IMG/VR virus record: IMGVR_UViG_3300035670_000871 | Origin: a virus | Reading direction: 5' to 3' (one strand) | Length of the DNA stretch: 32,019 bases | Part shown: positions 1 through 32,019 of the stretch, one piece after another | How positions within the stretch are numbered: the stretch's first letter is position 1 | Layout of the letters: the number at the start of each line of letters is the position of its first letter | Program-made: the position numbers and the translations under genes | The notes under the pieces: model-generated | The model's input: only the letters and a program-made list of their open reading frames with translations | Databases searched by the model: none | Told to the model about the DNA's origin: nothing

Positions 1-127
1 ATCTCTTGCACGAGTGACGATGAATCATTCTTCACGACTGTGATGTTAGATCCACCATCTCAAAGTTTTGTCGATTTCAATCTGGTCACACAAGCATTGG
101 TCTGGCAATGGGTCTACGCAAAGATTT
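1..127. repeat. Terminal direct repeat, copy A (identical to 31893-32019); circular-contig overlap
   Basis: Read directly: atctcttgcacgagtgacgatgaatc...gggtctacgcaaagattt occurs at 1-127 and again at 31893-32019, which is the exact window end. I saw no mismatches. Confidence 0.95.
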
Positions 128-201
128 CCAAAGAAGATATAGAGGCTATTGTTTTGCAGCGCATTGCAGATCGACAAACTGTTTCACAAATGCCGTGGTA
201 A
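1..201 (+). CDS. Hypothetical protein, 3' part of the ORF that wraps the contig junction (starts at 31812)
   Basis: The frame is continuous through the overlap: 31893 and position 1 are both codon position 1. Stop TAA at 199-201. The reconstructed product is 93 aa (MSCTWSITKMVSDPDEHDRPNVIREVTISCTSDDESFF...VSQMPW). No family recognised. Confidence 0.55.
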   Translation: MSCTSDDESFFTTVMLDPPSQSFVDFNLVTQALVWQWVYAKISKEDIEAIVLQRIADRQTVSQMPW

Positions 202-210
202 GGAAATGAC

Positions 211-939
211 ATGACACAAGCAGTACAACTCAGAAAAGGCACGACCTCCGAACATTCGACCTTTACGGGTTTGCAGGCAGAGGCAACTGTCGACACGACT
301 AAGAAAACCATCGTAGTCCATGATGGGTCGACTGCTGGCGGCATTCCTTTATCCAGAGAGGATCTGAGCAATGCGAATCCTAGCAATCTGACTACGATTG
401 TTGGGGCTGATACGGCATCTGGCGATCTCTTTGTTGTTTATGACGTTTCAGCGAGCGCGTTTAAGAAGATCACCAGGGCTGAGCTGAACAATGCAATGGA
501 GCAAGATGCACTAGCTTCTGTTGCGATCACTGGCGGCAGCATCAACGGCACGACGATTGGCGCAAGCACTGCAAGCACAGGAGCTTTCACCACCTTATCT
601 GCCTCAAGCACAGTTAGCGGTAATGGATTCAGCACTTATCTAGCCAGCCCACCAACTATTGGCGGCACTAGTCCAGGACTTATAACTGGGACAACAATAA
701 CAGCGACAAATCAATTTTCTGGGCCACATAATGGATCTGTTGGCGCAACCTCGCCGTCGAGCGGAATATTTACCTCATTGGCATCTTTAAGTGTTTTACA
801 AAATGTCCAAACAATTGCATCATCATCATCCATTTCAGCTGGCAACAATGGGCTTTCAGTTGGGCCTGTGACTATTTCTGGTGGGGCTGTTTTTACAGTT
901 CCAAGTGCAAGTATTTGGAAAATTTTAGAAGGAGTTTGA
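211..939 (+). CDS. Tail fibre protein with an Mtd-N-terminal-type domain
   Basis: AAGGAA lies upstream of ATG 211. The N-terminus MTQAVQLRKGTTSEHSTFTGLQAEATVDTTKKTIVVHDGSTAGGIPL fits the QxRxGT..F.G...E..VDT....VVHDG.T.GG motif of the major-tropism-determinant / phage tail-fibre N-terminal domain. The remainder is G/S/T/A-rich and fibre-like. Confidence 0.7.
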   Translation: MTQAVQLRKGTTSEHSTFTGLQAEATVDTTKKTIVVHDGSTAGGIPLSREDLSNANPSNLTTIVGADTASGDLFVVYDVSASAFKKITRAELNNAMEQDALASVAITGGSINGTTIGASTASTGAFTTLSASSTVSGNGFSTYLASPPTIGGTSPGLITGTTITATNQFSGPHNGSVGATSPSSGIFTSLASLSVLQNVQTIASSSSISAGNNGLSVGPVTISGGAVFTVPSASIWKILEGV

Positions 940-940
940 C

Positions 941-1951
941 ATGGCCTATGGCAAAGTGCTCGCAAATGCGACATCTGCAACCGGCGTATTTCGCAAAGCT
1001 GATCCCACAATCGTCGCATGGACCAAAACTGGCGCATTTACAGCTACAACAGCGACTGAATTAACGATTGAGGTAAATGGTGAATCGCAAATCATTGCGT
1101 CTGGAACCTCGATCACGATGCCAGGTTCGGCCACGACAGGAACAGATTATGCAATCTGGGCAAAAACTGATGGCACATTGCAAGCAACAACCGATCACAC
1201 ATCTGCTCCGGCGACTGGTGCTAGAAAAGTCGGTGGGTTTCATTACGCGCCAGGCGGCAACGCAACAGGGACATCTGGCGGTAATACCACAGCAGGAATT
1301 AACGAATATTCTTTTTGGGACTTGAAATTCAGGCCAGCTTGTAAAGATCCTCGCGGCATGACGCTAGTGGCTGGATGTTTTTGGTCTGATATCTATCTTT
1401 GCGGGGTCGATCACTATACAAACGGGACGAGCAAATATAACGTCACGATCGCAGACGGTTCATCGCTGCCTAAGATTAGTGCAGCTTTTGGGGGCACAGG
1501 ATCTAACTCTTATGCTGGCGGCACTTGGTTTGCTTTCAATGAAATTATGCGCGGAGCTGGTAAGCGACTGCCAAGATATACAGAGTTTGCTGCTTTAGCC
1601 TATGGCACGACCGAGGCTTCTTCGCTCGGATCTGATCCGACTACAACAGGGGTCAGCAGCGGCACGTACACAAGCAAATGGGGCGTGATGCAATCCAGTG
1701 GAGTTATGTGGCAGTGGTCAGATGACTTTATTGCAAGTGGCGATGGGACTGGCGGCTGGCAAACTGGACTTACAGAAACCAGAGGCAATATTTATACTTA
1801 CAATTCCTCGGCACGCGCTGGGCTCTTGGGCGGCGGCTGGGCCGACGGGTCGGGTTCCGGTTCTCGTTGCTCGAACTGGACCTACGATCCATCGCTCTCG
1901 GCCAGCCCCATCGGGGCTCGCGGCGTGTGTGACCACCTGATTCTTGATTAA
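941..1951 (+). CDS. DGR target protein, Mtd-like receptor-binding protein with a C-terminal C-type-lectin-fold variable region
   Basis: Strong RBS GAAGGAG at 928-934, then ATG 941. KVGGFHYAPG, NEYSFWDLKFRP, DPRGMTLVAG, TSKYNVTIADG and the C-terminal IGARGVCDHLILD resemble Bordetella phage BPP-1 Mtd (from memory, not aligned). The last 41-46 codons are the VR paired with the TR at 2345-2467. Confidence 0.9.
   Translation: MAYGKVLANATSATGVFRKADPTIVAWTKTGAFTATTATELTIEVNGESQIIASGTSITMPGSATTGTDYAIWAKTDGTLQATTDHTSAPATGARKVGGFHYAPGGNATGTSGGNTTAGINEYSFWDLKFRPACKDPRGMTLVAGCFWSDIYLCGVDHYTNGTSKYNVTIADGSSLPKISAAFGGTGSNSYAGGTWFAFNEIMRGAGKRLPRYTEFAALAYGTTEASSLGSDPTTTGVSSGTYTSKWGVMQSSGVMWQWSDDFIASGDGTGGWQTGLTETRGNIYTYNSSARAGLLGGGWADGSGSGSRCSNWTYDPSLSASPIGARGVCDHLILD
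1811..1933 (+). repeat. DGR variable repeat (VR); conservative core 1816-1933
   Basis: Aligns without gaps to 2345-2467 (offset 534). There are 20 mismatches, all opposite a TR adenine, and 0 mismatches at the 92 non-A positions. It lies at the 3' end of the target CDS, in frame. Confidence 0.93.
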
Positions 1952-1965
1952 GTGGCGAAAGCCAC
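1952..1965 (+). promoter_or_regulatory. Hairpin (5-bp stem, GAAA loop) immediately after the VR/target stop; candidate DGR target-recognition hairpin/cruciform
   Basis: gtggc-gaaa-gccac at 1952-1965 is a perfect inverted repeat. It starts 1 nt after the TAA at 1949-1951 and 18 nt after the last VR/TR-identical base. No T-run follows, so it is not a typical terminator. Confidence 0.5.
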
Positions 1966-1971
1966 GTTGTC

Positions 1972-2346
1972 ATGGAACCAATCTCAGAGGCGACACAATG
2001 TTACGATCAGATGGCTATTATCGAAAAGTACGAAAGGGTCATAGCCTATCTATATCCAATTGCTCAATCGATGCCTCGTCGACATGGGATAGCCAGAGAC
2101 AAGTTTTTGAATTGTCTTTTTTCGGTTCCAGATCTTTTATATCAAGCGGGGAAATCAAATCAGATAAGCAAGATATATGCTGCAGATGCTGGATTGGCTC
2201 ATCTGCGGTTTTGGATGCGATTTCTTTTTACGATCAAAAGCATGACGCAACATCAGCTGCAAACGGCTCAGGCTGTTTTGGCAGAAGTTGGGGCGATGCT
2301 TGGAGGTTGGATCAAAAGAAGAAGAGCGCAGGGGCATACTGGGTAA
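1972..2346 (+). CDS. avd: Accessory variability determinant (Avd)-like protein
   Basis: 124 aa, predicted helical, with a basic C-terminus (GGWIKRRRAQGHTG). It sits between the target gene and the TR exactly as avd does in BPP-1-type DGRs. Its stop TAA (2344-2346) abuts or overlaps the TR start. Confidence 0.8.
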   Translation: MEPISEATQCYDQMAIIEKYERVIAYLYPIAQSMPRRHGIARDKFLNCLFSVPDLLYQAGKSNQISKIYAADAGLAHLRFWMRFLFTIKSMTQHQLQTAQAVLAEVGAMLGGWIKRRRAQGHTG

Positions 2347-2467
2347 AAACGCTGGGATCTTGGGCGGCAACTGGAACAACGGGTCGGATTCCGGTTCTCG
2401 TTGCTCGAACTGGAACAACGATCCATCGAACTCGAACAACAACATCGGGGCTCGCGGCGTGTGTGAC
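2345..2467 (+). repeat. DGR template repeat (TR); conservative core 2350-2467
   Basis: Non-coding copy of the VR. It has 31 adenines, 20 of which are substituted in the VR. Read in the VR frame it carries 11 AAC codons (KNAGILGGNWNNGSDSGSRCSNWNNDPSNSNNNIGARGVCD). Homology breaks at 2468 (g in TR versus c in VR), a non-A difference. Confidence 0.93.
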
Positions 2468-2612
2468 GACATCGATTTATCGCTTCGTAAAGGCTTACGC
2501 ATTACGAGCAGGCCTGTCAAAATGTGGTCAGCCAGCAGTGTCCTCCTTCGGGGAATACATCAAGAGGTCTGGCATAACGTCAAGTAGGCAATCCAAAGAC
2601 GGGGCTAGCACA
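2468..2612 (+). ncRNA. TR-RT spacer, probable 3' part of the DGR template RNA
   Basis: 145-bp gap between the TR and the RT start, with no credible independent ORF. Small hairpin cgtaa-aggc-ttacg at 2486-2499. The functional role is inferred from the BPP-1 DGR RNA (TR plus spacer); it was not folded here. Confidence 0.4.
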
Positions 2613-3605
2613 ATGCCAAAACGACACAGGCATTTGATTGAAAAAATTGCGGACATCCAGAATTTGAGATCTGCATATATCAATACGGCACGATCCAAAC
2701 GAATGACTCATGGATATTTAGAGTTTAAGGAATACGCCGAATCAAATTTATCATTGATTCAATCAGAGCTTTTGGATGGTGGCTATAAGATTGGTCCTTA
2801 TAGAGAGTTTATTATTTATGAGCCTAAGGCGCGATTGATTTCTGCTCTTGATTTCAAAGACAGGTTGGTGCAACACGCACTTTGTAATGTTATTGGACCG
2901 ATCTTCGAAAAAGCAATGCTTCCGCAAACCTTTGCATGTCGTGTTGGACTTGGCACACATGCAGGAGTCAAATATTTGCAAGCGGAAATGCGTCGAATTG
3001 ATGCAACGCACTTTTTGAAAACTGATTTCTCAAAATATTTCCCATCCATAGATCATAAAATCTTGCATGAGATGATTGATCGTAAAATTGACTGCGAAAA
3101 GACCCTGAAGATTCTAAGAGAGATTATTCCAATCAATGGAAAGGGCATCCCGATTGGAAGTTTAACTTCGCAGCTTTTTGCAAATGTTTATGGCGGTTCT
3201 GTTGATCGTTATATTCACTTTGAATTAAAACATCGAGCATGGGCAAGATACATGGATGATATTGTGATTCTTGGGCATGACGAAAAAGAGCTGAGAAGTT
3301 CGTTTTCTAAGATACAAATCTTTTCAAAAGAAAAGTTACTATTAGCAATAAGCAAGTGGCAATCTGGGCCTATCAGCAGAGGCATCAACTTTCTTGGGTA
3401 TCGTATCTGGCCCACGCACAAGCTCTTGAGGAAAGATTCTGTAATAAGAGCAAAACAAAAGATTTCAAAGTTTGTTCGTCTTGGCGATCAAGACTCATTA
3501 AGAAAATTCATTGCTTCATGGTCTGGTCATGCTCGTTGGGCAGACACGCACAACCTTTTTAATTGGATGGAGAATCGACATGGCATCGTTTGTCATCAAC
3601 AGTAG
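2613..3605 (+). CDS. DGR-type reverse transcriptase
   Basis: 331 aa from ATG 2613 (MPKRHRHLIEKI...). RT motifs: LISALDFKDRLVQHAL, FLKTDFSKYFPSIDH, motif 4 IPIGSLTSQLFANVY (the DGR-clade IGxxxSQ signature), motif 5 RYMDDIVILG, and GINFLGYRIW. The size is typical of DGR RTs. Confidence 0.95.
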   Translation: MPKRHRHLIEKIADIQNLRSAYINTARSKRMTHGYLEFKEYAESNLSLIQSELLDGGYKIGPYREFIIYEPKARLISALDFKDRLVQHALCNVIGPIFEKAMLPQTFACRVGLGTHAGVKYLQAEMRRIDATHFLKTDFSKYFPSIDHKILHEMIDRKIDCEKTLKILREIIPINGKGIPIGSLTSQLFANVYGGSVDRYIHFELKHRAWARYMDDIVILGHDEKELRSSFSKIQIFSKEKLLLAISKWQSGPISRGINFLGYRIWPTHKLLRKDSVIRAKQKISKFVRLGDQDSLRKFIASWSGHARWADTHNLFNWMENRHGIVCHQQ

Positions 3606-3819
3606 GGCTGATCTTGATGCAATTGCAGGGACGGTAGAACATCAACGATTTATGCAGGCTTTGCGCGGGTCAATGATTCGCAAGATCAATGTTCAGACGT
3701 ATCCTGATGGATACAACCAGCCTGGCTATAGTGGACCGACATTGGAACCAGTTTGGCAAGATCAGGAAGATCTATCTACGATCGAGCAATTTGGTTTTAC
3801 CAAAGAAGATTTTGAGTGA
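3580..3819 (+). CDS. Hypothetical protein (79 aa)
   Basis: GGAG lies upstream of ATG 3580 (MASFVINSRADLDAIAG...). Overlaps the RT 3' end by 26 nt. The track ORF at 3511 is probably an over-extension. No family recognised. Confidence 0.5.
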   Translation: MASFVINSRADLDAIAGTVEHQRFMQALRGSMIRKINVQTYPDGYNQPGYSGPTLEPVWQDQEDLSTIEQFGFTKEDFE

Positions 3820-3826
3820 GGATGAA

Positions 3827-3991
3827 ATGTCACGCGATGAGGCTTTAGCAGCAATCGAAAAGCACGAGGCTTTATGTGCCTTGCAATATGCTCAGATAAA
3901 CGCTCGACTAAAACGCTTGGAGCAGATTCTGCTTGGTGCTGGCGGTGCAATTATCCTGCTGCTGGTCAACCTGGTGCTAAAGCTGCATTGA
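3827..3991 (+). CDS. Small tail-anchored membrane protein (54 aa)
   Basis: ATG 3827 (MSRDEALAAIEKHE...) follows the stop of the previous ORF. The C-terminal hydrophobic stretch ILLGAGGAIILLLVNLVLKL is a likely TM helix. Sits in the lysis-cassette neighbourhood. Confidence 0.45.
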   Translation: MSRDEALAAIEKHEALCALQYAQINARLKRLEQILLGAGGAIILLLVNLVLKLH

Positions 3992-3992
3992 C

Positions 3993-4175
3993 GTGGAAGC
4001 GATCACCGAAGCTGTCTCGAAATTGTGGTACTTAGGGGCGGCAGTGGTCGGCATTGCTGCTTATGCAGTGACCTTAAAAGTCAGGCTCGATTACTTAGAA
4101 AAGGGCTATGACAAGCAGATCACAGCTCTCTGGGAAAAGGTCAACGAGCTGACTGAAAAACTAGGAATGCGATGA
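3993..4175 (+). CDS. Small membrane protein (60 aa): N-terminal TM plus coiled-coil tail
   Basis: GTG start at 3993, 1 nt after the previous stop. LWYLGAAVVGIAAYAVTL is a likely TM helix, followed by a heptad-like LDYLEKGYDKQITALWEKVNELTEKL. Confidence 0.4.
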   Translation: MEAITEAVSKLWYLGAAVVGIAAYAVTLKVRLDYLEKGYDKQITALWEKVNELTEKLGMR

Positions 4176-4657
4176 TGTTTGATTTGCTCAGCGGCGGTCT
4201 GCTTGGCAGTATCTTTGGCGGTCTTTTTAGACTTGCTCCAGAAGTGCTCAAGTATTTTGACAAGAAGAACGAGCGAAGCCACGAGCTGCAAATGTTCACG
4301 CTCCAGACGGACCTAGAAAAGATGCGTGGTCAGTTTCGGATGGAAGAGCGATATGTCGATCACAGCATTGCTCAGATGGATGCCATAAAGGAGGCTTTTA
4401 AGGAGCAAGCTGAGACTGCCAAGGCTGCGGGATGGTTCGTCGCTGCGATCTCTGCTCTTGTTAGACCTGGAATCACTTGGGTCGCTTTTGGCATGTATAT
4501 GACAGTCAAGATTGTTGGTCTCATGATGGCTTTAGATGCTTCAGCTGATTGGCGAGAAGTGATCGTGAAAAGCTGGGATGAAGATGACTTTGCCATGCTG
4601 AACATGATGCTCACTTTTTGGTTTATTGGTCGCTCCATCGAGAAATATCAAAAGTGA
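4172..4657 (+). CDS. Putative holin (multi-TM, GTA/3TM-holin-like)
   Basis: ATGATG start overlaps the previous stop. 161 aa with hydrophobic segments (LLSGGLLGSIFGGLF; GWFVAAISALV; WVAFGMYMTVKIVGLMMAL; MLNMMLTFWFIG). Lies directly upstream of the endolysin and is translationally coupled to it (GTGA). Confidence 0.45.
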   Translation: MMFDLLSGGLLGSIFGGLFRLAPEVLKYFDKKNERSHELQMFTLQTDLEKMRGQFRMEERYVDHSIAQMDAIKEAFKEQAETAKAAGWFVAAISALVRPGITWVAFGMYMTVKIVGLMMALDASADWREVIVKSWDEDDFAMLNMMLTFWFIGRSIEKYQK

Positions 4658-5121
4658 ATCCAGAGGCAATCAAGATAGCGATTGCAATCATCAAGCAGTT
4701 TGAAGGGTACGCAAAGCGATTGCCTGATGGCGGCTGCACTGCTTATCCAGATCCTGGCACTGGAGCAGATCCTTGGACTATTGGGTATGGTTGCACAGGA
4801 GCAAACATCAAAAAAGGCACTGTGTGGACTAAAGAGCAAGCAGAGCGAGCCCTGGAAAATGAGGTGATCCACTTCATGAAAGCAGTGCTGCAACATTCGC
4901 CAGGCTTGGCAGAAGATGCTCCGAGAAGGCTTGCAGCGATTACCTCCTTTGCCTTCAATTGCGGTGTTGGCAATTACAGGATCAGCACACTAAAACGCAG
5001 AGTGAATGAACGTGACTGGGCAGCTGCTGCTCAAGAGATAAAACGCTGGAACAGAGCTGCTGGCAGGATCATGCCTGGTCTTAGTAGGCGCAGGGAGGCT
5101 GAGTCTCTTTTACTGCAATAG
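4654..5121 (+). CDS. Endolysin, GH24 (T4/lambda-R-type) lysozyme
   Basis: GTG 4654 overlaps the holin stop (GTGA). IIKQFEGYAKRL...AYPDPG...WTIGYG...ITSFAFNCG...GLSRRREAE is the classic GH24 E-x8-D-x5-T arrangement with conserved blocks. Confidence 0.85.
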   Translation: MNPEAIKIAIAIIKQFEGYAKRLPDGGCTAYPDPGTGADPWTIGYGCTGANIKKGTVWTKEQAERALENEVIHFMKAVLQHSPGLAEDAPRRLAAITSFAFNCGVGNYRISTLKRRVNERDWAAAAQEIKRWNRAAGRIMPGLSRRREAESLLLQ

Positions 5122-5332
5122 TCACGATGTGAGCTCGGTTCCTGGCTCCAATCTTCAGCTTTATAAGCGCAATGTGAGCTTTCACTGTATTGATTGAGAT
5201 CTCCAGTTGCTCAGCAATCTCGGCATTGTTCAGACCTATTCGGATGCACTGGACGATTTCTCGCTGTCTTGCTGTGAGATCCTTTCCTCGTAGTGCAAGA
5301 TTCGGTGGCAGTTGGCGCAAAGGGCTATGCAC
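5081..5332 (-). CDS. LuxR/GerE-type helix-turn-helix transcriptional regulator (stand-alone DNA-binding domain)
   Basis: LTARQREIVQCIRIGLNNAEIAEQLEISINTVKAHIALIKLKIGARNRAHIV is a textbook GerE/LuxR C-terminal HTH. The start is uncertain: the ORF overlaps the HNH gene by 97 nt. Its 3' end overlaps the endolysin 3' end by 41 nt on the opposite strand. Confidence 0.7.
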   Translation of the reverse strand: MHSPLRQLPPNLALRGKDLTARQREIVQCIRIGLNNAEIAEQLEISINTVKAHIALIKLKIGARNRAHIVTIAVKETQPPCAY

Positions 5333-5616
5333 TTTTTAAGCTCCTCTCTAATTTTTTTATAGGAGTAATTCTTAAAAAGCTGGTTGACTGTTTTATCTTT
5401 TTCGCTTGGATCGAGATGATGAAAGTCAATAATCGCAGGGTGACTTGCACCACACTTGGCGCATTGCAAAGTGCTTTTGAATCGCTGCCATTCCTCTCTG
5501 TGCTTAGCTTTATTCGCTGCAACCACAGCTTTATGCTTTGCTGAGTTTTTCTTGTACCAGACCGAGTTATAAGCACGACTCCTGATTTTTCGGATCTCAG
5601 GATCTTTGTAAGGCAT
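5236..5616 (-). CDS. HNH endonuclease
   Basis: CAKCGASHPAIIDFHHLDPSEKDK...KCIALCANCHRILH gives CxxC...HH...N...CxxCH, the zinc-finger HNH core. Confidence 0.8.
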   Translation of the reverse strand: MPYKDPEIRKIRSRAYNSVWYKKNSAKHKAVVAANKAKHREEWQRFKSTLQCAKCGASHPAIIDFHHLDPSEKDKTVNQLFKNYSYKKIREELKKCIALCANCHRILHYEERISQQDSEKSSSASE

Positions 5617-5653
5617 TCAGGGCGAGATTCTAACCATCGCTCTAAGATTTGTC

Positions 5654-6280
5654 TCATGATTTTTTACCTTCTTTTAGTGCCAGCAAATCCTCGATCACAG
5701 CATCGCATTCAATCAAGAATTGCACTGCAAGCTCCTCGACGTTGGCGATCTCTTCATCGGTTGGCTGAAATCGCACGACAAACAAATCAAGCCCTTTTGG
5801 GAACCTCGGATCGTAAGAAACAAAGTCACACCATTTGCGCCTGGTGCAAGCAAGCTGAGCAAGCATTTGCGGTTTGTGCTCGGCAGGAACGACCTTGCTT
5901 GTCAGCCAGGTGAGGTGATTCAGAGACTCTGGGCATTTGATTTCGACAAGCCCTTCGCTGCCAATCAGACCATCTGGTGATGCGCCAAAGCCTGTGATGC
6001 TCGGATGATCGACGAACCCAGCTTGGTCGACCATCTCTTGCGCTGCGAGCTCGTAGGCAATCCTGGCATCGTTTTCTTGCTCGACTCCCCATTGCATCGC
6101 ACGATTCACAAAGACTGGTGATGGATTGCCTGTCAGCCTCTCACAGATGAGCTGCATTCGATATTTAGCTCGCTCGGCAGATTCGGTCTTGTCCTTCTTA
6201 AACGACATAGCATCTGACATGCGCGATGCAGTTAATTTGCCAAGCCTTACTGCAAACCATTCTGGTGATCGTTGTTCCAT
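5654..6280 (-). CDS. YqaJ-type (lambda-exonuclease-fold) recombination exonuclease
   Basis: The N-terminus MEQRSPEWFAVRLGKLTASRMSD is the YqaJ signature (W...R.G.iTAS). ATG at 6280 overlaps the upstream TGA by 1 nt. Paired with an annealing protein immediately upstream. Confidence 0.8.
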   Translation of the reverse strand: MEQRSPEWFAVRLGKLTASRMSDAMSFKKDKTESAERAKYRMQLICERLTGNPSPVFVNRAMQWGVEQENDARIAYELAAQEMVDQAGFVDHPSITGFGASPDGLIGSEGLVEIKCPESLNHLTWLTSKVVPAEHKPQMLAQLACTRRKWCDFVSYDPRFPKGLDLFVVRFQPTDEEIANVEELAVQFLIECDAVIEDLLALKEGKKS

Positions 6281-6855
6281 CACTTGACTCCTAATTCGGT
6301 TTTGCGTAGATCCTTGGCTTTTACAATATCAAGCCTTCTTGGGTCACCTTTTGGTAATGCCTGCTGTGCCTGCACATAAGCGGCCTGGAGCGATTCTTTG
6401 TCGGCTGCCTTAGTGATGTTGTCTAGCAGTGATTCGTAGTCCACAGCGACCGATTCTGAGCCATCCTGAGTCTTTGCTTCGATATTTGTTTCGACTTTAG
6501 GATCTGGCAGCGACTCGTCCTCATAGACATAGAGACCAAGGCCAAAGAGCGCACAGGCTTTCACCAGGCAACGCTGCATGGCTTTGTTGATGTCCATTGC
6601 ATTCGGATTCACGATCGCTTTGTTCTTGAAATCCATCACAGGCAGGTGGGCGGTCCTGGTTACTCCTTGGACGGTTAGCGAGCAATAGACCATGACGGTT
6701 TCTGCAAACCATTTTTCTTCTTCAAACTTGAAGGTTGCAGTCGGGTCTATCCGCATGATCTGATCCCAAGCGCGAGCCCAAGGCAGATATTTCATGCCTT
6801 GCTTGGTCTTGAGGTCTTTTTCTAGATTGATTTGTGCGATGTCTTGGTAGTTCAT
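6280..6855 (-). CDS. Single-strand annealing protein, Rad52-like (Sak / DUF1071-type)
   Basis: YLPWARAWDQIMRIDP...VMVYCSLTVQGVTRTAHLPVMD...NKAMQRCLVKACALFGLGLYVYEDE matches my recollection of the DUF1071/Sak family blocks. Its position next to the YqaJ exonuclease fits a two-component recombinase. Confidence 0.6.
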   Translation of the reverse strand: MNYQDIAQINLEKDLKTKQGMKYLPWARAWDQIMRIDPTATFKFEEEKWFAETVMVYCSLTVQGVTRTAHLPVMDFKNKAIVNPNAMDINKAMQRCLVKACALFGLGLYVYEDESLPDPKVETNIEAKTQDGSESVAVDYESLLDNITKAADKESLQAAYVQAQQALPKGDPRRLDIVKAKDLRKTELGVK

Positions 6856-7124
6856 AGCAAATGCCTTCCGATAGTATTCATGACTGCGACGATAGATCCC
6901 CAGAGGACAAAATAAAGCAAGCCCTTTTCGACTCGATACTTGATTGCCTCTCTGGGAAGTTTGCGAAGGAAAAAGATGTCTTGCAGCCAGAGCTGATCGC
7001 TGCTGATATGGTTTGCAAGCGGTTTGCGGTAGTTAGACGAGATTTTCACTCGATGACCTAGCGGCACTGCCACAGGGATGATCTCCCCATCTCTTATATA
7101 GAAAGCCATGTTATTTCCCATCAT
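6852..7124 (-). CDS. Hypothetical protein (90 aa; start may be the ATG at 7109)
   Basis: ATGA overlap with the downstream gene. C-terminal hydrophobic segment LLYFVLWGSIVAVM. No family recognised. Confidence 0.45.
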   Translation of the reverse strand: MMGNNMAFYIRDGEIIPVAVPLGHRVKISSNYRKPLANHISSDQLWLQDIFFLRKLPREAIKYRVEKGLLYFVLWGSIVAVMNTIGRHLL

Positions 7125-7365
7125 TTTTGTGTTGATCTAAGTAGTCGATCAGTGCTTTTATGGTCGTCATCAGCAGGGCAACCTGATGCGCGAAATAAGA
7201 GTCAATAGGCTTCATGTCGCAGAAGATCCTGCCTCCAAAGCTATCCTGAAGCATCTCGTTGCCTTCATTAAGATTGCGGCGAATCTCTGCAAGCGAAGGT
7301 GGCTTTCTAGCTGGGCAGCGTCTGCCTTGATCGCAGTCTTGATTGCAAGGTGGACAGGTTTTCAC
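7111..7365 (-). CDS. Hypothetical Cys-rich protein (84 aa)
   Basis: GTG start in a GTGA overlap with the upstream stop. The N-terminal CPPCNQDCDQGRRCP cluster suggests a metal-binding knuckle. Confidence 0.45.
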   Translation of the reverse strand: MKTCPPCNQDCDQGRRCPARKPPSLAEIRRNLNEGNEMLQDSFGGRIFCDMKPIDSYFAHQVALLMTTIKALIDYLDQHKNDGK

Positions 7366-8114
7366 TGCTCACCCCTTGCTCTGATTGCGTCTGCGTATTG
7401 CCTGCCCATGTAGAACTCGTCATCCGCAGCTTGCTCACACACCTTCGCACACGCCTCGCGCTCGCGCTCCCTGATCTGCCACTCCAACTCTTTCAGCAGG
7501 TCTTCCACGGTGTCGCCGTGTCCTGTGGCATAGCCTTGTCGCATCATCCATGCAGCCACTTTCTCACGTTCAGTTTCAATCGCTTTGTTCCAAATCGCCA
7601 TAGCCAATGCTGTGTAAGCGTTGTGTGGGCCTTTAGCGCATAGCTCCATGTCAAGGTGTGTGACGTTGCCGTCTTTGTCTACTCGCGCCCAGATTTCTGA
7701 GGTGTTGGAATGTCCCCATGTGATTTGCGGGTCTGGTAGCGGCACGCTTATGCGAAGTGCGCCGTTCTCTGGCAGCGTGTACATATAGCTGACGTTTTCT
7801 TCGTCGCGTTGGTATTGGCGGGTGTCGTCGGCATCGACTTCCTTCGGTAGCAGTTCAAAATGGTCAGCCACCTGCTGGTTCGTGTACTGACCGACATGCC
7901 CATCAGGAAATTTGACATACTGACGATCCGTTCCGCTAATGTGGATGACGCAGTACTCTTCCGTCTCTAGGCACAAGAGCCTGTCACCTCGGCGGTATTT
8001 AGGTTTCTCAAGTGCTTGGCGCAAGGCCGTTGTAACCTTTTCTAGCAAGCCAATCCATTCACGCTTACCGAGTTTGCAAAGGCCGCATATACATTCAACA
8101 GGCTCTTGTTTCAT
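7362..8114 (-). CDS. Hypothetical protein (250 aa)
   Basis: The best start is ATG 8114 (MKQEPVECICGLCK...), preceded by GGGGGA and overlapping the stop of a small upstream ORF (ATGA). The track start at 8126 is a TTG. No family recognised. Confidence 0.55.
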   Translation of the reverse strand: MKQEPVECICGLCKLGKREWIGLLEKVTTALRQALEKPKYRRGDRLLCLETEEYCVIHISGTDRQYVKFPDGHVGQYTNQQVADHFELLPKEVDADDTRQYQRDEENVSYMYTLPENGALRISVPLPDPQITWGHSNTSEIWARVDKDGNVTHLDMELCAKGPHNAYTALAMAIWNKAIETEREKVAAWMMRQGYATGHGDTVEDLLKELEWQIREREREACAKVCEQAADDEFYMGRQYADAIRARGEQ

Positions 8115-8194
8115 AGCATCCCCCAAACAATCAAGGCATAGACAAGACCGAACAACGCACCACCGGCAATAAGACTAAAGTTTGATGATTTCAT
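8111..8194 (-). CDS. Possible 27-aa hydrophobic peptide (below the ORF-track threshold)
   Basis: My own translation of the minus strand gives ATG(8194) MKSSNFSLIAGGALFGLVYALIVWGML TGA(8111). The stop overlaps the next ATG (ctATGAaa). It fills the only gap in this operon. Confidence 0.3.
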   Translation of the reverse strand: MKSSNFSLIAGGALFGLVYALIVWGML

Positions 8195-8198
8195 GGCT

Positions 8199-8549
8199 TT
8201 ACTCGCAACGTAGGACTTGGTAATGGTCACCGGCTGAGCAGCTCTTGTAAGAACCTTTCCCCCAGCGATCAGAGCACCAGGCTGTTACAGCTCCAGAAAG
8301 AGCCTTTTTGTCATGAGGCCCAAAAGGAATACAAGCAACATCTCCGATTTTTACGTCTTGCAAAAACGGCACAAAATATTTTGCATAAGTGCCAGGTGGT
8401 ACGGTGTGATGTCGTTTCTTAGGCTTTGCAGATTCCAGTTGCCCGTACTCAGTACCATCTGGAGAGATGATCTTGTACTGACAACCGGCAGCGGTTAAAA
8501 GATTCATCGCTTGATGGATCGTTTTTGTAATGATTGCTGGCTGTGTCAT
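8199..8549 (-). CDS. Hypothetical protein (116 aa), first gene of the minus-strand early operon
   Basis: Strong RBS CAGGAGAAACTATG on the minus strand. No family recognised. Confidence 0.55.
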   Translation of the reverse strand: MTQPAIITKTIHQAMNLLTAAGCQYKIISPDGTEYGQLESAKPKKRHHTVPPGTYAKYFVPFLQDVKIGDVACIPFGPHDKKALSGAVTAWCSDRWGKGSYKSCSAGDHYQVLRCE

Positions 8550-8678
8550 AGTTTCTCCTGTGTTTTGGTCTTATTAGCTTAATCCTTTTAGGCTATATGT
8601 CTAGCCCTTTTGGACTATATTTTTGATTCGTAGCATTTGTGCGACACATTCAGAAAAAAGAGCAGATAGACTTTCGGC
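8550..8678. promoter_or_regulatory. Divergent intergenic control region between the minus-strand and plus-strand early operons
   Basis: 129-bp AT-rich gap between divergent starts. 15-bp direct repeats ccttttaggctatat (8584-8598) and ccttttggactatat (8606-8620) match at 13/15 positions with a 22-bp pitch. Short inverted repeat ggcta-N6-tagcc at 8591-8606. TATAT-type -10 candidates and TTGATT at 8623-8628. Confidence 0.4.
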
Positions 8679-8996
8679 ATGGCAAAAACATCACCAACAC
8701 AGCGATCGCTTCAGCTCATGCGGGATAGAGGTTGTCTTGCAGAGGTGGTGGAGCGATGGAATCCGCACTCACGCACCAGGCACGATCTCTGGGGGTTTGT
8801 AGACATCATCTGCCTGGATGACAACCAGGTGATCGCTGTGCAATCAACCTCAAGATCCAACATGAGTGCTCGAATTCGCAAGATAGAAGAACACGAGAAC
8901 CTCGCAGCGGTCCTGAGAGCTGGCATCCAGATCGTGGTTCACGGTTGGAAGAAGGACAAAGCTGGCAAGTGGCTTGTTGACGAGTTTACTTTTTAG
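8679..8996 (+). CDS. Hypothetical protein, possibly a PD-(D/E)XK-fold nuclease (Hjc-like resolvase layout)
   Basis: The size (105 aa) and the pattern ...VVERW...DLWGFVDIICLDDNQVIAVQSTS... resemble the E / D / (D/E)xK layout of small archaeal-type resolvases. The canonical Lys is not evident. Confidence 0.3.
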   Translation: MAKTSPTQRSLQLMRDRGCLAEVVERWNPHSRTRHDLWGFVDIICLDDNQVIAVQSTSRSNMSARIRKIEEHENLAAVLRAGIQIVVHGWKKDKAGKWLVDEFTF

Positions 8997-9043
8997 GATT
9001 ATGGTTTGCGGAGTACGGCTAGGGTAGCTCCCGAAAAGCAGAT

Positions 9044-9080
9044 TCCTTCACCTGCCTGCCAATACTCCCATCGTGAAGGA
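9044..9080 (+). promoter_or_regulatory. 8-bp perfect inverted repeat in the leader of the DUF1376 gene
   Basis: tccttcac (9044-9051) and gtgaagga (9073-9080) are separated by 21 nt. The right arm lies 18 nt upstream of the ATG at 9099. Confidence 0.3.
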
Positions 9081-9098
9081 GACTTTTGAAGGAAAGTT

Positions 9099-9779
9099 AT
9101 GCACTACTACCCCCACCATATCGGGGACTTCTTGCGGGATACCGCATCACTTAGTCCAACAGAATCCTACTTTTATTTGAGGCTGATTTGGCTTTACTAC
9201 GAGTCAGAAAGCCCGTTGCCAGATGACCCAGAAGTCTTGGCTTTCAAGATAGGAGCAAGAGATCATCTCGAATCTGTTTCGCTTCTGTTGCGGACCTTTT
9301 TCAGATATGAATCGGATCTGAAATCATATCGGCATCAGAGAATTGACCTCGAGATTTCCAAGTATCAGAAGAAGGCAGCTTCTGCAAAGGTTGCGAATCG
9401 CAAACGATGGGCATCTGAAATGGATCTGAAATCAGATGCGGATCAGATCCCAACCAATAACCAAGAACCAATAACCAATATAAGTAAGCAAAAAAATAGT
9501 TTTGCAAAGCCTGATGGTGTTCCTGATGATCTTTGGCAAGACTTTAAGCAGACAAGAAAAGCCAAACGAGCACCGATAACAAAAGTTGCAATGGATGGCA
9601 TACAGAGAGAAGCAAAGTTGGCAGGCATCCATCTTGGTGATGCTTTGAGAATTGTTTGCGAAAGAGGTTGGACTAGTTTTAAAGCAGATTGGTATTTAAA
9701 CGATAAGGCGAAGCCTGCAAGCCAAAAAACGGACACAGCACCGCGCCAGCTTGATTCGATCATGAAGGGGGCTTTGTGA
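9099..9779 (+). CDS. DUF1376 / YdaU-family protein (phage replication-associated)
   Basis: The N-terminus MHYYPHHIGDFLRDTASLSPTESYFYLRLIWLYYESESPLPDD matches the conserved start of the YdaU/DUF1376 family (hYYxFHIGDYxxDTxHLSxxE.GAYLRLL..YY..E.PLP). Confidence 0.7.
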   Translation: MHYYPHHIGDFLRDTASLSPTESYFYLRLIWLYYESESPLPDDPEVLAFKIGARDHLESVSLLLRTFFRYESDLKSYRHQRIDLEISKYQKKAASAKVANRKRWASEMDLKSDADQIPTNNQEPITNISKQKNSFAKPDGVPDDLWQDFKQTRKAKRAPITKVAMDGIQREAKLAGIHLGDALRIVCERGWTSFKADWYLNDKAKPASQKTDTAPRQLDSIMKGAL

Positions 9780-10090
9780 TGGACCCAGACTTGCAAATCA
9801 TCAGAGACGCTTGCCTGGCTAATCTTTGCAAATCCATCTGGCTTGACTTCGATGGTGGTCACGAAGATCTGCTCGACATGGACCATCCCAAGGTCGATTG
9901 CAAGCAAAGAGACTGGCGGCGCATCAACTTCGGTTTTCTAAAAGGCCAGCGAGTGCATCTCATCGGAGCTGATGCTGATCGTCTTTTGCTAGCCAGAAAA
10001 CGCATCGAGCTCTTTCAACCATCTCGCATCATTGTCCATTACTGGCAAAACAGACCAGCACTTGTCTGGGATTCGGAGGTAGACGCATGA
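9779..10090 (+). CDS. Hypothetical protein (103 aa)
   Basis: ATG 9779 overlaps the upstream TGA by 1 nt. Coupled to its neighbours. Confidence 0.5.
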   Translation: MDPDLQIIRDACLANLCKSIWLDFDGGHEDLLDMDHPKVDCKQRDWRRINFGFLKGQRVHLIGADADRLLLARKRIELFQPSRIIVHYWQNRPALVWDSEVDA

Positions 10091-10284
10091 ACCAGATAGA
10101 GAGGAAGGCTATAAAAGAGGCAATAGAGGCTCTACAAGCGATTATAGATGCCAAGGCATGCCTAGACCTTCTGCAAGCAGAAAAACGCGTCAGCGAGGCT
10201 GTAATCGCTTTAGAGATGCTATTGCAAGCTGACAGCATGATCCGCAACAAACCATTTATTTCAACTGAAGGAGATCGAGCATGA
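10087..10284 (+). CDS. Hypothetical protein (65 aa)
   Basis: ATGA overlaps at both ends. Helical and coiled-coil-like. Confidence 0.45.
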   Translation: MNQIERKAIKEAIEALQAIIDAKACLDLLQAEKRVSEAVIALEMLLQADSMIRNKPFISTEGDRA

Positions 10285-10667
10285 ATAAAGTTGTACTGAT
10301 AGGCAGGGCAGGCAGCGAACCAGAGATCAGAAAAGCAGGAGATGTACCTGTTGCTAACTTCTCTTTGGCAACCTCAGAGATCCGAGGTAAAGGAGACGAT
10401 CGCAAAGAGGAAACAGAGTGGCATCGGGTCCAAGTCTGGGGCAAGCTCGCTGAAATCTGTGCAAGCTATGTTTACAAGGGTCAGCTGCTTGCGGTGGAAG
10501 GCAAGATCAAAACTCGCAAATGGAAGGACAAGGAAGGCAACGACAAACAAAGCACTGAGATTGTGGCTGAGCAAGTTCAGATGCTAAGCAAGCAAGACAA
10601 GCCTGCAAGCAAAACTCAGCCTGCCAAGCCTGAGCTCAATAACGACATCGACGACATTCCTTTTTAA
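10281..10667 (+). CDS. ssb: Single-stranded DNA-binding protein
   Basis: MNKVVLIGRAGSEPEIR...ANFSLAT...TEWHRVQVWGKLAE...YKGQLLAVEGKIKTRKW is an OB-fold SSB. It has the acidic C-terminal tail ending DDIPF. Confidence 0.92.
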   Translation: MNKVVLIGRAGSEPEIRKAGDVPVANFSLATSEIRGKGDDRKEETEWHRVQVWGKLAEICASYVYKGQLLAVEGKIKTRKWKDKEGNDKQSTEIVAEQVQMLSKQDKPASKTQPAKPELNNDIDDIPF

Positions 10668-10676
10668 GGAGCGATC

Positions 10677-11039
10677 ATGGATCTCACACAGAGGCAGAAA
10701 AACTATCTGAGCTATATCGAGAAAAGAAAAATACCACCAAGCTCACGAGACATCGCATTGCAAAACAAAGATGGACCAGACATCGCGCAGCGTACCCTGA
10801 TGTCATTGGTCAGACTTGGATTGTTAGAGTCTTTCGAGCAACGAGACCAGTGGGGTGCAAAGCGTAGGCATTACAAGGTTGCTGATCCTGATAAACCCAA
10901 GGTCGTGCGAGCAGCTCCTGCAAAGCCACAAAAAAAGGTCGAGATTTCTAGCCCAGCAAGCATTGCACTAAAAGCACAAAAGAATTCAGACGGTCCCTGC
11001 TGGCATAACCCGTTTGCAATGGGAGCAAGCCATGTATAA
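10677..11039 (+). CDS. Winged-helix DNA-binding protein
   Basis: AAGGAG RBS. LTQRQKNYLSYIEKRKIPPSSRDIA...IAQRTLMSLVRLGLLE is a wHTH (LexA-N/MarR-like) pattern. Confidence 0.5.
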   Translation: MDLTQRQKNYLSYIEKRKIPPSSRDIALQNKDGPDIAQRTLMSLVRLGLLESFEQRDQWGAKRRHYKVADPDKPKVVRAAPAKPQKKVEISSPASIALKAQKNSDGPCWHNPFAMGASHV

Positions 11040-11412
11040 AAAACGTGGACTCACTGACTTTGGCAGAGATCAGCCATTGACGCACCTGGTGGTCATGGAG
11101 CTTGCAAGGAAATCAGGCTTTGCATCCAAGCTGTATGACAAACCCTTGCAGCAGTTTGCAAAGCTGATTATCACGGCTGCCAACCCAAGACCGATCACCA
11201 AAACACAGAAGATCTATTTGCAAGCCATTGCTCAGCCAAAAACCTTGCAAGACCTTGCAAAGCAATTCGGCTGCACGACTGAAGGAGCAAGAAAGCACCT
11301 AAAAGCTCTGATCCAGCGCGGCCTGGCTGACAAAGAGATCAGGTTTCAGAAGCGATCGGGTCGTGACAAAGGAGCCTGGGCATTTCACTACATAGCAAAG
11401 GAAAAACGATGA
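11032..11412 (+). CDS. Winged-helix DNA-binding protein (paralog-like of the preceding gene)
   Basis: ATG 11032 overlaps the upstream stop. ITKTQKIYLQAIAQPKTLQDLAKQFGCTTEGARKHLKALIQRGLADK has the same TQxQKxYL...DLA...L..L...GL layout as 10677-11039. Confidence 0.5.
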   Translation: MYKKRGLTDFGRDQPLTHLVVMELARKSGFASKLYDKPLQQFAKLIITAANPRPITKTQKIYLQAIAQPKTLQDLAKQFGCTTEGARKHLKALIQRGLADKEIRFQKRSGRDKGAWAFHYIAKEKR

Positions 11413-11642
11413 GACACGATCTTCACTTGCTTTGGATCAAGCATTGCAAAGCGCATGGACTAGACCCTGGCAATCAGCACAATCTAAAACTATTTCGAGC
11501 TGGAGCTGAGGCTGAGAATGAATGCTGCGATGAGGCTATTGCCAAGCTGCACGACTTCTATCTTGAGACCGACACGGCAGCACTAGACATCATCGAGGAA
11601 TGCTCAATTGCAATCTGTGAGAGGTGGTTAGATGGACATTGA
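11409..11642 (+). CDS. Hypothetical protein (77 aa)
   Basis: ATGA coupling. No family recognised. Confidence 0.45.
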   Translation: MRHDLHLLWIKHCKAHGLDPGNQHNLKLFRAGAEAENECCDEAIAKLHDFYLETDTAALDIIEECSIAICERWLDGH

Positions 11643-11814
11643 TCGCATGGCAAGAAAAGCAATCGTGAATGACCTCATCGAGAAAACACCGGCGATGGTC
11701 AAGCAAGATATTCAAATGGAGCTTTTGCTTGAGCAAATCATCGAGCTTGAGAAAACCTCTGAGCTTTTGCTTGCGGAAGCTGAACGGATCGCCAGGAGGT
11801 TTGGATGCAGATAA
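11632..11814 (+). CDS. Hypothetical protein (60 aa)
   Basis: Overlaps both neighbours. Helical. Confidence 0.4.
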   Translation: MDIDRMARKAIVNDLIEKTPAMVKQDIQMELLLEQIIELEKTSELLLAEAERIARRFGCR

Positions 11815-12719
11815 TTCATCCTGGTGAGCTGAGAGAGGTCGAAGAGGCAGAGACGCTAACCAAGTTGCTTACGGCTGCGGACGTGATCGACGAGATGATC
11901 GAGCAGCTGCACGAACCTGAAAAGCGAGAGCAGACCTGGACGCTTCCTTGGCAAAAAACGCATCTTGATTTTAAGTTTCGAGCTGGAGAAGTGACCGTCT
12001 GGGCTGGCAGCAATGGATCAGGCAAGTCACTCATCACAGGTCAAGTGGCTTTGTCGCTGATGGACCAGGGCGCAAAGGTTTGCATCGCCAGTTTCGAGAT
12101 GAAACCCAGCAGGACCATTGCTCGCATGATGAGGCAGTTCAGCTCACGCATCGGTTATGGCGAAGATCACCTAAGAAGTTTTGCTGATCGGTACGGCGAC
12201 AAACTTTATCTTTTCGATCAGCAAGGCATGTGTCCACCGCACCAGGCAATCAACCTCTGCAAGTTTGTATCTGGCAAGCTACAGATCCAGCATGTCATGA
12301 TTGATTCGCTGATGAAGGTTGTCCGAGGCGAAGATGACTACAACGCACAGAAAGACGCAGTGGATGCGCTGACAGCGGTTGCTCGTGATACTGGGCAGCA
12401 TATCCACCTGGTGCATCACATTCGCAAGCTTAAGACCGAGGATGAGATTCCAGGGAAGTTTGATCTGCGAGGATCGAGCTCGATCACTGACCAGGTTGAC
12501 AATGTGCTGATCGTCTGGCGAAACAAACGCAAAGAGAATGACAGAAGAGAAGGCAAGATCTTTGATCCTGCTCATCCTGATGCCATGATTATTTGTGAGA
12601 AGCAGCGCAACGGCGAGACCGAACCAAGAATCGGATTATTCTTCAGTGGTGAGGGCATGAAGTATTACGAAAACCCAGTAGCAGGTGGAGGTGCATGGCA
12701 TGACCCAGAGCAATTCTGA
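11805..12719 (+). CDS. Replicative helicase / RecA-fold ATPase (DnaB C-terminal-like)
   Basis: AGGAGG RBS. Walker A at VWAGSNGSGKSLITGQ, Walker B-like at HVMIDSLMKV, then HIHLVHHIRK and ICEKQRNGE, typical of DnaB-C / AAA_25 phage helicases. Confidence 0.7.
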   Translation: MQIIHPGELREVEEAETLTKLLTAADVIDEMIEQLHEPEKREQTWTLPWQKTHLDFKFRAGEVTVWAGSNGSGKSLITGQVALSLMDQGAKVCIASFEMKPSRTIARMMRQFSSRIGYGEDHLRSFADRYGDKLYLFDQQGMCPPHQAINLCKFVSGKLQIQHVMIDSLMKVVRGEDDYNAQKDAVDALTAVARDTGQHIHLVHHIRKLKTEDEIPGKFDLRGSSSITDQVDNVLIVWRNKRKENDRREGKIFDPAHPDAMIICEKQRNGETEPRIGLFFSGEGMKYYENPVAGGGAWHDPEQF

Positions 12720-12993
12720 GATCCATTTAGATGATAAGAATCGACCTTGCAGCTGCTGCGGTACGGTTGCCCGATACTTTATGGGTTGCGGTCGTTGTCG
12801 CACCAGGGCTGCAAAATCTGAGCCTTGCAAGTTGCTGCGAGCTGCCTTAGTCGAAAACTTCGAGCGGCACTATGGACCCGTGCAAGATTGGAAAAGCGAA
12901 CCCTGTTGCGACTGCAAGACTTCCTGCAAACGCAAAGCCTATGTTGCTGAGGCTAAAGCGAAGGAGCTTTCCAAAGAGTTTTTCAGGAGGTGA
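12700..12993 (+). CDS. Hypothetical Cys-rich protein (97 aa)
   Basis: GGTGGAGG lies upstream of ATG 12700. CSCCG...GCGRC...C...CCDC...C clusters suggest a zinc-binding protein. Confidence 0.45.
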   Translation: MTQSNSEIHLDDKNRPCSCCGTVARYFMGCGRCRTRAAKSEPCKLLRAALVENFERHYGPVQDWKSEPCCDCKTSCKRKAYVAEAKAKELSKEFFRR

Positions 12994-12994
12994 G

Positions 12995-13243
12995 ATGAGC
13001 GACCCAGTAAATCATCCAAAGCATTACACACAGCACCCTTCTGGCATCGAGTGCATCCAGGTCACCGAGCATTTCAACTTCAATATTGGCAATGCAATAA
13101 AGTATCTTTGGCGGCAAGGGCTTAAGAATGACTCGCTGGAGGATCTCAAGAAAGCTCGATGGTATGTGGACAGAGAGATCAGCAGACTGAGCAAGGATCA
13201 GGTTGCAGATGGCAAACAATGGATTGAAGGTGTCAGCAAATGA
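12995..13243 (+). CDS. DUF3310-family protein
   Basis: AGGAGG, then ATG 12995. VNHPKHYTQHPSGIECIQVTEHFNFNIGNAIKYLWR...DLKKARWY is the DUF3310 signature (HP.HY.....E.i.......f..gNaiKYl.R). Confidence 0.7.
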   Translation: MSDPVNHPKHYTQHPSGIECIQVTEHFNFNIGNAIKYLWRQGLKNDSLEDLKKARWYVDREISRLSKDQVADGKQWIEGVSK

Positions 13244-13440
13244 GCAATGAACAAAGAGCAATCGTCCTTGGCGAAGTGACGGTATCGGTCAATCGTCTTA
13301 GTCGTGAGCTTACAAAGACGCAGGCAGGACTAGTTATCAACAGTCACCTAAGCCTTAGAGATCGGGCAAACATCGCGCAGCTGGCCTGCGATCTTATGAC
13401 AGAAAGCTCTCGACTGATGGCTGCGATCGTGTCAGAATGA
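13240..13440 (+). CDS. Hypothetical protein (66 aa), last gene of the replication operon
   Basis: ATGA coupling. Followed by an intrinsic terminator. Confidence 0.45.
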   Translation: MSNEQRAIVLGEVTVSVNRLSRELTKTQAGLVINSHLSLRDRANIAQLACDLMTESSRLMAAIVSE

Positions 13441-13470
13441 GTTGTCTCCTTTTTCCTCCTGTGTGGGTTT

Positions 13471-13497
13471 TCCCTTCTGTCGAAGGGAATTTTTTTT
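13471..13497 (+). terminator. Rho-independent terminator
   Basis: tcccttc-tgtc-gaaggga (7-bp perfect stem, 4-nt loop) followed by a, then eight T (13490-13497). Lies 30 nt after the stop at 13440. Confidence 0.8.
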
Positions 13498-13506
13498 GGA
13501 GGGCTC

Positions 13507-14217
13507 GTGTTTAACATTAAAGTCGAATCTGACAAGTTCATCAAAGACTTGAAGAGCAAAGAGCAGGCAATCAAAGTCGAGACAGCAAAGGCACTGACCT
13601 TTACGGCTGAGGCTGTGCAGAAGCACCTGGTCGAAGAGATGAAGATCGTTTTTGATCGCCCAACTCCATTCACACTGCGAAGCCTTTATAAGATCTCTGC
13701 TCGACCAAACAACTTGCTTGCTCGTGTGTTCTTCAAAGACTTTGCAGGCAAAGGCACTCCGGCTGCGACCTACCTCATGCCACAGGTCTACGGTGGTCCA
13801 AGAAAAGCCAAGCGGTCTGAGCGAGCATTGCAAGCTGGCGGCCTAATCCTTGGATCTCAGTTCATCGTGCCTGGCAGAGATCAACCACTCAACAAATATG
13901 GCAACATCACGCAAGGCAAGATTACTTCCATTCTCTCTGGCCTGAAAGCATCTCCTGATCCTTATCAGAATGTGACGCAGCGCAGCAGAAAGAGACGGAC
14001 ATCCTCTTACTTTGTGATCCGAGAAGATGGGACACCGACTGTCATCATGGAGCGCAGAGGGGATGTTCTTAGGCGAGTGCTTGCGGTTACTAAACAGCCA
14101 ACGTACAAAAAACGCTTTCGCTTCTGGGAAATCTCCGAAGAGGTCTCACGCCAGGTCTTACCTCAGAAGCTGGAGTCGGCAATCCGGCGGCTAAATGCTC
14201 GCAATGCAATGGCATGA
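13507..14217 (+). CDS. Hypothetical protein (236 aa)
   Basis: GGAGGG RBS and GTG start. No family recognised with confidence. It is the first gene after the terminator and lies upstream of the methylase/terminase genes. Confidence 0.5.
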   Translation: MFNIKVESDKFIKDLKSKEQAIKVETAKALTFTAEAVQKHLVEEMKIVFDRPTPFTLRSLYKISARPNNLLARVFFKDFAGKGTPAATYLMPQVYGGPRKAKRSERALQAGGLILGSQFIVPGRDQPLNKYGNITQGKITSILSGLKASPDPYQNVTQRSRKRRTSSYFVIREDGTPTVIMERRGDVLRRVLAVTKQPTYKKRFRFWEISEEVSRQVLPQKLESAIRRLNARNAMA

Positions 14218-14238
14218 CTTTGTTGCGCGAAAACAACA

Positions 14239-15528
14239 ATGCAAATATTTTTTGGCTCCCTTCAGAGCAATTCGTTTGCGGGTAATTCGGACCCCGATAA
14301 AAAACTAGCGACAGATTCTATTCATGGTCTTTCATTACAGGAGCGAGCATTGAAGGTTGATCTCATCCCGATCGAGAAAGTAATCCCCTATGCAAAAAAT
14401 CCGAGGCGAAACGAGGCGGCAATTGCAAAAGTTGCAGGCAGCATTAAGGAGTTTGGTTTTCGTCAGCCTATTGTTGTCGACTCCGAAATGGTGGTTATCG
14501 CTGGCCACACAAGACTGGAGGCTGCGCGATCGCTTGGCATTGCGAATGTGCCAGTTCATATTGCCGAAGGTCTGAGCAAGTCACAAATCAAGGCTTATCG
14601 CATCGCAGACAATCGAGTTGCTCAAGAGGCTGAATGGGATTTAGACCTTTTGAAAATCGAGCTGTCGGAATTGCGCGACGAGGAGTTTGATTTAAGCGAG
14701 ACTGGATTTGATGAAGATGAGCTGAATGATTTGCTTGCTGAAGCTGTTGCAGAAGGCTTAACCGACGAGGATGCTGTTCCTGAGCCTCCACCGGAGCCTA
14801 TTACAAAGCTCGGAGACATCTGGATACTAGGCAAGCACCGATTGATGTGCGGCGATAGTACGAGCGTGGATGCGGTTGAGAGACTAATGGCTGGCGAACG
14901 ACCCAGAATGGTTTTCACCGACCCACCGTATGGCATCGCACACAGCGGAAAGGGAATTACAGCAAACGGTGTGGGCAACGACTTCGGGCAAATACTGGGC
15001 GACGAAGATGTTAGCGTCGCTATTGACACATTCCGCCTCTGCGTTGGTCAGTGGCCAGAGGCGCGAATGGTATTTTGGGGCGCAAACTACTACCCTAGCG
15101 CCTTGCCTGACGGCCACGGCTGGCTGGTGTGGGACAAGCAGCGCGAGGGCGACACATTTTCTGGCGCTGAGTTGGCGTTCATTAATGGTGGCGTGCGAGT
15201 TGATGTTTTTCGGCACATGTGGCATGGCATGGTCAAAGCAAGTGAGCATGGCCAAAAGCGCATACATCCCACCCAAAAGCCGATTGCGTTGGCTGAATGG
15301 TGCTTTGCTAAATACGGCGACTCAAGCACTGTTCTTGATTTGTTTGGCGGCAGCGGCAGCACTTTGATTGCCTGCGAAAAAACAGGTCGGTCTTGTCGAA
15401 TGATGGAACTAGACCCAAAATACTGCGATGTCATCGTCAAACGATGGGAAGAATTCACCGGCAAGAAAGCGAGATTAGAAAATGGCAGTGGCGACCTACG
15501 GACTGGAGACGATCTGCAAGCTGCTTGA
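14239..15528 (+). CDS. ParB-like nuclease domain fused to a DNA methyltransferase (N6-A/N4-C, beta class)
   Basis: N-terminal ParB/Srx-type block IPYAKNPRRNEAAIAKVAGSIKEFGFRQPIVV...IAGHTRLEAA. C-terminal MTase block with motif IV VFTDPPYGI preceding motif I LDLFGGSGSTLIACEKTGR. The start codon is uncertain. Confidence 0.85.
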   Translation: MQIFFGSLQSNSFAGNSDPDKKLATDSIHGLSLQERALKVDLIPIEKVIPYAKNPRRNEAAIAKVAGSIKEFGFRQPIVVDSEMVVIAGHTRLEAARSLGIANVPVHIAEGLSKSQIKAYRIADNRVAQEAEWDLDLLKIELSELRDEEFDLSETGFDEDELNDLLAEAVAEGLTDEDAVPEPPPEPITKLGDIWILGKHRLMCGDSTSVDAVERLMAGERPRMVFTDPPYGIAHSGKGITANGVGNDFGQILGDEDVSVAIDTFRLCVGQWPEARMVFWGANYYPSALPDGHGWLVWDKQREGDTFSGAELAFINGGVRVDVFRHMWHGMVKASEHGQKRIHPTQKPIALAEWCFAKYGDSSTVLDLFGGSGSTLIACEKTGRSCRMMELDPKYCDVIVKRWEEFTGKKARLENGSGDLRTGDDLQAA

Positions 15529-16081
15529 TCTGACTCCTCAGCGGGTCAATCAACTTGTTAGGTCTGGTGTTATTCCAAAACAAGAGCGCGGTCGATATGA
15601 GCTCGTGCCAGTTGTTAAGGCTTACATAAGATATTTGCGCGATCGTGCAGTCAATAACGATGTCGGTCCTGATTCTCTTAGTAACGAAAGAGCTCGGATG
15701 ACTAAAGCTCGCGCTGATATGTTTGAGATGGAGCGAGATCAGATGCGAGAAACCTTAATCCCATCTGCTGACATTGAGGCGGCTTGGGAAAAGGTTGTGA
15801 TGAATATGAGGGCAAAGCTAATAGCCATTCCTGGCAAGGCTGCTGCGAATGTCTATGCTGCGGAATCGCTTGCAGAAACCAAAGCAATACTGAAAGATGA
15901 GATCTATGAAGCCCTTGGAGAATTATCAAGAGTCGAGGTCCGAGTCGATAACCCTGTGCGGTCATCAGAATCTGAAGAAGATCACGGAGTCAGTGCTGAG
16001 GAAGTTAGCCCCACCACCGGAGATAACCGTAAGCGAGTGGGCAGACCAAGAAAGGAAGCTGAGCCCAGAGTCGTCGGCTGA
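15482..16081 (+). CDS. Terminase small subunit (Nu1-like HTH)
   Basis: The N-terminal HTH ICKLLDLTPQRVNQLVRSGVIPKQERGRYELVPVVKAYIRYLRD resembles Nu1-type small terminases. Lies immediately upstream of the GpA-like large subunit. Confidence 0.65.
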   Translation: MAVATYGLETICKLLDLTPQRVNQLVRSGVIPKQERGRYELVPVVKAYIRYLRDRAVNNDVGPDSLSNERARMTKARADMFEMERDQMRETLIPSADIEAAWEKVVMNMRAKLIAIPGKAAANVYAAESLAETKAILKDEIYEALGELSRVEVRVDNPVRSSESEEDHGVSAEEVSPTTGDNRKRVGRPRKEAEPRVVG

Positions 16082-17765
16082 GCCTGGCCAATGGAGGACT
16101 GATCGGGCTGAATATCAGCGAGGGATCATGGATTCTTTCGCAGATCCGACAATCCGTGAGGTTGTTGTCATGTCATCGGCGCAAGTTGGCAAGACTGAGA
16201 TTCTTAACAATCTTTGTGGGTATCACATCGAGCATGATCCAAGCCCGATGCTAGTCGTGCAGCCAACGCTCGACATGGCGCAGACCTGGAGCAAGGACAG
16301 GCTCGCTCCAATGCTTAGAGATACCCCATCACTTGCTGGCCTGGTAAAAGATCCGAGGTCTAGGGATTCTGGCAATACGACACTGCACAAACAATTCCCT
16401 GGTGGTCATTTGACTGCCTGCGGTGCAAATTCACCATCATCGCTTGCAAGTCGTCCTGTCAGAGTCGTGCTTTGTGATGAGGTCGATCGCTATCCAACCA
16501 GCGCGGGAAGCGAGGGTGATCCTGTCTTACTAGCCAAGAAAAGAGCGTCGACCTTTTGGAATCGAGTGATCGGATTGTTTTCGACACCAACGAATAAGGG
16601 CGCATCGCGTATTGAATCTGCTTTTGATGAATCGGATCAGCGGCGTTATTTTGTGCCTTGTCCACATTGTGAACACAAGCAATGGCTCAGATGGTCGCAA
16701 GTGAAATGGACTGAGCCTGATGATGTTCGTTATTACTGCGAATCATGCGGAGTTGGCTGGGATGATGCCGAGCGATTTCGAGCGATTAAGAACGGCAAAT
16801 GGCAAGCTACGCAAGAATTTACTGGAGTCGCTGGCTTTCATCTTTCAGGGCTTTATTCTCCTTGGCTTATGCTGCGCGATTGCGTGAATGATTTCCTTGA
16901 GGCTAAAAAATCACCTGAGACGCTACGAGTCTTTGTTAATACCTTTCTAGGCGAAACCTGGGAAGATGCAGGAGATCAGGTCGACGACTACGAGCTTGCA
17001 AGCAGAAAAGAAAACTGGGGCGATGCGCTGCCGAAAGAGGTGCTGCTGCTAACTGCTGGCGTGGATGTCCAAGATGACAGGCTTGAAATCGAGGTCGTTG
17101 GTTGGGGCAAAGATGAAGAATCCTGGTCTGTGGATTATCGCCAGATTTACGGTGATCCTTCTTCGCCTGGCGTGTGGAATGACCTCGATCAGCTGCTGCA
17201 AGGACGATATGACCACGAGCATGGCGAGATGACGATCAGGGCTGCTTGTATAGACTCAGGGGGGCATCACACTGCAAGCGTTTACAAGTTTGCCAAGACG
17301 AGAGAAGGCCGCAGGATCTATGCAATCAAGGGTGTCGGTGGAGAAGGCAAGCCCATTGTCGGGAAACCATCGACCAACAACGGGCAGCGGGTCAAGCTCT
17401 TCCCTGTTGGCGTGGATACGGTCAAGCGCACACTGATGTCACGATTTAGGATTCAAGAACCAGGTGCTGGCTATTGTCATTTCCCAGAAGGCAGGGCAGA
17501 TGAATATTTCCGGCAGCTGACAGCAGAAAAGCTCGTGACCAGGTATCACAAAGGCTTTCCGAGGTTGGAGTTTGTGAAGGTTCGCACCAGAAACGAGGCA
17601 CTGGATGCTCGTGTTTATGCGATGGCTGCGCTGTCCATTCTGAATGCAAACCTGACTACAATGCACAATTCGATGATGCAAAGACAATCTATTCCTGTCG
17701 AGCAAAAGGCAAAACCACCTGTCTTTGCAAAAAAACCTTCGTCCTTTGTCAATAGTTGGCGTTAA
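15897..17765 (+). CDS. Terminase large subunit, lambda GpA family
   Basis: PPPEITVSEWADQERKLSPESSAEPGQWRTDRAEYQRGIMD, Walker A-like SSAQVGKTE, VVLCDEVD and the zinc-ribbon CPHCEHKQ...CESCG are GpA hallmarks. The start is uncertain: ATG 15897 overlaps terS by 185 nt, and GTG 15993 is an alternative. Confidence 0.85.
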   Translation: MRSMKPLENYQESRSESITLCGHQNLKKITESVLRKLAPPPEITVSEWADQERKLSPESSAEPGQWRTDRAEYQRGIMDSFADPTIREVVVMSSAQVGKTEILNNLCGYHIEHDPSPMLVVQPTLDMAQTWSKDRLAPMLRDTPSLAGLVKDPRSRDSGNTTLHKQFPGGHLTACGANSPSSLASRPVRVVLCDEVDRYPTSAGSEGDPVLLAKKRASTFWNRVIGLFSTPTNKGASRIESAFDESDQRRYFVPCPHCEHKQWLRWSQVKWTEPDDVRYYCESCGVGWDDAERFRAIKNGKWQATQEFTGVAGFHLSGLYSPWLMLRDCVNDFLEAKKSPETLRVFVNTFLGETWEDAGDQVDDYELASRKENWGDALPKEVLLLTAGVDVQDDRLEIEVVGWGKDEESWSVDYRQIYGDPSSPGVWNDLDQLLQGRYDHEHGEMTIRAACIDSGGHHTASVYKFAKTREGRRIYAIKGVGGEGKPIVGKPSTNNGQRVKLFPVGVDTVKRTLMSRFRIQEPGAGYCHFPEGRADEYFRQLTAEKLVTRYHKGFPRLEFVKVRTRNEALDARVYAMAALSILNANLTTMHNSMMQRQSIPVEQKAKPPVFAKKPSSFVNSWR

Positions 17766-17788
17766 AATCGGGGCAATTTGGGGGCAGC

Positions 17789-18382
17789 ATGGCAAATTTG
17801 TTCAGTGCGGCGAACGCTCCGACGATTGAGCCCGACAAGATTGTCGTCGGTGATTTCTTGCAATGGAAGCGAATCGACCTGGGTGTTGACTATCCGAACA
17901 CGCTACACACAGCAACTTATGTGGCTCGGATTACAGGCGGCGGCGCAAATGAGATACAGCTTGCAGGCACGAATAGTGGCAGCGATTATCTGTTTACGGT
18001 CAGCTCTGCAACCTCTGCAAACTTTTCGCCAGGCTACTATCACTGGCAACTTGAGATTGTTGAGACATCTTCTGGCAACCGCATTGTTGTCGATCGCGGT
18101 GCATTTGAGGCGATTGTCGATCTCGATGTCAATAACTCAGATCCTCGCACTCATGCAGAAATCATGCTCGACAAGATCGAGACGCTTTTGCAAGGAAAGG
18201 CAGATGCTGATGTTGCGAATTACTCGATTGCAGGCAGAAGTCTGACAAAACTCTCACCTCGTGAGCTGCTGGATTGGCGCAACTATTACAAGGCTGAGGT
18301 ACAGAAAGAATTAAACCTAGAGCGCATTCGTCGCGGTCAATCTACTGGCATGACGATCAAAGTGAGGTTTCCTGGGAAATGA
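17789..18382 (+). CDS. gpW-like head-tail joining protein with an N-terminal extension of about 120 aa
   Basis: ATG 17789 (MANLFSAANAP...). The C-terminal part LDKIETLLQGKADADVANYSIAGRSLTKLSPRELLDWRNYYKAEV resembles lambda gpW (aL..L..G..v......Gr...f.....L..y). It sits in lambda order between terL and portal. Confidence 0.45.
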   Translation: MANLFSAANAPTIEPDKIVVGDFLQWKRIDLGVDYPNTLHTATYVARITGGGANEIQLAGTNSGSDYLFTVSSATSANFSPGYYHWQLEIVETSSGNRIVVDRGAFEAIVDLDVNNSDPRTHAEIMLDKIETLLQGKADADVANYSIAGRSLTKLSPRELLDWRNYYKAEVQKELNLERIRRGQSTGMTIKVRFPGK

Positions 18383-19857
18383 AGCTCTTTGATTTTTTCC
18401 GTAGAAAGACCGAGCAGAAGATTGCAAAGCCTCTGTTGCGAAATTACAACGGTGCGGCGGGCGGTCGTTTGCTTTCTGATTTTGTCATCAACAACCAGAC
18501 TGCTGATTCTGCGCTGCAATACAGCCTGCCAACCTTACGCAATCGCTCGCGGGATCTTGAGCGCAACAACGAATATGCTCGAAAGTATCTGACGCTATTG
18601 CAGACTAATGTGGTTGGTGATGCAGGCTTTAATTTGCAAGTAAAAGCGCGAACCACCAACGGCAGCCTGGACGGTCCTGGCAACACCATGATTGAAAATG
18701 CCTGGACTCGTTGGAGTCGTGTTGGCAATTGCACTGTCGACAAGAAACTGTCCTTTCTCGATTGCCAGCGACTTGCGGTGCGAATGCTTGCTCGTGATGG
18801 TGAGTGCTTTGTGCAGCTGCTCAACGGTCCAAGATACCAGGACGGTTTTGCAATCAAGTTGATGGAAGCTGATTGGATCGACGATCAAAAGAATGAGATT
18901 CTCAGCAATGGCAATCAGATTCGGATGGGCATCGAGATTGATGAGATGCAGTCGGTGGTTGCTTACTGGGTGCTGACGCAGCATCCTGGTGATACGTCTT
19001 TCAGGACCAATGTGGCTCGAAAGCATATTCGAGTGCCTGCTGACAGGATCTTGCATCTTTATATGCCCAATCGCTTAGGAGTTCGTGGCGAACCTTGGAT
19101 GGCTCCAGTGATTGACTCGCTGAAGATGCTCAGAGGTTACAGAGAAGCTGAGCTCGTGGCTGCGAGGGTTGCTGCAAGCAAAATGGGAGTGATTACGACC
19201 CCGACAGGCACTGAATACACAGGCGATGGCACAGAAAACAGCCACACGCCAATCATGAATGCTGATCCTGGGACATTCCACCAGTTGCCTGCTGGCTGGG
19301 ACATCAAGATGTTCGACCCAACGCACCCGACAAGTGCTTTCGGTGATTTTGAGAAAGCAGTGCTGCGAGGCATTGCTAGCGGTCTGAATGTGGCTTATAC
19401 GAGCCTGTCAAATGATCTGGAGGCGACAAGCTACTCAAGCATCAGAGCTGGGACGCTTGAAGATCGAGACAATTATCGAGTGCTGCAATCATTCATCATC
19501 GAGCACTTTGTCGATCCGATCTATCGTCAGTGGCTTGCCTCTGCGATGCTTAACAATTCATTCCCATTGCCTCCAACCAGGTTCGACAAGTTTGCAGATG
19601 CAACGGTCTGGCGAGGTCGCGGCTGGAATTGGGTTGATCCGTTAAAAGAGATCAACGCTGCGGTGGTTGGTCTCAACAATGGCATTTTGTCTATGCAAGA
19701 CGTGGCAGCTCAATACGGCAGAGACGTAGAAGAAACCTTCTCGGCTATTCAGCGCGACAAGGAGCTTGCAGCACAATACGGGCTGAGCATGAGTTTTGAG
19801 CCCTTTGGTGAGAAGATGCCTGCTCCTGCAATGGTTGACGAAAATGCCGATTCCTAA
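18379..19857 (+). CDS. Portal protein, lambda gpB family
   Basis: 492 aa, follows terL and the W-like gene. Blocks such as RNRSRDLERNNEYARKY, ECFVQL and GEPWMAPV are typical of the Phage_portal_2 (lambda) family, as far as I recall. Confidence 0.8.
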   Translation: MKLFDFFRRKTEQKIAKPLLRNYNGAAGGRLLSDFVINNQTADSALQYSLPTLRNRSRDLERNNEYARKYLTLLQTNVVGDAGFNLQVKARTTNGSLDGPGNTMIENAWTRWSRVGNCTVDKKLSFLDCQRLAVRMLARDGECFVQLLNGPRYQDGFAIKLMEADWIDDQKNEILSNGNQIRMGIEIDEMQSVVAYWVLTQHPGDTSFRTNVARKHIRVPADRILHLYMPNRLGVRGEPWMAPVIDSLKMLRGYREAELVAARVAASKMGVITTPTGTEYTGDGTENSHTPIMNADPGTFHQLPAGWDIKMFDPTHPTSAFGDFEKAVLRGIASGLNVAYTSLSNDLEATSYSSIRAGTLEDRDNYRVLQSFIIEHFVDPIYRQWLASAMLNNSFPLPPTRFDKFADATVWRGRGWNWVDPLKEINAAVVGLNNGILSMQDVAAQYGRDVEETFSAIQRDKELAAQYGLSMSFEPFGEKMPAPAMVDENADS

Positions 19858-22303
19858 TGAAAGCATGGTTGAAGAGGCGCAGCGCGGACTGGCCTGGCGG
19901 CGAGAATTCGGACGTGGTGGGACTGCTGTTGGGATTGCTCGCGCTCGCGACATTTCTAATGGTGTTGATCTTCCGATGGCTACTATCCGACGAATGAAGG
20001 CTTATTTTGACCGGCACGAGGTCGACAAAGAGGCTCAAGGATTTAGACCAGGCGAAAATGGATACCCCAGCAATGGGAGAATCGCTTGGGCTCTGTGGGG
20101 CGGCGATCCTGGGCAGACCTGGGCAAATCGTCTTGTCGCGCAAGACAATGAAGAGGAAAGAAGCATGATTGAGGAAAGACCTTATCCAAACGAACATGCA
20201 GCCAGGCTGACTGATCCGGCGCAATACGATGGCTTTGCTCGTGTGAATGACCAGTTCGGACCAGGCATTGATGCGATCTTTGGGATCAAGGACGGTGAGA
20301 GCGAATTGCAAGCAATCAGGTTTGATGCAGATCGTTTCACTGCTGATGAGGCAAGAGAATGGCTTGCAGAGCATGACTATGACCCGATAGAATTCGAGGA
20401 GGCGACAGGAGAGGACGCAAGCGGCGATACTTCTGACGACAATGACGAGGATGAAATGGCTGCTGAAGAGCGCAAAAGCATTGCGAAGCTGAATACCAGG
20501 GCGATGACCTGGGAAGCATCTATCGACCAAAAAGCTCGCACTGCGCTGATCGCTGTCTCCTCTGAGGCTCCTGTCGAGCGATATTTTGGGACTGAGATTC
20601 TCAATCACGAGGCTCGGTCTATTGATCTGACATTTATGAATTCTGGTCGGGCTCCTCTTTTGCTCGATCATGACGCGACCAAGCAGATTGGGGTCGTGGA
20701 GTCTGTGACACTTGATGAGTCAACCCGTCGACTACGGGCAAAGGTTCGCTTCGGAAGAGGTGAGCTGGCAAGTGAGGTGTTTCAGGATGTTTCTGACGGT
20801 ATCCGCAGCAACATTTCTGTCGGTTACGAGATCCGAAAAATGGATGAGGTAACCAAAGGTGAATTCCGAGTCATGGACTGGTCACCTCTTGAAATTTCAA
20901 TCGTGAGCATTCCTGCTGACCAGACAGTCGGCGTGGGTCGGTCGAAAGAAATGGATTCTTCTCAACCTGTCATTTTCCAAAAGGAAGAAATCATGTCTGA
21001 TGTAAATCTCGATCAGATTCGTTCCGAAGCAGCAGCAAAAGCTCGTCAGGACGCATCTGCAATTCTCGCTCTTGCAGCTCGCCACAATCGCAGCGATCTC
21101 GGTCGCAAAGCTATTGAGGAAGGCACAAGCATTGAGGCTTTCCGTGGTCAGTTGCTGGATGCAATCGGCAATGACAAACCTCTCGACACTCGTGCGACTG
21201 ACATTGGTGCATCGCGTCATGAGCAAAAGGAATACTCCTTAGCTCGTGCTCTTCGCGCTATGACCACCAATGATTGGAGGCAAGCAGGTTTCGAGCGTGA
21301 AGTCAGCGACACCATTGCTCGCAGTATTGGTCGTGACGCAAAGGGCATCTTTGTTCCTGATTTCGTATGGGGCAAGCGTTCTGGTCCTATGTCGACTGCT
21401 GCAACAGGTGGCTCTGCTTCTGAGAATGTCTCTGACAAGCTCGTGCCAACGATTCAGGCTGGTGACATGTTCATCGAGGCTCTTCGCAATCGCATGGTGA
21501 TGGCTGATCTCGGTGTCACGTTCATGAATGGTCTTGTAGGCAAGATCCAGATCCCCAAGTTCTCTGCTGGTGCTAATGCAGCATTTGTGGAAGAGCTCGC
21601 AGCGGTGTCTGACCAGTCTCCGACCGATGCAGCTGTGACGTTGCAGCCTCGTACGCTTGGTGCTTATGTAGACATTTCGCGTCTGCTTATGATGACCTCG
21701 GTTCCTGCTGTCGATCAGATCGTTCGCAACGACCTGCTTGCAAGCATGGCAGAGCGCATTGAGTATTACGCAATCAACGGCTCTGGCTCTAGCGGTCAGC
21801 CCACTGGCTTGCTGAATCTGTCGGGTATCAACGATATTGACATCTCTGCTGGCACTGATGTTGATTCGCTGACCTGGGCTGACATCGTTGCGCTCGTGAA
21901 GGCTGTGGAAGAGGACAACGGCGTGGTGAATCCTGCTGCTCTTGGCTGGCTGACCCATCCTGCTGTTAAGGCAAAGCTCGCATCGACTGCAAAAGTGTCA
22001 AGCACTGATTCGGTCATGATCTTGGCTGAGCCCTGGAATTCGTTGTATGGCTACAAGTTTGCAGCCACAGCAGCAGTTCCAACCAACCTCGATCCAGGCG
22101 ATGCAGGCAATGACGCTTCGGCACTCATCTTCGGTGACTTCTCACAGTTGATGGTTGGAACCTGGGGCGCACCTGAGATCCTCGTCGATCCTTATACTGG
22201 CGGCACTGCTGGTACGGTTCGTATCATCGTGATGCAGGAAGTTGATGTTGCAGCTCGCAACGCAGTCAGCTTCGCGCTAACGAACGAAGTCTCGGTTGCC
22301 TGA
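19844..22303 (+). CDS. Fusion protein: N-terminal domain of unknown function + HK97-type prohead protease + HK97-fold major capsid protein
   Basis: A single open frame. The protease block covers about 20504-20950 (...LLLDHDATKQIGVV...VRFGRGELASEVFQDV...ISVGYEI...EISIVSIPADQ). Then an in-frame ATG at 20993 is preceded by AAGGAAG and followed by a delta-domain-like helix and a capsid fold (...YVDISRLL...GDFSQLMVGTWG...). Confidence 0.75.
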   Translation: MPIPNESMVEEAQRGLAWRREFGRGGTAVGIARARDISNGVDLPMATIRRMKAYFDRHEVDKEAQGFRPGENGYPSNGRIAWALWGGDPGQTWANRLVAQDNEEERSMIEERPYPNEHAARLTDPAQYDGFARVNDQFGPGIDAIFGIKDGESELQAIRFDADRFTADEAREWLAEHDYDPIEFEEATGEDASGDTSDDNDEDEMAAEERKSIAKLNTRAMTWEASIDQKARTALIAVSSEAPVERYFGTEILNHEARSIDLTFMNSGRAPLLLDHDATKQIGVVESVTLDESTRRLRAKVRFGRGELASEVFQDVSDGIRSNISVGYEIRKMDEVTKGEFRVMDWSPLEISIVSIPADQTVGVGRSKEMDSSQPVIFQKEEIMSDVNLDQIRSEAAAKARQDASAILALAARHNRSDLGRKAIEEGTSIEAFRGQLLDAIGNDKPLDTRATDIGASRHEQKEYSLARALRAMTTNDWRQAGFEREVSDTIARSIGRDAKGIFVPDFVWGKRSGPMSTAATGGSASENVSDKLVPTIQAGDMFIEALRNRMVMADLGVTFMNGLVGKIQIPKFSAGANAAFVEELAAVSDQSPTDAAVTLQPRTLGAYVDISRLLMMTSVPAVDQIVRNDLLASMAERIEYYAINGSGSSGQPTGLLNLSGINDIDISAGTDVDSLTWADIVALVKAVEEDNGVVNPAALGWLTHPAVKAKLASTAKVSSTDSVMILAEPWNSLYGYKFAATAAVPTNLDPGDAGNDASALIFGDFSQLMVGTWGAPEILVDPYTGGTAGTVRIIVMQEVDVAARNAVSFALTNEVSVA

Positions 22304-22306
22304 TAA

Positions 22307-22528
22307 ATGGACATTCGGATCTTGCAGACCTGTTTTGTAGTGGGAGGCAAGCACCGAGCTGGTGACATCATCTCAGTCGTTCCAACGATTGCAGAGCAGC
22401 TCATCAAGCGAGGGTTTGCGGTTCCATTGCATAACGACAGGTCTGTGGGTCTGGAAGTCAGCCAGGTAGATGCGGAAGTTTCAAAGCGCAAAGGCAGGAG
22501 GGTAGATCGTGGCAGTCGAATCGGCTGA
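22307..22528 (+). CDS. Hypothetical head-associated protein (73 aa)
   Basis: Lies between the capsid and adaptor genes. No family recognised. Confidence 0.4.
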   Translation: MDIRILQTCFVVGGKHRAGDIISVVPTIAEQLIKRGFAVPLHNDRSVGLEVSQVDAEVSKRKGRRVDRGSRIG

Positions 22529-22817
22529 TGATCGTGCGATCTTCCTGGCAGTCAATGACTTTGGGATTTCCGCGACTTTTACACACAGTGCAACGACGAC
22601 GACAATTTCAGGCATCTTTGACAACGATTTCATCGAGGTCGATGCAGGAGGTGGGGTCGGTTTTGCACTACAGCAGCCAAAGTTCATCGCAAGGACAGCA
22701 GACGTTTCCACAGCGGTCGAAGATGACACGTTGGTGATTTCTTCAGTGACTTACAAGATCAAGGTTCGGCAGGATGATGGCACAGGCATGACGGTGTTGA
22801 TCCTGGAGAAACAATAA
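22509..22817 (+). CDS. Head-tail adaptor/joining protein
   Basis: AGGAGG RBS and GTG start. The pattern F...DFG..a.........GIFD......v........P.f......v.....L.i....Y.i.....DGTG...L.L is typical of small phage head-tail joining proteins. Confidence 0.5.
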   Translation: MAVESADDRAIFLAVNDFGISATFTHSATTTTISGIFDNDFIEVDAGGGVGFALQQPKFIARTADVSTAVEDDTLVISSVTYKIKVRQDDGTGMTVLILEKQ

Positions 22818-23257
22818 TGGCTCACGGTCGCAAAGCGATTAGAGATCGAGTCGTGACGGTTTGTACAGGTTTGACAACGACAAGCACGAGAGTTCATAAA
22901 TCGAGGTTGTATCCTCTTGCAAGTGGCAAGTTGCCAGCCTTAGCGATTTATGCACTTTCTGAGGTAAGCGAAGCGGTCACGATTGGATCGCCAAAGTATC
23001 ATCGAAATTTAGATATTGCGATTGATGCGATGGCTGAGGCAAATACCAATGTTGATGACACGCTCGATCTTATCTGCGAGGAAGTAGAAACGGCGATCGG
23101 TGCAGATCGGACCCTAAATGGTTTATGCAAGGAAGCAACGCTTGTCTCAACAGACATCGAGCTTTCTGGCGAAGGTGAGAAACCCGTTGGGATTGCTCGA
23201 TTGGTTTATCGAGTGACCTATCGGACTGCGGTTACAAACGCGACAGCCACGACATAA
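22817..23257 (+). CDS. Neck / tail-terminator-type protein
   Basis: 146 aa, lies between the adaptor and the tube protein. The assignment is mainly positional. Confidence 0.35.
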   Translation: MAHGRKAIRDRVVTVCTGLTTTSTRVHKSRLYPLASGKLPALAIYALSEVSEAVTIGSPKYHRNLDIAIDAMAEANTNVDDTLDLICEEVETAIGADRTLNGLCKEATLVSTDIELSGEGEKPVGIARLVYRVTYRTAVTNATATT

Positions 23258-23268
23258 GGAGTTTTGAA

Positions 23269-23661
23269 ATGGCTACACATACTGGCTCAGAAGGCACAGT
23301 GAAGATCGGGGCGAATGCGATTGCTGAGATTCGCTCTTATACGATTGATGAGACGGGCGACACCATCGAGGACACCACGATGGGCGATACTGCTCGGACC
23401 TACAAAGCAGGGTTGAAGGACTTTACAGGCTCTGTGGACGTTTATTGGGACGAGACTGACACGACAGGTCAAGGTGGTTGCACAGTCGGCAGCTCGATCA
23501 CTTTGAACGTCTATCCTGAAGGCGCATCAACTGGTGACGTTTACTACACAGGCACAGCTCTCGTGACTGGCTTTAGCGTGACTGGATCATTTGATGGCAT
23601 GGTCGAAGCATCAATCACCTTCCAGGGTACTGGTGGATTGACTAAATCGACTGCGAGCTAA
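23269..23661 (+). CDS. Major tail (tube) protein
   Basis: AAGGAG RBS. 130 aa, beta-rich (GTVKIG...IAEIRSYTIDETGDTIEDTTMGD...GSVDVYWDE...GFSVTGSFDGMVEASITFQGTG), like the small TP901-1/GTA-type tail tube proteins. Precedes the chaperone and tape-measure genes. Confidence 0.65.
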   Translation: MATHTGSEGTVKIGANAIAEIRSYTIDETGDTIEDTTMGDTARTYKAGLKDFTGSVDVYWDETDTTGQGGCTVGSSITLNVYPEGASTGDVYYTGTALVTGFSVTGSFDGMVEASITFQGTGGLTKSTAS

Positions 23662-23664
23662 GGC

Positions 23665-23994
23665 ATGAAAGCGATCGACAGAGCAGTCGAGCATTTCAAG
23701 TCAAAGCCAGTTAAGCGCATAGAGGTTCCAGAGTGGGGTGACGATTCTGGACCTCTTGTCATTTTTGCCAATCCGATCACGCTAAGAGAGCAAAGCAAGC
23801 TCAGTAAGATCGAAGGTGGCGATGCGGAGATGCTGATCGAAGTGTTGGTCATGAAGTCTGAGGACGGGCAAGGCAACAAGCTCTTTACGATCGAGGACAA
23901 GCCAAAGATCAGATCGTCTGTTGATCCAACCTTAGTGGCAAAGATCGTCAGCCAGATCATGTCGCAGTCACAGGAGAGCCTCGAAAAAAACTGA
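23665..23994 (+). CDS. Tail assembly chaperone (gpG-like)
   Basis: Lies between the tube and tape-measure genes. Ends in the slippery run A AAA AAC at 23985-23991, immediately before its TGA. Confidence 0.6.
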   Translation: MKAIDRAVEHFKSKPVKRIEVPEWGDDSGPLVIFANPITLREQSKLSKIEGGDAEMLIEVLVMKSEDGQGNKLFTIEDKPKIRSSVDPTLVAKIVSQIMSQSQESLEKN

Positions 23995-24194
23995 GGGAGA
24001 CTCCCGAACGACAGCTCAAATTCGTCTTGGCAGAAAAACTTTCCATGACGGTCGATGAGCTTGAAGATAAAATGTCGTTTGAGGAGTTCCTAGAATGGTC
24101 GTGCTGGCTCAAGATACAGTCGGAGAAATCGCAACATGGCAGCAGCCCTAAATTTTCCGATCACAGCAGACGATCAAACAAAGGCGGCATTTGA
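23665..24194 (+). CDS. Tail assembly chaperone, putative -1 frameshift product (gpGT-like)
   Basis: The -1 frame is open from the slippery site to the TGA at 24192-24194 (67 codons: KKLRETPERQLKFVLAEKLSMTVDELEDKMSFEEFLEWSCWLKIQ...). No ORF of 60 aa or more otherwise explains 23995-24135. Confidence 0.5.
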
Positions 24195-25923
24195 GAGTGT
24201 TCGTCGCAATCTAGATCAAATCCGCAAGTCTGCTGAGGATGTCCAAGGTGGATTTGCTGGATTCAAAGCAGCTGCGGTCGGTGCAATTGCTGCAATTTCC
24301 TTCGGTGCAGTCATTAGTGGCATTCGAGGGCTCATCAACGAATTCGATGATCTACTTGACCAGGCTGAGCAAGTTGGGGTCGCTGCGGAGCGATTTCAGG
24401 CTTTAGCGGTTGGGGCAGAGCTCTCTGGTGCAAAGGCTGAAGATCTAAAGGCAGCTCTCACAAAGGTCGCTCAGAATGCTTTTGATGCGGCATCAGGCAA
24501 CGAAACGCTTGCAGAGCAATTCCGAGCAATGGGAGTCGCGGTTGTTGATTCATCTGGCAAGCTGCGAGACACTGAGTCAATCTTTCTTGATCTTGTCGAT
24601 CAGATCTCAAGGCTTGATGATGGCATTGCCAAGACTGGGATCGGCATTGATCTTATTGGCAAGAGCTTCACAAAATTCACCAACGGTGCTGCGGACATTC
24701 GGGCTGCTGCCGACGAAGCTAATCGGCTGAACCTGGTTGTTTCTGAGGCGACACAGAATGTCTTTGCCAAGTTCAATGACACGCTATTTATTGTTGCCAG
24801 GCAGATCAAATCGTTGATCGCTGAGGCTATTGCTCCTGCTGTCAAATGGTTTACAAGCCTGCTTGAGAAGGTCAAAAACTTTTTCTCGATTGGCAAAGCT
24901 GGCGGCGACAAGATCAAAGAGATGGCAGATGCTAATCGTGACGCTGCTTCAGCTGCTCAAGAACATGCTACAAGCCTGCAAGCAGTAAACAAGGCGACAA
25001 GCTCATTGCCTGCACCGATCGCCAAGACATCGAGCATGATTGCTGCTCAAAAGAAGGCATCAGAGGAGCTTGCAAAGACCCTTAGAGATGTCGAATCGGT
25101 CACTTCTGATGTCGTCTACAAGATTGCAGAGCAAACGGAGAAAGCCTTAGATCAAGACGTAAAAGAGGTGCTCAAGCAATTTGGTGAGGATTCCAAAGAG
25201 GCTCTCAAGAAATATCAATTGGCGCAAGATGCTGCGAGTGAGGAGTTGGCTTATTGGCGCAAAGAGACTGAAGCGGTCCGAACACCAATGGAGCAATTCA
25301 ACGATCGCATGGAAATCTTGAATGACGCATTGCAGCGCGGTTTGATTTCTTTCCAGGCTTATGAAGGACTGAGCGGCAAAGCATTTGAGACATTCAGCAA
25401 AGCAATCGAAGCACCAAAAGACGGTCTCGAAGAAATCAGGGCATTGCTAGACAAGACGGGCGAATCTTTTACCCAAACATTTACTGAAATGCTCATGACC
25501 GGCAAGGCATCGTTTAAGTCGTTGGTTGATTCGATCATCAGTGACCTGCTTCGGTTGTATATCAAACAGAAAATCACTGTGCCTTTGTTTGATGCACTTA
25601 AAACAATCGACTTTGGATCTATCTTGCCTGGTCGAGCTGTTGGCGGTCCTGTAAAGGGTGGTCGTCCTTATATGGTTGGCGAAAAAGGACCGGAGCTCTT
25701 TGTGCCAGGCGCATCAGGATCAATTGTCAGAAACCAAGACGTTTCGGCTGGCAGCGGTGGTGGTGATGTCATCATCAACCAGACTTTGCAAATCACGACT
25801 GGGGTGCAATCAACGGTCAGAGCAGAGATCGCACAGCTCATGCCACAGATCGCCAATGTCACAAAAGCTGCCATTGTTGATGCTCGTGCTCGTGGTGGAT
25901 CGTTTGCAGCAGCACTGAGGTAA
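24136..25923 (+). CDS. Tape measure protein
   Basis: 595 aa, Ala/Lys/Glu-rich and helical, with a hydrophobic stretch AAVGAIAAISFGAVISGI. In the canonical position after the G/GT pair. Confidence 0.8.
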   Translation: MAAALNFPITADDQTKAAFESVRRNLDQIRKSAEDVQGGFAGFKAAAVGAIAAISFGAVISGIRGLINEFDDLLDQAEQVGVAAERFQALAVGAELSGAKAEDLKAALTKVAQNAFDAASGNETLAEQFRAMGVAVVDSSGKLRDTESIFLDLVDQISRLDDGIAKTGIGIDLIGKSFTKFTNGAADIRAAADEANRLNLVVSEATQNVFAKFNDTLFIVARQIKSLIAEAIAPAVKWFTSLLEKVKNFFSIGKAGGDKIKEMADANRDAASAAQEHATSLQAVNKATSSLPAPIAKTSSMIAAQKKASEELAKTLRDVESVTSDVVYKIAEQTEKALDQDVKEVLKQFGEDSKEALKKYQLAQDAASEELAYWRKETEAVRTPMEQFNDRMEILNDALQRGLISFQAYEGLSGKAFETFSKAIEAPKDGLEEIRALLDKTGESFTQTFTEMLMTGKASFKSLVDSIISDLLRLYIKQKITVPLFDALKTIDFGSILPGRAVGGPVKGGRPYMVGEKGPELFVPGASGSIVRNQDVSAGSGGGDVIINQTLQITTGVQSTVRAEIAQLMPQIANVTKAAIVDARARGGSFAAALR

Positions 25924-25925
25924 TC

Positions 25926-26546
25926 ATGGCAATCACTTACCCTTTAACCTTCCCTGCAAGCCCTGGAATTGCCAGGCTTAGGATTACCCCTAGATCGGTC
26001 GTGTCAGTGTCACAAAGCCCGTTTACAGGCCAGCAGCAGGTCTATAAACATCAGGGCCAATGGTGGGAAGCTGAGGTCACCTTGCCTGCTATGTCTCGTG
26101 CTGAAGCTGAAGTCATCATCGCTTTTCTTCTTTCTTTGGATGGGCGTTATGGAACATTCATTATGGGTGACCCTATCGGCGCGGCTCCGAGGGGCATTGG
26201 AACGGGTACACCATTGGTTAACGGCGGTTCGCAGACGGGCCAAGATCTTGTTACGGATGGCTGGACGGCGAATCAAACGGGCATTTTAAAGGCTGGCGAT
26301 TGGGTGCAAATAGGCACAGGATCGGCAACAAAGTTGCATAAAGTCTTGGTTGATGCAGACAGCAATGGCAGTGGACAATCGACTTTGACTTTATTCCCAA
26401 AGCTCAGAAGCTCACCAACTGACAACCAGGCAATCTATGTGAACAATACAAAAGGGCTTTGGCGGCTTGCTAGCAACGAAATGCCTTACGACATCGACGA
26501 AGCAAGCATTTACGGCATCACCTTTGCCTGTGTTGAGGCGATATGA
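25926..26546 (+). CDS. Minor tail protein (distal tail protein candidate)
   Basis: First gene after the tape measure and coupled to the next gene (ATGA). The assignment is positional. Confidence 0.4.
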   Translation: MAITYPLTFPASPGIARLRITPRSVVSVSQSPFTGQQQVYKHQGQWWEAEVTLPAMSRAEAEVIIAFLLSLDGRYGTFIMGDPIGAAPRGIGTGTPLVNGGSQTGQDLVTDGWTANQTGILKAGDWVQIGTGSATKLHKVLVDADSNGSGQSTLTLFPKLRSSPTDNQAIYVNNTKGLWRLASNEMPYDIDEASIYGITFACVEAI

Positions 26547-27172
26547 GTCGCGGTCTTACAGCTGGCGCACTTGCTCAGATCGCAGCGACCGAGCTGCAAC
26601 CGATTCTTTTATTTCAAGCTGAGTTTCAGTCGGGCACGATTTATATCTGGAATGGTATTGGCGATCTAAGTTGGAATTCGCAGACCTGGACAGGTGTTGG
26701 CACTTTTATGAGCTTTTCTGACATTGAGGAAAGCACAGAAGTGAAGGCAGTTGGTGCGACCATTACGCTCAACGGCATTCCTAGCGATTTAGTGTCAACA
26801 GCTTTATCTGATGTCCGACAAAACAAGCCTGGCAAGCTCTATCTTGGCTTTTTATCTTCGGGCTCTATCGTTTCTGATCCTTATCTCATCTTCGCTGGCA
26901 GGCTGGATGTTGTTCATCTCGATGAGTCATCAGAAGGATCAACAATCTCTTTGCAATACGAATCGAGGCTGATTGATCTTTCTAGGCCCAGAGTTTTTCG
27001 ATATACCCCAGAAGATCAAGAGCGAGAGTTTGCAGGCGATTTAGGCATGGAGTTTGTCCCAGCATTGCAAGACAAAAAGGTGACCTGGGGACGTGTAAGC
27101 AATGCTGTTCCATCAGGAGCTGGGTCAGGTGGCGCACCTCCTGTCGATGAACAACAAACAACAGGGATGTAA
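26543..27172 (+). CDS. Minor tail / tail-tip hub protein (DUF2163-like N-terminus)
   Basis: LQPILLFQAEFQSGTIYIWNGIGDLSWNSQTWTGVG...TITLNGI resembles the conserved start of the tail-tip proteins that precede J-like proteins. Confidence 0.4.
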   Translation: MSRGLTAGALAQIAATELQPILLFQAEFQSGTIYIWNGIGDLSWNSQTWTGVGTFMSFSDIEESTEVKAVGATITLNGIPSDLVSTALSDVRQNKPGKLYLGFLSSGSIVSDPYLIFAGRLDVVHLDESSEGSTISLQYESRLIDLSRPRVFRYTPEDQEREFAGDLGMEFVPALQDKKVTWGRVSNAVPSGAGSGGAPPVDEQQTTGM

Positions 27173-30100
27173 TGGGCTTTCTTGAAATCATCTTAGCAAT
27201 TGCGAGCATGGCTGCTGGAGAGGCGGCTGTTAGTTATTTCGCGATAACTTCTGCTTGGCAAGCTGCTGCGGTTCGCTTTGCTGTCGCTCTTGCGATCTCG
27301 ACTGCATCTAGAAACTTAGTTACTCGCAAATCATTCCAAAGCGAAGCTGAGGGCAGGATCATCACGACTAAGGAGCCTTTGGCGGCCGCTAAAGTGATTT
27401 ATGGTCGGGTGAGAGTCGGCGGCACGATTGTCTACATGGAGACCACTAGCAGCTCCAACGAATATTTGCACATGGTGATCGTCCTTGCTGGTCACGAGGT
27501 TCACGCGATTGATGACATCTACTTTGATGATGAGCTCGTTCCTTTAGACGGATCTGGCAATGCAACTGGCACTTTTGCTGATCTTGTAAGAATCAAGAAA
27601 GCTCTCGGCACTGATGCACAAACAGCCTTTAGCGATCTGGTGTCTGAGTCTGATTCGCTTTGGACAAGCAATCATCGACTGAGAGGTCGCGCTGCAATCT
27701 ATGTGAGGCTCAAATACAACCAGGACAAGTTTCCCAACGGTGTCCCTAATATCACAGCCATTGTCAGAGGCAAGAAGGTTTACGACCCAAGGACCACGAC
27801 GACTGCTTACAGCACAAATCCTGCTCTGATCGTTGCTGATTACCTTTGCAACACCAGATATGGACTTGGCGCGACTTATGCCACAGAGATCGACGAAACA
27901 GCTCTGACAGCTGCTGCAAACATTTGCGACCAGGATGTCACGCTCGATGCTGGCGGCACTGAAGATCGCTACACAGCAAACGGATCATTTGACACGACTG
28001 AAGTGCCAGAGAAGGTGCTTGCTGAGCTTTGCAGCGCAATGGCAGGTCATGTCACCTATGTTGGCGGCAAATGGTCGATTCTTGCAGGAGCCTATAGATC
28101 ACCATCAATCACGCTTGACGAAGATGACTTGCGAGCAGGCTTTAAGGTGCAAACCTTGGTTTCTCGCAGAGATCAATTCAACTCAGTCAAAGGTGTTTTT
28201 AGCTCACCAGACAACCTTTGGCAGCCAACGGATTTCCCGTCCTATTCTTCTGCTACTTTTGTATCAGAGGACAATAGCGAGACGGTTTACAGAGATATTT
28301 CGCTCCCCTATACGACCAGTGCAGCCACAGCGCAGCGTTTAGCGAAGATTGAGCTTTACAAGGCTCGTGAGCAGCTGTCGATGACTTTGCCTTGCAAGCT
28401 CACTGCTTATGGGGTCCAAGTTGGTGATGTGGTCAATGTAACCAATACCAGGATGGGCTGGTCTGCCAAGGCTTTCGAGGTTGTAGGCACAAAACTTGTT
28501 TTTGATCTCGATGCTGGCTTTGGTGTTGATCTTGATCTTAGAGAAACGAATTCAAGCATCTACTCTTGGGATGAAGCAACCGAAGAGCAAGAGTTTGTGC
28601 AGGCTCCGAATACCAACTTGCCAAACCCAAGATCTGTTCCTGCTCCTACAGCTCTGACGCTCACTGAGGTCAAAGTTCTTCTCAATGATGGAACCCTTGC
28701 CAATGGCATTCGAGTTAGTTGGACAGCTCCGAGCGATTATTTTGTCAAGGAATATGAGGTCCAATACATCAGGACTGGTGGGGCGATCGACTATGGGCTC
28801 ATCAGCCAGGCTGCAACTTCCTCACAGTCATTTGGCGACATCACTGCAAGCGCAACCGCTACGTTGAATTATGGGTCGATCTCAGATGTCATCATTTCTG
28901 GCGAGCCTGAATTCAACAGCGGCACGACAACAACAACGCAGCTGACGATCGCTCCAGTCATCCAGGCTGTCGAATATACGGTCAAGGTCCGATCGGTTTC
29001 TCATTTGGCAGTGAGATCTGCCTTTGTGCAAGACACGATCACCACAGGCGGCGATACAACGGCTCCTGCTGCACCATCACTTATCACGGCAACCGGCAAG
29101 ATCAGGTCAATTGTTTTGAATTGGGAAAACCCATCTGATCTTGATTTTGATTCGGTGGAAGTATTTAGAAACACGACCAACAGCGTTAATTCTGCGACCA
29201 AGGTTGCTCAGATTGCTGCTGACAATTGGACCGACACAAATCTTGATAGTGATGTCACGCGCTATTACTGGCTGCGATCGGTCGACATGTCTGGCAATCG
29301 CTCGGCATTCAGCTCTTCAGTCAATGCAACGACTCAAACGATTGTTTCTGCTGATTTCAGTGCTGAGGTGCTTAATCTCTTTGCTGAGGCTGGGGCTTAT
29401 GGGATTGAGCCTGTCGCATCATTGCCAGCAAGTGGAGATTTTGTCGGGCAGATCAAGTTTGATACGACTGCGGTTGCTCTCTATCGTTGGACGGGATCAG
29501 CCTGGGACGATGACATTTTTAGCATCACGACAGGATCTGTTACCGCAAGTGCTTTTGCTGCTGGCATCGAACCTATTTCAGTCGTCAGCTCTTTGCCAAG
29601 CGCATCAGGTTACACAGGCCCGAAGGTTGTTTTTCTGACCACAGATGGCAAGCTCTATCGTTATGCTTCTGGGGCGTGGACAACTGCGGTGCTCACCTCG
29701 GATCTTTCTGGGACGCTTGCATCTTCGCAATTCAGCAACAGCCTGAGGCCTGTCGAGGTTGTTTCGTCATTACCAAGCAGCTCCAACTTCCAGGGGCGCA
29801 CAGTTTTTCTCACGACCGACAACAAGATATATCGGCATGATGGGACAAACTGGACTGCTGCGGTCCCAGCTTCAGATCTATCAGGCACTGTTTCTGATGC
29901 ACAGATCGCTGGCCTGGCGGCTGCGAAGATCACCGGCACACTAACCAATTCCCAGATCGCTGATGTCGCAGCTGCAAAGATCACTGGATCTATTGTCGGA
30001 ACCCAGATCACAGATGGCGCAATCTCAACAGCAAAGCTCGCAGCAGGATCGGTGACTACTGCCAAAGTTGCAGCTGGAGCAATTTCAGCAGATGAGATTG

Positions 30101-31815
30101 CAGCCAACGCAATCACAGCGGTCAAGATTTCTTCGGGTGCAGTGGAAACGGCAAAGATTGCAGCAGGAGCGATCGAGGCTAGCAAGATTGCATCCAGTGC
30201 GATCACGACCGACAAACTTGCAGCCAATGCGGTGACGACCGAAAAGATTACAAGCAATGCGATCACCACAGGGCTTCTGGCTGCGGGGGCTGTGACTTCG
30301 GACATTCTTGCAAGCAACTCGATCATCGCTGGCAAGATTGCTGCTGGGGCTATCAACTCATCGAGCTTGTTTGTAAGTGGGGTGATTACCTCTTCTCATA
30401 TCCAGGCAGGCACGATACAAGGCGACAGGATTGCTGCTAATACGATCACTGGTGGTCTTATTGCTGCAAGCGGGATTATCACCTCGGCTGCACAGATCAA
30501 TGATGCGGTGGTGACGAATGCAAAAGTAACCAGCTTGTATTCGAGCGATTACAACGGACCTATTCCACCATCGAGCAGCAACTTTGGGACTGCTGGTTGG
30601 TATCTCGACAAGTCGGGCAGTTTCTACGGCAATTCGGTCTATCTGCGAGGTCAGCTTGTTAGCGGCACTTCAGGAGCGCAGCGAGTAGAAATCAACAAGA
30701 CACTCGCAAACAAGCTAGCGGTCTACAACAGCTCAAACACGCTTATCGGGGCCATAGGTGGCTCTGGAGTCTTTGGCGATGCAGTCATTCAGTCTTATCC
30801 GCAAATCGTCAGCGGATCGTTTCAGGGTGCTTATATCGAGACTCCGAGTTATACGGGCTCGACGAATTATGGGTATGGTCTTTATGCAAGGACAGCCGAT
30901 GGAGAGGTTGATTCCTATGTTAATTACTGGGACAGCTCTATCGGTTTAAGAGCTGCGGTTGCAGGCACTATTAGTGTTGGCGCAGCTCTCAGATCTGGAG
31001 TGCATGGCTATCGTGACTCTAGCTATTCCGCTGGTGGTCGTTTTTATGATGGCAGCGCTGGAACCCTTGTCACGCTTGCTGATAGCAGTGGCTATGCCTT
31101 AAACATTCGATCTGGGCAACTAAGGTATGGATCAACCACCATACAAGCTCCAAGCGGATCATCAGGCGATTTCTTGCGTGGCAATGGTTCTTATAGTGCC
31201 TTATCAGCCTCAGACATTCCGAATATTTCCGGCAATAAGATTACATCTGGTTTGGTTGACTGGGGTTATGTCGCAGGCTTTAAGAACGGATCGAGTCAAG
31301 TCAGAGGCATTGCAGGCACTGGATCAACAGCGACTTTACAAGCGTTTTTAGGATCAGAGACTACCGACACGACCTCTGGGAACATGGTTTATTACACCGA
31401 GGCTGGGGGCTACTTCGGTGGGGTCTATATAAACCAACGTGGAACAACAGCGACCTGGAGCGCACTTTATTCAGACGCTCGAATGAAGGATGTGCTTGGT
31501 CAAATACCGATTGCAGACCCTTTAGAAACGCTGAAAAAAATTGGCAATCCTGTGATCTGGAAATGGAACCATGAGGCATCTAGCGAGGTCTGGGGCTATA
31601 CAGCACAGCAGATCGGACAAGGGCTTCCTGATGCTGTGATAGAGGCTCCAAGAACACCGAGAGGCGACTATCAGCTCGTGCCTGGCACAGAAGAACGGGT
31701 GCTGACTTTTGATAACACCAAGTTTCAGATGCTTAAGGACATGGCTTTGATTTCGCTTATTGAGAAGATCGAGATGCTTGAGGCTAAGATCGCTGCGCTG
31801 GAGGCTAGATCATGA
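27172..31815 (+). CDS. Host-specificity (gpJ-like) central tail fibre protein with FN3 domains, repeat arrays and a C-terminal S74 intramolecular chaperone
   Basis: KVIYGRVRVGGTIVYMETTSSSNEYLHMVIVLAGHEVHAIDDIYFDDE is a Phage-tail_3/gpJ-type block. FN3-like segments include IRVSWTAPSD...YEVQY and IVLNWENPSDLDFDSVEVFR...YYWLRSVDMSGN. The C-terminus SDARMKDVLG...WGYTAQQIGQGLPDAV...LIEKIEMLEAKIAALE is the S74 auto-cleaving chaperone pattern. Confidence 0.85.
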   Translation: MGFLEIILAIASMAAGEAAVSYFAITSAWQAAAVRFAVALAISTASRNLVTRKSFQSEAEGRIITTKEPLAAAKVIYGRVRVGGTIVYMETTSSSNEYLHMVIVLAGHEVHAIDDIYFDDELVPLDGSGNATGTFADLVRIKKALGTDAQTAFSDLVSESDSLWTSNHRLRGRAAIYVRLKYNQDKFPNGVPNITAIVRGKKVYDPRTTTTAYSTNPALIVADYLCNTRYGLGATYATEIDETALTAAANICDQDVTLDAGGTEDRYTANGSFDTTEVPEKVLAELCSAMAGHVTYVGGKWSILAGAYRSPSITLDEDDLRAGFKVQTLVSRRDQFNSVKGVFSSPDNLWQPTDFPSYSSATFVSEDNSETVYRDISLPYTTSAATAQRLAKIELYKAREQLSMTLPCKLTAYGVQVGDVVNVTNTRMGWSAKAFEVVGTKLVFDLDAGFGVDLDLRETNSSIYSWDEATEEQEFVQAPNTNLPNPRSVPAPTALTLTEVKVLLNDGTLANGIRVSWTAPSDYFVKEYEVQYIRTGGAIDYGLISQAATSSQSFGDITASATATLNYGSISDVIISGEPEFNSGTTTTTQLTIAPVIQAVEYTVKVRSVSHLAVRSAFVQDTITTGGDTTAPAAPSLITATGKIRSIVLNWENPSDLDFDSVEVFRNTTNSVNSATKVAQIAADNWTDTNLDSDVTRYYWLRSVDMSGNRSAFSSSVNATTQTIVSADFSAEVLNLFAEAGAYGIEPVASLPASGDFVGQIKFDTTAVALYRWTGSAWDDDIFSITTGSVTASAFAAGIEPISVVSSLPSASGYTGPKVVFLTTDGKLYRYASGAWTTAVLTSDLSGTLASSQFSNSLRPVEVVSSLPSSSNFQGRTVFLTTDNKIYRHDGTNWTAAVPASDLSGTVSDAQIAGLAAAKITGTLTNSQIADVAAAKITGSIVGTQITDGAISTAKLAAGSVTTAKVAAGAISADEIAANAITAVKISSGAVETAKIAAGAIEASKIASSAITTDKLAANAVTTEKITSNAITTGLLAAGAVTSDILASNSIIAGKIAAGAINSSSLFVSGVITSSHIQAGTIQGDRIAANTITGGLIAASGIITSAAQINDAVVTNAKVTSLYSSDYNGPIPPSSSNFGTAGWYLDKSGSFYGNSVYLRGQLVSGTSGAQRVEINKTLANKLAVYNSSNTLIGAIGGSGVFGDAVIQSYPQIVSGSFQGAYIETPSYTGSTNYGYGLYARTADGEVDSYVNYWDSSIGLRAAVAGTISVGAALRSGVHGYRDSSYSAGGRFYDGSAGTLVTLADSSGYALNIRSGQLRYGSTTIQAPSGSSGDFLRGNGSYSALSASDIPNISGNKITSGLVDWGYVAGFKNGSSQVRGIAGTGSTATLQAFLGSETTDTTSGNMVYYTEAGGYFGGVYINQRGTTATWSALYSDARMKDVLGQIPIADPLETLKKIGNPVIWKWNHEASSEVWGYTAQQIGQGLPDAVIEAPRTPRGDYQLVPGTEERVLTFDNTKFQMLKDMALISLIEKIEMLEAKIAALEARS
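29392..29889 (+). repeat. Three tandem coding modules of about 50 aa inside the J-like gene
   Basis: IEPVASLPASGDFVGQIKFDTTAVALYRWTGSAWDDD / IEPISVVSSLPSASGYTGPKVVFLTTDGKLYRYASGAWTTAV / LRPVEVVSSLPSSSNFQGRTVFLTTDNKIYRHDGTNWTAAV. Confidence 0.7.
30019..30534 (+). repeat. About 17 tandem 30-bp (decapeptide) coding repeats inside the J-like gene
   Basis: AISTAKLAAG SVTTAKVAAG AISADEIAAN AITAVKISSG AVETAKIAAG AIEASKIASS AITTDKLAAN AVTTEKITSN AITTGLLAAG AVTSDILASN SIIAGKIAAG ... Two of the units are 11 aa long. Confidence 0.8.
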
Positions 31816-32019
31816 GCTGTACCTGGTCGATCACAAAAATGGTTTCTGATCCAGATGAGCATGATCGTCCTAATGTGATTAGAGAAGTGACGATCTCTTG
31901 CACGAGTGACGATGAATCATTCTTCACGACTGTGATGTTAGATCCACCATCTCAAAGTTTTGTCGATTTCAATCTGGTCACACAAGCATTGGTCTGGCAA
32001 TGGGTCTACGCAAAGATTT
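31812..32019 (+). CDS. Hypothetical protein, 5' part of the junction-spanning ORF (continues at 1-201)
   Basis: ATG 31812 overlaps the J-like stop (ATGA). It runs off the window end and is in frame with 1-201 through the 127-bp overlap. Confidence 0.55.
   Translation, partial: MSCTWSITKMVSDPDEHDRPNVIREVTISCTSDDESFFTTVMLDPPSQSFVDFNLVTQALVWQWVYAKI
31893..32019. repeat. Terminal direct repeat, copy B (identical to 1-127)
   Basis: See copy A. Confidence 0.95.

Follow-up and report, generated by a model that had tools for sequence, protein, structure and literature searches.

The window, a viral DNA stretch of 32,019 nucleotides (IMG/VR record IMGVR_UViG_3300035670_000871), is a circular contig with repeated ends (1–127 = 31893–32019), giving a complete genome of approximately 31.9 kb. 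The initial annotation had placed a four-part diversity-generating retroelement (DGR) between 941 and 3605, and the target gene, the accessory gene avd, the template repeat (TR) and the reverse transcriptase (RT) gene were all found where it put them, apart from the start of the TR. All features described here from the adaptor gene to the bbp4-like ORF lie on the plus strand. Because the contig is circular and a J-like gene (27172–31815) sits directly upstream of the DGR region across the contig join, the DGR was rightly proposed to close the tail module. The lambda-like character of the backbone was also confirmed, with a GpA terminase, a lambda-family portal, a lambda-type tape measure and the J-like protein all identified. 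The nearest cultured relatives by TerL are Roseobacter CRP phages (58–65% identity), and TerL relatives in Alphaproteobacteria MAGs are approximately 50% identical; together these are a weak pointer to the host. The genome holds one variable repeat (VR) and one TR, and searches for a second VR or a remote target found none. No tRNAs or tandem repeats were found in the genome, and promoter and terminator signals around the cassette did not rise above shuffled expectation; we counted the lack of a promoter signal against activity.

Two adjacent genes precede the accessory and template sequences. The upstream one (211–939) encodes an adaptor or fibre protein of 242 aa, of which the first ~52 aa constitute an Mtd N-terminal domain (Pfam Mtd_N, 53.4 bits, aa 5–41) that is 65% identical to residues 1–52 of Mtd from Bordetella phage BPP-1. 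The following ~190 aa are rich in Gly, Ser and Thr and fibre-like, and the protein matches PHROG 9648 ('tail protein'). One nucleotide past the adaptor stop codon begins the DGR target (941–1951), with a GGAG Shine–Dalgarno sequence 6 nt before its ATG. The 336-aa product corresponds to the Mtd body: it matches Pfam mtd_2nd (64.4 bits) and residues 52–381 of Mtd (PDB 1yu4, E = 2e-99). Its 55% identity to Mtd points to a beta-sandwich plus C-type-lectin receptor-binding fold, with the VR at the 3′ end of the reading frame. Comparison with Roseobacter phage CRP-811 showed no homology of either adaptor or tip to the distal tail proteins of that phage.

The VR (1816–1933; target codons ~293–331 of 336) pairs with a non-coding TR (2350–2467) over 118 nt at an offset of 534. 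All 16 mismatches between them fall on TR adenines (16/16), a pattern with a chance probability of 2.3e-13 (hypergeometric), and the claim that VR and TR agree at every non-adenine position was borne out without exception inside the 118-nt repeat. Synthesis of cDNA is predicted to start at G2463, and 25 of the 26 TR adenines lie upstream of that point; read in the VR frame, the TR has ten AAC codons. Perfect VR/TR homology 5′ of the first mutable adenine extends for only 7 nt, which we counted against activity. Of the TR boundaries given originally (2345–2467), the end stands and the start shifts to 2350. The five bases before the repeat are AAAAA on the TR side and GCACG on the VR side (1811–1815), and GCACG is present in all three natural alleles, from the window and the contigs L002 and L124. 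Because 1811–1815 are invariant while 22 of the other 25 TR-adenine positions vary among the alleles (one of them being T in the L002 TR), a TR start at 2345 was dropped, and the repeat most likely begins at 1816/2350.

At the 3′ limit of mutagenesis lies the initiation of mutagenic homing (IMH) element (1913–1946; definition from PMC5758913), which comprises a GC-rich 14-mer followed by a 20-nt element. Its non-identical TR copy, IMH* (2447–2480), carries the TR-side sequence on to ~2480. The 14-mer is common to both; the VR then reads CACCTGATTCTTG and the TR GACATCGATTTAT, diverging at 1934/2468, the site of the first non-A mismatch between VR and TR. The VR version is identical to the IMH of BPP-1: GACCACCTGATTCTTGA is shared by the window and the BPP-1 VR in the alignment, and the last 17 nt match exactly.

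One nucleotide past the target stop codon, a target-recognition hairpin or cruciform, GTGGC-GAAA-GCCAC (1952–1965), can be read from the sequence. Its DNA fold has an energy of −5.7 kcal/mol (z = −2.5) on a 5-bp stem. Of 56 relatives, 49 have a hairpin with a perfect stem of at least 4 bp in the corresponding position; 35 of these carry a GAAA loop, and the stems vary in sequence while pairing is kept. Published phage DGRs have a GC-rich hairpin with a 4-nt GRNA loop and a stem of 7–10 bp; the window hairpin matches in loop and position, but its stem has only 5 bp. Across the family, stems measure 4–8 bp, most commonly 6, and stems of 4–5 bp are found in 5 of 56 loci, including the window and L002. 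In BPP-1 the hairpin is functional, and homing fell markedly when 2 bp were removed from its stem (PMC3240598). We counted the short stem against activity of the element.

Between the TR and the RT gene, a structured spacer (Sp) RNA (2482–2609) matches the Rfam family Phage_DGR (RF03022, 89.7 bits, full length at model positions 1–127; gathering score 50). Its GTGGTCAGCC block is identical to BPP-1 Sp 50–59 and contains A2530, the counterpart of Sp A56, whose 2′-OH primes cDNA synthesis in BPP-1 (PMC6182149). The G-U-G initiation site is also conserved.

The assignments of the two proteins of the retroelement proved robust. The accessory variability determinant Avd (1972–2346; 124 aa), located between target and TR as in architecture B1, exceeds the equivalog cut-off of its NCBIfam model (NF033474, DivGenRetAVD; 113.9 against 80 bits). 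It also matches Pfam bAvd (99 bits) and Bbp7/Avd structures (PDB 4dwl, E = 3e-50), with 63% identity to bAvd. The RT (2613–3605; 330 aa plus stop) aligns over residues 1–328 with residues 1–328 of BPP-1 bRT (PDB 8ub7_A, E = 4.5e-147; 64% identity to Brt), compared with E = 2.4e-16 for the best non-DGR RT, a group II intron enzyme. It has both motifs named in the initial annotation: RYMDDIVILG aligns with YMDD 213–216 of Brt, and IGSLTSQ with I181–Q187. R74, IGSLTSQ (181–187) and the catalytic YMDD (213–216) carry the same residue numbers in both enzymes. DGR RTs are defined by the motif [I/V/L]GxxxSQ together with a YxDD catalytic box, and R74 and I181 promote adenine mutagenesis (PMC7826257). 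Motifs and full-length match both indicate that the window enzyme belongs to the DGR clade.

An ORF of 79 aa (3580–3819), which overlaps the RT gene at its 3′ end, is 67% identical to BPP-1 bbp4. In 78 of 79 related loci the RT is directly followed by a bbp4-like ORF, and genes beyond it are common to at most 7 of 56 loci. The ORF had no match in Pfam, NCBIfam or PHROG; searches of PDB and BFVD with its confident AF2 model (pLDDT 88) gave no similar fold at E ≤ 0.001, and 'bbp4' was not mentioned in the literature searched. Since retrohoming took place with only avd-TR-brt, other phage sequences being absent (Guo et al. 2011), bbp4 is not essential. The contig with the most divergent bbp4 homologue (P0110) ends just upstream of it.

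Natural alleles allowed us to address activity. L002, L124 and a fourth contig that breaks off inside the VR (L122/L126; an assembly break) belong to the same phage lineage as the window or are near relatives of it. Over 1001–1815, the 815 nt that precede the VR, the near-identical environmental contigs L002 and L124 show zero differences from the window; by contrast, within 1823–1912 they differ from it at 20 and 17 positions, respectively. Diversification of the VR thus postdates any ordinary substitution in the gene. Among the 24 variable columns of the three VR alleles, 21 lie at adenines of both known TRs, one mirrors a TR change and two are non-A. The mirroring column concerns A2408T, the sole difference between the L002 and window TRs: the L002 VR carries T at the matching position 1874, which is the signature of TR-to-VR information transfer. 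The two non-adenine differences (1853 G>A in L124 and 1912 C>G in L002), which we counted against activity, need ordinary mutation or non-canonical RT error. L124 lacks the TR, the Sp and most of the RT and yet retains a diversified VR; the element can therefore decay, which also speaks against activity. Overall, the comparative evidence is of adenine-specific VR diversification with a TR invariant but for one base, and the three assembled alleles indicate a recently active element.

We consider the element to be, almost certainly, a complete and recently active BPP-1-type DGR. It might instead be a relic, with its parts still recognisable, retrohoming lost in the window genome and the VR differences fixed in an ancestor, as the short 5-bp hairpin stem and the L124 cassette, which has a diversified VR but has lost TR and RT, could suggest. 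However, all ORFs are intact, conservation extends to all residues and RNA positions of mapped function that we checked, three genomes show 0 differences over 815 nt against 17–20 inside the VR, and a TR substitution was copied into the L002 VR, which makes such a loss very unlikely. Another reading is that the 3′ end of a tail-fibre gene simply underwent tandem duplication and lies beside an unrelated RT of the retron, group II intron or defence kind, the adenine bias being coincidental or compositional. The group II intron, retron and Drt models of NCBIfam do match the RT, but with scores far under their cut-offs (101 against 300 bits in one case), whereas the bRT match is full-length. Together with an adenine-only pattern expected by chance at 2e-13 and the presence of Avd, the Rfam DGR RNA, the IMH and the hairpin, this refutes the duplication, which retains practically no probability.

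A related question concerns the target of this DGR, which had been described as an apparently split Mtd. Two genes are indeed present, but the notion of a broken gene fails, as the layout is stable and recurrent in relatives. The adaptor/body junction is kept in two relatives, one of them with a diverged adaptor; L124 encodes a 296-aa adaptor version with the same stop/start junction. Separate Mtd-body genes of ~350 aa occur in at least eight other loci, and the C-terminal adaptor motif SVGPVT..G..T..S.W.I is found again in upstream genes in L006 and L124. The two frames might alternatively be joined by a programmed +1 frameshift at GTT-TGA-C (934–940), fusing 211–939 to 941–1951 and restoring a BPP-1-like single Mtd carrying an inserted shaft. 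Relative to the adaptor, the Mtd body does occupy the +1 frame, and GGAG-TT-TGA-C superficially resembles the RF2 (prfB) shift site; because the +1 frame opens only at 929, a shift would be confined to exactly this site. In L124, however, the junction reads GGG-GAT-TAA-T-ATG: the prfB-like slippery motif is lost, and the stop/1-nt/ATG layout and a purine-rich Shine–Dalgarno sequence are retained. In other relatives the body is plainly a separate gene, 8–12 nt past the upstream stop with its own GGAG, and in the window the GGAG 6 nt ahead of the ATG is ideal for ordinary initiation or coupling. We therefore rejected the frameshift as highly improbable. Adaptor and tip are a stable two-gene arrangement found repeatedly across the family, in which the tip protein would dock non-covalently on the adaptor bearing the Mtd N-terminal domain and presumably bind the receptor.

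By homology with BPP-1, the element would operate as follows. The avd-TR-Sp-RT region would be transcribed, and the folded TR/Sp RNA bound by an RT–Avd complex. Synthesis of cDNA would be primed from the 2′-OH of A2530 and start at G2463, the equivalent of BPP-1 G117. The TR would be copied faithfully, but with random bases inserted opposite adenines. Guided by the IMH and the GAAA hairpin, the cDNA would then take the place of the VR in the 3′-terminal part of the receptor-binding gene, leaving the TR unaltered; we infer this priming and integration chemistry by analogy. The ten AAC and other adenine-bearing TR codons could yield ~1e15 DNA and ~1.5e14 protein variants, altering the ligand-binding face of a C-type-lectin tail tip. 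With such variant tips, the phage could follow changes in a host surface receptor.

As a DGR, the element offers nothing new in principle: environmental viral contigs commonly carry cassettes like it. It is nevertheless a clean natural example: in a complete circular phage genome, every mapped functional element of the BPP-1 DGR is conserved, and three VR alleles on an otherwise identical gene provide direct comparative evidence of activity outside Bordetella. The mtd-avd-TR-brt-bbp4 block moves as a module between unrelated phage backbones, and a receptor-binding tip can be encoded apart from its N-terminal anchor; both properties are useful for engineering DGR-tipped phages. The bbp4-like gene is a strictly conserved, unstudied neighbour of the cassette. 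A more speculative reading, which we regard as possible but rather unlikely, is that the BPP-1-clade cassette is larger and more modular than four parts, with the bbp4-like ORF as a fifth component and a separate Mtd body behind an adaptor. If so, the bbp4-like protein could modulate retrohoming or assist assembly of the Mtd-type tip, and a separate Mtd body with an N-domain adaptor may let a 'hypervariable tip plus DGR' plug into unrelated tails, in this case that of a lambda-like siphovirus.

The closest known system is the DGR of Bordetella phage BPP-1, reportedly described by Liu et al. 2002 as mtd-avd-TR-brt. It represents architecture B1 of Wu et al. 2018 (PMC5758913). The window element is a textbook DGR of this already known type and a close copy of the prototype. 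Gene order and spacing are the same, with a lysis cassette next in both, and protein identities are 64% for the RT, 63% for Avd, 55% for the Mtd body and 67% for bbp4. The AAC-codon scaffolds of the two TRs are nearly superimposable, and the likeness extends to the last 17 nt of the IMH, the GAAA-loop hairpin past the stop codon, the Rfam family of the spacer RNA, the priming adenosine and the G-U-G start. By contrast, the carriers differ: the window is a ~31.9-kb lambda-like siphovirus-type genome and BPP-1 a 42.5-kb Rauchvirus. Nucleotide similarity to BPP-1 is found only inside the cassette, at 1226–3601 (blastn, window positions 1–4200), and outside the DGR the morphogenesis genes are lambda-like, not of the BPP-1 (genus Rauchvirus) backbone. 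The Mtd N-terminal domain resides in the separate 242-aa adaptor in the window and is fused to the body in BPP-1; the hairpin stem has 5 bp (−5.7 kcal/mol) compared with 8 bp (−13.3) in BPP-1, and the TR measures 118 nt (131 with IMH*) compared with 134 nt.

Roux et al. 2021 (PMC8144416) provide a large-scale survey that covers environmental DGRs of the BPP-1 clade. At least 158 IMG/VR viral contigs encode RTs 62–74% identical to that of the window, and where flanks are available these relatives share with it Avd, an Mtd-body target, a hairpin past the stop codon and a bbp4-like ORF. The N-termini of the family targets vary widely, with open frames of 349–1173 aa. Outside the lineage of the window, L002 and L124, Mtd_N was found only in BPP-1, four IMG/VR loci and a Polynucleobacter prophage, and there it is fused. 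In gene layout alone, the adaptor–tip pair resembles two-component receptor-binding assemblies, in which the gene for a shaft or adaptor protein comes immediately before one for a distal tip that is translated separately.

The complete BPP-1-type diversity-generating retroelement (DGR) proposed in the initial annotation is real and was interpreted correctly: every defining feature that we tested was present, the sole caveat being a short hairpin behind the target gene. An offset scan of the region gave +534 as the single outstanding self-match, and a repeat finder returned the same pair, a 118-nt variable repeat (VR; 1816–1933, + strand) and a 118-nt template repeat (TR; 2350–2467, + strand). 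The two differ at 16 of 118 positions, and the TR base is adenine at all 16, bearing out the proposed identity at every non-adenine position; with 26 adenines among the 118 TR positions, the chance of such a placement is 2.3 × 10^-13. Read in the VR frame, the TR contains ten AAC codons, and 25 of its 26 adenines occupy the first or second codon position, the classic DGR design. The first non-adenine difference lies at 1934/2468, where the VR goes on CACCTGATTCTTG and the TR GACATCGATTTAT. At the other end, the TR start originally placed at 2345 is probably 5 nt too early: the three natural alleles share GCACG at VR 1811–1815, yet they vary at 22 of the remaining 25 TR adenine positions (one of these is T in the TR of the related contig L002). 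A 99-aa 'ORF' (2288–2587, + strand; …GILGGNWNNGSDSGSRCSNWNNDPSNSNNNIGARGVCDD…) runs through the TR in the VR frame; it owes its existence solely to the TR being a copy of coding sequence, and could be mistaken for a gene by a gene caller.

An ORF listing of the region reproduced the annotated coordinates exactly, and the proposed protein identities held. The product of 1972–2346 (+ strand) is Avd, scoring 113.9 bits against the NCBIfam equivalog DivGenRetAVD (cut-off 80) and 99 bits against Pfam bAvd, and matching the Bbp7/Avd structures 4dwl and 8ub7_B. The reverse transcriptase (RT; 2613–3605, + strand) is of DGR type: residues 1–328 match residues 1–328 of BPP-1 bRT (8ub7_A; E = 4.5 × 10^-147), compared with 2.4 × 10^-16 for the next best match, a group II intron RT, and all matches to NCBIfam retron, intron and Drt models are far under cut-off. 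YMDD (213–216), the DGR motif I181-GSLTSQ187 and R74 are all kept, among them two residues that promote adenine mutagenesis (PMC7826257). The target body (941–1951, + strand) matches residues 52–381 of the Mtd crystal structure (E = 2 × 10^-99) and Pfam mtd_2nd, and the adaptor ORF (211–939, + strand) matches Pfam Mtd_N and Mtd residues 1–55. Pairwise identity to BPP-1 is 64% for RT, 63% for Avd, 55% for the Mtd body and 65% for Mtd_N.

Cis elements were located by aligning the window to the annotated BPP-1 cassette. The tail of the initiation of mutagenic homing (IMH) element, GACCACCTGATTCTTGA, is identical in the two. Directly 3′ of the target stop codon is a hairpin, GTGGC-GAAA-GCCAC, with the same loop as that of BPP-1 (GCGGGGCC-GAAA-GGCCCCGC), where efficient homing depends on this hairpin/cruciform, with its GRNA loop and GC stem of 7–10 bp (Guo et al., PMC3240598). 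The stem in the window, however, is only 5 bp (−5.7 versus −13.3 kcal/mol in BPP-1). A perfect-stem hairpin (at least 4 bp) occupies the same place in 49 of 56 related loci, with a GAAA loop in 35 of the 49; stems range from 4 to 8 bp, most commonly 6, and differ in sequence with pairing kept. Rfam RF03022 'Phage_DGR' matches over its full length in the 145-nt interval separating TR from RT, scoring 89.7 bits (gathering score 50). In BPP-1, priming occurs at spacer RNA (Sp) A56, with G117-U118-G119 as the initiation triplet (PMC6182149). The spacer block holding A56, GTGGTCAGCC, is identical in the window, placing the priming adenosine at A2530. The counterpart of the triplet is 2463–2465; initiation there means that 25 adenines are templated, for a computed variant space of about 10^15 DNA and 1.5 × 10^14 protein sequences.

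The RT has at least 158 relatives in IMG/VR, and natural alleles of the window's own lineage bear on activity. The RT of L002 is identical, and the contig matches the window at 95–98% identity across about 10.6 kb. It shows no differences in 901–1800, 20 within 1823–1912 and one in the TR, and 18 of the 20 VR differences fall opposite an adenine shared by both TRs. At another, 1874, the L002 TR has T for A (2408) and the L002 VR also has T, a template change copied into the target; the last, 1912 (C>G in L002), is at a non-adenine TR position. An exact-pattern search supplied a third VR allele, from contig L124, with no differences from the window over 1001–1822 and 17 within the VR, one of them (1853, G>A in L124) at a TR guanine. 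Ordinary mutation or non-canonical error by the RT could account for the non-adenine differences at 1853 and 1912. Across the three alleles, 24 of the 118 VR columns are variable, against 0 of the 815 immediately upstream. This comparative evidence is hard to square with a dead element; judged from sequence, the DGR is evidently intact and active. A further relative, Ga0129336_10000843 (L122/L126; 18,136 bp, 98–99% identical), ends 26 nt inside the VR (window ~1841), consistent with an assembly break at a hypervariable site, as often happens.

The near-identical L124 (IMGVR_UViG_3300005805_001277) carries a clean 1,099-bp deletion, its 12356–12364 corresponding to window 2357–3455, that takes out the TR from its eighth base onward, all of the spacer RNA and the 5′-terminal 843 nt of the RT gene. 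Its own diversified VR allele is still present despite this loss, which suggests a recently disabled DGR whose tip is 'frozen'; the deletion could also stem from chimeric assembly.

The Mtd-type target had been described as apparently split into two genes. The layout is real: the adaptor stops at TGA 937–939, the tip ORF opens at ATG 941 behind a GGAG lying 6 nt upstream, and the junction is identical in L002. In L124, which has a 296-aa adaptor, it has diverged to GGG-GAT-TAA-T-ATG with the layout kept, which argues against both an assembly error and a prfB-like +1 frameshift. The target open frame spans 349–1173 aa across related loci; at least eight others encode the Mtd body in a stand-alone gene (about 350 aa) immediately downstream of a fibre gene, and Mtd_N is fused to the target only in BPP-1, four IMG/VR loci (L008, L032, L035 and L076) and a Polynucleobacter prophage. 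Rather than as split, the target is best read as modular, with an adaptor and a separately encoded hypervariable tip.

Overlapping the RT stop is a 79-aa ORF (3580–3819, + strand) with 67% identity to BPP-1 bbp4. Of 79 related loci, 78 have a homologue right behind the RT, whereas no more than 7 of 56 share the lysis genes that lie beyond it. The family comprises 110 clusters, all of about 80 aa and without annotation. The ORF had no domain match in Pfam, NCBIfam or PHROG and no fold match despite a confident structure model, and we found no mention of bbp4 in the literature searched. Guo et al. obtained retrohoming from avd-TR-brt in the absence of any further phage sequence; homing thus does not require bbp4.

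The window ends are identical over 127 nt (1–127 = 31893–32019), indicating that the contig is circular, with a length of about 31,892 bp. Once circularized, the DGR directly follows the J-like gene (27172–31815, + strand), in agreement with its proposed position at the end of the tail module; a 93-aa ORF spans the join (31812 through the junction to 201). The J-like protein (1547 aa) weakly matches Peptidase_S74, an endosialidase intramolecular-chaperone domain, towards its C terminus at aa 1434–1489 (20 bits; cut-off 22), so the phage may possess another fibre-like receptor binder that is not diversified. The lambda-like siphovirus backbone was also recovered, with GpA ATPase and nuclease domains, a lambda-family portal, an S78 protease–capsid fusion, a head–tail attachment protein, tail tube, Tape_meas_lam_C and the J-like protein. 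The fusion is a single 835-aa ORF (19796–22303, + strand) with Peptidase_S78 prohead protease and HK97-type capsid domains, its start overlapping the end of the portal gene. Elsewhere, we noted a ParB_N–DNA methyltransferase fusion upstream of the terminase genes (14239–15528, + strand), a YqaJ exonuclease and Sak single-strand-annealing pair (5654–6855, − strand), and an Rfam int-alpA RNA motif (RF02996; 9013–9079, + strand; 42.2 bits, gathering score 35.8) immediately 5′ of a DUF1376 gene (9099–9779). No integrase domain was found among the subset of ORFs scanned against Pfam/PHROGs.

By TerL, the nearest cultured phages are Roseobacter phages CRP-811 to CRP-831 (29–32.5 kb; 61–65% identity). 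Among genomes, TerL relatives come mostly from Alphaproteobacteria MAGs (about 50% identity), so the host is only weakly indicated. CRP-811 shares the morphogenesis gene order and has a similarly long 'major capsid protein' but lacks a DGR, and its distal tail proteins showed no relation to the window's adaptor and tip. Likeness to BPP-1 is confined to the cassette. Something new could come only from the adaptor/tip modularity and the conserved bbp4-like gene; the cassette itself is close to the BPP-1 prototype, and environmental phages carry many of this sort.

Follow-up and report, generated by a model that had tools for sequence, protein, structure and literature searches.

The window, that is, the whole 32,019-nt stretch of DNA that was analysed (IMG/VR record IMGVR_UViG_3300035670_000871), contains an Mtd-like target protein with a C-type-lectin (CLec) domain, a bAvd protein, a TR, a Phage_DGR spacer (Sp) RNA and a bRT-like reverse transcriptase (RT). 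The components follow one another as in BPP-1, in the canonical arrangement, and all were recognised independently of the repeat. The initial annotation had read the locus as a DGR from its repeat and open reading frames, and all the defining components are indeed present. Coordinates are summarized in Table 1.

Table 1. Features of the DGR locus, with positions in the window.
Feature	Position	Strand	Description
Upstream tail protein, 242 aa	211..939	+	Pfam PF18454 Mtd_N at residues 5–41, E = 2.4e-14; PHROG tail protein
DGR target gene, 336 aa	941..1951	+	Mtd second domain and CLec domain, VR at 3' end
VR, 131 nt	1816..1946	+	aligns to BPP-1 VR without gaps
Diversified tract of VR	about 1816–1911	+	
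GC-rich IMH segment	1912–1925	+	broken by one T
21-bp IMH element	1926–1946	+	20/21 match to functional BPP-1 IMH
Hairpin/cruciform GTGGC-GAAA-GCCAC	1952..1965	+	directly after target TAA stop, 5 nt past IMH
avd (accessory variability determinant), 124 aa	1972..2346	+	Pfam PF22296 bAvd; phrog_3206 'Avd protein of DGR'
ORF X, open for 205 codons	1998..2612	+	same frame as RT (-1 relative to avd); extends through avd, TR and Sp
TR, 131 nt	2350..2480	+	repeat alignment; gapless alignment to BPP-1 TR
TR part predicted to be reverse-transcribed	2350–2463	+	25 adenines
IMH*	2446–2480	+	TR counterpart of IMH
Spacer (Sp) RNA	2482..2609	+	Rfam RF03022 Phage_DGR
DGR reverse transcriptase, 330 aa	2613..3605	+	bRT homology, PF00078

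The target protein matches the profiles PF21916 (E = 1.5e-17) and phrog_11262 (E = 3.7e-110) and aligns over residues 12–336 with Mtd (PDB code 1yu4, E = 2e-99), the homology covering Mtd residues 52–381. VR corresponds to codons 292–336 of the 336. The initial annotation had proposed modelling the C-terminus on the Mtd CLec fold, and at the level of the fold the proposal is borne out: the AF2 model of the target (pLDDT 85, pTM 0.86) was matched by Foldseek to Mtd (PDB code 1yu2) with a TM score of 0.89, an rmsd of 2.1 Å and 52–53% sequence identity. Mtd is a single chain of three domains; the target consists only of the mtd_2nd and CLec domains. The N-terminal beta-prism (Mtd_N) is found instead on the separate ORF immediately upstream, a two-gene split that is common to relatives. 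The target would function like Mtd but is not a full-length Mtd.

The avd product matches the bAvd family PF22296 with an E-value of 2.8e-28 and 99 bits (cut-off 40). The Sp RNA scores 89.7 bits against RF03022 (gathering score 50) over the full length of the model (positions 1–127), and shares the priming motif GUGGUCAGCC with BPP-1. In the alignment, A2530 corresponds to Sp A56, the priming adenosine of BPP-1, and TR G2463 aligns with BPP-1 TR G117; in BPP-1, priming is by Sp A56 and G117 is the first nucleotide copied (PMC6182149). The locus thereby appears equipped for self-priming by the spacer RNA. The RT aligns over residues 1–328 without gaps to bRT (PDB code 8ub7, E = 4.5e-147), with 211/328 residues identical (64%). 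It displays the motifs of DGR-clade RTs (YMDD at 213, IGSLTSQ at 181) and retains R74 and I181, two residues that in bRT promote mutagenesis at adenines. No exact-protein record was found for the 330-residue RT, because gene callers report a 535-residue ORF instead (see below).

The surrounding phage backbone includes a terminase and a portal protein of the lambda type, a tape-measure protein and a tail protein resembling gpJ. Among the matches listed, the closest cultured terminase matches are those of Roseobacter phages CRP-8xx (61–65%); BPP-1 is absent from the best 12 terminase matches listed, and megablast of window positions 1–12000 against phage records gave zero matches. Relatedness to BPP-1 is thus not genome-wide at the level of Rauchvirus, the BPP-1-like part being the DGR cassette only. 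When metagenome contigs were scanned with an A-masked TR/VR pattern, nothing was returned beyond the contig already known from IMG/VR, and the same scan of genome contigs returned no match. Promoter and terminator hits in 1700–3900 were no more numerous than in shuffled sequences, and a SNORA2 match at 2060–2173 was discarded as noise (25 bits; gathering score 70). Taken as a whole, the feature at 1811–2467 is almost certainly the VR/TR pair of a complete BPP-1-type DGR in a tailed-phage genome of ~31.9 kb.

Repeat boundaries and variable codons

Programmatic ungapped alignment of 1811–1933 with 2345–2467 covers 123 positions and contains 20 mismatches, all at TR adenines (31 in total), with a spectrum of nine A>G, nine A>C and two A>T. 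These are exactly the counts given in the initial annotation, which had suggested a search for non-A mismatches within this span; none was found. In the 118-nt core (1816–1933), 16 of 26 adenines and none of the 92 other positions are substituted. The hypergeometric P is 1.7e-15 for the 123-nt span (20/31 adenines) and 2.3e-13 for the core (16/26), and a chance origin of the adenine-only mismatches is excluded. No third copy of the repeat was found within the window. When the TR/VR mismatches of 71 pairs from BPP-1-like DGRs were tallied along the BLAST diagonal, 987 fell on adenines versus ~117 on other bases, the latter mostly in the IMH.

The 3' end of the repeat had been placed at 1933, whereas by homology with BPP-1 it reaches 1946 in VR and 2480 in TR, as IMH and IMH*. 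Eight of the last 13 repeat positions differ, six of them at non-A template bases, and these are the same eight at which the 21-bp IMH differs from TR 2460–2480 (8/21), the kind of difference that defines an IMH/IMH* pair. The non-A mismatches past 1933 are therefore the expected directional element and not a refutation of the DGR. By analogy with BPP-1 genetics, the IMH would set the direction of information transfer. One core adenine, A2466 in codon 331, is situated 3' of G2463, where cDNA synthesis is predicted to start. It does not vary in any of the relatives, so that 25 mutable adenines remain.

The hairpin that follows the IMH is a GC-rich inverted repeat with a loop of the GRNA type and has a predicted DNA folding energy of -5.7 kcal/mol (z = -2.5). 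Such a hairpin is functionally required in BPP-1 (PMC3240598). The 5-bp stem is below the published range, which is 7–10 bp in phage DGRs with an optimum of 8–10 bp in BPP-1. In the family, hairpins with stems of at least 5 bp are present in 62/71 loci, the best hairpin has a GAAA loop in 41/71, and the stems are mostly 6 bp, 5–6 bp being the norm of the clade.

Eleven AAC codons had been counted in TR in the target frame, and the count is correct; the eleventh spans the repeat edge, however, so that ten lie inside TR. Together with two ATC and two GAT codons, these are the adenine-bearing codons of TR and give 14 variable residues (295, 299, 301, 302, 305, 312, 314, 315, 316, 319, 321, 322, 323 and 324). 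The residues previously listed as altered (291, 292, 295, 299, 301, 302, 305, 314, 315, 319, 321, 322 and 323) are all confirmed as differences between VR and TR, and every altered codon is non-synonymous. Adenine changes in the TR codons cannot create a stop codon, and the potential repertoire is ~1.5e14 receptor-binding surfaces on the C-type-lectin fold. [quoted passage not shown]

Variation among related contigs

Relatives were taken as the 13 members of one 90% protein cluster, with 87–100% identity to the target of the window. These 13 close relatives carry 13 different VRs, in which, two lineage-specific columns (306 and 334) aside, protein entropy is seen only at the 14 adenine codons. 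The window and two related contigs (L003 and L002) have no differences over 600 nt upstream of VR, whereas their VRs differ at 17–19 of 28 adenine sites and at 0–1 of 90 other sites. Among the relatives, TRs differ from each other by 0–7 nt, compared with 11–23 differing adenine sites in the VRs. The private non-A changes of individual TRs (C1T, G34T, T41G and A59T) are mirrored in their cognate VRs, and TR positions that have turned into A in a relative (G37A, G38A and T49A) are variable in the VR of that same relative. In this phage lineage, VR has been rewritten time and again against a constant TR and constant flanks, which strongly supports the earlier proposal that mutagenic homing has really occurred, and the DGR is evidently active. 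The relatives amount to a natural experiment, and its outcome agrees with the three rules known from BPP-1, namely that only adenines change, that TR markers pass to VR and that the 3' boundary is fixed.

It is improbable that the element is a fossil, with the VR/TR divergence dating from ancestral homing and no further diversification in this genome. At least three further sequencing runs, among them SRR11566350, SRR10854512 and SRR13298164, also yielded an identical genome with an identical VR (contigs 100% identical over the stretches compared), so the VR of this clone is stable at the consensus level. In addition, TR, Sp and most of RT are apparently missing from a sister lineage through a 1,099-bp deletion with the junction GGG|CAAAAG, and the VR of that lineage is fixed, being identical in L002 and L131, the two assemblies that carry the deletion; the short 5-bp hairpin stem might also be taken as a sign of decay. 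However, every component in the window is intact, down to the catalytic residues of RT and those for adenine mutagenesis, and TR, IMH, the priming adenosine and the Sp RNA are conserved. Tropism switching is rare in BPP-1, so that a stable consensus is to be expected. The 17–19 VR adenine-site differences despite an unchanged 600-nt flank indicate that homing was very recent on the scale of the lineage.

The 5' boundary depends on positions 1811–1815, which the initial annotation had offered as an optional extension. If they belonged to the mutagenised repeat, 20/31 would be the true adenine count and residues 291 and 292 would be DGR-variable, which is very unlikely. TR does have adenines at all five positions, four of which are mismatched in VR, and the BPP-1 repeat starts 3 nt further 5' than CGCTGGG of the window. 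The five TR bases are nevertheless the final two bases of the avd stop codon followed by AAA, and the match is uninformative, because any VR sequence fits a TR of AAAAA. Moreover, A291 and R292 are invariant in the 13 distinct sequences, whereas the other adenine codons have entropies of 1.3–3.0 bits. The VR bases just upstream of the repeat (...CG) are kept in every lineage, the sole difference being a synonymous third-position change between lineages. The extension is therefore outside the diversified tract.

An ordinary duplication, or a tail-fibre segment shuffled by recombination, with a compositional or coincidental adenine bias and no retroelement, is effectively refuted: recombination commonly exchanges tail-fibre tips and the non-coding TR copy could be a decaying duplicate, but the hypergeometric P is about 1e-13, the conserved copy is TR and the variable copy is the coding VR, the differences among relatives end exactly at the repeat edges with no changes in the 600-nt flank, RT, Avd and the DGR RNA are located between and after the copies, and the same pattern recurs in 71 related loci.

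The mechanism of this BPP-1-type DGR may be carried over from BPP-1, a homologue at the level of RT identity given above. Following transcription of the avd-TR-Sp region, an RT-Avd complex would prime from the 2'-OH of spacer adenosine A2530, with copying beginning at TR G2463. TR would then be reverse-transcribed towards 2350, with misincorporation only opposite the 25 template adenines, and the cDNA would replace VR (1816 to about 1925) in the tail-protein gene. The direction of homing would be set by the IMH (1912–1946), which is unlike the IMH* of TR, together with the GAAA-loop hairpin.

An open frame through avd, TR and Sp

The RT frame is open far upstream of the RT start codon. ORF X starts with the ATG at 1998, preceded by GAGG at 1986–1989, and is joined in frame to RT, the combined frame (1998–3605) encoding 535 residues. 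The -1 frame of avd in the window contains no stops, compared with 5.6–6.1 expected from synonymous shuffles. The frame is conserved in 40–41 of 65 distinct family loci, and nine more end at the RT start codon. In the family, the start codon (ATG or GTG) arises at the conserved codon for Avd Cys-10 and has AGGA or GAGG 10–15 nt upstream. At the 3' end, the frame is either fused in frame to RT or closed by a stop on the start codon of RT (ATGA or TAATG). BPP-1 also has ORF X: upstream of brt the frame is open for 699 nt, or 639 nt when counted from a GTG start. The brt gene has no recognisable ribosome-binding site, and its start codon is located 3 nt after the last spacer-RNA stem.

A composition effect was rejected as the origin of ORF X, since the +1 frame of avd and the -1 frame of the RT gene show near-expected stop counts and avd genes that lack the X start codon have the expected 3–12 stops. 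A -1 programmed frameshift from avd into RT was also rejected: inspection by eye of the avd 3' ends of the window and of BPP-1 revealed no canonical slippery heptamer. As avd is open in this frame over its whole length and the start codon is conserved, internal initiation fits better than frameshifting. It is an evenly balanced proposition that in most BPP-1-like DGRs, including those of the window and BPP-1, TR also lies within a translated frame, with X carrying ribosomes into brt. Translation of X would yield an N-terminally extended RT or couple RT synthesis to it by termination-reinitiation, and may explain how the DGR reverse transcriptase is translated.

No description of ORF X was found in the DGR literature searched. 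A 2026 reconstitution paper ascribed failure in E. coli to a missing ribosome-binding site (PMC12875486). If ORF X is translated, it imposes a hidden coding constraint on the TR sequence and would limit TR engineering in DGR tools that keep the native context. As a concrete and directly testable idea on brt translation, it could matter more than the DGR itself.

Comparison with known systems

The DGRs of Vibrio phage VP585 and related phages, compared on RT alone, are much more distant from the window than that of BPP-1, with RTs 35–42% identical. TvpA of Treponema denticola (PDB code 2y3c) and TaqVP of Thermus aquaticus (PDB code 5vf4) share with the target the FGE-type C-type-lectin scaffold, a C-terminal VR and AAY-rich template codons, and both were recovered by Foldseek with the target model at E-values of 1e-3 to 1e-2. 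They are, however, only about 12–17% identical to it, with a TM score of ~0.3 over the whole protein. Both are single-domain proteins without the Mtd beta-sandwich domain, are monomeric according to the literature, and have distant DGR RTs.

The closest system is the DGR of BPP-1 (mtd-avd-TR-brt; Rauchvirus BPP1, AY029185), in which the gene order and spacing are the same as in the window. Besides the gapless RT alignment and the Mtd fold of the target, TR and VR are each alignable without gaps, with 98/131 TR positions identical (41/131 if the register is shifted by one codon). The 21-bp IMH is nearly invariant, a GAAA-loop hairpin follows the target stop codon in both, and the Sp RNAs belong to the same Rfam family, with the GUGGUCAGCC motif and the equivalents of TR G117 and Sp A56 conserved. 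The two differ in that the target of the window lacks Mtd_N, which sits on the upstream 242-residue protein, and has 14 variable codons versus 12 in Mtd; residues 295, 316 and 322 are new, and the equivalent of Mtd 348 is fixed. There are 25 mutable adenines versus 22–23 in BPP-1, and the potential repertoire is correspondingly ~1.5e14 versus ~1e13. The hairpin stem is 5 bp versus 8 bp, and the IMH* mismatches number 8/21 versus 5/21. The phage backbones are unrelated, and the presence of a full BPP-1-type DGR on an unrelated backbone of ~32 kb indicates that the cassette moves as a module. The DGR described here is an ordinary new addition to the BPP-1 DGR family and holds no surprise for DGR specialists.

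The VR/TR repeat and its boundaries

The adenine-only divergence between the variable region (VR) and the template region (TR), reported in the initial annotation, was confirmed by recomputing the ungapped alignment of 1811–1933 with 2345–2467. The 123 positions contain 20 mismatches, all at TR adenines (31 in total), with a spectrum of A>G 9, A>C 9 and A>T 2, and the TR carries 11 AAC codons when read in the target frame. The altered residues were likewise those listed there (291, 292, 295, 299, 301, 302, 305, 314, 315, 319, 321, 322 and 323), and every altered VR codon is non-synonymous in the target frame. Adenine-only mismatches have a chance probability of 1.7e-15 in the 123-nt span and of 2.3e-13 in a 118-nt core. 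A repeat finder returned the pair as 1816–1936 and 2350–2470 (86% identity), and found no third copy in the window.

The interpretation as a diversity-generating retroelement (DGR) is supported, with corrected boundaries. The VR/TR alignment of the annotated BPP-1 cassette was used to fix the anatomy of the window. Both VR and TR align to their BPP-1 equivalents without gaps (TR identity 98/131), and the repeat start, CGCTGGG at 1816 and 2350, corresponds to BPP-1 TR position 4; the gap-free alignment therefore defines the true VR and TR listed in the table. The repeat is adenine-only up to 1933, as claimed, but does not end there, since the IMH extends the VR to 1946. IMH and IMH* differ at 8/21 positions in the window, compared with 5/21 in BPP-1, where this difference sets the direction of transfer (PMC3240598); the non-adenine mismatches past 1933 are the counterpart of that element.

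At the 5′ end, the first five positions (TR AAAAA, VR GCACG) had been counted in one version of the repeat and left out of another. The TR AAAAA consists of the last two bases of the avd stop codon followed by AAA, and the five-base match is uninformative because an all-adenine TR fits any VR sequence. Residues Ala291 and Arg292 are invariant in 13/13 distinct sequences of the 90%-identity protein cluster, the adenine codons downstream of 292 have entropies of 1.3–3.0 bits in the same cluster, and the VR bases directly upstream of the repeat are kept in all lineages. The diversified tract therefore begins at or after 1816, such that the version that stands is the 118-nt core with 16 of 26 adenines substituted, rather than that including 1811–1815. 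A2466 never varies and falls 3′ of the predicted start of the cDNA; being outside the copied part, it leaves 16 of 25 mutable adenines substituted.

Coordinates of the DGR cassette, ORF X and the deletion junctions (window positions unless a contig is named)
Feature	Position	Remarks
Protein with Mtd N-terminal domain	211–939
Target, Mtd second domain and CLec domain	941–1951
VR	1816–1946	Alignment to BPP-1
GC-rich IMH segment	1912–1925	Alignment to BPP-1
21-bp IMH element	1926–1946	TGTGTGACCACCTGATTCTTG; 20/21 identical to BPP-1 IMH
Hairpin GTGGC-GAAA-GCCAC	1952–1965	Begins directly after target stop codon
bAvd	1972–2346
ORF X	1998–2612	Continues in frame into RT to 3605
TR	2350–2480
IMH* of TR	2460–2480
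Rfam Phage_DGR RNA	2482–2609	Full-length match, 89.7 bits (gathering 50)
Reverse transcriptase (RT)	2613–3605
Deletion junction	2356/3456	Window equivalent
Deletion junction, L002/L132 (IMGVR_UViG_3300005805_001277)	12363/12364
Deletion junction, L131 (ENA ERZ27287909 k119_227978)	3916/3917

Mutagenic homing among related loci

Homing was judged from related assemblies. RT relatives at 55–74% identity are abundant, with 80 IMG/VR loci kept, plus about ten contigs from cellular genome assemblies (MAGs and one isolate). In 71 TR/VR pairs, adenine mismatches number 987 and others about 117, the latter mostly in the IMH; T>G (44) and G>C (32), the commonest non-adenine classes, are also found mostly there. 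Each pair has 6 to 22 altered adenines, which makes the 16 of the window typical. One locus (L059, IMGVR_UViG_3300029892_000023) has a TR/VR pair with 12 non-adenine versus 9 adenine mismatches, and may represent a DGR that is decaying or non-canonical. For two other loci, IMGVR_UViG_2898237817_000005 and Pandoraea nosoerga LMG 31109, whose RTs are 64% identical to that of the window, a scan upstream of the RT found no TR/VR repeat; their VR may be located elsewhere, or the RTs may be orphans.

The earlier proposal that mutagenic homing has occurred is borne out by 13 of 13 distinct VRs, by change confined to adenines and by TR markers mirrored in VRs. The 90%-identity cluster of the window target has 13 members with 13 different VRs. 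The strongly variable columns (295, 299, 301, 302, 305, 312, 314, 315, 316, 319, 321, 322, 323 and 324) are exactly the 14 TR codons bearing A at position 1 or 2, and columns 306 and 334 differ between lineages only. At the DNA level, the window and two relatives, L003 and L002, show no differences over 600 nt upstream of the VR, 17–19 differences at the 28 VR sites where at least one TR has A, and 0–1 at the remaining 90 VR sites; the TRs among these relatives differ by only 0–7 nt. Comparison of each VR with the TR of the same locus amounts to a natural marker-transfer experiment. The private non-adenine TR changes C1T, G34T and T41G, and A59T in L003, recur in the cognate VR, and where relatives have changed to A in the TR (G37A, G38A, T49A), the same positions are variable in the cognate VR. 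In these sequences, the TR acts as the template. Non-adenine VR/TR differences are rare, with one in L003 (VR 8324, C>G, ATC>ATG) and two in the related locus L130 (T>G at VR core positions 1 and 73); the adenine-only pattern is otherwise clean in both. The window sequence, including the VR, recurs with 100% identity in at least three sequencing runs, and the VR of this clone is stable at the consensus level.

Two assemblies, JGI 3300005805 and ENA ERZ27287909, lack the same 1,099 bp, which comprise the spacer, all of the TR except the initial 7 nt, and the RT from residue 1 to about residue 281. Between the two assemblies, 24 of 4,383 positions differ and the VRs are identical, with zero differences over the 131-nt VR alone not being significant. 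They look like a natural DGR-loss lineage, which fits a VR frozen after the loss.

A stop-free frame through avd, TR and spacer

The DGR itself is of modest interest, and the point deserving follow-up is rather ORF X, a stop-free frame in the −1 frame of avd, which in the window is also the RT frame. The RT frame of the window is open from 1944, and gene callers applied to identical contigs omit avd and give a 535-residue “RT” starting at ATG 1998. In 46 of 71 family loci, including BPP-1, at least the 500 nt that precede the RT start are open in the RT frame, and it is the −1 frame of avd that is stop-free, irrespective of the RT frame. Compared with expectations from synonymous shuffles, this frame has 1.6 stops versus 3.9 expected (family mean), and 0 versus 5.6 in the window. 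The family means are 5.9 observed versus 6.1 expected for the avd +1 frame, and 16 versus 19.7 for the −1 frame of the RT gene. Stop depletion is specific to the −1 frame of avd.

The X start codon straddles two Avd codons, its first base being the third of codon 9 and the other two the TG of the conserved Cys10 codon. Most loci have ATG here and the others GTG or TTG, with AGGA or GAGG 10–15 nt on the 5′ side. Four-fold degenerate codons before this Cys carry C in 0 of 22 cases, compared with 23% C elsewhere in avd. Among 65 distinct loci, which are phylogenetically non-independent, about 50 have ORF X: in 40–41 it runs stop-free for 612–642 nt through avd, TR and spacer in the RT frame, and in nine it terminates at the RT start codon (ATGA or TAATG; one 22 nt into RT). 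It is interrupted in 15, ten of which lack the Cys/start codon. In a diverged set of 25 representatives (avd nucleotide identity below 75%), 15 of 16 with the X start have zero stops, with 1.5–6.1 expected each and about 44 summed, and all eight without a start codon at this position have the expected 3–12 stops. Stop depletion is limited to avd genes that carry the X start. The frame was open in none of 32 distant DGRs, which are AT-rich.

Native brt is without a clear ribosome-binding site, and activity in E. coli rose 100-fold once such a site was supplied (PMC12875486, 2026). The window RT start codon is located 3 nt 3′ of the last spacer-RNA stem. Ribosomes starting at X may continue translation into brt, yielding an extended RT or acting through termination-reinitiation; if so, the TR is under an extra, hidden coding constraint. 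However, bRT produced from its own ATG has activity in vitro, and engineered TRs that probably break the frame still home. No mention of this frame was found in the DGR literature searched.

Phage genome and comparison with BPP-1

The window is a complete tailed-phage genome. A 127-nt exact direct repeat is present at its ends (1–127 and 31893–32019), and an independent contig (L133) spans both ends; therefore, the genome has a unit of 31,892 bp and is either circular or terminally redundant. It encodes a lambda-type large terminase, portal, protease-capsid fusion, tape-measure protein, lysis cassette, recombination and replication genes, and a 1,547-residue gpJ-like tail protein. The fusion (835 residues, 19796–22303) contains a prohead protease (Peptidase_S78) and an HK97-type major capsid domain in one chain. 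The gpJ-like protein (27172–31815), which may be a second fibre-like receptor-binding protein, has degenerate 30- and 51-nt periodic repeats at 29884–29985 and 30170–30448 and a weak C-terminal match to Peptidase_S74, an intramolecular chaperone. An int-alpA RNA motif (RF02996, 9013–9079, plus strand, 42.2 bits versus gathering 35.8) is found directly upstream of a DUF1376/replication-initiation-like gene (9099–9779).

The target is homologous to Mtd over Mtd residues 52–381 (E = 2e-99). Superposition of its AlphaFold2 model (pLDDT 85, pTM 0.86) on crystal structures of Mtd gives a TM-score of 0.89 and an rmsd of 2.1 Å, in agreement with the Mtd fold suggested initially; at greater distance, the model matches formylglycine-generating enzymes and other DGR proteins with a CLec fold. 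Residue n of the window target is equivalent to residue n+45 of Mtd, and 11 of the 14 variable codons coincide with the 12 variable residues of Mtd, which are solvent-exposed and touch the receptor (PMC5758913, PMC6328139). Codons 295, 316 and 322 have no variable counterpart in Mtd, whereas the position equivalent to Mtd 348 does not vary. In theory, 15^10 × 4^4 = 1.5e14 different proteins are possible. In contrast to Mtd, which has an N-terminal β-prism domain in the chain, the target starts with the β-sandwich domain; the β-prism Mtd_N forms the N-terminus of a separate 242-residue upstream protein (294–296 residues in relatives) that ends 1 nt before the target start, a two-gene layout common to relatives.

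The RT aligns to BPP-1 bRT (8ub7) without gaps (E = 4.5e-147, identity 211/328) and retains YMDD, the DGR signature IGSLTSQ, and Arg74 and Ile181, residues shown to promote adenine mutagenesis in bRT. The hairpin is at the same position as that of BPP-1, which is needed for efficient homing and has a sequence-constrained GRNA loop (PMC3240598); the stem in the window is 5 bp instead of 8 bp, and most of the 71 related loci have a GAAA loop on a stem of 5–6 bp. The spacer motif GUGGUCAGCC is conserved with BPP-1, and A2530 aligns to Sp A56, whose 2′-OH primes cDNA synthesis in BPP-1 (PMC6182149). The element is an ordinary, well-preserved example of an already known DGR type. Cellular RT relatives are mostly from Betaproteobacteria, with one Akkermansiaceae MAG, whereas the large terminase (15897–17765) is closest, among the matches listed, to those of Roseobacter phages CRP-811 and CRP-82x (61–65% amino acid identity). 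The packaging genes are unlike those of BPP-1, and the cassette, which looks to be horizontally shared, is therefore a module on another backbone.
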